Assembly: GCA_904420445.1 (NCBI GenBank)
Contig: CAJFVJ010000001.1
Location: forward strand, 10,973-74,972
DNA from: Candidatus Adamsella avium
GTDB taxonomy: Bacteria > Cyanobacteriota > Vampirovibrionia > Gastranaerophilales > CAJFVJ01
Direction of reading: 5' to 3'
Length of the DNA: 64,000 nucleotides
Shown here: piece by piece, positions 1 to 64,000 of the stretch
Layout: the number at the start of each line of letters is the position of its first letter
How positions within the stretch are numbered: position 1 is the stretch's first letter
The notes under the pieces: generated by a model
Database searches by the model: none
Told to the model about the DNA's origin: nothing
Seen by the model: only the letters and a program-made list of their open reading frames with translations
Translations under genes and position numbers: made by a program

Positions 1-111
1 TTGAGCAATTACTCTCGAATCAGTACAGATTGAAAACGTCTCACTCTTATCCTCAGAATGAATAACCTCTGCTCCGGTAACTTCCTCTATTTCTGCTACG
101 CTGAATTTCAT
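1..111 (-). CDS. Mur ligase family protein, N-terminal fragment (MurF-like); continues beyond the left edge
   Basis: Reverse-strand ATG at 111-109 gives MKFSVAEIEEVTGAEVIHSEDKSETFSICTDSRVIAQ. This resembles the MurF opening with its DSR motif. It is truncated, so it is absent from the ORF track. Confidence 0.4.
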   Translation of the reverse strand, partial: MKFSVAEIEEVTGAEVIHSEDKSETFSICTDSRVIAQ

Positions 112-119
112 AACCGACT

Positions 120-548
120 CTACAAAACTTGTTTCCTTATCATATCAGAAAGTTTTGGGATATTACCCTCTTTGCCAAGCAATGACACTATTACAAGATA
201 TGCAAGGACAACCAGTACAATAAAATCAACTATTGATACGCCAAAAATAAATTTGAAATCAAAAATATAAAAATATAGCAAATAAATATAAGTGCCCAAA
301 AAAGGAATTTTTACCCCGACAGCCAGCAAAAGTTTCAAAGCTATCGAAACAAGCAAATATAAAAACGCAAGAATAATCGATTGATACGCATGAAACTTGA
401 CGAAATATTTCAGCCTTTTACCTGATATCTGAGCAAGTATAATCCACAGAAGACCGACTATCCCTGTTGTTAAATATGTGAAAACTGCTATTAAACGTTC
501 AAAAAAAGGAACGACCTGGGCATTTTTATAATTCGAATAGCCCCTCAT
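120..548 (-). CDS. small integral membrane protein with about 4 TM segments (possibly Tic20/DUF4870-like)
   Basis: 142-aa ORF with several long hydrophobic stretches and an FHAYQSIIL motif. It lies directly upstream of the Mur ligase start on the same strand. Confidence 0.6.
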   Translation of the reverse strand: MRGYSNYKNAQVVPFFERLIAVFTYLTTGIVGLLWIILAQISGKRLKYFVKFHAYQSIILAFLYLLVSIALKLLLAVGVKIPFLGTYIYLLYFYIFDFKFIFGVSIVDFIVLVVLAYLVIVSLLGKEGNIPKLSDMIRKQVL

Positions 549-659
549 TTATCCTCCTTAGTTAATTCAAAAAATAGTACTTTATAATGATACAACAATT
601 ATAATAAAAATGAGAAACTTATTAATAATAAATATAAAGATTTTAAAGGAGAAATTTTT

Positions 660-1763
660 ATGTCAAAAACAATATGGGAAAAATACGCTGACGTTCTTGT
701 AGATTACTCAACAAACGTTCAAAAAGGAGATATCGTAATCATCCGCTCGGAAGCGCAGGCTCAGCCGCTTATCAAAGCTGTCTATGAAGCGGTACTCAAA
801 AAAGGCGCTTATCCTATCACAAAATTGTCAATAGAAGGGCTATCTGAAATCTATTTCAAAACAGCAACCGATGAACAGCTCGAATACATAGACCCTTTTA
901 TCAAATATGAATATGACCACGCCGATAAATTTATATCTATCGACGCACCATACAACACAAAAAATCTCACAAGACTCCCTTCTGAAAAACTTGCAAAACG
1001 CTCAAGCGCAACAAGACCGCTCTCTGATAAACTTCTGCAAAGAGCAGCCGAAGGCTCCCTCAGCTGGGTAATCTGCAACTTCCCGACAAATGCCCTCGCT
1101 CAGGAAGGCAAAATGTCACTGAGCGAATATGAAGAATTTCTCTTCAATGCCTGCTATCTCAACACCGATAATCCTGTTGCCGAATGGAAAAAAATCGGGG
1201 AAAAACAACAAAAAATTGCAGACTACCTGAATACAACATCAAAAGTCAGATACGTAGGCGAAAAAACAGACATAACTTTCTCTACTGCAGGAAGAAAATG
1301 GATTAGCTGCTGCGGGCTGAATAACTTCCCTGACGGCGAAATTTTCACATCCCCCGTCGAAGACAGCGCAGAAGGAGAAATCTTCTTCGACTTCCCGCAA
1401 ATATATCGCGGAAACGAAGCCCAAAACGTCTACCTGAAACTCGAAAAAGGTAAAGTCATAGAAGCACACGCTGATAAAGGAGAAGAATTCCTCCTCAAAA
1501 TGATAAACCAGGATGAAGGCGCCCGCTTTGTCGGAGAAGTGGCAATCGGCACAAATGAAATGATTCAGGATATCACAGGAAACATCCTGTTCGATGAAAA
1601 AATCGGAGGAGCAATCCATATGGCTCTCGGAGCATCTTATCCCGAAACAGGCGGCAAAAACACCTCAGGGCTCCACTGGGATTTGATTAAAAATATGAAA
1701 AACGGCGGTAAAATCTATGCCGATGACAAATTGATATACGAAAACGGTAAATTTATTATCTAA
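660..1763 (+). CDS. aminopeptidase, M29 (AmpS/PepS) family
   Basis: 367 aa with an AGGAG-type RBS upstream. N-terminus (WEKYADVLVDYSTNVQKGD) and C-terminus (GTNE...HMALG...HWDLI) are typical of thermophilic-metalloprotease M29 aminopeptidases. Confidence 0.85.
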   Translation: MSKTIWEKYADVLVDYSTNVQKGDIVIIRSEAQAQPLIKAVYEAVLKKGAYPITKLSIEGLSEIYFKTATDEQLEYIDPFIKYEYDHADKFISIDAPYNTKNLTRLPSEKLAKRSSATRPLSDKLLQRAAEGSLSWVICNFPTNALAQEGKMSLSEYEEFLFNACYLNTDNPVAEWKKIGEKQQKIADYLNTTSKVRYVGEKTDITFSTAGRKWISCCGLNNFPDGEIFTSPVEDSAEGEIFFDFPQIYRGNEAQNVYLKLEKGKVIEAHADKGEEFLLKMINQDEGARFVGEVAIGTNEMIQDITGNILFDEKIGGAIHMALGASYPETGGKNTSGLHWDLIKNMKNGGKIYADDKLIYENGKFII

Positions 1764-1789
1764 ATAAATCTAATGTAAAAGAACAGATG

Positions 1790-2050
1790 ACCTGCAGAAG
1801 ACGAAGGAAAAACGCACCACGTCATTCTGCAGGCTGTTTGTCGTTGAGGCTGCGCACACGGGAGTGCAACGACCGCACCCTTGGGGTGTCCTCATATGTA
1901 CGGATAACGCCTACATCTGAGGCAAGAATCTCTCTCACCTCTCCGCCTCTTGTCGTCCTGAGTGCAACGAAGGGTCTGAAACTCTTTTGTACACAAAGAT
2001 ACTTCACTACGCTCAACATGACGTTTACTCCAAAAGACTCTTCGCTGCAA
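1790..2050. repeat. GC-rich composite copy of the short interspersed intergenic repeat family (copy A)
   Basis: Visibly more GC-rich than its surroundings. Contains gtcattctgcagg and gtcgtcctgagtgcaacgaagggtctgaa...atacttcactacgctcaacatgacg units related to the copies at 5212, 15521 and 60715. Also has the internal inverted repeat cctgcagaagac/gtcattctgcagg. Confidence 0.5.
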
Positions 2051-2159
2051 TAATGTTGCTATTCACATATTTTATTTATAATTGTAAAAAAATGTATACA
2101 ATATAACACTTACAACTGTTCACCGATTTTATAATAATTGGCAAAATAAGGAATATTCT

Positions 2160-2939
2160 ATGTTTATTACACCAATATCTTTCAACACAACAAATTGCAA
2201 AAAACAAATAAATCAAACAACTTTCGGCTTATCGGAAAAAGCGGCCCGGCAAGCGCCCCCTCTTCATATAATTACTCCGAACAAAGTCGATGAAATAATC
2301 AAAAGACCAGAAATCTTCAACTATGCAGAAATTACCGTCCAATCACAAGAAGATGACAGTACCTGGAGAATCACTGGCTGTGAAGGTAAAACCCCAAAAA
2401 ACGCTTTCCTCGTGATGAAAAAAGACGGCGAAGAAAAAATTGTCACAACCAAAGAACTGTGCGAAGACTACAAAAACTGGCGCTCTTTGTTTATAAGAGG
2501 CAGCCTCCAGACACACATGCCCAGGAAAATTACCCCAAAAACATCAACTCCATCAGCTCTCTCTTCTCAGCAAAGACAACAGGTACTCCCTGCTGTTTCA
2601 GAAAAATTCAAAAGAGAAAACAGGTTTGAAACCGTAATGAAAACCCTAAAACCCGGAAAAAATGTCAACAGACAAGACTTTTTCCTGTATATGGTTTCTT
2701 TTACTCCCGATAAATATTCAATCAGAGCAACAATGAACGACGGCTCAACAAAAAACGTTTCAAAAGTATGTCTCCCGGATAAAGATACCGATTTAATCAG
2801 TGAAAATATGGTAATCATATTCAAACCGACACCAGATACTCCTTACGGAAGCTTGATGACCTTTGATGAGTTTTATGAAAACTGCAACAGCATAAACTTC
2901 TGGAATCCAAATTATACTATAGGCGAAAAAGAGAACTGA
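2160..2939 (+). CDS. hypothetical protein with a polar N-terminus and no signal peptide
   Basis: 259-aa ORF with an AAGGA RBS. N-terminus is MFITPISFNTTNCKKQINQTTFGLSEK. I recognise no family. Confidence 0.6.
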   Translation: MFITPISFNTTNCKKQINQTTFGLSEKAARQAPPLHIITPNKVDEIIKRPEIFNYAEITVQSQEDDSTWRITGCEGKTPKNAFLVMKKDGEEKIVTTKELCEDYKNWRSLFIRGSLQTHMPRKITPKTSTPSALSSQQRQQVLPAVSEKFKRENRFETVMKTLKPGKNVNRQDFFLYMVSFTPDKYSIRATMNDGSTKNVSKVCLPDKDTDLISENMVIIFKPTPDTPYGSLMTFDEFYENCNSINFWNPNYTIGEKEN

Positions 2940-3572
2940 TTATTCAACCTGTTGTCTTAGTCTGTTCAGGTATTCTGTTGCTATTTCATAAGTTTCCTTA
3001 CCGCTCTTCTCATCTTCGCCGCCTTCACTGCAGCCCTCAGAGATAAAGACTTTACCGTTGCGGCACACACCGAACCAAAATCTGTCATACCCGCAGGCAT
3101 TCGGTCCGTTATCTTCTCCATTCAAATCAACCATTACAGTATTGGCTTTCGCTTCAATCTGTGGACCGACATTATTATAATTATCACAAACACCTGCCGG
3201 AGCAGCTTCGTTCCATCCAAGAGCGCCATCTCTCCAGGAAATACCGTCATCGGTAGTGAATTTTCCGCCTTCATCTCCTGAAATTGTATTCACTTTGGCA
3301 ATAAAACACCCTCTAAAATCTCTAGTTTTGCAAGGACAAGCAACAGTAGCATCGGGACATGGTGCTTTGCTCAAATCACCATCAGGATACATAACAGAAT
3401 CATTTGCCAGTTCTGAGCAAACCTGAGAAAAAGTAGTGTATGCCTTTCTGAACATATGAAAATAACTGTTCGGGATAGCTTTCATAATCGCAGGCGCAAG
3501 CAGGGCACCGATTACTCCGAGAATAGCAATAACTATAATTGCCTCTATAAGCGTAAAACCTTTTTTATTCAT
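2940..3572 (-). CDS. prepilin-type N-terminal cleavage/methylation domain protein (type IV pilin / pseudopilin-like) with a Cys-rich C-terminal domain
   Basis: The internal ATG at 3572 gives MNKKGFTLIEAIIVIAILGVIGALLAP, a class III signal peptide (G/FTLIE). The C-terminal part contains 9 Cys. Confidence 0.85.
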   Translation of the reverse strand: MNKKGFTLIEAIIVIAILGVIGALLAPAIMKAIPNSYFHMFRKAYTTFSQVCSELANDSVMYPDGDLSKAPCPDATVACPCKTRDFRGCFIAKVNTISGDEGGKFTTDDGISWRDGALGWNEAAPAGVCDNYNNVGPQIEAKANTVMVDLNGEDNGPNACGYDRFWFGVCRNGKVFISEGCSEGGEDEKSGKETYEIATEYLNRLRQQVE

Positions 3573-3730
3573 ACAAATCTCCGATTTTAAATTATTATTT
3601 ACCAAAAAATTTGAAAATTATTTTTCAGCATGTACTATATTATAATAATGATTATATTTTAATAATACAACAATTTGAACATTTTTATATAAAAAACTAA
3701 ATGAAACATACAAAACAAGGAGAATAAAGA

Positions 3731-4417
3731 GTGCGAAAGTTCACAAAACTTTTTTTAACTGCTTTATTGCTGCTGTCAGTAATGAGTTCATCACAGGCAC
3801 AAAATAATGTTGTCTCAAATCAATTAGCAATCAAAGAAAAAATTGTTAGACACTCACTGCAATATGGTGTTGACCCTGCATTATCACTGAGCGTCGTAAA
3901 ACAAGAATCAAACTTCAACAAAAGTGCAAAAAGCGCACAAGGGGCGGTAGGACTTTTTCAGCTTATGCCCTCAACAGCAAAAAGCCTCGGAGTTAATCCT
4001 TATTACATCAACGAAAACATAATAGGCGGCATAAAATACCTCAAAAGCCTGCAGGACAAATTCGGTTCCGTTGATTTGGTTATAGCTGCCTACAACGCAG
4101 GTCCGGGAGCCGTTAAAAGACATAACGGCATACCGCCTTATAGAGAAACAAGAGCTTATGTCAAAAAAATCGTAACTCACTACAACTACCTGAAGGTTAA
4201 TCCGGATCCGGTTATTTTGAAAGTTCAAAAAGAAATAAAACAAAAAGAATCTTCAAAACAACTTGCCTCTGCTAACAATCAGGAACAAACACAGGAAAAA
4301 ATACTTCCTGCAGAAATCGAAGCAATAAAAGAAGTTGAAAAATATCAGTCTATTATGGAGAGCAAATCTCCTCTGTCAAAAAGACTCAAAAGGTCAAAAA
4401 TTATACAAAATATCTAA
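3731..4417 (+). CDS. secreted lytic transglycosylase (SLT domain)
   Basis: GTG start behind AAGGAG. Has a signal peptide (LLTALLLLSVMSSSQA). SLT motifs present: VVKQESNFN, GLFQLMPSTAK, AAYNAGPGAV. Confidence 0.85.
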   Translation: MRKFTKLFLTALLLLSVMSSSQAQNNVVSNQLAIKEKIVRHSLQYGVDPALSLSVVKQESNFNKSAKSAQGAVGLFQLMPSTAKSLGVNPYYINENIIGGIKYLKSLQDKFGSVDLVIAAYNAGPGAVKRHNGIPPYRETRAYVKKIVTHYNYLKVNPDPVILKVQKEIKQKESSKQLASANNQEQTQEKILPAEIEAIKEVEKYQSIMESKSPLSKRLKRSKIIQNI

Positions 4418-4440
4418 AAAATAATAATTTTTATGATTGA

Positions 4441-4478
4441 AAAATGCATTTTACTATTGGCTAAAATGCATTTTTTTG
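4441..4478 (+). terminator. rho-independent terminator after the SLT gene
   Basis: Perfect 12-bp arms aaaatgcatttt (4441-4452 and 4463-4474) followed by a T-run. Confidence 0.6.
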
Positions 4479-4522
4479 ATATCCTGTTGATATTATAGGT
4501 ATGTAAATCTAATAAAAATACT

Positions 4523-5197
4523 ATGTTTAATGAAATCAGATCACATGAAATAACCGTCGATACGGTAATACTCACTATTAGAAAGAAAAAACTCAAAGTA
4601 TTGCTGGTTCAAAGGACTCAAGAACCGTTCAAAGACCACTGGGCGCTGCCTGGCGGATATATCAGACTCTCAGAAACACTTGACGATGCAGCAAAAAGAG
4701 TCCTCATGGAAAAAACAGGCGTCAAAAACGTTTACCTAGAACAGCTTTACACCTTCGGAGACCCTCTCCGTCACCCGAAATCACGTGTTATCACCGTCGG
4801 TTATTATGCTTTGATAAGGTCTGAAGACATACAGCTTTCTTTTGATACGGATCAAACAAAAGCCGTCAAATGGCATTCAATCTATGAACTGCCATCATTA
4901 GCCTATGACCACAAACAGATTATCGAATATGCAATCGAAAGGCTGAGAGAACGTCTTGAATACACTCCCGTTGCCTTCCAGCTTTTACCGAAGAGATTCA
5001 CGCTCACTCAGCTCCAAAAAACTTATGAGATGATTCTCGGAAAAGAAATCGACAAAAGAAACTTCAGAAAGAAAATGCTCGCCTCAGAACTTCTCACAGA
5101 GCTTGAAGAAATGACAAAAGAAGGTTCAAAAAGACCTGCGAGATTGTATTCTTTCAACAAAGCTTACATCGAAAAAAATCACCTGAAACAGTACTGA
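4523..5197 (+). CDS. NrtR-like protein: Nudix hydrolase domain fused to a C-terminal winged-HTH
   Basis: Nudix box present (LPGGYIRLSETLDDAAKRVLMEKTG). The C-terminus (FTLTQLQKTYEMILGKEIDKRNFRKK...RPARLYSF) is typical of the NrtR family. Confidence 0.8.
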   Translation: MFNEIRSHEITVDTVILTIRKKKLKVLLVQRTQEPFKDHWALPGGYIRLSETLDDAAKRVLMEKTGVKNVYLEQLYTFGDPLRHPKSRVITVGYYALIRSEDIQLSFDTDQTKAVKWHSIYELPSLAYDHKQIIEYAIERLRERLEYTPVAFQLLPKRFTLTQLQKTYEMILGKEIDKRNFRKKMLASELLTELEEMTKEGSKRPARLYSFNKAYIEKNHLKQY

Positions 5198-5211
5198 TAT
5201 ATAGCAAACCA

Positions 5212-5324
5212 CAGATACTATTAAAAGTCTGTCATTCTGAGGGCTTTAGACCGAAGAATCTTTTTTGTTCAGATACTTCGCTAACGCTCAGTATGACGTT
5301 GTTTGGGAAATTTTTGACGGAATT
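5212..5324 (+). repeat. short interspersed intergenic repeat, copy B
   Basis: cagatactattaaaagtctgtcattctgagggctttagaccgaagaatc...gatacttcgctaacgctcagtatgacgttgtttgggaaattt. Near-identical in reverse complement to 15521-15633. Terminal inverted motif gtcattctgag / ctcagtatgac. Confidence 0.7.
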
Positions 5325-5351
5325 CGCTATATAAATCCCTTGATTTTATTG

Positions 5352-5380
5352 TTGTAAAAAAAAATCTTTTGTTGTATATT
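5352..5380 (+). promoter_or_regulatory. sigma70-like promoter for tRNA-Gly
   Basis: TTGTAA (5352-5357), a 17-nt spacer, then TATATT (5375-5380). The -10 element ends 12 nt before the tRNA 5' end. Confidence 0.45.
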
Positions 5381-5392
5381 TACTTATGTTAA

Positions 5393-5464
5393 GCGGACGT
5401 AGCTCAGTTGGTAGAGCTTCTGCCTTCCAAGCAGAATGTCGCGAGTTCGAGCCTCGTCGTCCGC
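5393..5464 (+). tRNA. tRNA-Gly (anticodon UCC)
   Basis: Folds by hand as a 72-nt cloverleaf. Acceptor gcggacg/cgtccgc, D arm gctc-agttggta-gagc, anticodon stem tctgc/gcaga with loop cttccaa, T arm gcgag-ttcgagc-ctcgt. No CCA is encoded. Confidence 0.9.
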
Positions 5465-5537
5465 TTTTTTGCATCTTTATTTAAATTGCTTATAATGCAT
5501 CGTATATGATAATAGAATAAAGAAACTCATCGAATAA

Positions 5538-5996
5538 ATGAACATAGAGAATAATATTATCTCTGATTTAGGTAATATCATATTTCCAATTGTCAGAGAA
5601 ACAACAAAACAAACCCTAAATGCAAAGTTAGACTTAAACTTATCAGTTATGTACGAAGATATACTGAACAAACTGGCAAAATCAAATTTCAGAAGCAAAT
5701 TCAAACTCAAAGATAAAGATAAACTCTATATCAAACAAAAAGGCTTGAACACAATCCGCTCGCATGCCTGCGACTTTATCAACAAGCGGATAGCTCCCGC
5801 CCTAATTCCAAATGACGGCAAACAAACCCCTATGAAGGGACACCCTGTGTTTATCGCCCAGCATGCAACTGCAACCTGCTGCAGGGGATGTATCTCAAAA
5901 TGGCATCATTTCAAACCCGGTACAGAACTTGATAACAAACAACGGGAATATATTATCAACCTGATTATGGAGTGGATAAAACGGCAGCTCTTATAA
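5538..5996 (+). CDS. DUF4186 family protein
   Basis: The C-terminal 115 aa (FRSKFKL...HACDFINKRIAP...NDGKQTPMKGHPVFIAQHATATCCRGCISKWH) match my memory of DUF4186. The true start may be the internal ATG at 5649. Confidence 0.7.
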   Translation: MNIENNIISDLGNIIFPIVRETTKQTLNAKLDLNLSVMYEDILNKLAKSNFRSKFKLKDKDKLYIKQKGLNTIRSHACDFINKRIAPALIPNDGKQTPMKGHPVFIAQHATATCCRGCISKWHHFKPGTELDNKQREYIINLIMEWIKRQLL

Positions 5997-6023
5997 AATT
6001 TTTATTTTAATAAGGATATAGTA

Positions 6024-6887
6024 ATGGAAAAAATTTTAAAAATTGATAAAGAAAAATGTATAAACTGCAACCTGTGTAATAAAACCTGTATTCTGACAAA
6101 ATTTTGCGGATATGAAAAAATAGAAGACGGTGCTCAGAAATTTTGTATCAATTGCGGGCACTGCATTGCTATATGCCCAACAGGCGCAATAAATCATTAC
6201 AAAATCAAATCCGTTGAAAAAATAGGAGAACTCCCCAACTTTGAAATGACCAAAAATCTAATCATGAAAACAAGAAGTGTCAGGGATTTTACAGGAGAAA
6301 AACTAAAAGACACAGAAATAGAATCATTTAGAAAAATTATGGAATATTCAGCATCGGGCATTAATTTACAAAGTATAGAATTAATGATAATACAAGATGA
6401 ACAGCAACTAAAAAATATAACAAAAATTACAATGCAGATGTATAACCTTATAGAAAAAATATACAAGTTTCCATTTATAAAAAATATAATTAAGTTTGCA
6501 GGGGGAAAAAATAATTTTGAAAGCCTAAAATTTGAAGTCAACACTCATAAACAAAGAAAAATAGCTTACCAAAACGGTGCTGACCCGATTTTATATAATG
6601 CTCCTGCGCTTTTATTATTCATTGCACCCGATAAAAGTGCTCTTGCAACAGATGACTCAACGATAATATCTCAGAATATTCTGCTTGCATCATCTGCTTT
6701 AAATCTTGGCGGATGCTATATGGGATGCATTACAGTCGGTTGTAAATTACTAAAATATAAACCATTAATAAAGTCTTTAAAAATACCAAAAGGCTATTTT
6801 TTATCTCAAGCTTTAGTCATTGGGCATCCTTCATTTCAGTTGACCAATATGCCGGAAAGAAATCACAAAAATATTAATTTGATATAA
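6024..6887 (+). CDS. 2x[4Fe-4S] ferredoxin domain fused to a nitroreductase-family domain
   Basis: CINCNLCNKTC and CINCGHCIAICP cluster motifs at the N-terminus. These are followed by a nitroreductase-like region (RSVRDFT...). Confidence 0.75.
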   Translation: MEKILKIDKEKCINCNLCNKTCILTKFCGYEKIEDGAQKFCINCGHCIAICPTGAINHYKIKSVEKIGELPNFEMTKNLIMKTRSVRDFTGEKLKDTEIESFRKIMEYSASGINLQSIELMIIQDEQQLKNITKITMQMYNLIEKIYKFPFIKNIIKFAGGKNNFESLKFEVNTHKQRKIAYQNGADPILYNAPALLLFIAPDKSALATDDSTIISQNILLASSALNLGGCYMGCITVGCKLLKYKPLIKSLKIPKGYFLSQALVIGHPSFQLTNMPERNHKNINLI

Positions 6888-6896
6888 AATACAAAA

Positions 6897-6918
6897 AAAA
6901 ACAGCCGAAGCTGTTTTT
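6897..6918 (+). terminator. rho-independent terminator
   Basis: aaaacagc-cgaa-gctgtttt hairpin with a T-run, 10 nt after the stop codon. Confidence 0.5.
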
Positions 6919-6957
6919 AAAGAAAAATCCCAAAAATCCCCAATTTAAAGTCTTTTA

Positions 6958-7146
6958 CTATTCCAGTAGCGTTTCCAAAATACTTGCATTTTTATTCGCC
7001 AAAGCATTTTCTCTGACTCTTGCTTTGTGAATATATGTTCTCAGCGCCTCACGAATAAGTTCGCTTCTCGAACGCTGTTCTGCCTGTGCAAAATTGTCTA
7101 TGCTGTCCAAAAATTCATCAGGCATTGATATCAAAATTCTTGCCAT
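6958..7146 (-). CDS. ribbon-helix-helix (CopG/MetJ-type) DNA-binding protein
   Basis: 62 aa, MARILISMPDEFLDSIDNFAQAEQRSRSELIREALRTY, the canonical RHH pattern. No partner toxin gene is adjacent. Confidence 0.75.
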   Translation of the reverse strand: MARILISMPDEFLDSIDNFAQAEQRSRSELIREALRTYIHKARVRENALANKNASILETLLE

Positions 7147-7323
7147 TTTTATTCCTCTCTTTTAAACTCTCTTGACGACTATTCCTCTTTTTAGACTCTC
7201 TATTTTTATCTTTGTCTTCTCTATATTTATATAAAAACAAAAGTATATAAAAAATTGCTATTTTTTATATACTTTTGTAAACATCAATTATATTATTAAA
7301 TTTAAGAAAAAGATAACATAACA

Positions 7324-7348
7324 AAAGCGGTCTTAATAAGACCGCTTT
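7324..7348 (-). terminator. terminator downstream of fabF
   Basis: aaagcggtc-ttaataa-gaccgcttt hairpin 19 nt after the fabF stop. Confidence 0.5.
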
Positions 7349-7366
7349 CTGTATATTCTCAACTTT

Positions 7367-8614
7367 TTATTCATATTTTTTGAAAATCAAAGTAGCATTA
7401 TGACCGCCAAAACCGAATGAATTATTCATAGCGGCTTTCAAATTGGTAACTTTCTTTGCCTTATGAGGAACCAAATCCATATCAGGAATTCTCTCATCCT
7501 TATTATCAAGGTTGATAGTAGGAGGAACAACTCCTGTCTGGATTGCCTTAATGCAGGCAATTGATTCCATAGCACCTGTAGCTCCCAAAGAGTGACCTAT
7601 CATGCTCTTTGTTGAACTTACCATCAAACCGTTTTTGGAATAATCTCCAAAAACATCTTCAATAGCAAGCGCTTCAGCAATATCACCAAGTCCGGTGCTT
7701 GTGCCGTGAGCGTTGATGTATTGAACATCTTCAGGAGCAAAATCGGCATCTGAAAGAGCAGCTCTCATCGCTCTTCTTGCACCTTCACCGGATGGAGCAA
7801 CCATATCATAAGCATCCGCCGTAGCGCCATAGCCTACGATTTCGCCGTAAATTTTTGCCCCTCTTGCTTTGGCATGCTCAAGTTCTTCAAGAATCAAAAT
7901 TCCAGCACCTTCAGCCATAACAAAACCATCTCTGTCTTTATCAAATGGTCTTGAAGCTTTTTCAGGTTCGTCATTTCTGTGAGAGAGAGTTCTTGCTGCA
8001 ATAAACCCGCTCAAACCTAATGTGGTTAAAGCAGCTTCACCGCCGCCTGCAATCATTACATCAGCATCTCCATATTGAATTGTTCTGAAAGAATCTCCAA
8101 TAGAGTGTGCTGATGTGGCACATGCAGTTACAACCGCCTTATTTGGACCTTTAGCATTGAGTTTTATGGAAATCAGACCTGCTCCCATATCGCATATCAT
8201 CATCGGAACGGTAAACGGACTGCATTTGCCTGGTCCCTTTGCCAATATTTGATTATGGTTTGCTTCAATTGTTCCCATGCCGCCTGCAGCACTTCCGACA
8301 ATAACACCCAATCTGTTAGGGTCCGTATTTTCTTCATTCAGTCCTGCATCTTTATAAGCTTCCATAGCGGCAACAAGAACAAATTGAATGTATCTGTCCA
8401 TTCTCTTTGCTTCTTTTTTGTCGAGATAATCTTCAGGATTGAAATCTTTATTCTTGATTTCTCCGCCAATTTGAGAAGCAAAGCCTGTGATATCCATATT
8501 TTCTATTTTGGATATCCCGCTTTTGCCTGCGGTCAAGCCATCCCAAAGTTTATCAACTCCGACACCATAAGCCGTTACGGCTCCCAAGCCGGTTATTACT
8601 ACTCTTCTTTTCAT
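7367..8614 (-). CDS. fabF: 3-oxoacyl-ACP synthase II
   Basis: 415 aa. KRRVVITGLG start, active-site ACATS, HGTST and GHSLGATG motifs. Position after acpP. Confidence 0.95.
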   Translation of the reverse strand: MKRRVVITGLGAVTAYGVGVDKLWDGLTAGKSGISKIENMDITGFASQIGGEIKNKDFNPEDYLDKKEAKRMDRYIQFVLVAAMEAYKDAGLNEENTDPNRLGVIVGSAAGGMGTIEANHNQILAKGPGKCSPFTVPMMICDMGAGLISIKLNAKGPNKAVVTACATSAHSIGDSFRTIQYGDADVMIAGGGEAALTTLGLSGFIAARTLSHRNDEPEKASRPFDKDRDGFVMAEGAGILILEELEHAKARGAKIYGEIVGYGATADAYDMVAPSGEGARRAMRAALSDADFAPEDVQYINAHGTSTGLGDIAEALAIEDVFGDYSKNGLMVSSTKSMIGHSLGATGAMESIACIKAIQTGVVPPTINLDNKDERIPDMDLVPHKAKKVTNLKAAMNNSFGFGGHNATLIFKKYE

Positions 8615-8641
8615 TTCAGCTACCTTTTAAATTTGAACAAA

Positions 8642-8875
8642 TTATTTTGAGTGAGAATCGATATATTCAACTGCATCTTTTACTGTTGCAATTTTTTCAG
8701 CTTCTTCATCAGGAATTTCTACACCGAATTCATCTTCAAAAGCCATTACCAATTCTACTGTATCCAAAGAATCAGCACCGAGGTCAGCTGTGAAGCTTGC
8801 ATCCATGGTTACCTGGTCTTCTTCTACGCTCAATTGTTCTACTACAACTTTTTTTACTTTTTCAAATGTACTCAT
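8642..8875 (-). CDS. acpP: acyl carrier protein
   Basis: 77 aa with the [19 protein letters not shown] phosphopantetheine-attachment motif. Confidence 0.95.
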
Positions 8876-8986
8876 TTTGCTTTTCCTCTTTACTTAAAAT
8901 AACATAATACGAATTTAATTTTACTATTATCGGCAACTCTTGCCAAATTATTTACGAATAATTCTAACAAAAACATATTTGAAAAT

Positions 8987-9718
8987 CTATATCACCAATC
9001 CGCCGTCAACACCGATAACTTGAGCGGTAATATATTTTCCCTCGCATGCCAGAAATCTTACAAGTTTTGCAACATCTTCAGCTGACCCCAATTTTTTAAG
9101 AGGAATCTTCTCTGCGATTAAATCTTTTTTCAAATCTTTTGTCATATCTGTTTCAATAAACCCCGGCGCTACAGCGTTCACCGTAATGCCTCTTGAAGCT
9201 ACTTCTTTTGCAAGAGCTTTTGTAAACCCGATTACGCCTGCTTTTGCAGAAGAATAATTCAACTGACCGGCATTGCCATAAACTCCGCAAACACTTGCCA
9301 TATTTATAACAGCTCCGCTTTTTTGCTTCAACATTTTTTCTACAACAGGTTTTGTTACATAAAACATACTGTTAAGATTTGTGTTGATTACATCTTCCCA
9401 ATTTTCATAAGACATTCTTATTGCAAGACCATCACGTGTAATACCTGCATTGTTTACCAGAACATCTATGCGCCCGAATTTTTCAAAAATCTTTGCTACG
9501 GCTTCTTTTGCTGCGTCTTTATCAGCTACGTTAAACTTCATTGCCTCGGCTTCAACTCCGAGTGCTTTGAGTTCTCCTACTGTTTCATTCGCTGCTGCGT
9601 CATTCCCTGCATAATTTATAACCACATCATAACCGCTTTTTGCAAGTTCTAAAGCGCAAGCTTTCCCTATTCCTCGAGAACCGCCCGTTACTAAAGCAAC
9701 TTTTTTTTCTTCTGTCAT
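8987..9718 (-). CDS. fabG: 3-oxoacyl-ACP reductase
   Basis: SDR with TGGSRGIGKA, NNAGI and YSSAKAG motifs, inside the fab operon. Confidence 0.93.
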   Translation of the reverse strand: MTEEKKVALVTGGSRGIGKACALELAKSGYDVVINYAGNDAAANETVGELKALGVEAEAMKFNVADKDAAKEAVAKIFEKFGRIDVLVNNAGITRDGLAIRMSYENWEDVINTNLNSMFYVTKPVVEKMLKQKSGAVINMASVCGVYGNAGQLNYSSAKAGVIGFTKALAKEVASRGITVNAVAPGFIETDMTKDLKKDLIAEKIPLKKLGSAEDVAKLVRFLACEGKYITAQVIGVDGGLVI

Positions 9719-9729
9719 TTCTATACCCC

Positions 9730-10659
9730 TTATACTCTAAGAGTCAACTCATTCACTGTTTTTTCAACAGCTTCAAGATTTGATACACTATAAGTCTTGA
9801 TATCTCGTGAAATCTTTCTGTTCAATCCCATCAAAACACTGCCGGGACCTATTTCTATCATTGTATCAACACCCTGACTCATCATATGCTGGATTATCTG
9901 AGTCCAATACACTGATGAATAAATCTGACGAGGCATCTTTTCTTCAAAATCAGAGCCTTTCGTTGTTTCCTTAGCGTCAACATTTGTCACCACAGGAATT
10001 GAAGCGTCATTGAACTTCAAATCTTTTACAAACAAAGCGAACTCTTCTCCGGCAGGCTTCATCAACGCTGAATGGAACGCTCCGCTTACGGCAAGAGGGA
10101 TTACTCTCTTTGCTCCTTTTTCTGATGCCAGCTTTGACACCTCTGCAACAGCCTGCTCCTCACCAGTAATTACAAGCTGTTCAGGCGTATTGTAGTTTGC
10201 TATGGATACAACACCGTCAACACCTGAAATAATTTCTTCCAAAACATCCTGTGACAATCCGAGAACTGCCGCCATTGAACCTGATTTTGCCTGACTCATC
10301 AACTCCGCTCTTTTTGCAATTGCCTTAATCGTATCATCAAGACTCAAAACACCTGCAGTATATAATGCTCCATATTCGCCTAAGCTATGGCCCGCTACAA
10401 AATCAGGAGTTATATCTGTTTTTTCTTTCAAAGCTTCAAGAAGAGCAAGTGATGTCGCCAATATAGCAGGCTGGGTGTTTATTGTTTGTTTCAAATCCTC
10501 TTCAGGACCGTTGAAGCAAACATTTGTTAACTTTCTGCCTATAATTGCATCAAATCTGTCATAAACTTCTTTGCCGACAGCGGAGTGTTCATAAACATCT
10601 TTACCCATGCCGACAGATTGAGCACCCTGCCCAGGAAATATAAAAGCTATTTTACCCAT
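9730..10659 (-). CDS. fabD: malonyl-CoA:ACP transacylase
   Basis: FPGQGAQ and GHSLGEY motifs, operon context. Confidence 0.93.
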   Translation of the reverse strand: MGKIAFIFPGQGAQSVGMGKDVYEHSAVGKEVYDRFDAIIGRKLTNVCFNGPEEDLKQTINTQPAILATSLALLEALKEKTDITPDFVAGHSLGEYGALYTAGVLSLDDTIKAIAKRAELMSQAKSGSMAAVLGLSQDVLEEIISGVDGVVSIANYNTPEQLVITGEEQAVAEVSKLASEKGAKRVIPLAVSGAFHSALMKPAGEEFALFVKDLKFNDASIPVVTNVDAKETTKGSDFEEKMPRQIYSSVYWTQIIQHMMSQGVDTMIEIGPGSVLMGLNRKISRDIKTYSVSNLEAVEKTVNELTLRV

Positions 10660-11662
10660 TTGTTTTCCCCGTATTTTCTAACCTGATTACTGCACTTCCC
10701 CAAGTCAATCCCGCACCAAAACCGCTTATTACAACATTAGCTGGCGTTTTAACAAAACCGCTTTCAAGCGCTTCCGTCAATGCAATCGGTATTGAGGCAG
10801 CTGAAGTATTGCCGTATTTATCCATATTAGCAAAAACTATATCCCTGCTGATACCTAATCTGTCAGATACCGCATCGAGTATTCTAACATTAGCCTGATG
10901 AGGGATAAGGTAGTCCATATCCTCTATTGTCAAACCGGCATCTTCAAGAGCCTCAAGAACAGAAGCAGGCACACTGTTTACTGCAAATTTGTAAATTTCT
11001 CTTCCGTTCATTGATAAGAACTGCGGCTCTTCTTCCCGTGGTTCGACAAGAGGACAATTTTTCCCTGCAAGAGGAATCTTCAGCTCTGAAGATTTTGCAC
11101 CGTTTGCATGCATCTTTACCGATAATACACGGTTGACATCGTCATCCGATTTTGAAACAACCATTGCCCCTGCACCATCACCAAATAAAACACAGGTGGC
11201 TCTGTCATTCCAGTCAAGAACCCGTGAATTTACATCAGCACCGACAACAAGAATATTCTTGCATTGCCCGGTTTGTATAAAACTCCTCGCAATCCCAAGG
11301 GCATAAACAAAACCCGTGCAGGCTGCCGTTGCATCAAAAGCAGGAATACCATTATCCAACCCCAACTTGCCATGAACCTCGCATCCGAGAGACGGATAAA
11401 GATGGTCAGGAGCCGAAGTCGCAGCAATAATCATATCAAGTTCTGTTTTATCCAATCCTGCATTTTCAAGAGCGTTCAAAGAAGCTTTATATGCAAGATC
11501 TGAAGCACTTTCGTTTCCTGATACAACACGTCTTTCTTTTATTCCCGTTCTTGAAGAAATCCACTCGTCATTTGTATCCAAAATAGCAGATAAATCATCA
11601 TTAGATATAACTTTTTCGGGCAGGGATTTCCCTATCCCTTTAATGCTTACAGGTATCATCAT
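10652..11662 (-). CDS. fabH: 3-oxoacyl-ACP synthase III
   Basis: AACTGF active site, HQAN and GFGAGLTWG motifs. Overlaps fabD by 8 nt. Confidence 0.93.
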   Translation of the reverse strand: MMIPVSIKGIGKSLPEKVISNDDLSAILDTNDEWISSRTGIKERRVVSGNESASDLAYKASLNALENAGLDKTELDMIIAATSAPDHLYPSLGCEVHGKLGLDNGIPAFDATAACTGFVYALGIARSFIQTGQCKNILVVGADVNSRVLDWNDRATCVLFGDGAGAMVVSKSDDDVNRVLSVKMHANGAKSSELKIPLAGKNCPLVEPREEEPQFLSMNGREIYKFAVNSVPASVLEALEDAGLTIEDMDYLIPHQANVRILDAVSDRLGISRDIVFANMDKYGNTSAASIPIALTEALESGFVKTPANVVISGFGAGLTWGSAVIRLENTGKTNG

Positions 11663-12663
11663 AATCTGTTTTGCTCGTAAAGGGCAGCTATTTTACCGTT
11701 TATATCAGTATCTACAGCTTCTTTTGCAACACGTATTGCATTTTTAATGGCGGTAGCATTGCTTCTGCCATGCGCAATAATCGTTATACCTTTAACGCCC
11801 AATAAAAGAGCTCCTCCGTATTCCTCATAATTAGTTCTTTTTCTGAGTCCTTTTAATGCCGGCATTGCAATAAAAGCACCTATTTTGGCAAGAAGAGAAT
11901 TTGCAAATTCCTGCTTGAGAGCTTTAAATATCATACTTGCAACACCTTCAATAACCTTAAGTGTTACATTCCCGACAAAACCATCGCAGACAACAACATC
12001 TGCAGCGCCCGAGAATAGTTCTTTTCCTTCGACATTTCCGATAAAATTCAGCTGGTCATTATGCGACGCAAGCAGTTTATAAGCTCCTTTTGCAAGCTCA
12101 TTTCCTTTGCCCGCTTCTTCACCTATGTTCAAAACACCGATTCTTGAATTAGGAATGCCGAGAATATTCTCTGAAAAAATCTTTCCCATAATCGCAAACT
12201 GATAAAGCATCTCGGGGGTAGACGAACTGTTTGCTCCTGCATCAATCAGAACAAGCGGATTGCTTATGGTAGGAATTGTCGTCGCAATAGCAGGTCTGTC
12301 TATACCGGGCAAACGTCCCAAGCCAAATAAACTCGATGCCATGGCAGCACCTGTACTGCCTGCTGCCACAACTGCCTGAGAACTTCCTGATGCTACAGCC
12401 GCAACGGCTTTTATAATTGATGCATCTTTTTTCTTTCTGATGGCAACACCAGGGGGTTCATCCATTTCGATAACTTCAGAGGCATGAGTAATTTTTATAT
12501 CAAGCCCTGATGTATCATACTTTGCCAGCTCGGCTTCTATTTCATCCTGTTTACCCACAAGCTCAAGAGCGATACCATATTCCTTCGCAGCCAAAACAGA
12601 ACCTTTGACTATTTCCAAAGGAGCATAATCCCCGCCCATCGCATCTACTGCTATTCTTACCAT
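11659..12663 (-). CDS. plsX: phosphate acyltransferase PlsX
   Basis: IAVDAMGGD start and VVCDGFVGN motif. 4-nt overlap with fabH. Confidence 0.93.
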   Translation of the reverse strand: MVRIAVDAMGGDYAPLEIVKGSVLAAKEYGIALELVGKQDEIEAELAKYDTSGLDIKITHASEVIEMDEPPGVAIRKKKDASIIKAVAAVASGSSQAVVAAGSTGAAMASSLFGLGRLPGIDRPAIATTIPTISNPLVLIDAGANSSSTPEMLYQFAIMGKIFSENILGIPNSRIGVLNIGEEAGKGNELAKGAYKLLASHNDQLNFIGNVEGKELFSGAADVVVCDGFVGNVTLKVIEGVASMIFKALKQEFANSLLAKIGAFIAMPALKGLRKRTNYEEYGGALLLGVKGITIIAHGRSNATAIKNAIRVAKEAVDTDINGKIAALYEQNRL

Positions 12664-12704
12664 AACACTAAATCTGCTCTTCTCTAGTAAAATCTGTTGT
12701 TAAT

Positions 12705-12878
12705 CTATTTTTTGCTGGCTTTTTCGCCTTTGTAAAATCCGCAACTTGTGCATACAGTATGAGCGATTGTTGTATCACCGCAGTTTGAACAAGTTGTTAA
12801 CTCTACTTTTGAAGCCTTCCAATTTGCTCTTCTTTTTGCCTGAGCGGATTGTCCTGTACGTTTCTTTGGAACTGCCAT
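12705..12878 (-). CDS. rpmF: 50S ribosomal protein L32
   Basis: 57-aa ORF below the track cutoff: MAVPKKRTGQSAQAKRRANWKASKVELTTCSNCGDTTIAHTVCTSCGFYKGEKASKK. Sits between yceD and plsX, as in many bacteria. Confidence 0.9.
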   Translation of the reverse strand: MAVPKKRTGQSAQAKRRANWKASKVELTTCSNCGDTTIAHTVCTSCGFYKGEKASKK

Positions 12879-12883
12879 TATTC

Positions 12884-13378
12884 TTACCTTTCTTCTTTTA
12901 TTTTATCTGTTAATCGTTTAAAAACTTCGAGTCTCGGGTCAATCTTTTCTTCCTCGCTCAAAACGGGAATTGTTCCCTCGCAGCCATGCCTGCATATTTT
13001 TTTGGTCGGAATGTTGATTATAACGGATTGATACACAAGATCGGTTATGTCTATCTCAGTTTCACCATTTAATTCTACAACAAAATTATCGTTTTTCAAC
13101 TCAATTTCATGTTTTGAATAATCAAAGACATTTTCTTTTACAAAAACTTCATCTATATCAGCATCAACATCATAATCAAACTCACTCAAACACCTGTCGC
13201 ATACAAGTTTCATGGTGGTGTTGATATGCCCTTTCACTTCAATTGTTGCACCGTTTGATTTTACCTCAAGTTTTCCTCTGACTTCTTTTCCGTTTCCAAG
13301 GTCATCTATAATCTCGCAAAAATCAACATCAAGCATTGACTCGGGCGCATTTTCTATGTCTTCGATAAGTATTTTCAC
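12884..13378 (-). CDS. yceD: YceD/DUF177 family protein
   Basis: 164 aa with CDRCLSEF and a C-terminal CRHGCEG motif. Conserved position upstream of rpmF. Confidence 0.85.
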   Translation of the reverse strand: MKILIEDIENAPESMLDVDFCEIIDDLGNGKEVRGKLEVKSNGATIEVKGHINTTMKLVCDRCLSEFDYDVDADIDEVFVKENVFDYSKHEIELKNDNFVVELNGETEIDITDLVYQSVIINIPTKKICRHGCEGTIPVLSEEEKIDPRLEVFKRLTDKIKEER

Positions 13379-13435
13379 AAACTCTACCTGCTTTAATTTA
13401 AATAATAAAAATTATATCATGAAGAAAAATTTTGC

Positions 13436-13465
13436 ATAAAAAAAGGTCGTAAAAAACGACCTTTT
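13436..13465 (-). terminator. terminator after the small wHTH gene
   Basis: aaaaggtcgt / acgacctttt arms. A T-run follows on the minus strand. Confidence 0.55.
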
Positions 13466-13486
13466 CTAAAATTCTTGAAGATAATC

Positions 13487-13702
13487 TTATTTAAGTCTTA
13501 CTTTCAAAGAATTACCTTTCTTTTCGAAAGCCAATTTATCTTCTCTTGCTAACCAACCGAGAGCAAAAGTAGCTTCATCGCCTTTCATTTCCAAATCTTT
13601 TTTCAAAGCAGCTAATGTAGCTTCATCTTTACCATTTAAATAGTTGTAGACTTTTCCTGCCGCTTGACCTATTACTTCATTCATGTCCATTGGTTCCTCC
13701 AT
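13487..13702 (-). CDS. small winged-helix protein (DUF2582-like)
   Basis: 71 aa, [20 protein letters not shown]...[10 protein letters not shown] pattern. The start may be an internal Met. Confidence 0.6.
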
Positions 13703-13856
13703 CTTTCTTTTATGTTTAATAAACTATAATAAAAGTGTAAAGCTGACAATCCTTATTTTGTATGAAATATTAAAAATAATCAATACTTTATTGCTTATTA
13801 TTTCAAGTTATATAAAAATAAACATATTAATTATTATTTTTATAAAGGAGTTTTTT

Positions 13857-14357
13857 ATGACATCATCAAAAAGAGGCGAAGCTTGGGTTTATAAAGACAA
13901 CGTCGATACGGATGTAATCATCCCCGCACGTTATCTCAACACATCAGACCCGAAAGAACTGGCAAGCCACTGTATGGAAGATATAGATAAGACTTTTGCA
14001 AAAGAAGTCAAATCAGGCGACATCATCGTTGCGGGCGAAAACTTCGGCTGCGGAAGTTCTAGAGAACATGCTCCGATATCCATCAAAGAAAGCGGGATAT
14101 CTGTTGTTATTGCAAAAAGCTTTGCTCGAATCTTCTTCAGAAACGCAATCAACATAGGTCTTCCCATTGTCGAAAACAAAGACATGCCAGATGAAACCTC
14201 AAAAGGCGATCAAATAGAAGTCGACCTGGCAAAAGGAGTCATCAAAAATCTCACAACAGGCAAAGAATACAAAACAAATGCCTTCTCTGAAGAAATCCAA
14301 AAAATAATTTCAAAAGGCGGACTGGTTGAATATACAAAAGAAAAACTCGCAAAATAA
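13857..14357 (+). CDS. leuD: 3-isopropylmalate dehydratase small subunit (short LeuD type)
   Basis: The internal ATG at 13857 behind AAGGAG gives [27 protein letters not shown]...[14 protein letters not shown]. The upstream part of the track ORF is AT-rich low-complexity sequence. Confidence 0.85.
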
Positions 14358-14369
14358 GGAGATTATGAG

Positions 14370-15443
14370 ATGAAAGAATTTAATATATGCGTGCTCCCAG
14401 GCGACGGCATCGGACCTGATGTAATCGAACAGGGAGTAAAAGTTCTCAATGCCGTAGCAAAAAAATATGACGTAAAATTTAACTATCAATACGAGCTGAT
14501 AGGAGGAGTCGCTATCGAGGCAACAGGCGTTCCTCTCCCAGATAAAACACTTGAAACCGCAAAAAAATCTGATGCGGTATATCTTGGTGCTGTTGGCGAC
14601 TGGAAATATGACACCATAGAGCCTCATCTCAGACCTGAAAGAGCGCTCCTTGGCATAAGAAAAGCCCTCGGACTCTACGCTAATCTTAGACCCGCTGTTG
14701 TTTATCCCGAGCTTGTCGAATCTTCTCCTCTCAAAAGAGATTTGGTTGAAGGTGCTGATATTATGATTATCAGGGAGCTGACAGGAGGTGCTTATTTCGG
14801 AGAACCAAAAGGTATCGAAGAAAAAAACGGTCAAAAAGTCGGTTACAACAACATGATTTATACAGAAGCGGAAATTGAACGAATTGCAAAAGTTGCCTTC
14901 GAAGTTGCCATGAAAAGACGCAAAAAACTCTGCTCTGTTGATAAAGCAAACGTTCTCGATGTTTCAAGACTATGGAGAGAAGTTATCCTCCGTGTTGCAA
15001 AAGATTACCCAGAGGTCGAATTATCTCATATGTATGTTGATAACGCAGCCATGCAGCTAATCAGACAGCCGAAGCAATTTGACGTAATCGTCACTGAAAA
15101 CCTCTTCGGGGATATTCTCTCTGATGAAGCATCAATGCTCCCCGGGTCTTTGGGACTTCTTGCAAGTGCAAGCTTGTCAGAAAAAGGACCAGCAATGTTC
15201 GAACCCTGCCATGGAAGCGCACCTGACTTCAAAGGACAAAACAGACTGAATCCTATTGCAACAATTCTCTCAGCATCCATGATGCTCAAATACAGCTTCA
15301 ATATGGATGCTGCAGCTGATGACATAGAAAAAGCCGTCATGAAAACTCTTCAACAAGGTTATAGAACAGAAGATATTATGTCTGAAGGAATGACCCTTGT
15401 CGGAACAAAAGAAATGGGAGATGCTATTGCTGCTAATATCTAA
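14370..15443 (+). CDS. leuB: 3-isopropylmalate dehydrogenase
   Basis: 357 aa with [24 protein letters not shown] and GSAPD motifs. Confidence 0.93.
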
Positions 15444-15474
15444 GTTATAAAAACTCCAATATCCAATAATCAAA

Positions 15475-15504
15475 AAAGCCGATTAAAAAAATATCGGCTT
15501 TTTT
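15475..15504 (+). terminator. rho-independent terminator after leuB
   Basis: aaagccgat / atcggcttt arms followed by a T-run. Confidence 0.7.
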
Positions 15505-15520
15505 GGAACTTATATAACAA

Positions 15521-15633
15521 ATTCTGCCCCAAATTTCCAAAACAACTTCATACTGAGCGTTAGCGAAGTATCTAAACAAAAAGTATTCTTCTGGCTAAAA
15601 CCATCAGAATGACGGACTTTTAATAGTATCTGA
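15521..15633 (-). repeat. short interspersed intergenic repeat, copy C (inverted relative to copy B)
   Basis: The reverse complement reads cctcagatactattaaaagtccgtcattctgatggttttagccagaagaat...gatacttcgctaacgctcagtatgaagttgttttggaaattt. By eye, roughly 100 of about 113 positions are identical to 5212-5324. Confidence 0.7.
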
Positions 15634-15722
15634 GGAATTTTCTACATAAATCCCGCTTTTTAATGTCAAAAAATTTTCATGTCCCGTTTTAATACAAAAA
15701 AGACATAAAAAGAGGAACAAAC

Positions 15723-16382
15723 ATGAATATCACTTTTAACCCGCATACAACACCTGTTCTAAAACAATTGCAAACATCTCAACCAATTGAACCGCCGCTG
15801 AAATATAACAAAAATCTTGAGCATGACACTGTATCTTTCGGACAAAAAAAAGATAAAAATCCTAAAATTACGGCATCTCAAATAAAAGCAATATCAGAAA
15901 ATGCTACACCGGTAACATATATGAAACTGTTCAGAACAAAATCGGAAACAGGAGAAAATATTTTCTGGAGAATGACTCCAAAAGCCATAAAAGCAAGCGC
16001 AGACCTGCTCAAAAAAACAAAAAACGAGGATACACTCTCAAAAGCACTTTCTGCAAAAAATCCTGACGGGAAAAATATCCTGACAACAATCAAAACAGCT
16101 GACAAACTTGACGCACTGGTATATGCCCTCAAAGACGACCCCAAAACTCTTCTCGATATTCTCTCTTATCCAACACCAGAAGAAGCTACAGCAACACTCT
16201 TCAAAAATGCGCTGATAAAAGGAGAAAACGAGCACAAAATGCAAAAATCACTCAATAAGGCATGGTTCTCTGTCGCAAACGAAAATCCCGGAAAAAAAGA
16301 AGCTGTTATAACTCTCTTTAAAGCAAACGAAGAATATCTCAACAAGAAAAATAAAACTATTCTCGGAGATCTGACTCATTAA
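15723..16382 (+). CDS. hypothetical protein with a polar N-terminus and VSFG motif, no signal peptide
   Basis: 219-aa ORF with an AGAGGA RBS. N-terminus is MNITFNPHTTPVLKQLQTSQPIEPPLKYNKNLEHDTVSFGQKKDK. The rest is Lys-rich and looks helical. No Cys. Confidence 0.6.
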   Translation: MNITFNPHTTPVLKQLQTSQPIEPPLKYNKNLEHDTVSFGQKKDKNPKITASQIKAISENATPVTYMKLFRTKSETGENIFWRMTPKAIKASADLLKKTKNEDTLSKALSAKNPDGKNILTTIKTADKLDALVYALKDDPKTLLDILSYPTPEEATATLFKNALIKGENEHKMQKSLNKAWFSVANENPGKKEAVITLFKANEEYLNKKNKTILGDLTH

Positions 16383-16575
16383 TACCATATATAGTCTTTA
16401 GTATTAACTCTAAAGAATATACCAATGCGGGTTTCATATCATTCTCAAGAGGGGTGAAAACCTCTGTACAATAAGTTAATATGAATATGTAAGTTGATGA
16501 AAATACTTGTCTGGCAAACTTCTTCGGGGTATCGATACAAAGATTTGTATGCAAAGAGGTCGAGCATGTTTTTCG

Positions 16576-16917
16576 TTAACTTACACTTTTGTGTTCAGTT
16601 AACATAGGGAGTAACTTTAGCACGTAAGTATGGGCAGGTTCGCAAGAATCTGCCCATACTTGTGTATATCTTCTCGTATGAGAAACACTTACCGTTTCTT
16701 TGAACAAAACAGCATGATGTATGTCATAAAATCTCAAATCTTCTATCTTCTGCACATAAAATTCCTCGCTGCCGCAGTTGGTACAAAAATTATCCCTCGG
16801 AACAATCTCACCGAGCTTCATCCTCGCTTCTCGTTTCACATCACAACATCTGCATCGGACAACATACCAGCTGAGTTCGACAAGCTCTCCGCAATCAGGG
16901 CAATACTGAAATTTCAT
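16576..16917 (-). CDS. hypothetical zinc-ribbon protein
   Basis: From the internal Met: MKFQYCPDCGELVELSWYVVRCRCCD...FCTNCGSEEF, which gives CxxC pairs. Confidence 0.5.
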   Translation of the reverse strand: MKFQYCPDCGELVELSWYVVRCRCCDVKREARMKLGEIVPRDNFCTNCGSEEFYVQKIEDLRFYDIHHAVLFKETVSVSHTRRYTQVWADSCEPAHTYVLKLLPMLTEHKSVS

Positions 16918-17038
16918 ATTTAAATTTAACTTCGGATGCTTACAAAAATTATGACCTATAAGAAAATACAAAAAATTATTCACAAATAAGTAATCCCCTA
17001 AAAACTACTTATTCAGATTAATAATTTTATATAAAAAG

Positions 17039-17302
17039 TCAATTTTTCTTCTTTTTGAAAAATTCTGCAATTTTTCCGGACACAACACGCAAAAAAGTAG
17101 TGAAGTTCACATCAACATCACTCTCTTCTTCAACGGTTTCACCAACAAAAAGATCCGTGTTCGAAACTTTTTTCTCGTCTTCTCTCTTATGCCCGCCGCC
17201 GGCATAACCACCGCCGCCACCTGAACCTCTTCCGTTATTATTTGCCGCTTGCGGACGATTTATATTTGGCTCCCACTGAGGAGGGTTTAAGTTAAATGAC
17301 AT
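17039..17302 (-). CDS. small Gly-rich hypothetical protein
   Basis: MSFNLNPPQWEPNINRPQAANNNGRGSGGGGGYAGGGHKRE..., with an acidic middle and a basic tail. The start is chosen at the ATG with a GAGG 11 nt upstream. Confidence 0.4.
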   Translation of the reverse strand: MSFNLNPPQWEPNINRPQAANNNGRGSGGGGGYAGGGHKREDEKKVSNTDLFVGETVEEESDVDVNFTTFLRVVSGKIAEFFKKKKN

Positions 17303-17500
17303 CTCAAGCAACCTCAAATTAGTGACGTTATAGGTATTATACCCCTTTTTTTGAATTTGTATGTATTTTTATTAATTTAAGTTAAGTTTTGTAAACAAAA
17401 TTGGACTTTATTTTTCACAACATTAATAAAATAAAGGATAAATTCAATGAAGGGAATATGATATGCTTATTAAAACAAAACACTGCAAAAAGAAGCCGCC

Positions 17501-18424
17501 ATGAAAATTAACCCGAATATAAACACAACAAACAGCAATATTATAACCAACTCAAAAACAAAAGAAGTTGCTGCTGAAACAACAACGCAAAATACTCCCA
17601 AAATTATTCAAACAACAAACAATATCGGGATGTATATATTATCAAAACTAGAAAATATTAACAAACTCGATAATATTCAAAAAATGCTGTTTCTCAAAGA
17701 AATGCTCAACCTTCCTGATGAATGGAAAGACCTCCTCATCTTCGCCGCTTTGAAATCATCTCCAAGCGCAAACTCTGAGCAGCTCCTTTCAAAACTCATA
17801 GATTTCAATTTGCTGAAAAAAGATATCAACCAAACATCAAACGAAATCCTCAACAAACTTCTCAAACTTCTCACACCGCAGATGGCTGCCAAGTCTTCAG
17901 AAATTCAACAAATGATGGAAATTCTCCAAAAATTTCTGCCTTCATCCGAAACAAAAACACCTGACTTTATCAAAGATTTGATGCTGATGTACCTGCCATA
18001 TCTGCCGTTGAAAGAAGATTTCAAACTGAGGTTCCAAAACAAAAACAACAACGATGATAACTCCGAAAACAACTCTGATGCTATCATAATAATCCTTACA
18101 ACAAAAAATATGGGAACCTTTAGAATAGAAATCTTTCTCGAAAACTCAACCCCTCATATCCAGATTGACAACAACTCTGACTCGCTCAACAAAAGATTTT
18201 TGACAGGGTTGAAAGAAATCAAACAAAAACTCGAAATAAAAAATGAAATAAGCATAATTAAAAACAAAAATATACAATCATCAAACGAACAATCACAGCA
18301 TATTATCTCCTCTTCAAAAAAAATCCATCCCCAAATATTAATCATAGCTTACGAAATCATAAAAATGATTCTCGAACTCGACAACAAGCTGTCTATAGTT
18401 AAATCAAGAGAGCTTAAAGACTAA
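17501..18424 (+). CDS. hypothetical N/K-rich protein with a FliK-C-terminal-like (Flg_hook-like) segment
   Basis: 307 aa. The segment AIIIILTTKNMGTFRIEIFLENSTPHIQIDNNSDSLNKRFLTGLKEIKQKL follows the L-x-P-x-x-LG-x-hxhxh pattern of hook-length-control C-domains. Lies upstream of the rod genes. Confidence 0.55.
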   Translation: MKINPNINTTNSNIITNSKTKEVAAETTTQNTPKIIQTTNNIGMYILSKLENINKLDNIQKMLFLKEMLNLPDEWKDLLIFAALKSSPSANSEQLLSKLIDFNLLKKDINQTSNEILNKLLKLLTPQMAAKSSEIQQMMEILQKFLPSSETKTPDFIKDLMLMYLPYLPLKEDFKLRFQNKNNNDDNSENNSDAIIIILTTKNMGTFRIEIFLENSTPHIQIDNNSDSLNKRFLTGLKEIKQKLEIKNEISIIKNKNIQSSNEQSQHIISSSKKIHPQILIIAYEIIKMILELDNKLSIVKSRELKD

Positions 18425-18545
18425 AAATTTATAAAATTTTTCCCTCGAAAAATCATTTATCCGGATGATTTTTGTACTGCTATGTTAAATATTTAAGCAA
18501 AACTGTCGACAAGCGAAGTAGATAACTGTAAACAGGAGTTTTCTC

Positions 18546-19238
18546 ATGAAAATATACGGCGGAATATATATGAAAGACGACGGTCTGAGCACAGCTGTAA
18601 GAGGAATGCACCTCCAGACAGAGTTTTTCAGAATAGGAAGCGATAACATAGCAGGCGCAAGCAAAGTTGGTTATCAGGGCAAAAAAGCCGTCTTATCCTC
18701 ATTTGCCGAATATCTTGGACCTTATGCACTCTCAGAGGTAAAAGACACCACTCCCGGAAGAATTCAGCAAACAGGAAACCCCCTTGACCTTGCCTGTGCA
18801 AACGAAACATATTTTCAATACCAGACCCCTGAAGGAATAAAGCTCACAAAAGACGGTCGTTTTCAACTTGACAAAGACGGCTGGCTAAGAACCATCGAAG
18901 GGCACAAAGTCCTCTCAAGAACCGGCAGCCCCATAAAATTCCAACATATACCGGACGACCTTAGAACCATAAAAGTTAACACCGACGGCGAAATCAGTAT
19001 ACTCAACAAACTCACAATGGAACAGGAACCGGTTGATACAATAGGTGTCGCCTCAGAAAACGGAGTCGCTGTAAGTACAGCAGACATCAAACAGGGTTAT
19101 GTCGAAAACTCTAACATTACTCTGCAGGAAGAATATCTCAAATTGCTTGCACCACGAAGGACTTTTCAGGCATGCAGACAGATGTTCATAATCCAAAACT
19201 CCGCACTCTCTCAGGTAGTCTCAAAACTCGGAAGCTGA
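18546..19238 (+). CDS. flagellar basal-body rod protein (FlgF/FlgG family)
   Basis: N-terminal rod motif (GLSTAVRGMHLQ...DNIAGASKVGYQ), TGNPLDLA motif, and C-terminal GYVENSNITLQEEYLKL. Confidence 0.8.
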   Translation: MKIYGGIYMKDDGLSTAVRGMHLQTEFFRIGSDNIAGASKVGYQGKKAVLSSFAEYLGPYALSEVKDTTPGRIQQTGNPLDLACANETYFQYQTPEGIKLTKDGRFQLDKDGWLRTIEGHKVLSRTGSPIKFQHIPDDLRTIKVNTDGEISILNKLTMEQEPVDTIGVASENGVAVSTADIKQGYVENSNITLQEEYLKLLAPRRTFQACRQMFIIQNSALSQVVSKLGS

Positions 19239-19256
19239 TTATAAGGAATAAAACAA

Positions 19257-19970
19257 ATGGATAACTTACAAGGACTTATATCAAAACAAGTAAATAATAT
19301 GCTCGTTCAGTTTGAAACATTGGGATATCTTTCAAATAACGTTTCAAATACCCAAACTACAGCCTACAAATCTCAACGTTTTGAAAACTACCTCAAAGAA
19401 GACGGTCGCCTTGAAGCAGTCTTAAGACACGACTATGTTCAGGGGACTATTATGCAAACAGGCAGAGACCTTGATGTGGCAATCAACGGCGCAGGTTTTA
19501 TTCCGGTAATCGACCAAAACGGACAAACTAAATATACCCGTGACGGTTCTTTTAGAGTTACCTCAGAAGGCACCATCGTCACAAGAGACAACTGTATTGT
19601 GGGAGGAGGAATCAATCTCCCCGCTGACTACAACAGACTCAAAATTCAACCGAACGGTAAAGTAATGATACAAAAAACAAAAACAAGCGAATTTGAAGAA
19701 ATAGGAGAAATCCCACTTGTTACGTTCAGAAACCCAGAAGGGTTAAAAGTTTTGGAGGGCAACAAAGTTGAAGAAACAAACGATTCAGGCAAACCTATTT
19801 ACCTGTCCGAGAACAAAAATTTCAAACAACATGCACTGGAATCATCCAATGTGGACATGTATGGAACAGTTCAGAACATTCTTCAGATTAATGCAAGTCT
19901 TATTGCCAGCAAGAATTTAACACAGGTCATCGACGACATGTACAAAGAAGTCATCAACCTTAGACAATAG
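19257..19970 (+). CDS. flgG: flagellar basal-body rod protein FlgG-like
   Basis: SNNVSNTQTTAYK, TGRDLDVAINGAGF, YTRDGSF and ALESSNVD motifs. Confidence 0.8.
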   Translation: MDNLQGLISKQVNNMLVQFETLGYLSNNVSNTQTTAYKSQRFENYLKEDGRLEAVLRHDYVQGTIMQTGRDLDVAINGAGFIPVIDQNGQTKYTRDGSFRVTSEGTIVTRDNCIVGGGINLPADYNRLKIQPNGKVMIQKTKTSEFEEIGEIPLVTFRNPEGLKVLEGNKVEETNDSGKPIYLSENKNFKQHALESSNVDMYGTVQNILQINASLIASKNLTQVIDDMYKEVINLRQ

Positions 19971-19986
19971 TAAAGTGAGGTAAAAA

Positions 19987-20334
19987 ATGGGATACACACC
20001 GGTAAACGCAATAGATAAAACAAATCTTATACTCGACGTCCTCGCAAAAAAACAGCAGGTAATAGGTGCAAACCTCGCAAACATTGATACCCCCGGATAT
20101 CAGCGTCAGGATATAAGTTTTGAACAATACATAGGTTCCCTCAACAGCCCGCTTGAAACAAATCTCTCAAAAAAAATGGGACCCTCGGCAATCATGACAA
20201 ACCAGGGGGGTGAAGTCAATCAGGCTCAAGAAATCGTGGATATGCAGCAGGTTTCACTCTATTACAGAATGGCTATAAGACAAATGTCCAGCAAAATCAC
20301 GGAAATAAAACAGGTTATTCAGGTAGGTAAATAA
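19987..20334 (+). CDS. flgB: flagellar rod protein FlgB
   Basis: 115 aa with the ANLANIDTPGYQRQD motif. Order is flgB-flgC-fliE. Confidence 0.85.
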   Translation: MGYTPVNAIDKTNLILDVLAKKQQVIGANLANIDTPGYQRQDISFEQYIGSLNSPLETNLSKKMGPSAIMTNQGGEVNQAQEIVDMQQVSLYYRMAIRQMSSKITEIKQVIQVGK

Positions 20335-20350
20335 CAGAAAGAAGTAGACT

Positions 20351-20794
20351 ATGGGTTTATTAGATGCAATAGAAATAGGCGCAGGCGCTCTGAATGCTCA
20401 CGGAAAAAGAATGGATGTCCACACCCAAAACATTGCAAATGTGGACACTCCGAATTATGTCAGAAAAATACCTCTTCTCATGGCAAGAGAAGACAACTCC
20501 TTCGAAGGTCTTATGAATAACATGAAAGAAAATGTCTTCGCAATCGGAACAATTCCCTATCTCTCAGGAGGAGTAAACTTTAATGGAGTAGTAGGCGACC
20601 CTCGCCCCGGAGAACTGATATACCAGCCCGGGCACCCTGACGCCGATAAAAACGGTTATATAAGAGCCTCCAATGTCAATCCTTTGACTGATATAGCAGA
20701 TGCAATGAGCGCATCAAGAGCCTATGAAGCAAACCTTGCACTCATAGCAATCACAAAAACAATGGCGCAAAGCGCACTTGATATCGGTAAATAA
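20351..20794 (+). CDS. flgC: flagellar rod protein FlgC
   Basis: HTQNIANVDTPNYVRK, GHPDADKNGYI and ASRAYEANL motifs. Confidence 0.9.
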   Translation: MGLLDAIEIGAGALNAHGKRMDVHTQNIANVDTPNYVRKIPLLMAREDNSFEGLMNNMKENVFAIGTIPYLSGGVNFNGVVGDPRPGELIYQPGHPDADKNGYIRASNVNPLTDIADAMSASRAYEANLALIAITKTMAQSALDIGK

Positions 20795-20822
20795 TACTCA
20801 ACACTAAACGGGGACGGGAAAG

Positions 20823-21440
20823 ATGTTTAGCCCTACACTTACAAAAATGATAAACTCTTCAGGCGCACAAGCAGCCATGCAACGCAGCGCCCAAATTGAG
20901 AATTTTATTACACTCCAGACAAAAAACATCCAAACTCTCGAACCTCCGAAACCGACTCAAACAAAAAGCTTCGAAGAATACCTCGAACTCGACCCTCCGC
21001 CTGTTTTCGGAATAGATACAATCAAAAACATCAAAAAAACATCAACAGACAAGAAAACTCTCCGAGCAGAAATCAACGACATAGTCAAAAAAGCAGCCGC
21101 CACCCATGGAGTTGATGAAAAACTTATCCTCGCTGTAATTAAACAAGAATCAGGTTTTAACCCGAAAGCCGTTTCTCACTGCGGAGCAGAAGGTCTTATG
21201 CAGCTTATGCCGGGAACTGCAAAAGGGCTTGGAGTCAAAGACTCCTTCGACCCCGTACAAAATGTCATGGGAGGCACAAAATACCTCAAAAATCTCCTGA
21301 AAAAATACAACGGGAACATAATCCTCGCTCTGGCAGCCTACAACGCAGGTTCAGGCAACGTAGCAAAATACAACGGAGTTCCACCCTTCAAAGAAACTCA
21401 GAACTACGTGAAAAAAGTTCTCGCAAATTACTTGAGCTAA
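20823..21440 (+). CDS. SLT-domain lytic transglycosylase encoded inside the flagellar rod operon
   Basis: VIKQESGFNP, GLMQLMPGTAKGLG and AAYNAGSGNVAKYNGVPPFKETQNYVKKV motifs. Paralogous to 3731-4417. Confidence 0.85.
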   Translation: MFSPTLTKMINSSGAQAAMQRSAQIENFITLQTKNIQTLEPPKPTQTKSFEEYLELDPPPVFGIDTIKNIKKTSTDKKTLRAEINDIVKKAAATHGVDEKLILAVIKQESGFNPKAVSHCGAEGLMQLMPGTAKGLGVKDSFDPVQNVMGGTKYLKNLLKKYNGNIILALAAYNAGSGNVAKYNGVPPFKETQNYVKKVLANYLS

Positions 21441-21460
21441 AATGAATAAGGAATATAAAA

Positions 21461-21790
21461 ATGCAAAACAAATTTACTCCCCTAATTGATGTAGTAAACA
21501 GCATCAGCGACGGAAAATTGAACACAAGCCTCAACCCGACACGCCTAAAACCCGTAAATCAGCCTGAAACAACAAGTTTCAGCGATGTAATGGGTAATAT
21601 GATTTCAGAACTCAACTCAACTGTAAATGCCCCGGATGAAGTTCTGCAAAACGCCATAACAGGCAATGGCGCTGATATTCACGATGTAATCATCGCTGTA
21701 TCAAAAGCAGAAATAGGAGTCAATATCGCAACCCAAATCACCGGAAAAGTAATACAATCATACGAAAAAATTATGTCAATTCAGGTATAA
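21461..21790 (+). CDS. fliE: flagellar hook-basal body protein FliE
   Basis: 109 aa with SFSDVMGNMI...HDVIIAVSKAEIGVNIATQI...YEKIMSIQV. Confidence 0.85.
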   Translation: MQNKFTPLIDVVNSISDGKLNTSLNPTRLKPVNQPETTSFSDVMGNMISELNSTVNAPDEVLQNAITGNGADIHDVIIAVSKAEIGVNIATQITGKVIQSYEKIMSIQV

Positions 21791-21846
21791 CACCTAAAAT
21801 GTTATATAATATTTATGATTAATCCCTTGAGTAAAGAGTAAGAGCT

Positions 21847-23502
21847 ATGGATTTTAACAAAATCTTGGAGAACAAGCCTTTGGTGGCCGCTGTTATAGGC
21901 GGTGCGGTAGCAATCGCACTGCTACTGTCAATTATTGCGCTCTTCAAACCGGCAGCAGCACCAACTCCGGGGGGAGGTAAAGTATCTTATGAAGCTAACA
22001 AAGTTATCAAAGAAGAACTTGAACTCCTCACTACCGATAACATAGGAAAAGCTATCGAACTGCAAGCACTTCTCGCCCGTGAAGGTATTCAGGCAAAAAG
22101 ACGTGCTGAAGGTCAAAAATCCACTCTCTATCTAGAAAAATATACTCAATCAGAAAGGGATCGTGCCCTCCTCGCTATCGTAAAAAGCGGTATTATGGAC
22201 GAACATATGGGGCTTGAAATCTTTGATAAAGGCGATTTTACCTCAACAAAACAGGACAAAAAAATCCGCCTCGCACGTGCAATCAACGGCGAGTTATCAC
22301 GCCTCATCAGAAAAATACCGCCTATCGAAAATGCTTCCGTTTTCATCGCAATCCCTGACAGCTCTCTGTTCACATCAAAACAATCTCCAATCACGGCAAC
22401 TGTTCAGGTAAGCATACCAAGCGGCACAACTCTCGAAAGAGATAAAGTCAGAGCCATCAAAAACCTTCTGATGGGCAGCATACCAAATCTCAGAATCGAA
22501 AATATCTCAATAACAGATACAAACGGCACTGTCTACAAAAGCATAGAATCAGCAGAAGATAACAGTATCACCATGACCGAAGAAAATGACCAGTATATGA
22601 AATCAAAAGTACAGGCTCAGTTAGATAAACTCATCGGTCCTGATAAATACGTCGTTACGGTCAGCACTTTCTTAAGACAGGTACCTGTTGAAAGAAGCAG
22701 TGTGACATATGACCCGCAAAATACTGCTGTTGCAACAGAACAACGCTTTAGCGAACAGCTCGGCGACCAGTCAAAAGACTCAAGCAAACTAAATCAGGCA
22801 GCAAGCGTCTATCTTCCTGCCGGTCTTCCTCAGGGTGCAAGCTCAGCAACAAACAGAAACTACGGAAGAGAAGCAAAAGAACTGCAATACAACGTATCTC
22901 AAACTCAAACAACAGAATACCAGAAACCCGGAATAATCGAAGATATCTCAATCGCTGTTACCATTGATCAGAATGCACTTCCGGCAAGCATAAGCACATC
23001 TGAACTCAAAGGACTTATCGCAAGAGCAGCAAGCCCGAAAGTAAATCCTGATAACGTAACAGTTGTCTTCTCGGAAGATATATCTCCGTTCCTGGCTTCA
23101 GAAAAACCCGTACAGCTTCCAAAACCTGAAAGCAGCGGCAATCCTTGGTGGACAGTAGCAGCGCTCCTCTGCATAGGTCTTCTTGCAGGTCTTTTCTTCA
23201 TCATGAAAAGAGCAAAATATGAAGCGCAAAAACATCAAAAAGAAATAGAAGCTCTCAAAAAATTCAATGAAGAACAATCAAGACAAATTCAAAACTTCAA
23301 CAACACAACAAACCAGCTTCTTGCACAGCAAACAGAACTCAAAAAAGCTCTGCTTGAGGAAACTCAAAAAATAAATCAAAACCAGCAAAAATCAATACCA
23401 AAACTAGATACATCTATTGATGAAGTAGCTCAAAAAACATCAGAATACGACGAGGAGGAAGTAGGAGAATATCTGAAATCCTGGATAGAATCAGCCAGCT
23501 AA
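21847..23502 (+). CDS. fliF: flagellar MS-ring protein FliF
   Basis: 551 aa with an N-terminal TM segment, a second TM near residue 440 (WWTVAALLCIGLLAGLFFI), and an acidic C-terminus (EYDEEEVGEYLKSWIE). Confidence 0.9.
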   Translation: MDFNKILENKPLVAAVIGGAVAIALLLSIIALFKPAAAPTPGGGKVSYEANKVIKEELELLTTDNIGKAIELQALLAREGIQAKRRAEGQKSTLYLEKYTQSERDRALLAIVKSGIMDEHMGLEIFDKGDFTSTKQDKKIRLARAINGELSRLIRKIPPIENASVFIAIPDSSLFTSKQSPITATVQVSIPSGTTLERDKVRAIKNLLMGSIPNLRIENISITDTNGTVYKSIESAEDNSITMTEENDQYMKSKVQAQLDKLIGPDKYVVTVSTFLRQVPVERSSVTYDPQNTAVATEQRFSEQLGDQSKDSSKLNQAASVYLPAGLPQGASSATNRNYGREAKELQYNVSQTQTTEYQKPGIIEDISIAVTIDQNALPASISTSELKGLIARAASPKVNPDNVTVVFSEDISPFLASEKPVQLPKPESSGNPWWTVAALLCIGLLAGLFFIMKRAKYEAQKHQKEIEALKKFNEEQSRQIQNFNNTTNQLLAQQTELKKALLEETQKINQNQQKSIPKLDTSIDEVAQKTSEYDEEEVGEYLKSWIESAS

Positions 23503-23518
23503 AAAACGGAGAAAAACA

Positions 23519-24082
23519 ATGACAGGGGAGGGTGTTAATCCTGAAATATTTGCAAAAGATATAACCACGCAAGCCTTAGAAGTCATACCAAAAGACCTAT
23601 CTGATAAGGATGCAAAATTTGTCATAGACAAAGTCTATCACTTCTGCAAAAAAACCTCTGAAGAACTCGAAGAACAAAACTTATCAAAAGACAAAAAAAT
23701 TTTCCTCACACAACTTGTAAGCGAATGGATTTTCCACAAATCAATTGACTTATGCCGGGCTCAAATAGACCCAATCTACAAAGAAAATATACTCGAGGCT
23801 GTTTCTTATCAGGTTCTTCATACATCAAAAGAAAACCTCGCAAATAACCTTCCTCTTGAAAAAAATCTCGCTCTGACAGAAGAAAAAGTCCAGAAAATCT
23901 ATATGGAAAAACTATGCTACCTCTTCAACTCCGGCAAAATAGACGAACTAACTTACACAAACGCCCTCAATCAGTCTAATATAGATAAAATGTCCAAAGA
24001 AATTAACCTCCAAAATCAAAATAACCCTGTGAAAAACTTTCAAAAAATAATTAAAACCGTTTTCGATATACTTAAAAAATAG
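23519..24082 (+). CDS. hypothetical flagellar-operon protein (paralog A of the fliG-slot pair)
   Basis: 187 aa, colinear with the first ~180 aa of the next ORF. Examples: NPEIFAKDITTQALEVIPKDLSDKDAKFVIDKVYHF vs NPEEFSKNLTSQVVGVIPQDLSEEDKKFVVNIVYKF, EWIFHKSIDL vs EWAFHKSVDL, ALNQSNIDKM vs ALSESNIDRM. Confidence 0.65.
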   Translation: MTGEGVNPEIFAKDITTQALEVIPKDLSDKDAKFVIDKVYHFCKKTSEELEEQNLSKDKKIFLTQLVSEWIFHKSIDLCRAQIDPIYKENILEAVSYQVLHTSKENLANNLPLEKNLALTEEKVQKIYMEKLCYLFNSGKIDELTYTNALNQSNIDKMSKEINLQNQNNPVKNFQKIIKTVFDILKK

Positions 24083-24092
24083 AGAGGATACC

Positions 24093-25052
24093 ATGCCAAT
24101 AGAAGGATTTAACCCTGAAGAATTTTCCAAAAACCTGACTTCACAAGTAGTCGGGGTAATCCCTCAAGACTTATCGGAAGAAGATAAAAAATTTGTAGTA
24201 AATATCGTCTACAAATTTCTTATCATGGCGGCAGGCGCACTCAACAAAGACGATAACTCACCTCTGAACGCCCAGCAGGCATCAACAATCACTCAATTTA
24301 TAGGCGAATGGGCATTCCACAAATCAGTCGACCTCTCCCGTGCCAAAATACCTCAACCACTCAGAGAACCCGTCCTGCAAGCCGTCGCATTCTCTGTATT
24401 CGACGAAGCAAAAAAAGTCATAATAAATAATGTAGACAGAGATGAAGCTATCACAAGAATCGAAGAACGTGTTAAAGCAGCCTACCAGAGCTCTCTGCAG
24501 GGTCTTGCAAAAGAAAACAAAATAGACAAGGACTCTCTTCAGCGGGCACTCTCAGAATCAAATATCGATAGAATGGCAGAAGAAGCAAAACAACATAACT
24601 CTGAAGAAAACCAGAAACCGGTAGAAATGCCTGACCAGCTTCTCAAACTGGCTGCAATCTCTCTTGTCCTCAAAAAAATGCCCCCCAAACAAGTAGAAGT
24701 TATTCTCTCAAAAATTGATCCCCGTGATGCTACGGCAATCAACTCATATATGAAACTTGACGGACTTGAAACAAAACTTGATATGCAAAAAGCTCAAAAA
24801 TTTATAAACGAATTTATGCATAAAATGCCCAAAGAACCTCAAAAAATAAATGAAGATATAACTATATCCAAAATTAATAAACTAAAAACCTCACTTCCTC
24901 AGGGAACTCTCGAAAATATTCTGAAAAATGAGCGGGAAAATATCAAAAAAATTCTTGAAGACGAAGAAACACTCAAAGACCTCTCGCCCAAAATAATGAA
25001 TATATTGTATAATTATCTTGAGGAAAAGGCGGTTGGGTACACCAAAAGATGA
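24093..25052 (+). CDS. fliG-slot protein: paralog-B N-domain plus a FliG_N-like C-terminal module (not a full-length FliG)
   Basis: 319 aa. Residues ~185-250 (LLKLAAISLVLKKMPPKQVEVILSKIDPRDATAINSYM...KFINEFM) follow the FliG N-domain pattern KAAxLLxxLG..xxxVxxxLxxxE...EF. I see no FliG_C torque-helix region. Confidence 0.6.
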   Translation: MPIEGFNPEEFSKNLTSQVVGVIPQDLSEEDKKFVVNIVYKFLIMAAGALNKDDNSPLNAQQASTITQFIGEWAFHKSVDLSRAKIPQPLREPVLQAVAFSVFDEAKKVIINNVDRDEAITRIEERVKAAYQSSLQGLAKENKIDKDSLQRALSESNIDRMAEEAKQHNSEENQKPVEMPDQLLKLAAISLVLKKMPPKQVEVILSKIDPRDATAINSYMKLDGLETKLDMQKAQKFINEFMHKMPKEPQKINEDITISKINKLKTSLPQGTLENILKNERENIKKILEDEETLKDLSPKIMNILYNYLEEKAVGYTKR

Positions 25053-25771
25053 TAATCAAAAAAAACAAACTACAGCACAATTCACCTCAAAAAGAAGAGT
25101 CTGCAAAAGAACAACCCGTTGAAGAAATTGTTCAAGAACAAACTCCGAAAAAAAACCTGCTCGAATCAGGAATATTCTCTGATGAAGAATTCCTTGACAC
25201 CTTTCAGCAGAGGCAGGAAAGAAGACGCGGCGACAGACGCCGAGGCTACAGAAGAACAGACGATAGAAATATCATATCAAGAGCCAAAGACGAAGCCGAA
25301 AATATTAAACAACAGGCAATCAAAGACGGCTTTGCAAAAGGGCTCAATATGGCAAAAGCAAACATAGACGAACTCAAAAAAACAATTGCATCTCTGCTTG
25401 CCGTCAAAGAAAAAGCTATCGACAACTACAAAGATGACATAATAGAAATCTCCGTCAAAATAGCTGAAAAACTATTGAAAAAACAAATTGAAGAAGACGA
25501 CACCGTTATATTAAATATCTTATCGGAAGTTATCTCTGATATAGCTAAAGACGAAAAACACATTATAATAAAAATAAACCCGTCTGATGAAAAAACCGTA
25601 AAAGACAATATCGCTTCGCTTATCCCGTCTTCTTTTTCGGATACAAAAGTTACTCTTGAAAAAAATCCCAAAATCGACCGTGGAAGCTGCATAGTCGAGA
25701 CAAAAAGCGGGGTAATAGACGCCCAGTTCTCAACACAGCTGGCTATACTCAAAAAAGCACTCAACACTTAA
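25049..25771 (+). CDS. fliH: flagellar export ATPase regulator FliH
   Basis: 240 aa. A basic/acidic N-terminus, then AKDEAENIKQQAIKDGFAKG...IIEISVKIAEKLL...DRGSCIVETKSGVIDAQFSTQL. 4-nt overlap with the previous gene. Confidence 0.8.
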   Translation: MIIKKNKLQHNSPQKEESAKEQPVEEIVQEQTPKKNLLESGIFSDEEFLDTFQQRQERRRGDRRRGYRRTDDRNIISRAKDEAENIKQQAIKDGFAKGLNMAKANIDELKKTIASLLAVKEKAIDNYKDDIIEISVKIAEKLLKKQIEEDDTVILNILSEVISDIAKDEKHIIIKINPSDEKTVKDNIASLIPSSFSDTKVTLEKNPKIDRGSCIVETKSGVIDAQFSTQLAILKKALNT

Positions 25772-25799
25772 CTAAACAATCGGAGGAGTAAAATCTAAA

Positions 25800-27896
25800 T
25801 TGGCACAACAAGGACAAATGCCTGCAATACCTGTCAGTGAAATATTCTTAGCAATATTTGTAGTTTGCCTTGTCTTGATTTTGCTCGTTGAGATGCCAAA
25901 CTGGGTCATCGACGCATCAATCAGTTTGAATATTACCCTCGGCATCGTCCTGTTGATGATATCCTTGTTCGTACAAAAACCTCTCGAGCTTGCTTCATTC
26001 CCTTCAATTATTCTGCTTGGAACAATGTTTAGACTTGTTTTGAGTATCGCATCAACAAGACTTATCCTCGCAAAAGGCGAAGCAGGCGAAGCAATCGAAG
26101 CATTCGGACACTTCGTAACAGGCGGAAATATGATTGTCGGCGGTGTTATCTTCCTCATCATCACAATCGTTCAGTTTATGGTTATCACAAAAGGTTCTGA
26201 ACGTATCGCCGAAGTTTCAGCAAGATTTGCCCTCGACGCCATGCCAGGTAAACAAATGGTTATCGACGCAGACTTTAACGCAGGACTTATCTCTCCTGAA
26301 GAAGCCGTAAGACGAAGAGAAAGCCTCCAAAGAGAATCAGCTCTCTTCGGTTCCATGGATGGTGCCATGAAGTTCGTAAAAGGAGATACCATAGCGGGTA
26401 TTATCATCGTAATCATCAACATCGTAGGCGGTCTTGCCATCGGGATGGGGATGAACGGACTCCCCCTTGAGGAAGCCGTATCAAAATATACAATCCTAAC
26501 AATAGGTGACGGTCTTGCCTCACAGCTCCCTTCACTGCTGATGGCGGTATCAAGCGGTATCGTTATGACCCGTGCAACAGCAGACAGCACCAGCTTGGGT
26601 AAAGACCTTGCAGGACAACTCATGAGCAAACCGTTCGGTCTGTTCTATGCTTCTGCATTCCTTTTGCTAATTGTCTTAACAAGCCCGATAACAGGTCTGC
26701 CGGGATGGTTCTTCGCTCTGTTTACAATCATAACAGCTCTTGCAGGCTTCTCCGTTCTCGTATCACAGGACGTTCAACAACAACTCGGACACCTCGAGAG
26801 TGTTAAACAAAACATGCAGGATATGGTCAACCCTAACAGAATGTATGAAAGACTCGGAGTTGATATCCTCAGCCTGCAGGTAGGAAGCGGGCTGTTAAGC
26901 ATCGCTGACCCTGAACAGGAAGGCGACCTCCTCGCAAAAATTGCCGCTCTAAGACAAAGAGTAACGGATGAACTCGGTTATATCATCCCGAACATAAGAA
27001 TTATGGACAGTACAGCCCTCGACCCGAACGAATATCTTATAGCTATCAGAGGCAACAACGTCGCAACAGGAAAGGTTTATCCGGGTAAATTGATGGTAAT
27101 AGCAGACCAGTGGCGTGCTTCAAGAGTACCTATTCCGCCATCCGCTGTCGAAAGTCTTGACCCGACATATCAGGCTCAGGCAATCTGGGTTTTGCCGAAA
27201 GAAATTCCGCCGTCAAAAGGAATTAACGGTGTCACTGCAACGGATGTAATCATCACACACCTGCAAGAGTGCTGCCGTAAGTATGTAGATGAAGTAATGA
27301 CAAAAACAGATGTCCTCAAACTTATGGAACTCGTTAAGAGCCAAGACCCGACTCTTGTCAACGACCTCGTTCCCGCTATCATCTCTACAAGCGATTTGAG
27401 AAAAATCTTCGTCAACCTCATCAGAGAAAAAGTTTCTATCAAAGATATCATCTTCATATTCGAAAGACTCTGCGACTACGCAAGATTTTCAAAAGAACCG
27501 GATATCCTCTCGGAAAGACTCCGTGCCGCACTCGGACGTCAAATATGTTTATCAAACTGCGAAGGCAAAACGCTCTATGCACTCACTCTTACTTCAGAGT
27601 GGGAGAAAACTCTCGACGACTCTTGCCAGAGAACAGAACTCGGAACTATGTTCCTTCTCAACCCGATGCAGGTTCAGGAACTCATCGAAGTTACTGCCTC
27701 AACCCTCATGAGAGCACACCATGTCATCGGAAGACAGCCTGTTATATTATGTTCTCCGAGAATTCGTCTTCCGCTTTATCAGCTGCTTGAAAGACATATT
27801 CCGACCATCGTCGTTATATCTTACAGCGAGCTGATTACTGATATAAGAGTCGAAGCAATTGATACAATCGGTCAAAACAGCGGGATAGGAGTGTAA
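25800..27896 (+). CDS. flhA: flagellar export gate protein FlhA
   Basis: 698 aa with a TTG start after GGAGG. FHIPEP motifs present: MPGKQMVIDAD, FGSMDGAMKFVKGD. Multiple TM segments plus a C-terminal cytoplasmic domain. Confidence 0.95.
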   Translation: MAQQGQMPAIPVSEIFLAIFVVCLVLILLVEMPNWVIDASISLNITLGIVLLMISLFVQKPLELASFPSIILLGTMFRLVLSIASTRLILAKGEAGEAIEAFGHFVTGGNMIVGGVIFLIITIVQFMVITKGSERIAEVSARFALDAMPGKQMVIDADFNAGLISPEEAVRRRESLQRESALFGSMDGAMKFVKGDTIAGIIIVIINIVGGLAIGMGMNGLPLEEAVSKYTILTIGDGLASQLPSLLMAVSSGIVMTRATADSTSLGKDLAGQLMSKPFGLFYASAFLLLIVLTSPITGLPGWFFALFTIITALAGFSVLVSQDVQQQLGHLESVKQNMQDMVNPNRMYERLGVDILSLQVGSGLLSIADPEQEGDLLAKIAALRQRVTDELGYIIPNIRIMDSTALDPNEYLIAIRGNNVATGKVYPGKLMVIADQWRASRVPIPPSAVESLDPTYQAQAIWVLPKEIPPSKGINGVTATDVIITHLQECCRKYVDEVMTKTDVLKLMELVKSQDPTLVNDLVPAIISTSDLRKIFVNLIREKVSIKDIIFIFERLCDYARFSKEPDILSERLRAALGRQICLSNCEGKTLYALTLTSEWEKTLDDSCQRTELGTMFLLNPMQVQELIEVTASTLMRAHHVIGRQPVILCSPRIRLPLYQLLERHIPTIVVISYSELITDIRVEAIDTIGQNSGIGV

Positions 27897-27903
27897 GTGC
27901 CAC

Positions 27904-29238
27904 ATGAGCAAAAGCGTCGAAGAAATTAAAAAACGTGCACTTGAAATAATTGATAAAACTCCCCTTTATATCTATAAAGGGAGCGTATCAAAAGTTCTCG
28001 GACTTACGGTAGAAGTCAAACTCCCCGGGCTTAAAATCGGTGACCTGTGCTATATAGAAACAGCAAGTGGCGATAAAAAAGCAGCCGAAGTAGTTGCATT
28101 CAAAGGAGATGTCGCACAGCTCCTGTTGTTGTACGACGGTGCAGGCATCGGACAGGGAAATCTTGTCACCTCAACAGGAAAATCCATTTACATCCCTGTA
28201 GGGGACTTTCTCTTAGGTCGTCTTATAAACCCTCTCGGCGCACCTATCGACGGAAAAAAATTGGATACGACAACAGCAAAATGGGTGCCCATAGAAGGGC
28301 CTCCCCCTGACCCGTTTGAAAGACCGATTATCAGCGAAAAATTTTCAACAGGGGTAAGAGCAATCGATGCCCTGCTGACATTTGGCTGCGGACAACGTAT
28401 GGGGCTTTTTGCAGGAAGCGGCGTCGGTAAAAGTACACTGCTCGGGATGATAGCAAGAAACTCTGATGCTGATGTAAACGTTATGGCTCTGATAGGAGAA
28501 CGTGGAAGAGAAGTTAAAGAATTTGTCGAAAACAGCCTGGGACCACAGGGTATGGCAAAATCAGTCATCGTCTGTGCAACAGGCGACCAGCCTCCGCTTA
28601 TCAGAATGAAGGCGCTTCAGTCTGCGACAGCTGTCTGCGAATACTTTAGAGATCAAGGGAAAAAAGTGTTCCTCATGACGGATACCGTCACAAGATGCGC
28701 AATTGCGGGAAGAGAGGTAGGCTTATCAATCGGAGAACCTCCAACCATGAAAGGTTATCCGCCGTCTATTTTCTCATGGCTTCAAAGAGTGCTTGAAAGA
28801 ACAGGTACAAGCCAAAAGGGGTCTATTACCGCATTTTATACGGTATTGATGGAAGGCGATGACATAAACGACCCCGTTGTTGATACGGTAAGAGGTATCG
28901 TAGACGGGCACGTGTTCTTATCAAGAAAAGTCGCCGAGCAGAACCATTACCCAGCCATAGATGTTCTCGGTAGCATAAGCAGGTTATTCACTGAAATCTG
29001 CGACGCCGAACATCAAAAGGCAGCTGCAAAGATGCGAACGCTTCTTGCTTTATATCGAGAAAACAAAGACCTGATTGATGTAGGGATGTATCAGGCAGGT
29101 GCAAACCCGAAACTTGATATAGCAATCGAACTTATGCCTCAAATAAACGGTTTCTTGTGTCAATCCGTCAAAGACAGTGTCAATATGAAAAATACAATAG
29201 ACACCCTGAAGCAAATGATGGCGAATGTCGATATCTGA
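27904..29238 (+). CDS. fliI: flagellum-specific ATPase FliI
   Basis: 444 aa with Walker A GSGVGKST and Walker B VFLMTDTVTR, F1-ATPase-like. Confidence 0.95.
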   Translation: MSKSVEEIKKRALEIIDKTPLYIYKGSVSKVLGLTVEVKLPGLKIGDLCYIETASGDKKAAEVVAFKGDVAQLLLLYDGAGIGQGNLVTSTGKSIYIPVGDFLLGRLINPLGAPIDGKKLDTTTAKWVPIEGPPPDPFERPIISEKFSTGVRAIDALLTFGCGQRMGLFAGSGVGKSTLLGMIARNSDADVNVMALIGERGREVKEFVENSLGPQGMAKSVIVCATGDQPPLIRMKALQSATAVCEYFRDQGKKVFLMTDTVTRCAIAGREVGLSIGEPPTMKGYPPSIFSWLQRVLERTGTSQKGSITAFYTVLMEGDDINDPVVDTVRGIVDGHVFLSRKVAEQNHYPAIDVLGSISRLFTEICDAEHQKAAAKMRTLLALYRENKDLIDVGMYQAGANPKLDIAIELMPQINGFLCQSVKDSVNMKNTIDTLKQMMANVDI

Positions 29239-30120
29239 TTACCAGTTGTTGTTGAACATCCTTGTTTTGCACATAGCACACGTATAGCAGGCATTTGACT
29301 CAAGGAAAATTCTTCTTGAAAAATCTTTGAGAGAAGAGCCGACTTTACCTCTGAAGTCGTTCACAAGAGATGCACATGCATAAACTCCGTCATCAGCAAC
29401 TATACGTGAATTTTTGCAGTCAAACTCCTTGTTTTTCATCATCTCTGAGCTTACAAAATCAGTATCCGAATAGTCGCCATAAATATTTTTGCAGCCGCCG
29501 AGTTTTAAAGGCGGAATTATTTTGAAATTGATATCTTCAACTTCAAAGTCAATTATCTTAAATACTTCTGCAAATTTGCTTTTGATTAGCTCTTCATCTT
29601 CTCCTTCAAAGTTAACAACAGATATAATCGGATTAAAATCATATTTCAGCAAATTTTGAATGCCTGATAGAACCTTTCTGAAGTTGCCATAACCTCTGAT
29701 TGCATCGTTTTTGTTCTCATCATAGCTGTCTAAGCTGACTCTGAATATAAGTTCATAAGAATAATCCTGCTGAATTTGTTTCAGAAACCTTGTTTTCTTG
29801 TCATTCAGCATGGTTCCGTTTGTTAACACAGTTGTATCAGCGAATTTCAGACATAGCCTCAATATATTGTTGAAATCAGGATGAATAAGCGGCTCGCCTC
29901 CTGTCAGATAGACAGCTTTCAGACTTTCTTTTGAATCAAGAAGCGATGATTTTATCTTGTCCATCGGAAGAAAGCTCTTCACATTATATTTATTTGTACA
30001 GCTCAAGAAGCAATTTTTACATTTCAAATTGCAGGCTGTTTTGCTGAGTTGGAACCACAAATTTTCCAAATTTTCCATCTCAACACAGGGTGCTTGCAAT
30101 AACAGCGATGTTGTCATCAT
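29239..30120 (-). CDS. radical SAM protein with a Cys-rich C-terminus
   Basis: CNLKCKNC (CxxxCxxC) near the N-terminus, a GGEPL motif, and C-terminal CxxxxxxC...CYTCAMC. The start may be Met15. Confidence 0.8.
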   Translation of the reverse strand: MMTTSLLLQAPCVEMENLENLWFQLSKTACNLKCKNCFLSCTNKYNVKSFLPMDKIKSSLLDSKESLKAVYLTGGEPLIHPDFNNILRLCLKFADTTVLTNGTMLNDKKTRFLKQIQQDYSYELIFRVSLDSYDENKNDAIRGYGNFRKVLSGIQNLLKYDFNPIISVVNFEGEDEELIKSKFAEVFKIIDFEVEDINFKIIPPLKLGGCKNIYGDYSDTDFVSSEMMKNKEFDCKNSRIVADDGVYACASLVNDFRGKVGSSLKDFSRRIFLESNACYTCAMCKTRMFNNNW

Positions 30121-30236
30121 TATCTCCTCCTCTTTCTATGAGGATTTTATGCGAAAACATATTTGTTGAAAATAACTCACCCTTCTAAAATCCGGAGATA
30201 AAAAACTACCCTGTAAAATAACCGAACCGGACAATA

Positions 30237-30272
30237 AAAGAGAAGAACTTCAAAAGGAAATTCTTCTCTTTT
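30237..30272 (-). terminator. terminator after the Skp-like gene
   Basis: aaaagagaagaa / ttcttctctttt arms. Confidence 0.55.
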
Positions 30273-30296
30273 GTTTACATCTGTCTGAATTTCAGA

Positions 30297-30788
30297 TTAT
30301 TTTTTCGCTTCTGTTTCTTTGTTGTTTTTTGCAAGCTCAGCTTTCACATCTTCAGTAATATCAACATTGCCTGCTACAACAGCTTTAATTTCATAAACTA
30401 CGTCAGAACCTGTTTTTTTCTTTGCAACTTTTTGTGCTGCTGCAGTGATGTCATTTCTGACGGCTTCTATTTCTTTTTTGCTGTACTCAACTAGTTCTGA
30501 TGCTTTTTTGTTATATTCAGCAGTATATTTCGCATCCAATTCAGCTTTTTCTTTTTCTGTTTTGCCTTTGTTAATTTCGTTCTTTGCTTTATCAAGGAAA
30601 ACAACAAGCTCTTGTTGTTTTTCGCCGATTTCTTTTTCAACGGCAAGTGCCTTATCATAGCTGCTTACGACAGCTTCTATATCAAGAACAGCCACCTGCT
30701 GCGGTTTGAACATCAAATAACAAACAGCTCCCAAGAGTAAAAATATGATAACTCCTACTATCACATTTTTATAATTAATATTTGCCAT
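30297..30788 (-). CDS. OmpH/Skp-like periplasmic chaperone
   Basis: 163 aa with an N-terminal TM/signal segment, then a K/E-rich coiled coil (LDIEAVVSSY...ELDAKYTAEYNKK) typical of the OmpH family. Confidence 0.75.
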   Translation of the reverse strand: MANINYKNVIVGVIIFLLLGAVCYLMFKPQQVAVLDIEAVVSSYDKALAVEKEIGEKQQELVVFLDKAKNEINKGKTEKEKAELDAKYTAEYNKKASELVEYSKKEIEAVRNDITAAAQKVAKKKTGSDVVYEIKAVVAGNVDITEDVKAELAKNNKETEAKK

Positions 30789-30863
30789 ATAAAGTGCCTC
30801 CTTTTGTAATTCGCTTATTAATTATAAAATTATATTTAAAAATACACAAGATAGTTAATAATT

Positions 30864-30897
30864 AAAAAATGGGATAAGCCTAAAAAAGCTTATCCCA
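30864..30897 (-). terminator. terminator after metK
   Basis: tgggataagc / gcttatccca arms. A T6 run follows on the minus strand. Confidence 0.7.
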
Positions 30898-30915
30898 TCA
30901 CATTATTCAAAAAGT

Positions 30916-32163
30916 TCAGACCCTTGCGCAGGAAGCTGCTTGTTCTTTCAAGAGTTGAGCTTTATCTGTTTTCTCCCATGGAACATCAAAGTCTACACGA
31001 CCGACATGCCCGTAGGCTGCAAGTTTCTGGTAGAATTTACCGCCGTTTTTAGCGGGGAGATTTGTCAGGTCAAAGTTTTTGATAATAGCAGAAGGTCTTA
31101 AATCAAAGTTTTTATCAACCAGTGCGCTTATTTCATCATCAGAAATTTTGCCTGTACCGAAAGTATCTACAAGAATAGAAATCGGTTTTGCAACACCGAT
31201 TGCATAACTCAGCTGGATTTCACATTTATCAGCGAGTCCTGCTTCAACAATGTTTTTTGCAACATATCTTGCTGCATAAGCGGCACTTCTGTCAACTTTT
31301 GTCGGGTCTTTACCGCTGAAAGCACCGCCGCCATGACGGGAATATCCGCCGTAGGTATCAACAATAATCTTACGACCCGTCAATCCTGCATCACCTTGAG
31401 GACCGCCGACAACAAATCTGCCAGAAGGGTTAATGAGATATTTTGTTTTTGAATCGGGTTTTATTGAATATTCGGCAAAAACAGGCTCAACAACATATTT
31501 CATCAAATCTTTTGCAATAATCTGCTGAACTTTTGCGTTATCAGTTTCACCGTTTATTTCAGGGTCATGCTGGGTAGAGATGATTACTGTATCAATTCTC
31601 ACCGGTTTGTTATCAACATATTCTACAGTAACCTGTGTTTTACCATCAGGTCTAAGATATGGAAGAGTTCCGTTTTTTCTGACTTCTGTCAATTTCAAAG
31701 CAAGTCTGTGAGCCATGCTGATTGGAAGAGGCATCAACTCTTTTGTTTCATTGCATGCAAAACCGAACATAATACCCTGGTCGCCAGCACCGGTATCCTG
31801 CTCAGAAGTTTCTCTTGTTTCAAGAGAATTATTAACCCCGCCTGCAATATCAGGTGATTGCTCATCTATGCTTGTCAGAACAGCACATGTTTTATAATCA
31901 AATCCGCCTGCCTGTGAATCAACATATCCTATATTCTTAACGGTTTCTCTCACTATGCTCGGAATATCAACATAACAATCAGATGTAATCTCTCCGCTAA
32001 CAAGAACCATGCCTGTTGTACAGGAAGTTTCAGCAGCAACTCTCGACTTCGGGTCTTTTAGCAAAAAAGCATCCAAAATCGCATCTGAAATCTGATCGCA
32101 AACCTTATCAGGATGACCTTCCGTTACAGATTCCGATGTAAAGAAAAATCTTTTTGATACCAT
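30916..32163 (-). CDS. metK: S-adenosylmethionine synthetase
   Basis: From the internal ATG at 32163: [20 protein letters not shown]. Also GAGDQG and GGGAFSGKD motifs. Confidence 0.95.
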
Positions 32164-32255
32164 TTCAAGTTTTCTCCTTTTATTGAATAAAAAAATAACC
32201 CCATACACTTATCAAGTATAGAGTTGTTGGTTTATAAGCTATCTTATTTCACCAA

Positions 32256-32384
32256 CTTATCTTACGAAGGGTTGCTTCGTCGGAATTAGCACCTTGTGCG
32301 ATATTTTTCAATCTTACAGGTTGCCGGGCGTCATAGGGCCGTTCCCTCTGCCTTTTGTACGTAGAGCGTACACTCTTGATAAGT
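32256..32384 (-). promoter_or_regulatory. SAM-I (S-box) riboswitch in the metK leader
   Basis: The minus-strand RNA reads cttatcaagag...ggcagagggaacggccctatgacgcccggcaacc...aaggtgctaattccgacgaag...cgtaagataag. This matches the conserved S-box core elements and P1 pairing. Confidence 0.85.
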
Positions 32385-32425
32385 TGTATTTAACAATAGA
32401 ATATTAAACTAAAGCATTACGCAGG

Positions 32426-32779
32426 TCAAATGTTTTTTATCTCATCATGAAACAATATTAAAAACAGCGTATCAACCACATTCAAAAAATCTTCTTCGTT
32501 CATAGCAGTCAGAACATTCATTGCCATTGTTAAAGAAGGACTCCTATCATACCATCTGTTTTTGTTCTGTGAGTGATACAACCCCGCTACTTTTTCTACT
32601 CCGAGGCTGACCAGTTCATATTCAACACGATTCTTCTTGATTATATTCGCCGTTTCTATAACATTCTTCAAAAGTATTTCCCTGTCTGACTCGGGGTACT
32701 GCTGAAGAAGTTCGAGTATCTTAATAATTTTCGGATATTTATCATACCAGCGTTTTCTTTTGTAGTGTTGTGTATTCAT
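32426..32779 (-). CDS. hypothetical protein with two RWYD motifs
   Basis: 117 aa with KRKRWYDKYP near the N-terminus and NKNRWYDRSP at about residue 72. I recognise no family. Confidence 0.5.
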   Translation of the reverse strand: MNTQHYKRKRWYDKYPKIIKILELLQQYPESDREILLKNVIETANIIKKNRVEYELVSLGVEKVAGLYHSQNKNRWYDRSPSLTMAMNVLTAMNEEDFLNVVDTLFLILFHDEIKNI

Positions 32780-32883
32780 ATTTATCCTCTTGCATTATTT
32801 TTTCGAAAAACAAAAAACTTGTCCTGAAATCTTTTTTTAGATTATCATTATTATAATATAAGTTAGTAGTCGAAGGTAGTATT

Positions 32884-34737
32884 ATGAATTTGAGTTGGGG
32901 ACGAATTTTTTTCTCATTTTTTATTTGTCTTATGTTATCGACAACAGCTTTTGCCGAAAGCTTTTCCATAAAATCTCTGAGCATAGACAGCACTCAAAAA
33001 AATCTCCTGATTCAGGGAACAAATCCCAACTATCAAAACATAAAACTCTCAAGACATGTTCTCTCTAGCCCGCTTCGGGTAATATATGACATATATGACG
33101 CAAAACTCCTAAACCCCAAAAACTCTGCCGTTCTGAACAACCCGAATGTCACAGAAGTAAGAGTTGCCCAATTTTCAACAGCGCCATATGTCGTAAGAAT
33201 TGTGTTTTATTGCAAAGACGATGAATCGGCAAAACGAATTACACCGACAGTAAAAAGCAACTCTATCTCCTTCAACCTCGGAAGCGAAAAAGATAACTAT
33301 GACCACAGCTTTTTTATCTTCAAAGAAGACCAAACCTCTCCTGATATACAATCAAATGTCGACTACACAGCTTTCTACACAAACCTCAACGTAATAGTTG
33401 ACGACGGCAAAAAGAAAACAGAGGCAAGCAAACCTCAAAATCTGCATGTCGCAAAACCATCAGCCGCACCTGAACCGGGATGGATTCAAATCCCGATATC
33501 TGAAGAATTCCTCGCAAGATATACAATTATGGACATCGAAACCATTCAGGATAAAATTGTCATAAAAGGTAAAGGGATTATCTCCGTTGCCTCTCCGTTT
33601 GTATTATCGGCACCAAACAGATTTGTCGTTGATATGCCCTTCAGCAGGGTACAAAAACCTGACTTGAACAAAACAATTACCCTCTCAAACGGGGATAAAG
33701 TACGTTTAGGCGCATTTGACGCCCAAACGGCAAGAGCTGTTGTCGAAACATCAAACTTCGGGGCATACAACGCTATCATCTCTCCAAATGCGGAAACTCT
33801 GACCATACAAAAATCAAACATAGTCAATGCACCCGTATCAAATCTCACAGAAGTACAATCAATAAACCAGAACAACTATTCATCAAAATTAATCCTGAAA
33901 TTTGATAAAGCTATCCACCACTCAATTTCTAAAACAAAAGATGAAATAAAACTGAAATTCTACAATCTCACATCACCAAATGAGCAAATACTATCAGCAT
34001 TTGCTCAGACAAAACAATTCAGAAAAATTACGGCAACGCCTATTGAAGGTACAAAAAACGGACAAATCTTCTCTATTCCGATTAATCCTTCCGCTAAAGC
34101 TACCATAGAACTCAAACCAGACGGGAAAGAACTCACAATATTCCTGAAAGAAAATGTCCAAAAACAGGGAACCGTCATCATCAAAAAAGGAACAACGGTT
34201 GTAATTGACGCCGGTCACGGCGGCTCTGACTATGGTGCCATAAGAGATGACGTCAACGAAAAAGACCTTACCCTCGAGTTATCTCAAAAACTGAGAGATT
34301 ACCTTCAAAAATACGGAGTCAAAGTAATAATGACAAGAGATAAGGATGAAACACTCTCCCTTCAAAGAAGAAGCGAAATTTCAAATGAAATAAATCCGAA
34401 TGCTTTTGTCAGCGTGCATATTAACTCTTTTACACGCTCAGATGTAAAAGGTCTTGAAACTTACTGGTATCAACCTCAGAGCAAAGCTCTCGGGCAAATT
34501 GTACACAACTACCTGACTCTGAGCATCGACAGCCCTGATAGAGGTCTGCAAACAGCAAGATTTTATGTAATCAATCATACAAACGCTCCGTCAATTCTTG
34601 TCGAAGTAGGCTACATTTCAAATCCGGATGAAAGAAAAGAAATGCAGACATCAAAAAGACAGAAGAAAACAGTTAAAGCTATAGGCGATGGTATTTTATT
34701 GTATTTGGGAATGATGTATGAGCAGCAATCAAAATAA
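32884..34737 (+). CDS. N-acetylmuramoyl-L-alanine amidase (Amidase_3) with N-terminal AMIN-like domains
   Basis: Signal peptide present. C-terminal VVIDAGHGGSDYGA, VSVHINS, GLETYW and VEVGYISNPDE motifs. Confidence 0.9.
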   Translation: MNLSWGRIFFSFFICLMLSTTAFAESFSIKSLSIDSTQKNLLIQGTNPNYQNIKLSRHVLSSPLRVIYDIYDAKLLNPKNSAVLNNPNVTEVRVAQFSTAPYVVRIVFYCKDDESAKRITPTVKSNSISFNLGSEKDNYDHSFFIFKEDQTSPDIQSNVDYTAFYTNLNVIVDDGKKKTEASKPQNLHVAKPSAAPEPGWIQIPISEEFLARYTIMDIETIQDKIVIKGKGIISVASPFVLSAPNRFVVDMPFSRVQKPDLNKTITLSNGDKVRLGAFDAQTARAVVETSNFGAYNAIISPNAETLTIQKSNIVNAPVSNLTEVQSINQNNYSSKLILKFDKAIHHSISKTKDEIKLKFYNLTSPNEQILSAFAQTKQFRKITATPIEGTKNGQIFSIPINPSAKATIELKPDGKELTIFLKENVQKQGTVIIKKGTTVVIDAGHGGSDYGAIRDDVNEKDLTLELSQKLRDYLQKYGVKVIMTRDKDETLSLQRRSEISNEINPNAFVSVHINSFTRSDVKGLETYWYQPQSKALGQIVHNYLTLSIDSPDRGLQTARFYVINHTNAPSILVEVGYISNPDERKEMQTSKRQKKTVKAIGDGILLYLGMMYEQQSK

Positions 34738-35521
34738 TCAATCACCTATCGGAGTCTATGACTCGGGCAGCGGAGGGCTGAGCGTTCTCAAAGAACTGAA
34801 GAGAACACTCCCGAATGAATCGTTTATCTACTTTGGGGACACAAAAAGAATGCCCTACGGAGATAAAACCCCATCCCAGCTTATGTCTTTCTGTCTTGGA
34901 ATACTTGACTATTTTGAAACAAAAAATGTAAAAGCAGTAATATCTGCCTGCAACACAAGTTCTGCAGCCGTGCTGCCAAATCTGACAAAAGCTTATCCTT
35001 TCGAGATATTCGGAATGATAGAACCGACATCAAAATATGTCGCAAATCTCAACTTCAGAAAAGTAGGCATAATCGCAACAGCAGCCACAATCAAAACATC
35101 TGCTTACAAAATATCCATCGAAAAAATCAATAACAACACGGAAGTCATACAGCAGCCATGCCCTGGGCTTGTCGAGCTGATTGAATCAAACAAAGCGGAC
35201 TCGCAGGAGTGCTTCTCGTTGCTAAAATCTTATATAGAACCTCTTCTCAAACAGGATATACAGGCTGTTGTCCTTGGATGCACCCATTATCCTATTCTTG
35301 AATCGATGATTCATGAAATAACAAATCATAAAATAATAATAATCAACCCTGCGCTGGTTGTCGCAAAAAGTGTAAAAGACAATCTCGAAAAACAAAACCT
35401 GCTGAGTCCAGGGACTCCCAAAGAAACGGTATTTTATGCAAGCAAAAACCCCCAATTGTTTGAAGAAGTCGGACGGCAGCTTTACAGCGGGTGCAAAAAC
35501 GCAAAATTGCTTGAGTTATAA
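34718..35521 (+). CDS. murI: glutamate racemase
   Basis: IGVYDSGSGGLSV, ACNTSSA and LGCTHYP motifs. Confidence 0.9.
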   Translation: MSSNQNNQSPIGVYDSGSGGLSVLKELKRTLPNESFIYFGDTKRMPYGDKTPSQLMSFCLGILDYFETKNVKAVISACNTSSAAVLPNLTKAYPFEIFGMIEPTSKYVANLNFRKVGIIATAATIKTSAYKISIEKINNNTEVIQQPCPGLVELIESNKADSQECFSLLKSYIEPLLKQDIQAVVLGCTHYPILESMIHEITNHKIIIINPALVVAKSVKDNLEKQNLLSPGTPKETVFYASKNPQLFEEVGRQLYSGCKNAKLLEL

Positions 35522-36805
35522 AAACATCTCCATCTTTTTAAGAGCATACTCAAGAGCTCCCGTATTTTTCTCAAAGACCGTTTTGCAACTGTCGCATGCC
35601 TGTCTGTAAACAATCTTATCAGATAAAAGTTCAAGCGCTTTATTATAAAATTCTTTCTTATCGCAGACAATACAAGCAGCACCGTCAGCAGTAAGTATCT
35701 GATAAATATCTTTAAAATTGAACACATCAGGTCCGCTTATTACGGGTTTGTTATATATGGTTGATTCAAGCGGGTTATGTCCTCCGGTGTGAGAGAAACT
35801 ACCTCCGATAAAAGCTATCTCACACAGCGAATACATCTTGCCAAGTTCACCCACCGTATCAAGAAGAATGATATCCTTATTCTCAAAAGTATCATGCTTG
35901 CTTCGAAAACCATAACTTATTCCAAGCTGGGCAACCAAATCCTCTACCTGCAAAAATCTCTCAGGATGACGCGGAGCGAGAAGAAGTTTCAAACTCGGAA
36001 TTTCTTCTCTCAAAGAAGCAAACACATCAAGGACAATCTCATCTTCACCTTTATGCGTGCTGCCAGCTATCAAAAGTTTTTTATCAACAAGATGAAGCTC
36101 TTGTCTGAAAGCTGCAATCTTCTCCTTATCGAGAATATTTGAAAAATTGAACTTCAGATTTCCCATCACTTCAACTTTTTCTTCCGGCGCACCGATATTT
36201 ATAATCCGTTCTTTATCAGACTCTGTCTGCATAAGAATTGATGAATAATTGGAAAGAATATCTCTGAAAAAGAAAGAAAACTTCCTGTATCCTCTGTAAG
36301 AATGCGGAGAAATTCGACCGTTCACAATCATCAAAGGGATTTTTTTTGCATTTACCATAAAAGAAAAATTCGGCCATATCTCTGTCTCAGCTATCACAAC
36401 AAGAGAGGGTCTTATTGCAGTCAGAGCAGAAAAAACAGAAAAATTGAAATCAAACGGGAAATACACTATTGCATCAACAACATCAGAGAGTTTCTTCTTC
36501 GCCACCTCATGTCCTGTTTTTGTAACTGTTGATAAAACAATATTGCACCCCTGAAATCTTGCTTTCGTTTCTTTGACCAAAGATTCAACGGCATTCACCT
36601 CTCCGACTGATACGGCATGAATCCATATTGTCTTTTTCTCATGAGGCAAGTTCAAATAATAAAACCCCAGTTTTTGGAAAAAGCCTGCACGAAATTTCGG
36701 CACAACTATCAATGCAATAACTATAACAGGCAGCAGCAGCAAAGCAAATATAACGAGAAGAGCGCTGTAAACTATGTGTAATAAATATCTGACTAAATAA
36801 TTCAT
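35516..36805 (-). CDS. waaA: 3-deoxy-D-manno-octulosonic acid (Kdo) transferase
   Basis: 429 aa with an N-terminal TM segment and the IWIHAVSVGEVNA motif, plus a glycosyltransferase C-terminal part. Confidence 0.85.
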   Translation of the reverse strand: MNYLVRYLLHIVYSALLVIFALLLLPVIVIALIVVPKFRAGFFQKLGFYYLNLPHEKKTIWIHAVSVGEVNAVESLVKETKARFQGCNIVLSTVTKTGHEVAKKKLSDVVDAIVYFPFDFNFSVFSALTAIRPSLVVIAETEIWPNFSFMVNAKKIPLMIVNGRISPHSYRGYRKFSFFFRDILSNYSSILMQTESDKERIINIGAPEEKVEVMGNLKFNFSNILDKEKIAAFRQELHLVDKKLLIAGSTHKGEDEIVLDVFASLREEIPSLKLLLAPRHPERFLQVEDLVAQLGISYGFRSKHDTFENKDIILLDTVGELGKMYSLCEIAFIGGSFSHTGGHNPLESTIYNKPVISGPDVFNFKDIYQILTADGAACIVCDKKEFYNKALELLSDKIVYRQACDSCKTVFEKNTGALEYALKKMEMFL

Positions 36806-36836
36806 TATTCTAAAACTCTCTTTTTTATTTCTTATT

Positions 36837-38228
36837 TTATTTCAAAACAATTCCAATCTCAAATGTCCTGTTCCACGGAAAATAAAAAGCCGTATCAGGT
36901 TCTCTCATCCCGAGATAATGCGCAATCTTTGAAATATAAGGTTTGAACAACTCTGAACACGAACGACTATCTCCTTTTCGCAGCATCTGCCTTATATTTG
37001 CCTGATAAGCCCAATCATCAGCCAATCTCACAAACATAAGCTCTTTGAATTTTTTCTCATCAAAATAACCTTTTCCCTGTGCAATAAATTTTAGTACAGC
37101 AACAGACATCAATGAGCCCGTTGCATTTGCTGTTGTATTCCATCCTGAATACCCGAAAAAATGTTTCATATCAGCAGGTTCATCAACTACGCATTCTGAT
37201 ACAAATTCATCATCAGCACCGTTTGCATACCTTACATCAGCTATCGCATAATTCTTTGATTTATCAAATTTGAATATATGAGAGAAATTCTCATCTTCAA
37301 AAATACCAAGAGCAAGGTCATCCTGTATTTTCAAGGGAGCGTTCACAACAAGAGAAATATCTCCTTCTTCCTTTTCTGATGAACCAATCATTCTGAGATA
37401 AGAACAAAAAGTTTCTTTGATGCTCACACCGTCATATCTTGTGATAACCGAGCCGGCATAAGGATGATTATAAACAGTATTGAAAGAAACCTTCTGCTGG
37501 TGAAAATCAGAATATGCCCTTGCAATCAATCCGCTCCAAATTTCATCAGCTCCCGATAAAACCATCGCATCAGAATGTTCTTCAAGGATTAATCTCTGCA
37601 ATTCTTCTCCTTCTTTGACATTCAGACCGTATTTTGATGTGTCATCCCTTGAGAAAACAAGAAAGTCAAAACCAGATGAAAGATAGTGCTTGTTTATGGA
37701 AAAATTGCGTTTTCTTGTATTGAGATAATCTTTTAATATATCTTCTGGGATAGAGTGCTCCGGTTCCGTTCCGTTTTTATGAAAATTGTATGAATAATCA
37801 AAAATCTGTTTTCCATACTTATTCCAGTATTCTTTTTCTTCTTCGTTGATGTTGTTGTTTGAAATTCTCATAATGCTTGAAAAAGCATAAATTTTTGAAC
37901 ATTTTTCTCTCAGCAGCGAAAGAAACTCATCAACCCCTTTGAGAATTTCCTCCTCAGAAGTTTCAACCCTTCTCGATGCGATAAGTCCGCCGTAAGCTAT
38001 CGTATCGAGGCAGCAGATTGCATAATCAATTTGTACATCAAGATTTTTCACCCATCTCAAAATAGAATTGACATCGGCATAAGAGGTGAGCGACCCCATA
38101 ATTTCTCTTGGGGGGATAAAAAGATTTATATCGCCTGCTGTCAAACACATCTCAACGGCAAAATCATAACAAACAGGACGATTGTCAATAGGAATAAGCA
38201 GGATATTTATTTTTTTCTGGCTGTTCAT
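36837..38228 (-). CDS. DUF4127 family protein
   Basis: 463 aa. The N-terminus (INILLIPIDNRPVCYDF) resembles the DUF4127 opening. Assigned from memory only. Confidence 0.6.
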   Translation of the reverse strand: MNSQKKINILLIPIDNRPVCYDFAVEMCLTAGDINLFIPPREIMGSLTSYADVNSILRWVKNLDVQIDYAICCLDTIAYGGLIASRRVETSEEEILKGVDEFLSLLREKCSKIYAFSSIMRISNNNINEEEKEYWNKYGKQIFDYSYNFHKNGTEPEHSIPEDILKDYLNTRKRNFSINKHYLSSGFDFLVFSRDDTSKYGLNVKEGEELQRLILEEHSDAMVLSGADEIWSGLIARAYSDFHQQKVSFNTVYNHPYAGSVITRYDGVSIKETFCSYLRMIGSSEKEEGDISLVVNAPLKIQDDLALGIFEDENFSHIFKFDKSKNYAIADVRYANGADDEFVSECVVDEPADMKHFFGYSGWNTTANATGSLMSVAVLKFIAQGKGYFDEKKFKELMFVRLADDWAYQANIRQMLRKGDSRSCSELFKPYISKIAHYLGMREPDTAFYFPWNRTFEIGIVLK

Positions 38229-38277
38229 AAACTTTTCATTACAATCCTCAACGCCTCAAATTATAACATTTAAACAT

Positions 38278-38304
38278 AAAAAAGGGTACTTTTTGCAAGC
38301 ACCC
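38278..38304 (-). terminator. weak terminator after flgE
   Basis: Imperfect gggtgc/gtaccc hairpin followed by T6 on the minus strand. Confidence 0.4.
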
Positions 38305-38355
38305 TAATGAGTCAAGAAAGGTTAGTATGTGATTAAAAAAGTGTATTTCAAAAAA

Positions 38356-39747
38356 TTATCTTCCAAGCTGTACAATTCGCTGAAGAACCTGGTTTACCGT
38401 ATCGAATGTACGGCTGTTTGCTTCAATGCTTCTTTGAGCAATAATCATTTCTGCAAATTGTGTTGATAAATCAACGTTTGATGATTCCAAACCGGCATTG
38501 CCTACCGTACCAAGACCATTCGAACCGCCGCAGGAGAAAGACAGTTCGCCTGCATTCAGACCGACTTCATACAAGTTGCCACCGACAGAAGTCAAACCCT
38601 GCTCATTGATAACAGTAGCAAGCTGCAATTGAAGGTTGCCCGCTTCTATTACATTTTCATTTACTTGAATTTTATTTGCGGCAATATCTACACCTTCTGC
38701 TGTTTTATAAAGCAAAGAAATTGTTGTCCCGTCATTTTGTACGGTCAAACTATCACCGTTTGAATATTTTGCAACTATAGACCCATCACCGTTTACACTC
38801 ATTGAAACAAATGTCGATGGAGAATCTGTTTCTGTTCCTGGGCCGACTGTTGCATTATAATCAAGAATATTACTTGTATATGTAACATTGGCGTCACCTT
38901 CTCCCATTTGAGTAGAAAGTCCTATTTCAGAAAAGAAGTCACTTCCTTCGCCGCCTTCTACAGAACCCATAGAGTCAATAGACACAGGAGTTGAAGCAGC
39001 TGTTGTATCAACAACCATCTGAATTGTTCCGGCATTCTCACCTGTTCCAAAGACCATCTGAACACCCTTATCGCCTAAAGCTCCTTCTAAAGCGGTATTT
39101 ATTTTGTTTGCTATATCATTCAAAGAAGAAGCGCCCGAGATATCAACTTCTACATTCTTAACTCCGTTATCACCGCAGTTTACTGAAATTGCGACTTTAC
39201 CTTCTTTATAGTTAAAATTATTCAAAGAATTGATATCCATGCCTGCTATATTTTCATTACCGGTGGTAAACATATTCAATGTAGGAGGAATTTTGATAGG
39301 AGTAGTGCTTGGATTTTTGCTGAAAGGAGAAGACATCCCGAGAACTCTGAAACCTTCCTGTGTGACAAGGCATCCTTCAGCATCTCTTGTAAAATCACCG
39401 GCTCTTGAAAGCATTACCTGATTGTTTTCATCCAAGACAGTAAAAAATCCGTTACCTTCAAAATAAAGGTTTGTATCAATACCTGTTGACTGGAAAGTAC
39501 CATCGCTGAAGTTTCTTGTAATCGATGCGAGTTTTGTACCGAAACCTACCTGCATCGGGTTTGTTCCGCCTATATTTTCAAGCGGGGAACTTCCGTTTGA
39601 AATTGTTCTTGAAAACACATTCTGAAAAGTTACATTTGACTGTTTAAATGCAACCGTATTCATATTTGCGATGTTGTCAGCTATAACATTAATTTTGTCC
39701 TGCGCTGTGTTCATTCCGCTTATGGATGTGTAAAACCCCTGTGTCAT
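38356..39747 (-). CDS. flgE: flagellar hook protein FlgE
   Basis: 463 aa with an N-terminal SGMNTAQDKINVIADNIANMNTVAFK and a C-terminal GLESSNVDLSTQFAEMIIAQRSIEANSR. Confidence 0.92.
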   Translation of the reverse strand: MTQGFYTSISGMNTAQDKINVIADNIANMNTVAFKQSNVTFQNVFSRTISNGSSPLENIGGTNPMQVGFGTKLASITRNFSDGTFQSTGIDTNLYFEGNGFFTVLDENNQVMLSRAGDFTRDAEGCLVTQEGFRVLGMSSPFSKNPSTTPIKIPPTLNMFTTGNENIAGMDINSLNNFNYKEGKVAISVNCGDNGVKNVEVDISGASSLNDIANKINTALEGALGDKGVQMVFGTGENAGTIQMVVDTTAASTPVSIDSMGSVEGGEGSDFFSEIGLSTQMGEGDANVTYTSNILDYNATVGPGTETDSPSTFVSMSVNGDGSIVAKYSNGDSLTVQNDGTTISLLYKTAEGVDIAANKIQVNENVIEAGNLQLQLATVINEQGLTSVGGNLYEVGLNAGELSFSCGGSNGLGTVGNAGLESSNVDLSTQFAEMIIAQRSIEANSRTFDTVNQVLQRIVQLGR

Positions 39748-39824
39748 ATAATTTTTTCCTCCTGCTATATTTTTATTGACTGATTAAATTTTCCTTATTT
39801 ATATTATTCTTTTGAAATTTTTCT

Positions 39825-40352
39825 CTAAACTTTTTCTGTATTTTCCTTATTATCTGCATCAGCTACAGACTCTGTGCCGTCACCGCCGGCAGAATTATCA
39901 GTTCCTGTATCTGCCCCGGGTTCTTTGATAGATTCTATCAATCCAAGCGGATAATTTTTACCGTTAATAGTAATACCTGCTTCCTGTCCTGTATAGATAG
40001 CTCCTTCAACTATACCCGTAATTCTCTGTGATGTATTATTAGGGTCAATCAGTGTAACTTCTTTGCCAATCAAAGAACTTGCCTGAAGCAGTGAATTTGA
40101 TGCAGTCAGCGTTTCATTCAGTTTCTGAAGCTCGGTAACCTGTGTAAACTGTGCCTGTTGAGCAATAAACTCCTGATTATCAGTAGGATTCATCGGATCC
40201 TGATTCTGCAGCTGTACCATCAAAAGCTGCAAAAAAGCATTCTGGTCAAGCTCGGTGCGCCCGACATTATTTTTCGCATTCTCGGCATTAACCTTTGCCG
40301 TGTTGTTTTTAATATTTGTCAGTGTATTTTCTATACTTGATGATGACTGCAT
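39825..40352 (-). CDS. flgD: flagellar hook capping/assembly protein FlgD
   Basis: LDQNAFLQLLMVQLQNQDPMNP motif. Confidence 0.88.
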   Translation of the reverse strand: MQSSSSIENTLTNIKNNTAKVNAENAKNNVGRTELDQNAFLQLLMVQLQNQDPMNPTDNQEFIAQQAQFTQVTELQKLNETLTASNSLLQASSLIGKEVTLIDPNNTSQRITGIVEGAIYTGQEAGITINGKNYPLGLIESIKEPGADTGTDNSAGGDGTESVADADNKENTEKV

Positions 40353-40376
40353 TTTAACGCTCCCCGTTTTTATCTT

Positions 40377-41966
40377 CTAAATTGTATAATCTACCAGTCC
40401 GTTGTGAACACTCTTTGTTGATTTTGTGTCATGGTGTTCTTCCTGCAGCAAATCATGTTCATAATTTGACTGCGCTTCATGTTCAGAGTTTCTGCTCTGG
40501 GATCCTGTTTTATTGTTATCGCCAAAGTCAAACCCCTGCATATTTTCATGCGGAAAATCTTTTGAAAAATTGTTATTCGACAGAGTTGATTCCTGTGATT
40601 TTACAATCACATTGCCCACTGTTATTCCCTGCTCCTGCAAAGATTGTTTCAAAGAATCAATATTTCTTGTCAAAAGTTCTTTTGTCTGGTCATTTTCAGT
40701 TCTTATCTCAGCAGACAAAATTCCGTTTTGCGACACAAGGTCTATGTTCAATCTGCCAAGGCTCTGAGGATTCAAAATCATTGATATTGAATTTTTGCCG
40801 TTGATTGATGTCATGTTGTGTTTCATGTTGTTTACAACCTGATTGAGGACATCAACATCGGCATTATGCTGTTGTTCCATCGAACTCAAAAGTCTGTTAA
40901 ATTCCGTATTGTGCACCCCGTCTGATTTTGCTGCGGAGCTGCTGTTTGAGAAAAGCGAATTCAGCGAATTAAGAGGGGAGTCCATCCCTTCATGCGACTC
41001 ATTATGTTGATTCATGAAAGAACTCTCGCCGTTGTTCGAAGCATCAATCTCTTTGACCGAAGCTCTTGCCGCTAGTTCACCCAGCTGACCTTTCAAAGAT
41101 TTTGATGTATCCTGTTTGGAAGTTTTTACATCTTCAACATTCAAATCAGCAAAAGTTTCAGCTAACTCATCAGCAGGAGTTTTCAGAAGTTCATTTTTCT
41201 GTAAAGCTGCTTCTTTTACCGGTTGGACTTCTGTCTGCTCCTGTTTTGTTTGTTTTGCGATATTTTGCATTTCCGCTTGCTTTTGAGTTTTATCAGAAAT
41301 ACTCTTGACCAGATTTTCAAGTTTTTCTTTCAACGAATTTACGCTGTCTGTTTTTTGAGTTCTGCCATGCAGCTCGCTTAATCTGTTTGATAAATCTGTT
41401 TGAAGCTGTGATTTATCCACGACTTTTTTTTGAGAAACGTCTGTTTGAACATCAGCCTGCTCAAGAATTTTTTGAAGTTTTGATTTTTGTTTTACGGCAT
41501 CAGAGTGAGAAAGGTGTTTATCACCGAGAATTTGCGAGATATCTTTTGAGGAGTAAGCAAGCTGCTCTACTCTATCTCTAAAGTTTATATGTTCGGATGC
41601 CGGAGATACAACATCTCTTGAAGATTGTCTTCTGATGTCATGGTGATGTTCTTTAGAAAAAATTTCACGTCTGTCAGTAAATTTGCTTCTGTCTTTTTCT
41701 TTTGTTGTATTAAGCTCATCTGATTTTTCAGTTATATCATTCTTTGTATTGCCGCCGTCAAAAGACTCATCTTTATAAACATAATCATTTGATGAAGAAG
41801 AGTTTGTTTTGGGTTCATAGTTCACCTGTTGTGTCAGAACGCTTGAGAACTGATTTGTAATATTTTCATAATCATCATAGCTGAAATTCTTTGATGAATT
41901 ATCTTCTTGAGAGCTGAATGCTTTAAAGCTTAAATCTAAAATATTGCTTTCGCTTAATACGCTCAT
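40377..41966 (-). CDS. fliK: flagellar hook-length control protein FliK
   Basis: 529 aa with a polar, disordered-looking N-terminal region. The C-terminal Flg_hook pattern is ISMILNPQSLGRLNIDLVSQNGILSAEIRTENDQTKELL. Confidence 0.8.
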   Translation of the reverse strand: MSVLSESNILDLSFKAFSSQEDNSSKNFSYDDYENITNQFSSVLTQQVNYEPKTNSSSSNDYVYKDESFDGGNTKNDITEKSDELNTTKEKDRSKFTDRREIFSKEHHHDIRRQSSRDVVSPASEHINFRDRVEQLAYSSKDISQILGDKHLSHSDAVKQKSKLQKILEQADVQTDVSQKKVVDKSQLQTDLSNRLSELHGRTQKTDSVNSLKEKLENLVKSISDKTQKQAEMQNIAKQTKQEQTEVQPVKEAALQKNELLKTPADELAETFADLNVEDVKTSKQDTSKSLKGQLGELAARASVKEIDASNNGESSFMNQHNESHEGMDSPLNSLNSLFSNSSSAAKSDGVHNTEFNRLLSSMEQQHNADVDVLNQVVNNMKHNMTSINGKNSISMILNPQSLGRLNIDLVSQNGILSAEIRTENDQTKELLTRNIDSLKQSLQEQGITVGNVIVKSQESTLSNNNFSKDFPHENMQGFDFGDNNKTGSQSRNSEHEAQSNYEHDLLQEEHHDTKSTKSVHNGLVDYTI

Positions 41967-42419
41967 CTAAACCCCCGATCCTCTATACCTTGTAAGTGCT
42001 ATATCGTCCAATTCCTTTGCTTCTCTTTGCTCAAAATCTTTCAAAAAAGCCTTATATTCCTTTTCTTTCAATTTTTCAAGCATTTTTTTTGCCTTGAGAG
42101 CCTCTCTGACTTCCTCCTGCTTCAGCTCAAGCTCATTTTCTATATCGGCAATCACTTTATGCTGGATAGATATATCATCATCAAGTTTTGCTATATAATC
42201 CTGATAGTTCTTAACCCTGATAAATTCTATATTTTCTCCTGCACCAAGTATATTTTCCAAATCTCTTTTTGCTTGCAACCTGCTTTGCTCCAAAGAATCA
42301 AGCTTGTTGTTCGCATCATTCAATCTGGCCTGGATAGCAGCCATCTCAAGCTGCCTGTCTTCAAGAGTTTTTGTTCTGAGTTCCAAAACGTTTTCTAATC
42401 GAAATTTAAACTTTTTCAC
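41967..42419 (-). CDS. fliJ: flagellar export protein FliJ
   Basis: 150-aa coiled coil, MKKFKFRLENVLELR...KMLEKLKEKEYKAFLKDFEQREAKELDDIA. Abuts fliK. Confidence 0.75.
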   Translation of the reverse strand: MKKFKFRLENVLELRTKTLEDRQLEMAAIQARLNDANNKLDSLEQSRLQAKRDLENILGAGENIEFIRVKNYQDYIAKLDDDISIQHKVIADIENELELKQEEVREALKAKKMLEKLKEKEYKAFLKDFEQREAKELDDIALTRYRGSGV

Positions 42420-42565
42420 CCATAAAACCTCTTGCCCAAGGACATCAAATATCTCTTCGATGTCTATATAAAGATTACACCATGGAACAGGAGGTATTCA
42501 TCCTCTAAACATACTATTATTCATGCAAAAAGCATGGCAGAGAGAGTTTTTCGGATTTTGAGAGA

Positions 42566-44047
42566 TTAAATATCAACTTCACCGACATTCTCAAGGACAA
42601 ACTCTGATGTAATCTCTTCTTTTGCTATTACGGAGAGATTTGGTCTTATTTGTTCAAAAATCTGGAATATAAAATGCCTCAGCTCGAGAGGAACAACAAG
42701 AACGATAAACTCCGAGTTAATATCCGAATTCTCGATAACTTTATTCAAATTTTTCGCCACTTTCTGGATAAAATTTCCGCTGATAGTAAGAGTTTTCTTT
42801 TGAGTACACAAATATTTCGTCAGTTTATCGGTAATTTTCTCACAGAGGGTAACACCATAGATTATATGATTTTCATCTGATACACTCTGGCAAATCTGTC
42901 TTGAGAGAGAAATTCTCAGTTTTTCTAGCAAATCATCTTTGATTGCATCAACAGAAAAGTCATTTATCTTCTCAAAAATATAAACAACATCCCGAACAGG
43001 GACTTTTTCTCTTATGAGCGAAGCAAGAATATACCTCAGCTCGCCGACGGAGAGAAAATCGGGCATAATATTCTCAATAAGATAAAGATTTTCAGAGCCT
43101 GCTATTTCAACAAATCTGTTCACATCGCTGTAGTCAAATATCTCATCAACATAGCGGCAGACTATATATTCAAGATTTTTTGCAATCACCTCAGCGGCAG
43201 ACAAGCCTTTTTCCCAGAATTTTTTTGTTTTTGAGTTGTCTATCCACAGAATTTCCCGACCGCTGACAAAGTCAAAGCCTTCTATGGTTGAAGCAGGCTT
43301 ACGGCTCAGAGATATTTCATCCTTATAAAACATTGAATAATCCGGGTAAACATTCGATTTGAGAACTTCTATATCTCTGATTAGAATTTTATACTCGCAA
43401 GATTCAAGCGTATCATCAGGTTTGAAATAAACTCCCGGGATAACATACCCGAGTTTTTGAGTCAAATCCTGACGCAATTTGACACTCAAAGATACAAGTT
43501 CCGCTCCGTTATCAGGGTTGACCATATCAAGAAGTTCATCGCTTAATTTGATTGTTATTTTGTTGACGCCTATTTCTTCATAAAATTTTTGAGGAGAGAT
43601 TGTTTCTGCAAGTTTGTTTCTCAACACTTCGAGGTCTTTCATGGCTGCTGACATCTCAGAGTTCAGGGCAATACGGTCATCTTCATCAATTGCTGTTGAG
43701 TCAAGGCATGCCTTAATTTCTTTTATGCGGAGGCGGCGTTCTTTAATTTTTTCCTGAACCTCTTTGCACTCGATATAGGGGTTCTTCTCAAAAATTTTCT
43801 CCATTTTCGAGCGAAAATCATCAACATCAACTATTTCATCATCTTTTTCATCAGAGTCAGAGTCTTCTTCCTTATCACGATAAAAAATACAGTTGTAGAC
43901 AACATCACCGTTTCTGCCGTCAGCCTCATGAAGAGTATAGAGTTCCCATCCTTTTTCGGACATCGAGTTCAAGAGTTCTTCCAGAAACTCGGGTTCATCA
44001 GTCGGACATGTTTTCACAGCATATTCATTTTTTGAACTCTTAAACAT
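42566..44047 (-). CDS. soluble FlhA cytoplasmic-domain (FlhA_C) paralog with a DUF4177-like N-terminal domain
   Basis: 493 aa with no TM segments. The C-terminal ~320 aa are colinear with FlhA residues ~380-690 in this window (see findings). The N-terminus includes EKGWELYTLHEADG. Confidence 0.8.
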   Translation of the reverse strand: MFKSSKNEYAVKTCPTDEPEFLEELLNSMSEKGWELYTLHEADGRNGDVVYNCIFYRDKEEDSDSDEKDDEIVDVDDFRSKMEKIFEKNPYIECKEVQEKIKERRLRIKEIKACLDSTAIDEDDRIALNSEMSAAMKDLEVLRNKLAETISPQKFYEEIGVNKITIKLSDELLDMVNPDNGAELVSLSVKLRQDLTQKLGYVIPGVYFKPDDTLESCEYKILIRDIEVLKSNVYPDYSMFYKDEISLSRKPASTIEGFDFVSGREILWIDNSKTKKFWEKGLSAAEVIAKNLEYIVCRYVDEIFDYSDVNRFVEIAGSENLYLIENIMPDFLSVGELRYILASLIREKVPVRDVVYIFEKINDFSVDAIKDDLLEKLRISLSRQICQSVSDENHIIYGVTLCEKITDKLTKYLCTQKKTLTISGNFIQKVAKNLNKVIENSDINSEFIVLVVPLELRHFIFQIFEQIRPNLSVIAKEEITSEFVLENVGEVDI

Positions 44048-44071
44048 AAACTCACTCCAGAAATGTCATAC

Positions 44072-44107
44072 AAAAAGCCCTTAAGTATATTGTAATACGT
44101 AAGGGCT
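44072..44107 (-). terminator. terminator after rplT
   Basis: agccctta / taagggct arms. A T5 run follows on the minus strand. Confidence 0.6.
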
Positions 44108-44133
44108 GTTCTTGAAAAGATTTTTATTTTTTC

Positions 44134-44487
44134 TTATGCGGATGCTTTAGCTGCTTCAACAATTTTGCCGAAAGCTGAGAAATCTCTCACTGCAACATCA
44201 GCCAGCATTTTGCGATTGATAACAATTTGAGCTTTCTTCAAAGCATTCACAAGCTTGCTGTAGTTCATGCCATGCATTCTTGCAGCAGCGTTGATTCTAA
44301 CAATCCACAGACGACGCATATTTCTTTTTTTGGTGCGTCTATCTCTGTATTGATAGCACAAAGCTTTCATAACAGCGATGTTTGCTACTTTGAATATTCT
44401 GCTTCTTGCACCTTTGAAGCTTTTAGCCAATTTTAAGATTTTTTTATGTCTGTTGCGGAGGACGTTTCCGCGTTTTACTCTTGCCAT
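44134..44487 (-). CDS. rplT: 50S ribosomal protein L20
   Basis: [29 protein letters not shown]... Confidence 0.95.
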
Positions 44488-44500
44488 TATCTTTCACTCC

Positions 44501-44710
44501 TTATCGAGAATATTTTAAATATGGTAATTCTGCTTTTACTTTATCGAGATTGCCTTCAAAAACCTCTGTCATGCCTGCCAATCTGTTCTTTCTTGCAGGT
44601 GATTTATGTTGAAGAAGGTGTTTTCTTCCGGCTTTTCTTCTTAATATTTTACCGCTTGCCGTAACTTTATATCTCTTAGCACCGGCGCGGTGTGTTTTCA
44701 TCTTTGGCAT
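44501..44710 (-). CDS. rpmI: 50S ribosomal protein L35
   Basis: MPKMKTHRAGAKRYKVTASGKILRRKAG... Confidence 0.95.
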   Translation of the reverse strand: MPKMKTHRAGAKRYKVTASGKILRRKAGRKHLLQHKSPARKNRLAGMTEVFEGNLDKVKAELPYLKYSR

Positions 44711-44748
44711 TTTATTTTCTCCTATTATAAAAATTTATTTTTATTGCC

Positions 44749-45282
44749 TTAAGGGGTTAATATCATAACCAGATTGCTGCCTTCCATGCCAGGTTCTTTT
44801 TCGATTGTGCATTTGAATTCGCTGATATCGTTTTTGAAACGTTCCATCAACTCAAATGCAAGAGCCTTATGCTGCATTTCGCGACCTCTTAACATTATCA
44901 CGACCTTAACTTTATTTCCAGCTTCTATAAATTTTTTTGTATTTTTAATACGAACGTTGTAGTCGTGGATGTCAATTTTATATCTCATCTTAACTTCTTT
45001 GAGCTCAACGGTATGTTGTTTTTTCTTGGCTTCTTTTGCTTTTTTTTCAGCCTCGAACTTATATTTGCCGTAGTCCATAATCTTTGCTACAGGGGGTTCT
45101 TGATTAGGACTGATTACCACAAGATCCAAGTCTGCTTCTTCTGCCATCTTGAGAGCTCTTGAGGTGGGAACAACTCCATGATTGGTTCCGTCGCTGTCAA
45201 TTAATCTGACTTCTTTTGCTCTAATGTAGTTGTTTATCGGCACAGGCTGAGATTTTGAGCCCTGGAATTTATTGTTACTGAT
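44749..45282 (-). CDS. infC: translation initiation factor IF-3 (probable non-AUG start)
   Basis: INNYIRAKEVRLIDSDG... plus the C-terminal IF3 domain. The frame stays open upstream of the GTG at 45243. An ATC at 45282 sits 7 nt after AAGGAG. The minimal gene is 44749-45243. Confidence 0.85.
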   Translation of the reverse strand: MSNNKFQGSKSQPVPINNYIRAKEVRLIDSDGTNHGVVPTSRALKMAEEADLDLVVISPNQEPPVAKIMDYGKYKFEAEKKAKEAKKKQHTVELKEVKMRYKIDIHDYNVRIKNTKKFIEAGNKVKVVIMLRGREMQHKALAFELMERFKNDISEFKCTIEKEPGMEGSNLVMILTP

Positions 45283-45608
45283 GAGATGTCTCCTTATTTT
45301 TCTCTTTCAACATACCAACCAATTATCTCACAAAGATTTTATTTTTGAAGCCTTTATCGGTTGTAAAGTTTATAATATCACAAAAAATTTATCGTCAGTA
45401 ATTTTTTATTCTTTAATTTTTTCGTTTTTCTTTACATAAATTAACCTTATTCGAATAAATTAAGCAATTTTTCATAGGAAAATACGTTGTTATATATACA
45501 AATAGAAAGCTCTCTTCTTAATTAAAACCTATTTGGAGTCCTGCATAGGACTCTTTTTTTTATGCTATTATTTCTTATACAAGAAGTTTAGTTTATAGAG
45601 AGCTTTCC

Positions 45609-46274
45609 ATGATTGAATTGAAAAATTATATAGAAAACACCCTCCTTTCTCCTGATGCTAATGAAGAAAAACTCAAAAATTTCTTCGAAATTTCAAAAAA
45701 ATATGAAGTCTTTGGAGTTTGTATCAATCCGGTTCATATCAAAAAAGCAAAAGAGTTTTTCTCAGGCACAAATACAAAAATAGTTACGGTCATAGGCTTC
45801 CCTCTCGGTGCAAATCTGAGTGAAACAAAAGCTTTCGAAACAAAAAAAGCCATCGAAGACGGAGCGGACGAAATAGATATGGTTCTGAATATCGGTGCGC
45901 TGAAATCAAAAAATTATGATTTTGTGAAAAAAGATATTGAAGCGGTAAAACTCTCATCAAACGGGAAAATTCTCAAAGTAATAATAGAAACAGACCTCCT
46001 TTCAAAAGAAGAAATCAAAAAAGCATGCGAACTATGCATTGAAGCGCATGCCGATTTTGTCAAAACATCAACCGGTTTTGTCAAAAACGGAGTCGGAGCA
46101 AAAGTTGAAGATGTCAAACTTATGGCAGAAACTGTCAAACCTCACGGGCTTAGGGTCAAAGCAAGCGGGGGGATTAAAAATCTGGAACAAGCTCAAGACT
46201 TAATCAATGCAGGCGCTGACAGACTCGGCACAAGCTCTGGTAAAACTATTTTGGATGAGTTAAAGGAGTTATAA
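45609..46274 (+). CDS. deoC: deoxyribose-phosphate aldolase
   Basis: 221 aa with VIGFPLG, DEIDMVLNIGALKS and FVKTSTGF (Schiff-base Lys) motifs. Confidence 0.9.
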   Translation: MIELKNYIENTLLSPDANEEKLKNFFEISKKYEVFGVCINPVHIKKAKEFFSGTNTKIVTVIGFPLGANLSETKAFETKKAIEDGADEIDMVLNIGALKSKNYDFVKKDIEAVKLSSNGKILKVIIETDLLSKEEIKKACELCIEAHADFVKTSTGFVKNGVGAKVEDVKLMAETVKPHGLRVKASGGIKNLEQAQDLINAGADRLGTSSGKTILDELKEL

Positions 46275-47324
46275 ATGACAAACATATACCCAGGAGCAAT
46301 CCACATACACTCGACTTTTTCTGACGGAACGGGAGATATCCCCTTCATAATCAAAGAAGCAAAAAAAGCAGGTCTGAAATGGATTGTCATCACTGACCAT
46401 AACACTCTCGCAGGCAAAAATTATGAAGGTTATCACGACGGAGTAGCGGTCATAGTCGGCGATGAAATCAGTCCTGATAAAGGAAATCACTTTCTTGCCC
46501 TTGATATAAAAGAAGAAATAACCCAGAACCAGCCGCCGCAGGACTATGTGAACGCAGTAAAAACACAGGGAGGTTTCGGGTTCATAGCGCACCCTGATGA
46601 ACAAACAAACAGAAAAAATCCCTGGCCGGCACTAAGATGGGATGACTGGACAATCAAAGACTTCGGCGGAATTGAAATCTGGAATTATATGTCTGATTGG
46701 GTGGATAATATGAATATCAAGACCATTGCACTATCCATATTATTCAAAAACAGAAATATCAAAGGACCGACAAAAGATGTCCTCTCATGGTGGGACAAAC
46801 TGAACCAGGAATCAGAAGATATTATCCCTGCTGTAGGTGGTTCAGATGTCCATGCCTTTTGTGCAAAAGCTCCCATAATCAACATGCTGAAAGTTTTTTC
46901 ATATTATTCCATGTTCAAATCAGTAGTAAACCTTCTGTTGATTGATAAACCACTGTCAGATAACTACGAAGAGGCAAAAATACAAATATTGAGCGCACTC
47001 AAAAACGGCGGAAATATTATCCTCAACAGGACTCTGACAAAACAAAACCCGGAATTTTTTATCACAAACGGAGAAACACAAGCCCACGCAGGAGAAAAAA
47101 TCGAACTGAAAAATAATCTTGAACTCCTCGTCAAATTACCAAAGAAAGCAAACTTGAGAGTTATTTGCAACGGAGAAGTAATAAAAGAAGAAAAGAAAAA
47201 AGAACTGAAAATGCAAATAGCAGAAAAAGGCTCCTACAGAATAGAAGCTTATGATGGGCAAAAACCTCTTTTATTTTCTAACCATATAAAAGTTTGCAAA
47301 AAAACGCATGACAAAACCTATTGA
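46275..47324 (+). CDS. PHP-domain metallohydrolase (CehA/McbA-like)
   Basis: GAIHIHSTFSDG...ITDHN motif. The start codon abuts the deoC stop. Confidence 0.7.
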   Translation: MTNIYPGAIHIHSTFSDGTGDIPFIIKEAKKAGLKWIVITDHNTLAGKNYEGYHDGVAVIVGDEISPDKGNHFLALDIKEEITQNQPPQDYVNAVKTQGGFGFIAHPDEQTNRKNPWPALRWDDWTIKDFGGIEIWNYMSDWVDNMNIKTIALSILFKNRNIKGPTKDVLSWWDKLNQESEDIIPAVGGSDVHAFCAKAPIINMLKVFSYYSMFKSVVNLLLIDKPLSDNYEEAKIQILSALKNGGNIILNRTLTKQNPEFFITNGETQAHAGEKIELKNNLELLVKLPKKANLRVICNGEVIKEEKKKELKMQIAEKGSYRIEAYDGQKPLLFSNHIKVCKKTHDKTY

Positions 47325-47362
47325 AAAACCATTTTGTCAATGCTAAACTTTTTTATATCAAT

Positions 47363-47436
<74 letters not shown>

Positions 47437-47456
47437 TTTTTATAAAAAAACAACTT

Positions 47457-47530
47457 CGGAATGTAGCGCAGTTTGGTAGCGCACCGTGTTCGGGTCGCGG
47501 GGGTCGCAGGTTCAAATCCTGTCATTCCGA
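47457..47530 (+). tRNA. tRNA-Pro (anticodon CGG)
   Basis: cggaatg acceptor, anticodon stem ccgtg/cgcgg with loop ttcgggt, and the same T arm as the preceding tRNA. Confidence 0.9.
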
Positions 47531-47579
47531 TTTTTTGTTGTTTTCTCGCAGGTTCTCACAATTCCGATTTTTTACGCTT

Positions 47580-47703
47580 TCGCTAAAAATCTGCAATTCT
47601 GACCCTGACTCCTACGGCTCATTCTTCGCCTATGATTCAGGTCGCTAAAAATCTGCAATTCTGACCCTGACTCCTACGGCTCATTCTTCGCCTATGATTC
47701 AGG
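47580..47703 (+). repeat. perfect tandem direct repeat, 2 x 62 bp
   Basis: tcgctaaaaatctgcaattctgaccctgactcctacggctcattcttcgcctatgattcagg occurs at 47580-47641 and again at 47642-47703. Confidence 0.9.
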
Positions 47704-47704
47704 G

Positions 47705-47770
47705 AAATCCTGTCATTCCGATTTTTTCTTGTCTTCTCGCAGGTTCTCACAATTCCGATTTTTTACGCTT
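47705..47770 (+). repeat. duplicate of the tRNA-Pro(CGG) 3' end plus its 49-bp downstream flank
   Basis: aaatcctgtcattccgattttttcttgtcttctcgcaggttctcacaattccgattttttacgctt matches 47514-47579 with 3 mismatches. Confidence 0.85.
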
Positions 47771-48457
47771 ATTCATATGCTTCCACAATTCAATACGTCT
47801 TAGTTCTTGTTGATATCCTAAATAGTCCCCTACATTAATCTTATCGGCTTGTTCAAAAGTTTCCCTGTGATATTTCGGATTAAAGCCCAAAATTTTCCTG
47901 AAATAATCTATTGCCTCTCTGGCTCCCAAAACAACATTACTCCAGGGGTCTGTTACAACAGCTTCATTTCCCCAGGTTTTCGGGTTTGCTATATCTGCCT
48001 CCCTGCTTAATCCGCTGACAACAAATGAATGATTTCCATAAATCTTATCTTTCTTTGTATAAAAAGTCATACACACATTGTGAGCTTCCTCTCCGTTTTT
48101 CAAAAAAACATCCTGCATAAGAAAAGCCTGTTCTCCGCAATTTGCCGCATTTTCAGATAAAACAGCTCTCTTCAAATCATCAATAAAACTATCCCAAGAG
48201 TCATAATTTCCGCCATATTTCTTGCGGACATTGTCTATTTCTTCATTGTATCTGTCTGCAAGAGATTGGAGATTTTTATTAATTGGCTTAAAAGCCCTAT
48301 CACCGTTATGTCTGATGATAAATGATTTAACCATAGTATTTGAATGAAAATACTGGGGATAATTTTTTCTATACTCTTTCATCATCTTTTCGCCCAAACG
48401 CTTTTGAGCTTTCAAACTTCCGAAAGAAATGTTCGTATCAGAAAGATTTACTGCCAT
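47747..48457 (-). CDS. hypothetical protein with an ISFG N-terminal motif and a possible Cys-His-Asp (papain/transglutaminase-like) triad
   Basis: Start chosen at the ATG at 48457 (GAGAGGA RBS): MAVNLSDTNISFGSLKAQKR. Candidate triad motifs are NCGEQA, 36 aa later GNHSFVV, then VVTDPW. The 3' end lies inside the duplicated segment. Confidence 0.55.
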   Translation of the reverse strand: MAVNLSDTNISFGSLKAQKRLGEKMMKEYRKNYPQYFHSNTMVKSFIIRHNGDRAFKPINKNLQSLADRYNEEIDNVRKKYGGNYDSWDSFIDDLKRAVLSENAANCGEQAFLMQDVFLKNGEEAHNVCMTFYTKKDKIYGNHSFVVSGLSREADIANPKTWGNEAVVTDPWSNVVLGAREAIDYFRKILGFNPKYHRETFEQADKINVGDYLGYQQELRRIELWKHMNKRKKSEL

Positions 48458-48537
48458 CAAAATATCCTCTCTACAGATATAAAACATAACATAAAAAATT
48501 TTTGCTAAAATAAATATGAGAAAATTCGGAGGTAATA

Positions 48538-49011
48538 ATGAAATATATTTCCCGCTGCCAAACACCAATAGGCGAACTTACCATTGTAGAAGAAAATTCA
48601 AAAATCACAAATATTATCTTTGAAAACTCGGGAAAAAACTTCGACAAAAAAAACTGTATTCAAAAAGAAACTCCGCTTCTGCAAAAAACCTGCAGCCAGC
48701 TAGCGGAATATTTTGCAAAAAAAAGAACCTGCTTCTCTATCCCGCTTGCACCAAACGGCACGGAATTTTTGCAAAAAGTCTGGAGAACGCTCGAAACAAT
48801 CCCATATGGTGAAACAAAAAGCTACAAAGAAATTGCAGAACAAATAAACCATCCGAAAGCTTACCGTGCTGTCGGACTGGCAAACAACAAAAATCCTATT
48901 CCGATAATCATTCCCTGCCACAGAGTAATCTCTTCGAACGGAGCGCTCACAGGATATGCAGGCGGACTGGATATCAAATCTTTTCTTCTTGAACTTGAAC
49001 AACAGATATAA
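48538..49011 (+). CDS. ogt: methylated-DNA-protein-cysteine methyltransferase
   Basis: IPYGETKSYKEIA and the IPCHRVI active site. Confidence 0.9.
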   Translation: MKYISRCQTPIGELTIVEENSKITNIIFENSGKNFDKKNCIQKETPLLQKTCSQLAEYFAKKRTCFSIPLAPNGTEFLQKVWRTLETIPYGETKSYKEIAEQINHPKAYRAVGLANNKNPIPIIIPCHRVISSNGALTGYAGGLDIKSFLLELEQQI

Positions 49012-49110
49012 ACAACTCTTGATTATTTTATATTTTGTTAAGGCAAAACAATTTCAAATACAAATTCATGATAAAATTTTTATAAGTAAATCACTTGAAA
49101 GAAATAACTT

Positions 49111-49923
49111 ATGACAGGTTTGAAAATCCTTGACTGTACTCTTCGGGACGGCGGTTATAAAAACAACTGGCAATTCAAGAACAACGAAATCATATCAATA
49201 GCAGGCATGCTGCAAAAATCGGGAATAGAAATTATCGAATGCGGATATCTGAGCGAACTTAGCGGACGACCAAAAGACTCCTCCGTTTTTGATACACTCA
49301 ACACCCCAAACTCTCTGTTCAAAGCCTCGGGCATATCCCCAAAAGCTGAATTTGTCCTGATGATAAACTACGGAGAATATAACCCTGAGAACATCCCTAA
49401 ATATAACGAAGATGACTTTATATCAGGCATAAGAGTCGCCTTCCACAAGAAAGATAAACAACATGCTATTGAGTTTTCTGAACAAATTCAAAAAAAAGGG
49501 TTCAATCTCTATCTTCAACCTATGGTAATCAGCGAATATAACAAAGAAGAACTCGACAACCTTACATATGAAATCCAAAAACTCGACTGCAATACAGTCT
49601 ATATTGTTGACAGCTTAGGTATCCTTGAAGAAGAACAAATTCTATCAATCGGAAACCTCTTCGACAAAAAACTTCCGCAAACAACTCAACTCGGACTTCA
49701 TCTGCATGGAAACGCCATGCCTGTTTTTCAAAAAGCAAAAAGCTTTCTCAACAGAATGAAAACTTCAAGAAACCTGATACTCGACGCCTCTGTCAGAGGA
49801 ATAGGCCGCGGCGAAGGAAATTTGAGAACAGAAGATATTTGCAACTACCTGAATAAGACTTACAACAAAAACTATGATACGGACAAATCTCTGTCTTCAT
49901 TATGCTGTGCGGGATGTGTTTAA
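49111..49923 (+). CDS. HMGL-like (pyruvate carboxyltransferase / aldolase TIM-barrel) domain protein
   Basis: ILDCTLRDGGY opening and HLHGNA near the metal site. Confidence 0.7.
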   Translation: MTGLKILDCTLRDGGYKNNWQFKNNEIISIAGMLQKSGIEIIECGYLSELSGRPKDSSVFDTLNTPNSLFKASGISPKAEFVLMINYGEYNPENIPKYNEDDFISGIRVAFHKKDKQHAIEFSEQIQKKGFNLYLQPMVISEYNKEELDNLTYEIQKLDCNTVYIVDSLGILEEEQILSIGNLFDKKLPQTTQLGLHLHGNAMPVFQKAKSFLNRMKTSRNLILDASVRGIGRGEGNLRTEDICNYLNKTYNKNYDTDKSLSSLCCAGCV

Positions 49924-49924
49924 T

Positions 49925-50896
49925 ATGACCCTATATGACCTTCTTAAAACAAAAAAATGCTTCAAACTTGTATGCGCCGCTGCTAACGAAAACGAAGAAG
50001 AAATAAAAAAACTCATCGCAATCTACTCAAAAGCAGGATGTCATTTTTTTGACCTGTGTGCAAAAAAAGAAATTCTGCAAGCAGCCAAACTGGGGCTTGA
50101 TTATTCAATCCCAAAAGAAGAACAAAATGACTTTCACTTTTGCATAAGCGTCGGAATAAAAGACAATCAGCATATTTCTAAAGCATTTATCGCAAAGGAC
50201 ATCTGCATAAACTGCCAAAAATGTCTTGAAATATGCCCACAACACGCCATAGAACAACATGGCAAAACATGTACGGTAATCTCAAAAAACTGCATCGGAT
50301 GTCAAAAATGTCTTGAAATATGCCCCTCACAAGCAATCTCTATGCATTCTGAAGATACAAACCTTCAAAAAATTCTGCCTGAACTCATCTCCCTTGGCAT
50401 AAGCTGCATAGAACTCCATATCTCAGGCGAAGATGAAGAAGAAATAGACAAAAAATGGAACGAGCTGAATACCTGCTTCAACGGTATTCTGAGCATATGC
50501 CAGAGCCGAAGCGAGATAGGAGATAAAAAAATTATCAAAAGGCTGCAAAGGCTTATATCAAAAAGACCGCCTTTTTCGACAATTGTCCAAACAGACGGAA
50601 AGCCAATGAGCGGAAGTGATGACAGCTACAAAACCACTTTGCAGACAGTTGCATTTGCCGAAATCATACAAAACTCAAAACTTCCTGTTTTCATAATGCT
50701 ATCAGGAGGTACAAACTCAAAAACATCAGAACTGGCGCATCTTTGCGGGGTTAATGCTGATGCGGTTGCAATGGGTTCTTATGCAAGAAAAATTGTCAGA
50801 CCATATCTCGACATGCCTGATTTGCTTGAGAACAAACAAGCATTTGAAGAAGCAGTAAATTTAGCAAAAAAGCTTATAAAAAGTGTATCGGCATAA
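49925..50896 (+). CDS. LdpA-like iron-sulfur protein (two 4Fe-4S motifs)
   Basis: From the ATG at 49925: MTLYDLLKTKKCFKLVCAAAN..., CINCQKCLEICP, CIGCQKCLEICP, and VQTDGKPMSG. This resembles cyanobacterial LdpA as I remember it. Confidence 0.65.
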   Translation: MTLYDLLKTKKCFKLVCAAANENEEEIKKLIAIYSKAGCHFFDLCAKKEILQAAKLGLDYSIPKEEQNDFHFCISVGIKDNQHISKAFIAKDICINCQKCLEICPQHAIEQHGKTCTVISKNCIGCQKCLEICPSQAISMHSEDTNLQKILPELISLGISCIELHISGEDEEEIDKKWNELNTCFNGILSICQSRSEIGDKKIIKRLQRLISKRPPFSTIVQTDGKPMSGSDDSYKTTLQTVAFAEIIQNSKLPVFIMLSGGTNSKTSELAHLCGVNADAVAMGSYARKIVRPYLDMPDLLENKQAFEEAVNLAKKLIKSVSA

Positions 50897-50897
50897 G

Positions 50898-51599
50898 TTA
50901 TGCAATGCTCTTAATCATCAGCATAACACCTAGCTGCTGGTCAACATAATTCGGGTCAAAAACACCGTCGGCAACATATTTACCCGAAGTATATTTATCA
51001 GTCCCCGCCCAGACATACGGAGATGGAAGCCCTTTGTTTCTATAACCGAGCCCGTTATATCTTTCTGCAAATTCAGCCATCGCATCAAGGTCTGTACTAT
51101 CAGCAGTCAGTGTTGAATCACCTCGGTGAGAATTCAGCGCATCAACGGCTGCGCTTTCCCAGTCATAAAACAATTTTCCGGCAGGTACATGCACGGTAGG
51201 AGCTCCAAGAGGATCACCGTTGTGGAGATAAGTATCAAAATTCCCGCTTGATTCTCTCCAGTGAATTGCAGCTATCAGCTCGGGAGGAATGCCTGTTTTT
51301 TGTGCAACAGACTCATATCTTGCCTGATTTTGGGCATAATTTGATTTGAACTGCTCCAGCTCTGATTGTTGTCTTGCCGACATCTTCTCAGTAAAGTTGA
51401 AATTCATATTCCTTGAATTTGTCTGTCCGCCCCAGCCATTTACATTCATGGTCTGTTGAGAAGCTGCCAGAGCTTGTGCCCTGAGCATATCAGACATAAC
51501 TACATCCATATATTTTTCTGTATCTGATTCTTCTTCTGTTGAATAATCGGAATATCCTCCGAACATACCTGAAAATCTTACACTTTCTACATCAGACAT
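50898..51599 (-). CDS. hypothetical protein with a lysozyme-like C-terminal domain (short paralog)
   Basis: 233 aa with no signal peptide. The C-terminal ~165 aa are close to the C-terminus of 51695-53890. Examples: IAAIHWRESSGNFDTYLHNGDPLG, HRGDSTLTADSTDLDAM, ERYNGLGYRN, DQQLGVMLM. Confidence 0.7.
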   Translation of the reverse strand: MSDVESVRFSGMFGGYSDYSTEEESDTEKYMDVVMSDMLRAQALAASQQTMNVNGWGGQTNSRNMNFNFTEKMSARQQSELEQFKSNYAQNQARYESVAQKTGIPPELIAAIHWRESSGNFDTYLHNGDPLGAPTVHVPAGKLFYDWESAAVDALNSHRGDSTLTADSTDLDAMAEFAERYNGLGYRNKGLPSPYVWAGTDKYTSGKYVADGVFDPNYVDQQLGVMLMIKSIA

Positions 51600-51620
51600 A
51601 GCAAAAACCTTCTTTCTTCA

Positions 51621-51655
51621 AAAAACAGCCTTTATGCATGATATCGGCTGTTTTT
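51621..51655 (-). terminator. terminator between the two paralogs
   Basis: aaaaacagcc / ggctgttttt arms, with T-runs on both strands. Confidence 0.55.
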
Positions 51656-51694
51656 GATAAAAATTAAATTTTTTTTGAAAAGCATTAAGATATA

Positions 51695-53890
51695 TTACAT
51701 AATGTGTTTCAACATCAACATAACGCCAAGTTGTTGGTCTACAGCATTCGGGTCATATTGACCGTCTGCCACAAATTTTCCTGATGTATACTGGTCGGTG
51801 CCTGCCCAAACATAAGCTGAAGGAACTCCACGATTTCTATATCCAAGACCGTTATATCTCTCTGCAAAGTCAGCCATCGCATCAAGGTCTGTGCTGTCAG
51901 CAGTCAGTGTTGAATCGCCGCGGTGAGAGCTTATAGCATCAATGGCAGCTTCTTCCCAGTTATCAAAATAGATACCTGCAGGGACATGTGTCGTCGGAGA
52001 ACCGAGAGGATCTCCATTGTGGAGATATGTATCAAAGTTTCCGCTGCCTTCTCTCCAGTGGATTGCAGCTATCAACTCTGCCGGAACTCCCGTTTTTTCT
52101 GCAACAGCTTCATATCTTTCCTTATTCTCTGCCCAGTTTGCTTCAAAAGCAGCCATCTCTGCTTCAGAATATTCGCCTTCTTCAAAATCAAAAGTAGGTC
52201 CTTTTGCTTCCTGGTCTTGTTTTTCATTTATCTTCTGCTCAACTTCAGACAGTTCTTTGACTTTCGTATCAAGCTCACTTTTTGCAGTTGAAAGTGCTTC
52301 TGTTTTTTTCGACTCAAAAGCTTCTTGTTTGTCATTATAAGTCTTTATAGCTGCCTTTGTCTCAGGAGAAGCATTTTTAAGAACTTCTTTTTCCAATTCT
52401 GCTTTCTGTTTATCAAGGTCTGCTTTTTCCTTTTCTAAATCAGATTTGTCTGCTACGAGTTGTTCTTTTTTATCTTGCAATTCTCCCAGTTCAGTTTTCT
52501 TATCAGCAATTTGCGACTCAAGCTCGCTTCTTCTGGCTTCAATTTTAGCTTTTTGTTCATCATCTTCTTCTCCGCTTAATTTCAATGAATTTAATGAACT
52601 TTCAAGAGTCGAAATAGATGACTCTGTTTGAGATATAGAACTTTCTGTCTGCATTGTTTCTGATTCGTTTTCAGAAATAGCCTGATTGTTTTTTTCTATA
52701 TTATTAGTCAGCTCAAGATATTCGTCTTTTGTTTCTTTATTTATTTTGTCATCATTTTTGATGGCTTCTTCCATATCTTCTTTGGCATCTTCCATCGCCT
52801 GTTTTTCAGCTGAAACTTTATCAGATGTACCTGCGCTTATTTCTGACATCTCTGATTGTTTATCTGTTATTTCAGTTTCAAGCTGAGTTTTTTGCTGCTG
52901 TAATTCCTCAAGTGTTTCGGCTTTCGGGAGGTCTGATGTTGAAGCACCTGACACTCCTGATGTGCCGCCGCCATAAGAACCGCCGCCTGCTCCCGATGAA
53001 CCGCCGACTCCGCCGCCGCCTGATACTCCGTTGCTTGGTCTCAAATTTTGTTTTTGTACTTGAGTATCAGATTTGTTTGATTCTTCTTTTGCTTTAGCGG
53101 TTTCTTCTGCCTTAGCTTCTTCTGCTTTAGCTGCCTTATCATTTTCGACTGCTTTTTTCAAATCTTCTATTGATATTGAATCTTTACCGTCTTCATTATT
53201 TTCACTATCAAGTTCAGCTATTGCCTGAAGCTCTTCTTCGCTTACTTTGCCGTCTTCATCAGTATCTATAAGTTTGAAAACATCGTTCATCCCAATGTTT
53301 TCTATTTCTTTCCATAATTCTTCCGATTGTTTTGCAACTTCTTTAAATTCATCTTTAGTAGCATCTTTCAAATCGTCTATCTTCACAGCATCAGGCATAA
53401 TCTCTTCTCCTGATTCAGCAGGTTGAGTATTTTCAACAGGAACATCAGTTGATACATTACCTTCACCATCAGCAGAAGGAGCAGAAGTGCTGCCTGATGC
53501 ATCATCTACTTTCAACCCTAAACCGGCAAAAACTGATTTAAGATTATCAAGAGTTCCGTTTATACCATCTATAATGCCATCCCATGACAACAACTCTTCT
53601 TTTGTCAGAACACCGTCATTATCAGTATCAAGACTCATATATTCCGCTTTGATAGCACTGTCATCTACCATTGAAAATGGATTAATATCCAGCTCTCCGC
53701 CTACTACGGCATCATCTTCGCTGACCAACTCAGTGCTCTCCGTTTGAGATGCTGTACTTGTAGAACTGCCGTCAATAATATAGCCTGAAGTATCTGTTCC
53801 CTCCGAAGAAACATTACCCGTTTTCACACCGGAGCTTTGCTGTGCTTCGACCAATCCTTGATTTTTTAACCGCAATTCTTCAATACTCAT
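51695..53890 (-). CDS. large multidomain protein: EF-hand-type Ca-binding loops, Gly-rich linker, long coiled coil, lysozyme-like C-terminal domain
   Basis: 731 aa with no signal peptide. Contains DTDNDGVLTKEEL and DTDEDGKVSEEEL loops, a GGGGVGGSSGAGGGSYGGG linker, and an E/K-rich heptad-like region. The C-terminal domain is shared with 50898-51599. Confidence 0.75.
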   Translation of the reverse strand: MSIEELRLKNQGLVEAQQSSGVKTGNVSSEGTDTSGYIIDGSSTSTASQTESTELVSEDDAVVGGELDINPFSMVDDSAIKAEYMSLDTDNDGVLTKEELLSWDGIIDGINGTLDNLKSVFAGLGLKVDDASGSTSAPSADGEGNVSTDVPVENTQPAESGEEIMPDAVKIDDLKDATKDEFKEVAKQSEELWKEIENIGMNDVFKLIDTDEDGKVSEEELQAIAELDSENNEDGKDSISIEDLKKAVENDKAAKAEEAKAEETAKAKEESNKSDTQVQKQNLRPSNGVSGGGGVGGSSGAGGGSYGGGTSGVSGASTSDLPKAETLEELQQQKTQLETEITDKQSEMSEISAGTSDKVSAEKQAMEDAKEDMEEAIKNDDKINKETKDEYLELTNNIEKNNQAISENESETMQTESSISQTESSISTLESSLNSLKLSGEEDDEQKAKIEARRSELESQIADKKTELGELQDKKEQLVADKSDLEKEKADLDKQKAELEKEVLKNASPETKAAIKTYNDKQEAFESKKTEALSTAKSELDTKVKELSEVEQKINEKQDQEAKGPTFDFEEGEYSEAEMAAFEANWAENKERYEAVAEKTGVPAELIAAIHWREGSGNFDTYLHNGDPLGSPTTHVPAGIYFDNWEEAAIDAISSHRGDSTLTADSTDLDAMADFAERYNGLGYRNRGVPSAYVWAGTDQYTSGKFVADGQYDPNAVDQQLGVMLMLKHIM

Positions 53891-54073
53891 AATATATAAC
53901 CTTTCAATACTTCATATATATGTAAAAACTTTTTTATCCCTCTGATTTCAATAAAAGAAACATGATTTACAAAAATTTACATAGTAATTATTTCTTGTAA
54001 AATCTCTGCACCGGATGGTTGAATCGTAATAAAATAAAACAGAATTTAAAAGTTTTAATTTATAATTAAAGTT

Positions 54074-54736
54074 ATGAAAAATATCCTGTATAAATTAGTC
54101 GACATAAAAAATGAAAACTCTCTCTCAAATCAAATGAGAAGAAAACGTTTTGAATTTTTCAAAGAGTTTATCTCTGATTTGAAAGGAAAAATCAGAATTC
54201 TTGATATCGGAGGGACTTATCTCTACTGGAAGCAAATGGGGATAGCTGACAACGAAGATTTTGAATTTACTCTGGTAAATTTGAAAAAAGAAGAAAATCT
54301 TCCGAAAAATTTCATCTCACTGGAAGGTGATGCAAGGGACTTATCACAATTTGACGACAACAACTTTGATATAGTTTTCTCAAATTCGACAATCGAACAC
54401 CTCGGGAATTATGACAATCAACACAGAATGGCATCAGAAATAAGGCGCCTTGCAATCAGATACTTCATACAAACACCGAATAAATATTTCCCGATAGAAC
54501 CTCATTTTGTTTTTCCGTTTTTCCAATTTTTACCGCTTGGTTTCAGAACCTTTCTGGTGCAGCATTTTTCGCTTGGGAATTTTGCAAAAATACCTGATAA
54601 GGAAAAAGCAAGACAAACCTGCGAAGAGATATTGCTTCTTTCAAAAAAAGAATTTTCAGATTTGTTTGCAGATGCAGAAATTTTTGAAGAAAAATTTTGC
54701 GGTCTGACAAAATCTTTCATCGCCTACAAAAAATAA
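54074..54736 (+). CDS. class I SAM-dependent methyltransferase
   Basis: ILDIGGT (motif I), then DIVFSNSTIEHL. Confidence 0.75.
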   Translation: MKNILYKLVDIKNENSLSNQMRRKRFEFFKEFISDLKGKIRILDIGGTYLYWKQMGIADNEDFEFTLVNLKKEENLPKNFISLEGDARDLSQFDDNNFDIVFSNSTIEHLGNYDNQHRMASEIRRLAIRYFIQTPNKYFPIEPHFVFPFFQFLPLGFRTFLVQHFSLGNFAKIPDKEKARQTCEEILLLSKKEFSDLFADAEIFEEKFCGLTKSFIAYKK

Positions 54737-54868
54737 CTAATTAACAAATTTTTACAGCATCTTTTCTTACAAACATAAGCTTTTTACTAAGATGAAAAAC
54801 TTTTGCCTGTCAAATTTTGTTGTTCAGATGTTTCCTATTCTGATAGGACTAAAAGAGGATAAGTTAAG

Positions 54869-55630
54869 ATGAAAATCACATCCCCTAACACGGCATCGGT
54901 ACAAATGCCTTCTCAAAAAGATGCCATTAACAACAAAATACCTGCGGTATCACAACAAAACAACGGAAGAATCACAAACTCTTTAAACTATCTTGCAGCT
55001 CTCGGTAAATCAAATATCAACTTCGGCAAACGCCAAATGTTCGAAAGCAGTGACAAAGTAACAGTCACCGCTCTTCCAAACGGAATGAAAAAAGAAGTGG
55101 TTGATAAACAAACCTCAAAAATAACAAAAATAATTAACCCTGAGGGCAAGCTCACAAAAATAATATGGCAAGATGCTAATGGAGCCTCAAAACAAATTGT
55201 AGATATGAATGATGATGGAATGAGGCTGACCACAATCTCTTCGACCTACGGGAAACATGGAATGCTTGAGAATAAAGTTATAAAACATCCTCTTCAGCCC
55301 TGGATTGGCAGTTACAAATTGTTTAGAATACCTGATAGCCCGCATCTTAATAATATGATTTATCTTTTAGGAGGTAAAGAAGAAGATGCTGATGAAGTTA
55401 TTACCATCAAAAATACTTACGACTGCGAAGGAAATAAACTTAAGACAACAAGAAATAAAAAAACACCTGATGGGATAAAAACAACAGTGTATATAAATGA
55501 AAAATATCCTCCTGTTTATTTAGGACGCTCAAAAGAAGAGGCAGAGAAAACATATAAAAACTTTGAAAGCGCCTTAAGACAAAATCAAATTGGCTATACT
55601 TCGCCTGAAATAATATGGGTGAAAAACTGA
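54869..55630 (+). CDS. hypothetical protein with a polar N-terminus and INFG motif, no signal peptide
   Basis: 253 aa with an AGAGGA RBS. N-terminus is MKITSPNTASVQMPSQKDAINNKIPAVSQQNNGRITNSLNYLAALGKSNINFGKRQ. Confidence 0.6.
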   Translation: MKITSPNTASVQMPSQKDAINNKIPAVSQQNNGRITNSLNYLAALGKSNINFGKRQMFESSDKVTVTALPNGMKKEVVDKQTSKITKIINPEGKLTKIIWQDANGASKQIVDMNDDGMRLTTISSTYGKHGMLENKVIKHPLQPWIGSYKLFRIPDSPHLNNMIYLLGGKEEDADEVITIKNTYDCEGNKLKTTRNKKTPDGIKTTVYINEKYPPVYLGRSKEEAEKTYKNFESALRQNQIGYTSPEIIWVKN

Positions 55631-55638
55631 CAGACACA

Positions 55639-55669
55639 AAAAGCCCTTCCAAAAAAGGAAGGGCTTTTT
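55639..55669. terminator. bidirectional terminator between convergent genes
   Basis: aaaagcccttcc / ggaagggctttt perfect 12-bp arms, flanked by A-runs and T-runs. Confidence 0.75.
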
Positions 55670-55685
55670 ACTTTGTTATATCCGG

Positions 55686-57275
55686 TTAAATATGAATATA
55701 TTTTGCTGAACAAATACCGTTGATTTCATTGATTTTTGCAATCAAATCATCTCCTACAGGCTGGTCGATGTTTATAATCATAATCGATTTTTCTTTCGGA
55801 TTAATTTTGTCATCGACAACCTGCATCATGCTTATATTGATGTTTGCAGCACCAAGAATTGTTGCAACCTGAGCAATCATCGCAGGTTTGTTCTCGTGAG
55901 GAATAATCAGCATATGCTCTGATGATGAAATACTCATGTTGTAGTCATCAATCTTCACGATACGAGGAGTATTATCAGCAATCATAGCACCTGCAACAGT
56001 GTGCACATCATCAGAGTCAGTAATCAGCTTAACTTCAATCATACCGCTATAGTTGCAGTTACCGCTGATTTTTGTATCTTCTATGCTAATGTTGCGTGCT
56101 TTTGCTATCAAAGGAGCATTCACATAATTTACTCCCTCAAGAGATGAAGAAAGAACGCCTTTCAACACAGCTGTTTTCAACGGAGTAATATCAAGCTCGG
56201 CAAGTGCGCCTTTTGCAATAATCGCAATATTTTTCGTTGCCCCATCAGCAAGCTGGCGAATAAGCTTACCGATATTTTCGGCAAGAAGCATATAATCCTT
56301 AACAGGCTCGAGTTTGTCAGCTTTCAAATAAGGAATATTAACAGCACTCTTTGCAGAACCGCCTGATAATACATCCCTGATTTGTTCAGCAACATCAATT
56401 GCCACATTAAGCTGGGCTTCTTTTGTACTTGCACCGAGGTGAGGAGTCAGCAGAATATGACCGTTGCAATGAAGAAGCGGACATTCAGGTTTTACCGGCT
56501 CGTTTTCATAAACGTCAATCGCAGCAGCAGCCACCTGACCTGATTCAATTGCTTCCTTCAGCGCTTCCTCATCAATCAGAGCACCTCTTGCACAGTTGAT
56601 AATTCTTACTCCCTTTTTCATTCTGTTGAGAGTATTTTTGTTTATCAAATACATAGTTTCTCTTGTTTTCGGAACATGCAGCGTGATGAAATCACACAGA
56701 GGCCAAAATTCATCAAGACTCTTAATTCTCTTTGCACCGAGTTCATCAATATGTTCTTGAGAAGCATAAGGGTCACAAACGAGAACTTTCATTCCGAGGG
56801 CAATTGCAGCCTTTGCAACACGGGAGCCGATTTTACCGAGTCCGATAATCCCAAGTGTCTTGTTGAAAACTTCGTTTCCGGTAAATTTCGAGCGTTCCCA
56901 TTTTCCGCTTATAGTTGACTGATGAGCCTCAGGGATATAACGTGTCATCGCAAGCATAAGAGCTATTGTATGCTCAGCAGCCGCAGTAGTGTTGCCATCA
57001 GGAGAGTTAACAACAATTATGCCCTTCTGGGTAGCAGCATCCAAATCAACGTTATCAACGCCGACGCCGGCACGACCGACAATTTTCAGCTTATCGGCAT
57101 TCTGCAAGATTTTTGCAGTGACCTTTGTCTGGCTTCTTATCATCAGTGCGTCATAATCTTTAATTTTCTCAGCCAGTTCATCCTCGGGCATTGTTTCAAG
57201 AAAATCAACCTGAGCTACGTCTTTAAGAATATCACCGGCTATTTGATTTATTTTATCGGTAATTAATACTTTCAT
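55686..57275 (-). CDS. serA: D-3-phosphoglycerate dehydrogenase with a C-terminal ACT domain
   Basis: 529 aa with the GIIGLGKIGSRVA NAD-binding motif. Confidence 0.92.
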   Translation of the reverse strand: MKVLITDKINQIAGDILKDVAQVDFLETMPEDELAEKIKDYDALMIRSQTKVTAKILQNADKLKIVGRAGVGVDNVDLDAATQKGIIVVNSPDGNTTAAAEHTIALMLAMTRYIPEAHQSTISGKWERSKFTGNEVFNKTLGIIGLGKIGSRVAKAAIALGMKVLVCDPYASQEHIDELGAKRIKSLDEFWPLCDFITLHVPKTRETMYLINKNTLNRMKKGVRIINCARGALIDEEALKEAIESGQVAAAAIDVYENEPVKPECPLLHCNGHILLTPHLGASTKEAQLNVAIDVAEQIRDVLSGGSAKSAVNIPYLKADKLEPVKDYMLLAENIGKLIRQLADGATKNIAIIAKGALAELDITPLKTAVLKGVLSSSLEGVNYVNAPLIAKARNISIEDTKISGNCNYSGMIEVKLITDSDDVHTVAGAMIADNTPRIVKIDDYNMSISSSEHMLIIPHENKPAMIAQVATILGAANINISMMQVVDDKINPKEKSIMIINIDQPVGDDLIAKINEINGICSAKYIHI

Positions 57276-57285
57276 CTCAAACTCC

Positions 57286-58458
57286 TTAAACTAAAGCTTT
57301 TTGTTTTGCTTCATTCAACACTTTTATAGCAGCAGCAGTGCCTGCACCGACTTCGAACTTATGTCCGAGTTTGTACATGGTTGCTTCTAGCGAGCTGATA
57401 GCCGATAAAACATCTCTGTCTGAAACAAAACCCATATGTCCCATTCTGAAAATCTTATCAACAAGTTTGCCCTGACCGTTTGCAATAACAATATCAAAAT
57501 CTTTTTTCATTGTGCTTCTGATTTGAGGAACGGTAATTCCTTCAGGAGGAAGAACAGCGGTAATTGCCTTGCTTGCTATCTCATCATCTTCGACAAACAG
57601 AGGCATATTCATAGCTCTCATCGCAGCTCTGACTGCTTTCGCATTTCTTGCATGTCTTGCATAGATATTTTCAAGACCTTCTTTTTTCATCATCTGCAAC
57701 GCTGTATGCAAAGCAACAAACAGATTAACGGCAGGCGTATAAGGTGTTGAATTATCGTTAACGGCTTTTTTGTATGCTTTGAAATCAAAATAGAACGAAG
57801 GATGTTCGCATTGTTCATAAGCCTTCATTGCTTTCTCGCTGCATGTAAGGAATGACAATCCGGGAGGAATCATAAAGCCCTTTTGTGAGCCTGAAATCAA
57901 AATATCAATTCCCCACTCATCAGCCTTCACAGGCATGCACCCGACACTTGTAATACCGTCGACAATTGAAAGGGCACCATGTTCCTGTACCATTGCACAA
58001 AGAGTCTGGACATCATTTGTCACACCTGTCGATGTTTCGTTATGTGTCATAGTTACGACTTTGATTTCTTTGTTCACGTCCTCTTTCAATCTTTTTGAAA
58101 GAACGGCAGGGTTGATAGCCTGACCCGGTTCTACCTGAATTTTTTCGACTTCAGCGCCGACAGAAGCGGCAATCTTTGCCCATCTTTCGCCAAAGTTACC
58201 GATTACAAGAGAGAGTACTTTATCACCTTTATTTACAACATTCGAAATAGCCGCTTCCATTGCGCCCGTTCCGCTTGCAGTGTAGACAAATACTTCATTT
58301 TTTGTCTGAAAAGCCCACTTCAAATCATTATAAACTTCGGAGAGCAAACTCGAGAACTCCGAACTTCTGTGCCCCATCGGGTGTTTTGCCATGTCTAATA
58401 AAACACTTTGAGGTACCGGTGTTGGTCCGGGAATCATCAAAAATTCTTTGTCTTGCAT
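57286..58458 (-). CDS. class-V (AGXT-type) aminotransferase, likely phosphoserine aminotransferase
   Basis: MIPGPTP start and a SGSQKG PLP-lysine motif. Adjacent to serA. Confidence 0.85.
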   Translation of the reverse strand: MQDKEFLMIPGPTPVPQSVLLDMAKHPMGHRSSEFSSLLSEVYNDLKWAFQTKNEVFVYTASGTGAMEAAISNVVNKGDKVLSLVIGNFGERWAKIAASVGAEVEKIQVEPGQAINPAVLSKRLKEDVNKEIKVVTMTHNETSTGVTNDVQTLCAMVQEHGALSIVDGITSVGCMPVKADEWGIDILISGSQKGFMIPPGLSFLTCSEKAMKAYEQCEHPSFYFDFKAYKKAVNDNSTPYTPAVNLFVALHTALQMMKKEGLENIYARHARNAKAVRAAMRAMNMPLFVEDDEIASKAITAVLPPEGITVPQIRSTMKKDFDIVIANGQGKLVDKIFRMGHMGFVSDRDVLSAISSLEATMYKLGHKFEVGAGTAAAIKVLNEAKQKALV

Positions 58459-58478
58459 TTTTTTCTCCTTTTTTCTAC

Positions 58479-59750
58479 TTATACATCATCGGAATAATAT
58501 ACAAACTCTACTTTTCCTATTTGTATAATATCCTCGTCCTTTATTCCTTTTTCAACCAGAGCATCAACTATGCCCATAGCTTTTAGTATATTATAAAAAC
58601 GATGAAGCTGTTCAATATTCGTGATATCTGTCACGGATGCTATTCTTTCAACCTTGCCTCCCGTCACATAATAAGAATCTTTCCCTTTATAAATATGAAA
58701 CTCGCTATCATCGTTATTATAAGCGGCATCATCTTCTTCAACTTCTACTTCTATCTCTGGAGCGGGAATTTCTTCAACCTTTCTGAAGACCAAATTCATC
58801 AGCTCATCGACTCCATAATGAGTGACTGCCGAGATAACAAAAATATCAGAAGCTTTTTTTTCAAACTCTTTTTTAAGCTCTTGAATACGTTCTTCATCAA
58901 CAGCATCAGCTTTATTCAACACAACAATCTGATAAGTATGCGCTAACCTATCGTTGTATTTTGCAAGTTCAGAGTTGATAACATCAAAATTCTTCACGGG
59001 ATTTTCCGTCGTCATATCAACTATGTGCATAAGAAATTTTGTTCTTTCGACATGCCTCAAAAAATCATATCCGAGTCCGACCCCATCGCTTGCTCCTTCA
59101 ATCAGCCCGGGGATATCAGCGACCACAAAACTACTCCCGTCAGGTTTCTGAACAACTCCGAGATTAGGAACAAGTGTTGTAAAAGGATAATCAGCTATCT
59201 TTGGTTTTGCAGCGGATATACTGCTGATAAAAGTTGATTTTCCGGCATTCGGCATACCCAAAAGCCCGACTTCCGCAATCAGCTTTAATTCAAGCTCGAT
59301 ATCACGTTCTATCCCTGATTCACCGGGTTCGCAGAACTGCGGAGTCCTTCTCGTTGAAGTTGCAAAACGGGCATTTCCTCTTCCGCCGCGTCCGCCTTTT
59401 GCGAGGAGAAGTTTCTCATCATGATGTTTGATATCTCCGATAATTTTCCCTGTTTTCAGGTCTCTTACAACCGTTCCAAGGGGAACATGTATGAATAAAT
59501 CTTTTCCGCATCGTCCATGACAGTTCTTTTTCTGACCGTTTTCACCGTTCTGAGCGGCAAATTTCGACTTATATTTGAAATCTAACAAAGTGCTCAAACT
59601 CTCTGAAGCAACCAAATACACATCTCCGCCTCTGCCGCCGTCACCGCCTGCAGGTCCTCCCTTGTCAACATATTTTTCACGGCGCCATGCGACTGCACCA
59701 TTGCCGCCTGAACCTGATATTACTTTTATTTGTGCCTTATCTATAAACAT
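58479..59750 (-). CDS. obg: GTPase Obg
   Basis: MFIDKAQIKV...GGNGAVAWRREKY...GGDGGRGGDV, a G domain with GMPNAGKST, and a C-terminal OCT-like domain. Confidence 0.95.
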   Translation of the reverse strand: MFIDKAQIKVISGSGGNGAVAWRREKYVDKGGPAGGDGGRGGDVYLVASESLSTLLDFKYKSKFAAQNGENGQKKNCHGRCGKDLFIHVPLGTVVRDLKTGKIIGDIKHHDEKLLLAKGGRGGRGNARFATSTRRTPQFCEPGESGIERDIELELKLIAEVGLLGMPNAGKSTFISSISAAKPKIADYPFTTLVPNLGVVQKPDGSSFVVADIPGLIEGASDGVGLGYDFLRHVERTKFLMHIVDMTTENPVKNFDVINSELAKYNDRLAHTYQIVVLNKADAVDEERIQELKKEFEKKASDIFVISAVTHYGVDELMNLVFRKVEEIPAPEIEVEVEEDDAAYNNDDSEFHIYKGKDSYYVTGGKVERIASVTDITNIEQLHRFYNILKAMGIVDALVEKGIKDEDIIQIGKVEFVYYSDDV

Positions 59751-59898
59751 TTTTCATTACTTTTGAATTCTATCAAGTTTTATTATAGCTCTATTGTTGT
59801 TTTTTACGAAATTTTTTCGTGCTATGGCTTAATACTAGATAACAAAAGCGAAAAATGTTATACTTTGCTTGTTAGTTAAACAGGTAGGAGTAAATTTT

Positions 59899-60606
59899 AT
59901 GACAGAAGCAATCTCAAGATATTCACTCAAAGATTTTGTTGAAAATACATCACAAAAAGACAAAAACGAAGGTTTCTTTGAGCAGGAAACGGAGAGAATC
60001 ATCGAAATAAACCTCAATGATAATCTCGCCTGGATGAAAAAAGGCGCAATGATTGCGTATACAGGGAAAGTCAAATTCGAACTCGAAAATATGTTCGAAC
60101 ATGGCATAAAAACAGTGTTCAAAAGATTTGTATCAGGTGAAGGCGGAAGCCTTGTCAAAGCAAAAGGCACAGGAAAAGTTTATATAGCTGACGGAGGAAA
60201 GAAAATCAGCATACTGAACATGAAAAACGACAACATAATCGTTAACGGAAACAGCGTGCTTGCGTTTGAACCTTCGCTCAAATGGGATATCAAACTGATG
60301 AAACTCTCCTCCATGATGGCCGGCGGGCTCACAAACATCCAAATTAACGGCACCGGTATGCTTGCCATTACAACGGCTTATGACCCGCTTACACTGAAGG
60401 TAACACCAAATACCCCCGTTTTCACTGATCCGAGTGCAACAATCGCATGGTCAGGAAATCTCAAAACAAGCATAGCAACGGATATTTCTTTCAAAACACT
60501 CATAGGAAGAGGCAGCGGAGATTCTATCCAGCTGAAATTTGAAGGGAACGGCTTTGTCATTGTGCAACCTGACAGCAACATGCCTTATGTAGCCTCTGCT
60601 GGATAA
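59899..60606 (+). CDS. AIM24 (DUF124/TIGR00266) family protein
   Basis: The ATG at 59899 after AGGTAGGAG. Beta-rich sequence with typical segments (KGAMIAYTG..., GTGMLAIT..., GNGFVIVQP). Assigned from memory. Confidence 0.6.
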   Translation: MTEAISRYSLKDFVENTSQKDKNEGFFEQETERIIEINLNDNLAWMKKGAMIAYTGKVKFELENMFEHGIKTVFKRFVSGEGGSLVKAKGTGKVYIADGGKKISILNMKNDNIIVNGNSVLAFEPSLKWDIKLMKLSSMMAGGLTNIQINGTGMLAITTAYDPLTLKVTPNTPVFTDPSATIAWSGNLKTSIATDISFKTLIGRGSGDSIQLKFEGNGFVIVQPDSNMPYVASAG

Positions 60607-60624
60607 AATTTGATAAATTATTTT

Positions 60625-60670
60625 ACACCAGAAATTCGTTTGCAGGCGAGTTTCTGGTGTTTTTCTTTTT
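60625..60670 (+). terminator. rho-independent terminator
   Basis: acaccagaaa / tttctggtgt arms followed by a T-run. Confidence 0.65.
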
Positions 60671-60714
60671 GTAATTCTGCCTCCGTTTGTCAATGAACCT
60701 ACATCGAAACAAAC

Positions 60715-60822
60715 CTCAAGACTCTTCGCTCACGCTCAGAGTGACATCTATCTGTCATTCTGAGGGCAATAGCCCGAAGAATCTCTTTCTTATAAAAGAT
60801 ATTTCGCTGTGTTTGACAGCCA
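60715..60822. repeat. short interspersed intergenic repeat, copy D (partial unit plus full unit)
   Basis: gactcttcgctcacgctcagagtgac, then gtcattctgagggcaatagcccgaagaatc...gatatttcgct. These are the same motifs as copies A to C. Confidence 0.6.
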
Positions 60823-60888
60823 ACGCCTCAAAAGCCCAAAACAAGAAAATATGATAAAATAAGAACAATAATAAAAGGAGTAGCTTAT

Positions 60889-61059
60889 ATGAATCCGACA
60901 GAAAAACTCTATGAAGCAAAACAAATTATCCTTGATATCGAAAAAGAAATGTTAGAAACTCATGAGTTCTGCCCTTATGAGATTGCATATACAATCAAGA
61001 GCATTGATTCAGCCATAGAATTTTTCGAAAAAGAAAAAAATTTAGTCAAAGCCGACTGA
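60889..61059 (+). CDS. small hypothetical protein (56 aa)
   Basis: ATG 8 nt after AAGGAG, MNPTEKLYEAKQIILDIEKEMLETHEFCPYEIAYTIKSIDSAIEFFEKEKNLVKAD. Below the ORF-track cutoff. The 3' end overlaps the convergent gene by 18 nt. Confidence 0.4.
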   Translation: MNPTEKLYEAKQIILDIEKEMLETHEFCPYEIAYTIKSIDSAIEFFEKEKNLVKAD

Positions 61060-61719
61060 TCTCAACGGTAAATCTTTGTACCCCTGATGGTTCTTAATCA
61101 CCTTTCTTATGTACTTATCGGTATAGTTCGCATTTACAAACAGTGAATTGAGGGTGTTCAGTCTGTTCACAAGAGAATATTCCGTTTTGTTTCTCAAATC
61201 AGGTTTGGTTTTCAAAAACTCTGTCCACACAGCAGCCTCAAGACTCCAGGCATAAGTTTCTTCATTTACCGAATTAAACTCATCCTGATGCATTGCCTCA
61301 TGACTCAAAAGGCTTGCAAGAGCCTCAGGCGGAGCACCTTTATGTTTCTGGTTTATGAAGATATACAATCTTCCCTTATTTTTCATTCCCAAAGCGTCAT
61401 AATCAGCATAATTAGGGTTTATCTCCGCAAGATTCTTAAAAGTAATTTTGACAGGCTTTTTTGTCAGGTTATTCCCGAGAATTGCATTATACGAGTAACG
61501 GGAGGAGATGCAATCATTCATTATCCTGATTGCTTCTTTGATTTCGTCATCTTTTGTCACTTCTGACAGTTTTGAATTCAGCTTCCGTTGTTCACGGGTT
61601 GTCAAAACAGCGGGTTTGATATTCGCATCCGCATCTTTTGGCGCACCCCATGCCGGAGGCAGAGTTAATAAAAGGCTACAAGCCAGTACCAGAGCTATTT
61701 TGTGCATAATTTTTCTCAC
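61042..61719 (-). CDS. secreted hypothetical protein with an HExxH motif (possible zinc metallopeptidase)
   Basis: Signal peptide (IALVLACSLLLTLPPAWGAP) and an LLSHEAMHQDEF motif. Confidence 0.55.
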   Translation of the reverse strand: MRKIMHKIALVLACSLLLTLPPAWGAPKDADANIKPAVLTTREQRKLNSKLSEVTKDDEIKEAIRIMNDCISSRYSYNAILGNNLTKKPVKITFKNLAEINPNYADYDALGMKNKGRLYIFINQKHKGAPPEALASLLSHEAMHQDEFNSVNEETYAWSLEAAVWTEFLKTKPDLRNKTEYSLVNRLNTLNSLFVNANYTDKYIRKVIKNHQGYKDLPLRSVGFD

Positions 61720-61797
61720 GTTTACTACATTAATAGAATTATGACATATTTTATTTTAATGACAAGCAAATCAAAATTCTATTTTTTGCAGACTTTT

Positions 61798-62610
61798 TCA
61801 TTCAAATAATACATGCAAACTCTCAAGAACCATCATCAAAAACATCCCTATGCCAACGCCGAAAATTGAAAAATGTCCGTCGCCATATTCTCTTGACATA
61901 GGAAGCAGAGAATCAAACGATACATAAATCATAATTCCTGCAGTAAAGGCAAACATAATGGCATACGTAATGTCATTGAAGAATTGTCCTAAAAGCAAAA
62001 GTCCGAGTAAAGCTCCAAGCGGTTCCACAAGCCCTGAAAGGAACGTCGCCCCAACAGCTTTCAGCTTGCTGCCCGTTGCATAATAAACAGGAAGCGCAAT
62101 AGACACACCCTCAGGAATATTGTGAATGGAAACGGCAAAAGCAAGAGCAACCGCCGTTTCGATATGAGTCTGCGCACCCAAAAATATTGCAAAGCCTTCA
62201 GGAAGTTTGTGTACAGAAATTGCTATCAAAAGAAAAATCCCCGCTTTATAAAGTTTATTTATACCCTCATGAGGATGATTATGAGAGTCTTTATTCTTTT
62301 CAAACGATTCAATTCCGCAATAGGAAGGCATAAGATAATCTATCAGGGCAGTGATTATAATTCCTGAAAAAAAACATACCATCAAAATAAGCCCGCCGAT
62401 ATGCTCTTGAAAAGCACTATGCAAAACTCTTTCAGAATCTCGCAGCAGCTCCATAAAAGATACATATATCAACGCCCCTGCAGAAAACCCAAGCCCTAAT
62501 GAGAGGACTTTTGAGTTATCTCTTTTTATGAAAAACGAACACAAACCTCCTATAACAGTCGTCATGCCTGCAAGGAAGGTTATTAAAAAAGGAAGTGCAT
62601 ATTTACTCAT
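61798..62610 (-). CDS. zupT: ZIP-family zinc transporter ZupT
   Basis: 270 aa, multi-TM, with a His-rich loop (DSHNHPHEG) and HKLPEG/HNIPEG motifs. Confidence 0.9.
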   Translation of the reverse strand: MSKYALPFLITFLAGMTTVIGGLCSFFIKRDNSKVLSLGLGFSAGALIYVSFMELLRDSERVLHSAFQEHIGGLILMVCFFSGIIITALIDYLMPSYCGIESFEKNKDSHNHPHEGINKLYKAGIFLLIAISVHKLPEGFAIFLGAQTHIETAVALAFAVSIHNIPEGVSIALPVYYATGSKLKAVGATFLSGLVEPLGALLGLLLLGQFFNDITYAIMFAFTAGIMIYVSFDSLLPMSREYGDGHFSIFGVGIGMFLMMVLESLHVLFE

Positions 62611-62672
62611 GGTTGTTTGCTTATAAATCTGAATCCATAAGTAAGTTTATCACGTAATAACAAGAAATAAAA

Positions 62673-62990
62673 CTACTTATGCGGACCTGAATATAGATAA
62701 TTTCTTACACAAGCGAACGAAACTATTCCCAAAAGAGCAATTCCTGCGCCACGCAGCGAACTCAGCATAATATTCAACGCAGATTTTGTATTACCCGGGA
62801 AAAGAGCGCCGATTATACCGCCGACAACAAGTCCTGCAACAATATGGTTCACAGAGATAGGCTCTTCTTTCTTTTTGTACTCATTATAATCAGAGTACAA
62901 TATTTTCTTCGAAGAAGAAGGCTTTTTGTTTTTATGCTCATTTGCATAAACAGATGAACTGCCTGTCAAAGACACTTTTTGAACGTTCAT
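62673..62990 (-). CDS. small hypothetical membrane protein
   Basis: 105 aa with a basic N-terminus and two hydrophobic segments (IVAGLVVGGIIGALF, AGIALLGIVSFA). Confidence 0.45.
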   Translation of the reverse strand: MNVQKVSLTGSSSVYANEHKNKKPSSSKKILYSDYNEYKKKEEPISVNHIVAGLVVGGIIGALFPGNTKSALNIMLSSLRGAGIALLGIVSFACVRNYLYSGPHK

Positions 62991-63042
62991 TTTTCCATTC
63001 TTTTTTTAAACTAAAACCAGATAAACCAAAAACTATAAAAAA

Positions 63043-64000
63043 CTACTCTACACAAGCTTCTATTATAACATCTTTATCAAAAAAATGAAGGTGTTTTGGG
63101 ACTAATTCTATACAATTTGATACATCTTCAATATCCAAACCGGAAACAAAACTCTTCGCTCTCTCATCACCTATAATTTTCGGTGCAATAAACTGATAAA
63201 ACTTGTCAACAAGACCCTCTTTCAAAAAAGCTCCGTTCAGGATTCCTCCCGCTTCAACCATCACACTGAAAATTTGCATCTCATACAGCTGAGAAATAAC
63301 ATACTTCAAGTCAAGATGATTATCTTTCACAGGGCACTCAAGTACATCGACATAGGAAGGATAATCCTTTTTTAGCCCGCTTTTTTGGCATACAACAACT
63401 CTCGTTGAGTTATCTTCAAACACTTTATAATCAATGGGAACAATTCCGTCTTTATCAAGAATAATCCTCACGGGATTTCTGCCGCCGTCCATTCTGCAGG
63501 TTAAAGCGGGGTTATCTGCAAGCACGGTTGAGGCACTAGTCAAAATACCGTCATATTTGTTCCTGAGTTTTTGGACATAAGCTCTCGATTTCTCATTCGT
63601 AATCCACTTCGACGACCCCGTTCTTGTTGCAACCTTCCCATCTAGTGTTGTCGCTGTTTTCAGAGCAACAAAAGTTTTCTTCTGTGTAATATTTTTTACA
63701 AAAACTTCATTCAGCTCACGGCACTCTTCCTCAAGAACCCCGACAACGACTTCAACCCCGGCTTGCCTGCATTTTTCAATTCCACGTCCTGATACAAGCG
63801 GATTCGGGTCAGTCATCCCAACAATAAGTTTCTTTATCCCGCTTCTAACCACAAGGTCAGCACATGGAGGCGTTTTCCCAAAGTGAGAGCAAGGTTCAAG
63901 ATTTACATAAAGTGTGGCTCCTTCAGCTTTATTACCGAGTTTTGAGAGGGCATCAACTTCGGCATGCGCTCCACCATACTGCCTGTGATAACCCTCAGCC
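63043..64000 (-). CDS. ribD: bifunctional riboflavin biosynthesis protein RibD (deaminase/reductase), 5' end beyond the right edge
   Basis: The reductase part matches the track ORF. The frame continues upstream of Met at 63852 into ...HAEVDAL...LEPCSHFGKTPPCADLV, the deaminase zinc motif. Confidence 0.9.
   Translation of the reverse strand, partial: AEGYHRQYGGAHAEVDALSKLGNKAEGATLYVNLEPCSHFGKTPPCADLVVRSGIKKLIVGMTDPNPLVSGRGIEKCRQAGVEVVVGVLEEECRELNEVFVKNITQKKTFVALKTATTLDGKVATRTGSSKWITNEKSRAYVQKLRNKYDGILTSASTVLADNPALTCRMDGGRNPVRIILDKDGIVPIDYKVFEDNSTRVVVCQKSGLKKDYPSYVDVLECPVKDNHLDLKYVISQLYEMQIFSVMVEAGGILNGAFLKEGLVDKFYQFIAPKIIGDERAKSFVSGLDIEDVSNCIELVPKHLHFFDKDVIIEACVE

Follow-up and report, generated by a model that had tools for sequence, protein, structure and literature searches.

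We propose that ORF-B, a protein encoded in the fliG slot of a flagellar operon of Candidatus Adamsella avium, serves as the MS-ring adaptor in a divergent flagellar-type system without FliG in the Vampirovibrionia/Gastranaerophilales, a reading to which we give an even chance of being correct. The operon lies in the window analysed here, a stretch of 64,000 nt from contig CAJFVJ010000001.1 (assembly GCA_904420445.1, positions 10,973-74,972, forward strand). To our knowledge, FliG counts among the core components of all bacterial flagellar motors. An entire order in which the protein of the fliG slot retains, of FliG, only the module for docking on the MS ring would amount to a natural experiment on how the cytoplasmic side of a basal body can be rewired. 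The system, hereafter set B, has the gene order flgF-flgG-flgB-flgC-SLT-fliE-fliF-[ORF-B]-fliH-flhA-fliI, together with a second cluster, [FlhA_C paralogue]-fliJ-fliK-flgD-flgE (Table 1), and the flgF-flgG-flgB-flgC-SLT order is seen again in relatives. The initial annotation had read fliE-fliF-[187 aa]-[319 aa]-fliH-flhA-fliI, the 187-aa frame being ORF-A; its ORF coordinates were exact and its neighbour assignments were confirmed by Pfam. The start of fliH overlaps the stop of ORF-B (ATGA). In the second cluster, the FlhA_C-only protein shares 28% identity with the genuine FlhA (BLASTP, residues 136-488).

Table 1. Features of the set B system in the window (positions are those of the 64,000 nt stretch).
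Feature	Position	Strand	Basis or remark
flgF	18546-19238	+	Pfam LlgE_F_G_D1 and Flg_bbr_C matches across the flgF/flgG/flgB/flgC part
flgG	19257-19970	+	upstream operon part (18546..21440)
flgB	19987-20334	+	upstream operon part
flgC	20351-20794	+	upstream operon part
stand-alone SLT lytic transglycosylase	20823-21440	+	Pfam SLT, E=1.3e-34
fliE	21461-21790	+	Pfam FliE, E=1.2e-17
fliF, MS-ring protein, 551 aa	21847-23502	+	Pfam YscJ_FliF 5e-33, YscJ_FliF_C 1e-13
motif L543-K-S-W-I-E548, extreme FliF C-terminus	23473..23490	+	presumed ligand of the FliG-like domain
ORF-A, 187 aa, X domain alone	23519-24082	+	paralogue of ORF-B
ORF-B, 319 aa, X domain, linker and FliG-superfamily domain	24093-25052	+	fliG slot
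X domain of ORF-B, residues 1-173	24093..24611	+	family alignment and AlphaFold2 model
putative FliG/MgtE_N-superfamily domain of ORF-B, residues 177-319 (143 aa)	24621..25049	+	hhalign, Pfam, Foldseek
core FliG_N match, ORF-B residues 190-256	24660-24860	+	hhalign
fliH	25049-25771	+	Pfam FliH, 6e-21
flhA	25800-27896	+	Pfam FHIPEP, 4e-211
fliI	27904-29238	+	Pfam ATP-synt_ab and T3SS_ATPase_C
second cluster of the same system	38356..44047	-	Pfam
flgE	38356-39747	-	Pfam; second cluster
flgD	39825-40352	-	Pfam; second cluster
fliK	40377-41966	-	Pfam; second cluster
fliJ	41967-42419	-	Pfam; second cluster
soluble FlhA_C-only paralogue	42566-44047	-	Pfam; second cluster

ORF-A and residues 1-169 of ORF-B are 38% identical over 169 aa (BLASTP, E=6e-38), which bears out the earlier description of two tandem paralogues between fliF and fliH with a common N-terminal region of ~170 aa. 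Each gene is preceded by its own Shine-Dalgarno sequence, and comparison with a 95%-identical relative (L001) gave dN/dS values of 0.058 for ORF-A and 0.096 for ORF-B; purifying selection acts on both. Together with the ATGA overlap, these signs make both look like real, expressed genes. The tandem pair in the fliG position holds for this locus, but not as the general state, since a single ORF-B homologue is found in 78/80 loci. ORF-A is absent from 78/80 related species loci; apart from the window, it was found only in L001 and one other syntenic lineage (L096), where an ortholog of 49% identity (P0219) occupies the same slot. This ortholog in another lineage and the low dN/dS rule out that ORF-A is a recent duplicate in decay. 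The order fliF-ORF-B-fliH was present in all 80 Gastranaerophilales species loci fetched, and also in divergent members. ORF-A is a clade-specific extra, whereas ORF-B alone is the order-wide feature. As to the phyletic distribution, relatives of ORF-B are encoded in at least 579 species genomes, nearly all labelled Gastranaerophilales or Melainabacteria, an exhaustive profile search gave at least 518 representatives at 50% identity, and none of the 76 clusters of the family carries a precomputed Pfam domain.

The C-terminal ~140 aa of ORF-B can be assigned to the FliG/MgtE_N superfamily through three independent methods, which converge with hits that are each sub-threshold. Using hhalign, the C-terminal domain matched a FliG_N profile at P=1.4e-4 (Prob 52%, 63 columns), in the register that the initial annotation had proposed, and a FliG_M profile at P=6e-4; reversed controls gave P>=0.18, and genuine FliG_N, FliG_M and FliG_C domains compared with each other gave 8e-7 to 0.03. 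The FliG profile consisted of 11 sequences, for which plasmid-borne FliGs were used because the FliGs listed from a multi-phylum profile search were all from Enterobacterales. A one-by-one Pfam scan of 53 family members recovered MgtE_N (PF03448) in 29, FliG_M in 7 and FliG_N in 4 (best E=1.7e-4, with MgtE_N), so that about 40 of the 53 match the FliG clan, and no unrelated family was matched by more than 8 members. MgtE_N is a superhelix of short helices, ~100-130 aa long, and shares its clan with the FliG domains. Since MgtE_N is matched by canonical FliGs too, we take this match as a sign of the clan and not of MgtE function; unlike MgtE, ORF-B has no CBS or membrane domain and its context is entirely flagellar. 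Lastly, the domain was re-modelled alone, as Foldseek with the whole chain was uninformative. The resulting model of residues 177-319 (pLDDT 83) has ten short helices, approximately 10 of its 26 weak Foldseek matches were FliG chains (best E about 2.6), and the best local fit was to 5tdy_D, a FliG_N in complex with FliF_C (TMt 0.46).

Every single score of similarity to FliG falls below curated or conventional significance thresholds; as a candidate member of the FliG/MgtE_N clan, the domain scores sub-threshold and above matched controls. Against the Pfam models FliG_N (PF14842), FliG_M (PF14841) and FliG_C (PF01706), the best match of ORF-B was to FliG_C (E=0.17, 12.6 bits vs a cut-off of 23.3). 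Neither ORF-A nor ORF-B gave a match above Pfam or NCBIfam cut-offs, with no NCBIfam match at all. A profile search of PDB sequences with the family alignment, a weak test, returned no FliG, and hhalign of that alignment against E. coli FliG, equally weak as it uses one sequence, gave no signal. The proposal that only the second ORF carries an additional FliG_N-like module at its C-terminus is upheld by hhalign, the Pfam scan and Foldseek. The likeness of its tail to the first ARM of FliG_M survives in weaker form: residues 256-319 are weakly FliG_M-like (P=0.002), and over residues 177-255 N-like and M-like scores are equal (P about 2e-4 each). An invariant E280-R281 in the tail aligns with the E-H of the EHPQR motif, only at this P=0.002.

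The remainder of ORF-B, the X domain, resembles none of the FliG domains. The AlphaFold2 model of the whole protein (pLDDT 85.7) has two domains, and X is predicted to form five long helices of ~24 residues each and two short ones. In the family alignment, M1, I3, F6, P24, A63, T67, Q68, I70, E72, W73, F75, H76, K77, D80, Q96, A99, E124 and V127 are invariant. The initial annotation could not assign this domain, and searches of Pfam, NCBIfam and PDB sequences likewise gave no match and Foldseek no significant one; hhalign against FliG_N, FliG_M and FliG_C gave P>=0.1, equal to controls. Foldseek with the whole chain retrieved generic helical bundles only (E>0.2), the best FliG chain being at rank 26 (E=1.4). 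ORF-B is an unnamed protein, and by these searches X has no match among known families and would constitute a new domain family, with at least 518 representatives at 50% identity. X is also found by itself, as tandem copies, and in fusion with FlhA_C or with TPR repeats; its proteins include some from non-flagellar contexts, and because of these contexts it is possibly a general interaction module. A long tail follows X in 49 of 226 X-containing representatives, mostly the FHIPEP C-terminal domain, and the FlhA_C part of such fusions is 41-58% identical to FlhA_C of the window's own system. This recurrent fusion provides a concrete hypothesis for the partner of X. An X-FlhA_C fusion could also simply reflect an operon deletion. 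The FlhA_C-only protein of the window was considered as a third copy of X and ruled out, hhalign being negative.

In several respects ORF-B is like FliG: its gene follows fliF immediately and is coupled to fliH, the two proteins are similar in length, and the ARM-type domain of ORF-B, putatively a member of the FliG/MgtE_N superfamily, matches FliG_N best. However, its FliG-like domain is C-terminal and not N-terminal, more than half of the protein is the unrelated long-helix bundle X, and in one clade it is accompanied by an X-only tandem paralogue. All 120 canonical FliGs among the matches listed carry Pfam FliG_N, FliG_M and FliG_C, whereas ORF-B has neither a curated Pfam or NCBIfam match nor the N-M-C order. 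FliG_C compared by hhalign with the C-terminal domain (P>=0.035) and with X (0.1) was at control level, and the two domains leave no further sequence for a torque domain. Moreover, the EHP[QE] motif occurs in 0/53 members of the family, vs 8/10 reference FliGs. These profile comparisons agree with the earlier view that no FliG_C is present, and argue against ORF-B being a complete, divergent FliG. Lacking both the torque helix domain and the EHPQR motif for FliM binding, ORF-B cannot be a rotor by the known mechanism.

Motor genes were sought in the surroundings of the slot. No FliG, FliM, FliN, MotA or MotB domain was found in the 64-kb window (Pfam; E. coli probes) and no motor genes in the 10 kb further upstream. 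Within +/-10 kb of the 80 loci, E. coli probes detected neither FliG nor stator genes, the E. coli FliF and FliH probes working in 77 and 65 of these loci respectively, and the flanks held only housekeeping genes (E. coli probes; Pfam on conserved neighbours). We think it quite improbable that ORF-B is a true FliG ortholog, extremely diverged and rearranged in its domains, in which X is a remodelled FliG_M/FliG_C that gives torque against a MotAB-type stator. The slot, the length (311-354 aa vs about 330), the FliG-superfamily domain, the invariant charged residues of X (E72, H76, K77, D80, E124) and a second motB-motA pair listed in Vampirovibrio chlorellavorus (PMC4451040 Table S3) would all suit such an ortholog. 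However, it is opposed by the reversed domain order, by five modelled helices that form neither an ARM nor a torque-helix fold, by the dissimilarity of X to FliG_M and FliG_C in both hhalign and Foldseek, by the occurrence of X outside flagellar contexts, which would be unusual for a torque domain, and by the lack of stator genes in or near any locus.

The preferred reading, in which ORF-B is an adaptor on the MS ring, draws on the FliF tail. The pattern (L/V)(K/Q/R)(S/N/K/T)WI(E/D) is present in 79/79 FliF C-termini from related loci, and aligns with the tail of E. coli FliF, ...VIRQWINNDHE. In canonical systems a FliF C-terminal helix of this type binds FliG_N, as in the FliG_N:FliF_C complexes of PDB entries 5TDY and 5WUJ. 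From gene position and this conserved motif, we infer that ORF-B is tethered to FliF. Its C-terminal ~140 aa would be a FliG_N-type ARM domain clasping the conserved FliF C-terminal helix (...LKSWIE), and therefore one ORF-B is proposed to sit under each FliF subunit. On the cytoplasmic face, X, the new five-helix bundle, would stand in for FliG_M/FliG_C and the switch complex, and its contacts would be with the export apparatus (the FlhA_C ring and/or FliH-FliI), not with a MotAB stator. It is probably the export apparatus, and not a stator, that ORF-B faces. FliF_C binding, the partners of X, the stoichiometry and non-rotation are each inferred. ORF-A, an X-only paralogue without the docking domain, may serve its clade as an accessory subunit, which probably either assembles together with the X domain of ORF-B or competes with that domain for its partners.

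The fusions of X to FlhA_C could also be read differently, with ORF-A and ORF-B as soluble proteins that bind FlhA_C via X and act in export as chaperones or regulators, outside the structure of the basal body, and the FliG-like repeat as a generic helical scaffold unrelated to FliF binding. Known flagellar export chaperones likewise dock on FlhA_C and are small helical bundles, X proteins are found outside flagellar loci and all similarities to FliG are sub-threshold. However, there was no FliS, FliT or FlgN-like structure among the Foldseek matches of the ORF-B model, conservation of the FliF tail motif is strict, as is the adjacency of fliF and ORF-B, and the signals of the FliG clan converge from three methods. 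We give this reading little credence, less than any other considered here.

We further sought evidence for a canonical FliG encoded elsewhere in these genomes. In the gene table of V. chlorellavorus (PMC4451040 Table S3) there are two flagellar sets, a canonical one (set A) with fliG, fliM, fliN and motAB and a second with exactly the gene order of the window and no fliG. ACD20 likewise has, between fliF (G0021) and fliH (G0023), a numbered gene that carries no name. When canonical Melainabacterial fliF-fliG operons were sought among matches to the window FliF, at least 120 of these were near-identical set B FliFs. No per-genome FliG presence for set B genomes could be drawn from the supplementary tables of Di Rienzi 2013, Soo 2014 and Utami 2018. 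It is possible, but in our view unlikely, that ORF-B is an accessory alongside such a FliG in an ordinary rotating flagellum. It would then share the FliF C-terminal helix with FliG or compete for it, and could, for example, assist assembly, act as a brake or clutch, or regulate how far the rotor is occupied. Competition for FliF_C would be a fitting task for a FliG_N-like domain, and the motile V. chlorellavorus does have a canonical fliG. Moreover, complete flagellar gene sets have been reported for some Gastranaerophilales (MEL_B1, MEL_B2, ACD20), FliM trees include Melainabacteria and KEGG classes ~25% of gut genomes as 'complete'. However, the canonical fliG of V. chlorellavorus adjoins its own separate fliF in set A and not the set B fliF, and no FliG lies within +/-10 kb of any of the 80 loci. 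ORF-B is also kept in at least 579 species, although most Gastranaerophilales are reported to have a partial flagellar gene set only and no functional flagellum, and it occupies the exact fliG slot with fliG-like translational coupling to fliH.

Under the adaptor reading, set B may be a conserved flagellum-like machine that does not work as an ordinary motor. More tentatively, and with somewhat less confidence than the adaptor role itself, we suggest that Gastranaerophilales, and Vampirovibrionia more widely, have a second flagellum-derived machine in which FliG is replaced by a torque-less adaptor, that is, a rotor-less, non-swimming hook-basal-body organelle. Such a machine would keep the MS ring, rod, hook and complete export apparatus, and could serve, for example, in secretion or surface display. 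Incomplete flagellar gene sets in most gut Melainabacteria have been reported since 2013-2014. A rotor-less organelle would explain why this 'partial flagellar gene set' is kept under purifying selection in hundreds of gut species; the 'incomplete' sets may encode a distinct conserved machine whose defining subunit stayed unannotated, which makes an old puzzle testable. As Gastranaerophilales are widespread human and animal gut commensals, its function would be relevant to host-microbe biology.

The injectisome is a non-rotating type III machine without FliG, in which SctK (OrgA/YscK/MxiK), an all-helical adaptor of ~200 aa, connects the inner-membrane ring to the SctQ/SctL/SctN sorting platform. 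The bridging from ring to ATPase platform that we propose for ORF-B is a functional analogy only: no SctK was among the PDB sequence or Foldseek matches, SctK binds SctD and not a FliF-type C-terminal helix, and set B keeps FliF and the rod and hook genes of a flagellum. Set B also recalls reduced or relic flagellar type III systems, such as the hook-basal bodies of Buchnera and the FT3SS-like system of Lysobacter enzymogenes (PMC7688988), in that an export apparatus and a basal body persist in lineages reported without a complete flagellum. Unlike these, set B fills a core rotor gene slot with a new, strongly conserved family, which speaks for remodelling of the machine and against its simple decay.

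Lastly, a 240-aa 'variant' in the ORF-B cluster (P0466) was identified as FliH; it had entered the cluster through chimeric or frameshifted assemblies, P0002 among them. The FliH of the window itself begins with MIIKK.... In favour of the adaptor reading, the canonical Trp motif is absent from the FliH N-terminus in 76/79 relatives.

The two tandem ORFs that the initial annotation had placed in the slot usually held by fliG, ORF-A and ORF-B, were both recovered, each with its own Shine-Dalgarno sequence (see table). Pfam confirmed their neighbours: flgF, flgG, flgB, flgC, a stand-alone SLT transglycosylase, fliE and fliF lie upstream, and fliH, whose start is overlapped by the ORF-B stop, flhA and fliI lie downstream. 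ORF-A is 38% identical to residues 1-169 of ORF-B (E=6e-38). Profile checks on both ORFs found no complete FliG, and neither reached the curated Pfam or NCBIfam thresholds. Among all Pfam domains inventoried across the 64-kb window there is no FliG, FliM, FliN, MotA or MotB. A second flagellar cluster is headed by a soluble FlhA_C-only paralogue, which is 28% identical to the genuine FlhA and is probably the 'second flhA' that Di Rienzi 2013 lists for ACD20; its N-terminus of ~135 aa is unrelated to the X domain, the N-terminal helical domain that ORF-B shares with ORF-A. Two ORFs directly 5′ of flgF have no Pfam match, and unannotated genes of similar size occupy this position in the related loci L096 (309 aa) and L095 (342 aa); the two ORFs may be further unrecognised components of the flagellar-type system. 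The SLT transglycosylase keeps its position in ~55 related loci and presumably does the peptidoglycan clearing of the FlgJ enzymatic domain; no FlgJ rod-cap domain can be recognised in it.

Positions of the ORF pair, of other genes in the window and of X-containing genes in related loci
Feature	Location	Strand	Length	Remarks
ORF-A	23519-24082	+	187 aa	
ORF-B	24093-25052	+	319 aa	
Unannotated ORF	15723-16382	+	219 aa	5′ of flgF
Unannotated ORF	17501-18424	+	307 aa	5′ of flgF
SLT lytic transglycosylase	20823-21440	+		Between flgC and fliE
[Soluble FlhA_C-only paralogue]-fliJ-fliK-flgD-flgE	38356-44047	-		Pfam
Soluble FlhA_C-only paralogue	42566-44047	-	493 aa	FHIPEP profile positions 321-655, without membrane region
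EF-hand protein	51695-53890	-	731 aa	
X-FlhA_C fusion P0132	L083 626-2407			
X-FlhA_C fusion P0142	L084 1610-3694			
X-FlhA_C fusion P0135	L097 1501-3204			
P0146	L099 8001-10214		737 aa	Three tandem X copies and an unknown tail

The order fliF-ORF-B-fliH was found in all fetched loci (80/80), usually with flhA next, and is unchanged around the most divergent full-length members. Across the order, therefore, the fliG slot is occupied by ORF-B. At 90% identity the family comprises 76 clusters (311-354 aa), all without a Pfam domain and unnamed in every source. An exhaustive search with the family profile yielded 518 representatives at 50% identity, and relatives occur in no fewer than 579 species-representative genomes. 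Almost all of these carry the label Gastranaerophilales, Melainabacteria, Vampirovibrio or 'Cyanobacteria bacterium', a broader distribution than the initial annotation had seen. A few ORF-B-bearing genomes are titled 'uncultured Gammaproteobacteria', yet have the same locus; L029, L039, L044, L054, L063 and L073, titled 'uncultured Gammaproteobacteria bacterium', carry a Gastranaerophilales-type locus at 35-38% identity, and these MAG titles are probably mislabelled. In three species (L011, L044, L058) the genes after fliH are minC-minD-minE rather than flhA, so in these species flhA must lie at another site. The public cluster that holds ORF-B at 90% identity (P0002, P0055, P0466) also contains 240-aa sequences on 246 contigs; we rejected these as truncated ORF-B, as they are FliH, a clustering artefact bridged by frameshifted or chimeric ORF-B-FliH assemblies.

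Occupation of the slot by two paralogues holds for the window but does not extend to the order: among the 80 fetched loci ORF-A was found only in L001, a relative 95% identical to the window. Rather than the adjacent ORF-B, the nearest homologue of ORF-A is P0219 (49% identity), an X-only protein of 190 aa from another lineage; there, in the fully syntenic locus L096, it stands between fliF and an ORF-B of 319 aa. This restricted occurrence, together with low dN/dS between the window and L001 (ORF-A 0.058, ORF-B 0.096, fliF 0.028, fliH 0.044), points to ORF-A being an accessory paralogue of one clade, yet a functional one.

The AlphaFold2 model of ORF-B (53-sequence alignment, pLDDT 85.7) has two domains joined by a disordered linker (residues 171-176). 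The X domain (residues 8-170) is built from five long helices of 15-25 residues and two short ones, and the C-domain (residues 181-318) from ten short helices. In the family alignment the N-terminus M-x-I-x-G-F is invariant and the most conserved block, T67-Q-F-I-G-E-W-x-F-H-K-x-x-D80, lies in X. As the initial annotation had it, X could not be assigned: no relatives were detected in Pfam, NCBIfam or PDB sequences, and Foldseek gave no significant structural neighbour.

The FliG_N-like character claimed for the C-terminal part was recovered in the same register, with all evidence sub-threshold. Pfam on ORF-B alone gave FliG_C (E=0.17) and MgtE_N (E=0.25) at residues 188-246, both sub-threshold, and the family profile found no FliG among PDB sequences. 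We aligned the C-domain by hhalign to a FliG profile of 11 sequences from six phyla (E. coli, Vibrio, Thermotoga and Helicobacter from PDB alignments, and seven plasmid- or chromid-borne FliGs). FliG_N matched at P=1.4e-4 (Prob 52%, 63 columns, ORF-B 190-256 to FliG 11-73), FliG_M at P=6e-4 and FliG_C at P=0.035, against at least 0.18 for reversed-sequence controls; for calibration, FliG_N against FliG_M gave P=8e-7, FliG_M against FliG_C 1.3e-3 and FliG_N against FliG_C 0.03. Across the 53 family members Pfam matched MgtE_N in 29 (best E=1.7e-4), FliG_M in 7 and FliG_N in 4, all one Pfam clan, and unrelated families in at most 8 each. Foldseek with a separate C-domain model (pLDDT 83; ~350,000 chains) gave no match at E<1; about 10 of the 26 matches were FliG chains, the best local fit being 5tdy_D, T. 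maritima FliG_N co-folded with FliF_C (TMt 0.46). From the convergence of hhalign, family-wide Pfam and Foldseek we conclude that the C-domain belongs to the FliG/MgtE_N superfamily, likest to the N-terminal part of FliG. The likeness of the tail (residues 256-319) to FliG_M persisted as a weaker signal, specific to FliG_M (P=0.002 versus at least 0.065 in controls); the alignment puts the invariant pair E280-R281 on E-H of EHPQR, yet EHPQ occurs in no family member. FliG_C is absent from ORF-B, as claimed, and X matched no FliG domain (P at least 0.1). ORF-B does not classify as FliG proper, and a rearranged true FliG drawing torque from X, which would suit its position and C-domain, seems improbable. 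On this converging sub-threshold evidence the main structural claims of the initial annotation hold. ORF-B is classed as a FliG-superfamily protein, putatively an MS-ring adaptor, with a new domain.

In canonical motors the FliF C-terminal helix is clasped by FliG_N (structures 5TDY, 5WUJ). The FliF C-terminus is near-invariant, ...(L/V)K(S/N)WIE, in 79/79 related loci and matches the E. coli tail ...VIRQWINNDHE. That the tail is so strictly conserved where no FliG can be recognised speaks for a FliG_N-type receptor still being present in this system, and the ORF-B C-domain is the natural candidate for it. The least probable reading, in our view, makes ORF-B a soluble chaperone or regulator of export that has nothing to do with FliF. 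In the best-supported reading, to which we give about an even chance, ORF-B is a FliF-docked adaptor replacing FliG in a divergent flagellar-type system. Its C-domain would hold the FliF tail, with X turned towards the export apparatus (FlhA_C and/or FliH-FliI); lacking both torque domain and FliM-binding motif, it could not work as a rotor through the established mechanism. In one subclade, ORF-A would assemble together with the X layer or modulate it.

Architectures were sorted among 226 X-containing sequences: 132 are X plus C-domain, 49 X plus a long tail and 39 X only, with a few tandem copies and one protein with TPR repeats before X. The long tail is mostly the FlhA cytoplasmic domain (FHIPEP profile positions ~250-656) without the membrane part; this FlhA_C portion shares 41-58% identity with the C-terminal domain of the window's genuine FlhA and only ~28% with the window's soluble paralogue. 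Given the operon order [X-C]-fliH-[flhA: TM-C], X-FlhA_C would result if the stretch between the end of X and the end of the FlhA membrane region were deleted, and the fusions look as if they arose in this way. They may offer a Rosetta-stone hint that X normally works beside the FlhA_C ring; alternatively, X may be a generic interaction module. The surroundings of the fusions are not flagellar; their contigs are low in GC, and the best matches of the other genes there are to Gastranaerophilales. The fusions form a widespread family of 500-700 aa kept as stand-alone genes. Further architectures, including tandem X, X-X-FlhA_C and TPR repeats then X, occur in P0146, P0088, P0134, P0171 and P0210, none near flagellar genes; the P0146 gene adjoins rpsP and a histidine kinase/response regulator/T2SSE group.

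Gastranaerophilales are described as having mostly partial flagellar gene sets (Di Rienzi 2013, Soo 2014, Utami 2018); a 2026 preprint reports ~25% 'complete' sets, the remainder keeping genes such as flhB, fliI and flgG. For V. chlorellavorus two sets are listed (PMC4451040 Table S3). One is canonical (flgB-flgC-fliE-fliF-fliG-fliH-fliI, fliN-fliM-fliL-motB-motA, L/P-ring, junction and cap genes). The second, without fliG, is flgF-flgG-flgB-x-flgC-x-fliE-fliF, fliH-flhA, fliJ-fliK-flgD-flgE and spoA-fliO-P-Q-R, exactly the gene order of the window. A canonical FliG encoded outside the 64-kb window could also serve this basal body, with ORF-B as an accessory factor; this is the main rival to FliG replacement, and we hold it unlikely. 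In ACD20 the gene numbered between fliF (G0021) and fliH (G0023) was left unnamed, and our literature search found no paper describing the ORF-B family or the second flagellar system as such. This unannotated, order-wide family is the defining feature of a flagellar-type locus that lacks fliG in the non-photosynthetic cyanobacteria of the gut.

In this system the N-terminus of FliH is basic and conserved, MIIKK/R..., and the canonical N-terminal Trp motif, which docks canonical FliH to FliN, is missing in 76/79 related loci. Several lineages have an arginine-rich motif, ERRRGDRRRG[YF]RR, before the FliH domain. Lastly, the sole recognisable feature of the 731-aa protein in the window is a single EF-hand motif (residues 202-225).

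Follow-up and report, generated by a model that had tools for sequence, protein, structure and literature searches.

In the flagella and injectisomes studied so far, the cytoplasmic domain of FlhA (FlhA_C) is a docking and switching platform that is known, to our knowledge, only as a part of the membrane gate. In true FlhA, the D1 and D3 surfaces build a nonameric ring; in Salmonella FlhA, the linker has been reported as a FliJ-binding region, and its residues E351, W354 and D356 take part in remodelling of the ring. The gene described here belongs to a gut non-photosynthetic cyanobacterium of the order Gastranaerophilales, which also encodes a normal FlhA; such gut cyanobacteria are uncultured, occur commonly in the guts of non-industrialised human populations and have for the most part incomplete flagellar gene sets. 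It lies in a window of 64,000 nt (the whole stretch of DNA that was analyzed), and its features are collected in Table 1. A first-pass annotation of the window had described the gene as a free-standing, membrane-less FlhA_C paralog and knew of no described stand-alone FlhA_C. Neither a stand-alone nor a soluble FlhA paralog turned up in literature searches, which extended to flagella in Melainabacteria and Gastranaerophilales, and no model dedicated to such a protein was found in NCBIfam.

Table 1. Features of the soluble FlhA_C paralog and its surroundings (positions are those of the window)
Feature	Position	Strand	Remarks
Soluble FlhA_C paralog gene, 493 aa	42566..44047	(-)	ATG start; stop codon 42566-42568
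N-terminal beta-alpha-beta-beta domain, divergent DUF4177 (supported indirectly), aa 7-58	43874..44029	(-)	AlphaFold pLDDT ~90 and profile searches
Acidic, predicted-disordered tether, aa 59-88, KEEDSDSDEKDDEIVDVDD...	43784..43873	(-)	pLDDT 30-37 over aa 61-88
Helical hairpin/coiled coil, aa 89-149	43601..43783	(-)	Helices 90-115 and 122-149; AlphaFold, pLDDT ~80
FlhA-linker-like segment, aa 150-162, motif S-P-x-x-F/M-Y-E	43562..43600	(-)	Aligns to window FlhA 343-355
FlhA_C-type four-subdomain body (D1-D4), aa 163-493	42569..43561	(-)	Foldseek and sequence homology
Genuine full-length FlhA, 698 aa, between fliH and fliI	25800..27896	(+)	FHIPEP E 4e-211, profile positions 2-656
rplT terminator-like hairpin, 8+4 bp stem, then TTTTG	44076..44107	(-)	Ends 28 nt before ATG
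Weak sigma-70-like promoter match TTTTCA-18-TACAAT	44089..44118	(-)	9/12 matches; -10 in hairpin loop
Shine-Dalgarno GGAG	44055..44058	(-)	7 nt before ATG, read from sequence
fliJ	41967..42419	(-)	Pfam FliJ E 2e-17; 146 nt downstream of paralog
fliK	40377-41966	(-)	Pfam Flg_hook E 2e-18
flgD	39825-40352	(-)	Pfam FlgD E 9e-21
flgE	38356-39747	(-)	Pfam FlgE-type domains

The Pfam FHIPEP profile (PF00771) matched the ORF with an E-value of 4.3e-52, aa 145-482 corresponding to profile positions 321-655 of 657, and the match comprises the cytoplasmic half alone. In a Kyte-Doolittle scan, the ORF peaked at 1.52 and no 19-residue window reached 1.6, whereas the FlhA of the window rose to 3.11, with many segments at or above 1.6. 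By Pfam and hydropathy, the ORF thus lacks the N-terminal polytopic membrane domain with the FHIPEP cytoplasmic loop. All orthologues began at a common M-[FY]-K motif in the family alignment, and upstream of the ORF the rplT terminator and stop codons exclude any extension, with or without an in-frame membrane domain. When scored with the TIGR01398 FlhA equivalog model, the ORF reached 156.6 bits, below the cut-off of 772.1. The AlphaFold model was compared by Foldseek with Salmonella FlhA_C (6ch1/6ch2), giving an E-value of 4e-24 and TM-scores of 0.83-0.85 over about 336-339 columns; the closest PDB sequence was B. subtilis FlhA_C (3mix, E 1e-42). BLASTP aligned ORF residues 136-488 colinearly to residues 329-687 of the window FlhA (28% identity, E 2e-44), and all five colinear segment pairs that the first-pass annotation had drawn between the two proteins were present. 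Its reading of a free-standing, membrane-less FlhA_C paralog was upheld by the profile match, the hydropathy and the fold.

The N-terminus had been taken for a DUF4177-type domain. Fourteen residues of this domain were invariant across the family alignment. The DUF4177 Pfam HMM gave no match on aa 1-150 even at E ≤ 10. A library-wide search with a profile of the domain, in contrast, retrieved DUF4177 proteins at E-values of 1e-5 to 1e-3, and when 10 of the retrieved proteins were tested against Pfam DUF4177, nine matched, eight of them above the gathering score. Alignment of the domain profile with the retrieved DUF4177 proteins by hhalign gave a probability of 99.4% and an E-value of 3.4e-21, a result that is somewhat circular because the DUF4177 set was drawn from the profile's own matches. 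A divergent DUF4177 domain is in this way supported indirectly. Like the small proteins of DUF4177 (PF13783), the N-terminal 60 aa carry the pattern E-Y...LE..LN.MG..GWEL....CIF.R and a beta-alpha-beta-beta prediction; unlike them, the domain is too divergent for the Pfam HMM and is fused to an FlhA_C body. Foldseek comparison of the domain model with the PDB retrieved nothing significant, the best match, at E 0.049, belonging to generic small alpha/beta folds, and no other full-length architecture with this variant of the domain emerged from the library-wide profile search. The acidic linker and the coiled coil that had been said to follow were both visible in the AlphaFold model; the tether varied in sequence and length across the family, and Pfam matched the hairpin region only weakly to a coiled-coil family (CCDC-167, E 0.005).

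Full-length orthologues of about 485-508 aa occurred in 468 species-level genomes, and full-length matches reached down to 41% identity. Eighty of the orthologue genomes were listed, all named as Gastranaerophilales or resembling them. The gene was intact (484-544 aa) in 80 of 80 related loci, its dN/dS was 0.036 against the closest relative (L001, 97% identical), and many residues were invariant across both domains in the family alignment. Judged from these comparisons, the paralog is under strong purifying selection. It was 27-28% identical to the FlhA_C of its own lineage and 18-22% identical to the FlhA_C of B. subtilis, Salmonella, H. pylori and 12dv, and a rough NJ tree placed the paralog clade as sister to the Gastranaerophilales FlhA_C. 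A duplication of the flhA 3' half inside the Gastranaerophilales lineage is the probable origin of the gene, with gain of the DUF4177 domain, the tether and the hairpin, and the FlhA of the window is the probable source lineage. Identity to Spyradomonas excrementavium was 42% for the paralog vs 82% for FlhA, and on this measure the paralog evolves much faster than FlhA. Complete flagellar gene sets have been reported in only ~25% of Gastranaerophilales genomes (3/9 by another count), and core export genes, e.g., flhB and fliI, reportedly persist in genomes that lack full flagella. Given 468 species genomes vs ~25% complete flagellar sets, the paralog may also persist where flagella are incomplete.

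The paralog has best kept the linker motif along with D1 and D3, the subdomains that build the ring in true FlhA. In the alignment, P152, F155, Y156 and E157 of the paralog corresponded to P345, M348, Y349 and E350 of the lineage's own FlhA, and P152, F155 and E157 to E351, W354 and D356 of the Salmonella FlhA_L; the motif itself was common only to the paralog and the lineage's own FlhA. A role of the three Salmonella residues in ring remodelling is described in PMC5916509 and PMC8166844. The linker segment of the model had low pLDDT and is therefore probably flexible. Identity to the lineage's own FlhA was 33-36% in D1 and D3 and 19-20% in D2 and D4. For D2, the paralog was 14-19% identical to true FlhA, while distant true FlhAs were 41% identical among themselves and members of the paralog family 48%. 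This disproportionate divergence of a subdomain that is nevertheless conserved within the family suggests a re-specified site.

Based on these features, we tentatively favor, with rather less than even confidence, a soluble accessory protein, with a re-specified ligand site, that either copies the FlhA_C ring or docks on it. The retained FlhA-type linker and D1/D3 surfaces would let the paralog either build a ring of its own or join the FlhA_C ring, on its surface or within it, below the flagellar type III export gate. A lineage-specific partner, and not the canonical FliS, FliT or FlgN chaperone complexes, would be bound there by the rebuilt D1-D2 cleft and the tethered DUF4177 head. In export, the protein would thus help with docking, sorting or gating as an accessory factor. 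The retention of D1 and D3 is weak evidence for ring formation because these subdomains are the most conserved in any case. A position at the head of a fliJ-fliK-flgD-flgE unit in this species fits a role in hook-stage export, although this linkage is not general.

The surroundings of the gene were compared across the 80 related loci. The measured gap and the Pfam matches agreed with the placement 146 nt upstream of fliJ-fliK-flgD-flgE given in the first-pass annotation. Among the related loci, however, these four genes lay downstream in L001 only, so that the adjacency to fliJ, present here and in L001, is peculiar to this species. Four further loci shared the upstream rplT and nothing more, and no flagellar neighbor was found in 79 of the 80 loci when flanks of up to 10 kb were searched. 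A synteny survey, from which a conserved fliJ or flagellar context had been expected, thus returned the opposite. In 75 of the loci, the identifiable neighbors were housekeeping genes (PSP1/RicT, ClpP, BamA-Skp-pyrimidine nucleoside phosphorylase, AspRS, Ffh and RlmH). Five recurrent neighbor families (C2, C51, C6, C7 and C20) were considered as hidden flagellar genes and rejected, having neither a Pfam match nor a homolog in the window. Some neighboring proteins showed a faint '(V/I)SFG' motif at the N-terminus, which on checking was not systematic.

Folding of 44040-44140 confirmed the rplT hairpin (MFE -20.7 kcal/mol, z -2.24), which a simple terminator scan had missed, probably through a mismatch inside the stem; its distance from the start codon, estimated earlier at about 25 nt, proved to be 28 nt. 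The promoter match in the hairpin is a lead only, because the region has fewer such matches than shuffled sequence. An extended -10 promoter-like motif was present upstream of the orthologues in 36 of the 80 loci, and a sigma-28-like motif in none of them (0/80). In the relatives, expression appears from these motifs to depend on sigma-70-type extended -10 promoters or on upstream housekeeping operons. The proposal that the gene is expressed by read-through from rplT or from a promoter in the hairpin was therefore retained in part: the weak match exists, but read-through is not general, many orthologues having an extended -10 motif of their own.

The lack of a flagellar neighbor in 79 loci and the lack of sigma-28-like motifs count against the accessory role. 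They would fit instead an FlhA_C fold co-opted as a scaffold outside flagellar export, with the adjacency to fliJ an accident of rearrangement. The housekeeping surroundings in 75 of the 80 relatives, promoter motifs of the housekeeping type, the loss of the canonical docking residues (below), the much faster evolution than FlhA and the wide occurrence in an order whose genomes mostly lack, by report, a complete flagellum are all in line with this explanation. However, the paralog has kept the ring subdomains and the linker motif specific to the lineage's FlhA, no conserved neighbor points to another partner or pathway, and flhB and fliI are reported in genomes without full flagella, so an export-linked role is possible there as well. 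Co-option outside export is on balance unlikely, if the most serious competitor to an accessory of the FlhA_C ring.

Within the accessory reading, a more specific form was considered, namely that a second soluble FlhA_C-type ring, or a mixed ring of FlhA and the paralog, operates in Gastranaerophilales export, with the cleft and the DUF4177 head selecting lineage-specific cargo. Such a ring is doubtful; if it existed, the paralog would be a previously unrecognized component of the export gate. The protein could also work in the reduced, filament-less 'flagellar' secretion apparatus reported to persist in most members of the order.

Conservation of the chaperone-docking pocket was analyzed by comparing 22 paralogs with seven true FlhA_C (Salmonella numbering). 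P457, F/Y459, T490, H491 and G368 (of GYXLI) were kept in 7/7 true FlhA_C. The equivalent of D456 (D259) was D in 22/22 paralogs; by contrast, position 457 was variable, position 459 was T12/S7/N2/L1, position 490 was R10/K6/Q3/N2/S1, position 491 was mostly N/L, and G368 was replaced by S in 22/22. The signature residues of the chaperone pocket and of GYXLI have thus been swapped for family-specific ones. These substitutions bear on the idea, put forward in the first-pass annotation, of a decoy or docking ring for chaperone-substrate complexes. As a buffer, a soluble platform would titrate chaperone-substrate complexes or FliJ off the gate and so delay or tune switching, and the FlhA_C fold, the invariant aspartate, the kept linker and the location directly upstream of fliJ in this species would agree with it. 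The lost pocket counts against it, because one would expect the pocket to be intact in a decoy for canonical chaperones, and the fliJ linkage is not conserved. The idea is weakened by the replacement of pocket residues in 22/22 paralogs, and titration seems quite improbable.

An assembly factor, that is, a transient template or chaperone for oligomerization of the FlhA_C ring or for insertion of FlhA, acting outside the finished machine, would agree with the retained linker and D1/D3, and constitutive-type expression signals would suit an early factor. However, we know of no such factor for FlhA in studied systems, and a distinct ligand is suggested by how strongly D2 and the DUF4177 head are conserved in a family-specific form; we regard an assembly factor as very improbable. 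A non-functional remnant of a partial flhA duplication, of the decaying, frameshifted kind the first-pass annotation had envisaged, would account for a partial copy that diverged quickly, but it is refuted by the intact loci, the low dN/dS, the residues invariant in both domains and the breadth of occurrence, and is given practically no credence.

Proteins of this family are automatically named 'FHIPEP family type III secretion protein' or 'FlhA' and, because of these names, can be counted as a second flhA. In ACD20, for which Di Rienzi et al. (2013) listed two flhA genes, the soluble paralog is probably the second; no flhA text was found in the supplementary files of that paper. A conserved soluble FlhA_C with a re-specified cleft would be a natural experiment that sets ring-forming against cargo-selecting surfaces. 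It would also bear on whether, as with FlhX and FlhB, export-gate domains can work in trans, and on how flagellar systems have diverged in gut non-photosynthetic cyanobacteria.

Compared with the FlhA_C of Salmonella (3a5i, 6ch1) and B. subtilis (3mix), the paralog has the same four-subdomain fold and significant sequence homology, and D456, W465 and the D3 helix LIREKVxxxD of true FlhA_C are kept. Unlike FlhA/SctV of the FHIPEP family, it has no TM domain and no FHIPEP loop, bears a DUF4177 domain, an acidic tether and a helical hairpin at the N-terminus instead, and in most relatives its gene appears not to be located in a flagellar locus. FlhX (H. pylori HP1575, P. putida PP_4329) is likewise encoded separately as a soluble version of the cytoplasmic part of a gate protein and coexists with the full-length gate protein, as the paralog does; its gene is often a neighbor of a fliK-type gene, and fliK is the second gene downstream of the paralog here. 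FlhX is small, has no added domains and derives from the C-terminal domain of FlhB, whereas the paralog is homologous to FlhA_C and not to FlhB_C, and the two are analogs in concept only. FlhX was found by experiment to replace FlhB function in part in H. pylori, and it offers by analogy a precedent for the paralog as an export accessory.

The paralog, a 493-aa copy of the FlhA cytoplasmic domain (FlhA_C), begins at an ATG codon with a GGAG ribosome-binding site ahead of it. Ahead of this ATG come the stop codon of rplT, a hairpin resembling a terminator, and 28 nt (about 25 nt in the first-pass annotation), so the reading frame cannot be extended upstream, and an in-frame membrane domain there is ruled out. 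The absence of transmembrane segments was borne out by a hydropathy scan, in which the maximum was 1.52 and no 19-residue window reached the membrane-helix threshold, versus a maximum of 3.11 and many membrane-type segments for the true FlhA of the window. Pfam FHIPEP matched residues 145-482 (E 4.3e-52) over profile positions 321-655 of 657, a match confined to the cytoplasmic half. By BLASTP, residues 136-488 aligned colinearly with residues 329-687 of the genuine FlhA (28% identity, E 2e-44), and all of the segment pairs quoted earlier fell within this alignment. An AlphaFold2 model was built from 22 family members (mean pLDDT 78.9); the acidic linker and coiled coil proposed to follow the N-terminus correspond in it to a disordered stretch and a helical hairpin. 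As shown by Foldseek, the body superposes on Salmonella FlhA_C (6ch1/6ch2; E 4e-24, TM 0.83-0.85, about 336-339 columns), and the next matches were H. pylori and B. subtilis FlhA_C and injectisome SctV_C structures. The identity of the paralog is secure; its function we infer.

Coordinates of the paralog, its predicted parts and other features of the window
Feature	Position	Strand	Remarks
Paralog ORF	42566-44047	-	493 aa
Beta-alpha-beta-beta domain	aa 7-58 of paralog		AlphaFold2 model
Acidic disordered stretch	aa 61-88 of paralog		AlphaFold2 model
Helical hairpin	aa 90-115 and 122-149 of paralog		AlphaFold2 model
Flexible linker			AlphaFold2 model; between helical hairpin and FlhA_C-type body
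Weak match to NF053529	44047-43898	-	aa 8-50 of paralog
rplT terminator-like hairpin	44076-44107		stem 8+4 bp, then TTTTG
Promoter-like -10, TACAAT	44089-44094	-	in the rplT hairpin loop
Genuine flhA	25800-27896	+	TTG start
flhA inserted between fliH and fliI	25049-29238	+	unusual order
205-aa SLT-domain protein	20823-21440	+	between flgC and fliE
187-aa ORF	23519-24082	+	expected fliG place, between fliF and fliH
319-aa ORF	24093-25052	+	between fliF and fliH
DUF4127 protein	36837-38228	-	E 1e-101; after flgE
Protein with (V/I)(S/N)FG motif	15723-16382	+	
Protein with (V/I)(S/N)FG motif	47747-48568	-	

The N-terminal domain gave no match to the Pfam DUF4177 model, and a Foldseek search of the PDB with a separate model of it (pLDDT 82.6) returned nothing significant. 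When a profile of the domain was searched against 1.84 billion representatives, 98 proteins were found. The strong matches belonged throughout to the paralog family, either at full length (about 476-507 aa) or as shorter proteins (35-391 aa, starting at the family N-terminus) that probably reflect truncated gene calls. Weaker matches, at library-wide E 1e-5 to 1e-3, were small proteins; of ten tested, nine matched Pfam DUF4177, eight of these above the gathering score. Since profile-profile comparison with the DUF4177-type set gave 99.4% probability over 57 columns, and both sets have the signature E-Y...LE..LN.MG..GWEL....CIF.R, the earlier guess of a DUF4177-type domain was right, the domain being a divergent member. 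Among the 98 matches, no full-length protein of another architecture carried the variant. A weak NCBIfam match to the 'Sp36 family protein' model (E 3.8e-4; 20.3 bits, cut-off 50) was also recorded; this family may be another DUF4177-like one.

A search of 5.8 billion proteins with the paralog yielded 563 matches. The best 120 of these were all 484-508 aa long, with query coverage of 96-100% and identity from 100% down to 41%; their named sources were Gastranaerophilales or Melainabacteria, and they had been annotated automatically as 'FHIPEP family type III secretion protein' or 'FlhA'. When one genome per GTDB species was scanned, the paralog was present in 468 genomes. All 80 fetched loci carried an intact gene (484-544 aa), invariant positions were numerous in the N-terminal domain as well as in the FlhA_C body, and dN/dS against the 97%-identical relative L001 was 0.036 (dS 0.53). 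The paralog is not a decaying duplicate, and a pseudogene reading is excluded. Among the 80 loci listed, twelve (L003, L008-L010, L014, L019, L023, L033, L057, L058, L068, L078) have titles naming other taxa, namely Gammaproteobacteria, Muribaculaceae, Clostridium, Clostridia or a Methanobacteriaceae archaeon; because their genes resemble Gastranaerophilales genes, these contigs are probably mislabelled or mis-binned MAGs.

The origin was addressed with FlhA_C sequences reconstructed from printed PDB alignments and three Gastranaerophilales FlhA sequences. The paralogs were 27-28% identical to the lineage's own FlhA_C and only 18-22% to those of B. subtilis, H. pylori, Salmonella and 12dv, and in a neighbour-joining tree, a distance tree with long branches, their clade was sister to Gastranaerophilales FlhA_C. 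Both results suggest that the 3' half of flhA was duplicated in this lineage and that the copy then diverged fast, the placement in the tree being indicative rather than proven. FlhA and paralog differ greatly in rate: the genuine FlhA showed identities of 80% or more over its 120 best matches, and between Candidatus Spyradomonas excrementavium and the window, identity was 82% for FlhA and 42% for the paralog.

Residues were mapped to Salmonella numbering and tabulated for seven true FlhA_C and 22 paralogs. P457, F/Y459, T490, H491 and G368 are constant in all seven true domains. In the paralogs, position 457 is variable, 459 is T (12), S (7), N (2) or L (1), 490 is R (10), K (6), Q (3), N (2) or S (1), 491 is mostly N or L, and 368 is S in 22 of 22. 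The chaperone-binding pocket is not conserved, D456 being kept. D456, F459 and T490 are the sites of the crystallised chaperone-binding-defective FlhA_C mutants (PDB titles of 6ai1, 6ai2 and 6ai3). The GYXLI motif is replaced by S-[ED]-E-[LI]-[LI], and a pattern of the paralogs' own, D-x-I-[TS]-G...W-I-x-x-x-K-T-K-x-[FY]-W-x-x-G-L, surrounds the cleft; D456 (D259), W465 (W268), R391, G399, P403 and the D3 helix L-I-R-E-K-V-x-x-x-D are retained. By subdomain, identity of the paralog to its own FlhA was 36% for D3, 33% for D1, 24% for the linker, 20% for D4 and 19% for D2. As D2 is 41% identical among distant true FlhAs, where it is conserved as well as D1 and D3, and 48% within the paralog family, D2 and the D1-D2 cleft seem, from these alignments, to have been re-specified and not relaxed. 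Only the paralogs and the lineage's own FlhA share the linker motif (S/N)-P-x-x-M/F-Y-E. Paralog linker positions 152, 155 and 157 align to E351, W354 and D356 of Salmonella FlhA_L, which PMC5916509 and PMC8166844 report to contact the neighbouring subunit in ring remodelling.

In the window, the paralog lies 3' of infC-rpmI-rplT and is followed on the same strand by fliJ (gap 146 nt), fliK, flgD, flgE and a DUF4127 gene, the last also found after flgE in L001. Its position next to fliJ holds here but not beyond L001: a synteny survey of 80 loci (up to 6 kb on either side, tblastn screen and clustering) found paralog-fliJ-fliK-flgD-flgE only in L001, effectively the same species. Four loci (L002, L003, L004, L030) have only the upstream rplT in common with the window, and no flagellar neighbour was found in the other 75. 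This non-conserved flagellar context is the main correction to the first-pass annotation. The commonest same-strand upstream neighbour was a 178-aa protein, cluster C2 (25/80 loci), and others were a PSP1/RicT-type protein (23/80) and BamA-Skp-pyrimidine nucleoside phosphorylase (9/80); ClpP, AspRS, Ffh, RlmH and similar genes occurred nearby in various loci, and the downstream gene was often on the opposite strand. C2 stands directly upstream in L011, L018, L022, L028, L041-L044, L046-L050 and others. Its protein matched no Pfam family, has no homologue among those encoded in the window, and could act as a functional partner of the paralog.

The extended -10 motif TGnTAnnAT was found at most 90 nt upstream of the paralog in 36 of 80 loci (background 6.7% per window searched), including 23 of the 25 with C2, where the gap is 44-131 nt and the gene calls overlap in L064; a sigma-28-like motif was found in none of the 80. 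Where the PSP1/RicT-type gene precedes the paralog, most gaps measure 12-50 nt and the extended -10 motif was not seen, which suggests, from gene spacing and motifs, co-transcription. The proposal of a promoter embedded in the rplT hairpin is compatible with a weak sigma-70-like match, TTTTCA-18-TACAAT, which is identical in L001 and does not stand out statistically from chance.

The strand opposite to the paralog carries the main flagellar cluster, in the order flgF/G-like, flgG-like, flgB, flgC, SLT-domain protein, fliE, fliF, two unmatched ORFs, fliH, flhA, fliI; fliJ-fliK-flgD-flgE are about 13 kb from fliH-flhA-fliI. The genuine FlhA is intact, with canonical docking residues kept; the paralog does not make up for a degenerate gate. 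The fliH-flhA-fliI order recurs in ACD20, which has two flhA genes, one of them at this place (Di Rienzi et al. 2013); the second is probably a member of the paralog family. At the expected place of fliG, the 187-aa ORF has no family match and the 319-aa ORF just a faint FliG_C match (E 0.17), with no NCBIfam match for either; they represent FliG in a very divergent form, or else a replacement specific to the lineage. The 205-aa protein, whose sole Pfam match is the SLT lytic-transglycosylase domain, may be a stand-alone FlgJ-like peptidoglycan hydrolase. An N-terminal (V/I)(S/N)FG motif was seen within the first 50 residues of several otherwise unrelated proteins, cluster C25 among them; present in 23 of 869 ORFs and not systematic, it may reflect chance or a signal specific to the lineage.

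The best supported reading, adopted tentatively, sees in the paralog a soluble accessory to the type III export apparatus of the flagellum. Through its retained linker and D1/D3 surfaces it would form a ring or dock on the FlhA_C ring, and a partner specific to the lineage would meet the re-specified cleft and tethered DUF4177 head. Somewhat less likely is the chief rival, in which the protein has been wholly repurposed outside the flagellum; it is favoured by the housekeeping context in relatives and by reports that few Gastranaerophilales genomes have complete flagellar gene sets (3/9, PMC4040986; about 25%, bioRxiv 10.64898/2026.04.24.720558), but flhB, fliI and other core export genes are reported to be kept in the rest (bioRxiv 10.64898/2026.04.24.720558), so an export-linked role could persist there. 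The earlier decoy idea is unlikely as far as canonical chaperone complexes are concerned, because the chaperone pocket is lost. The gene has gone unremarked under flhA or FHIPEP annotations; NCBIfam lacks a model dedicated to the family, and no description of a stand-alone FlhA_C was found in the literature searched. The closest precedent in concept for the paralog is FlhX, a stand-alone homologue of FlhB_C.
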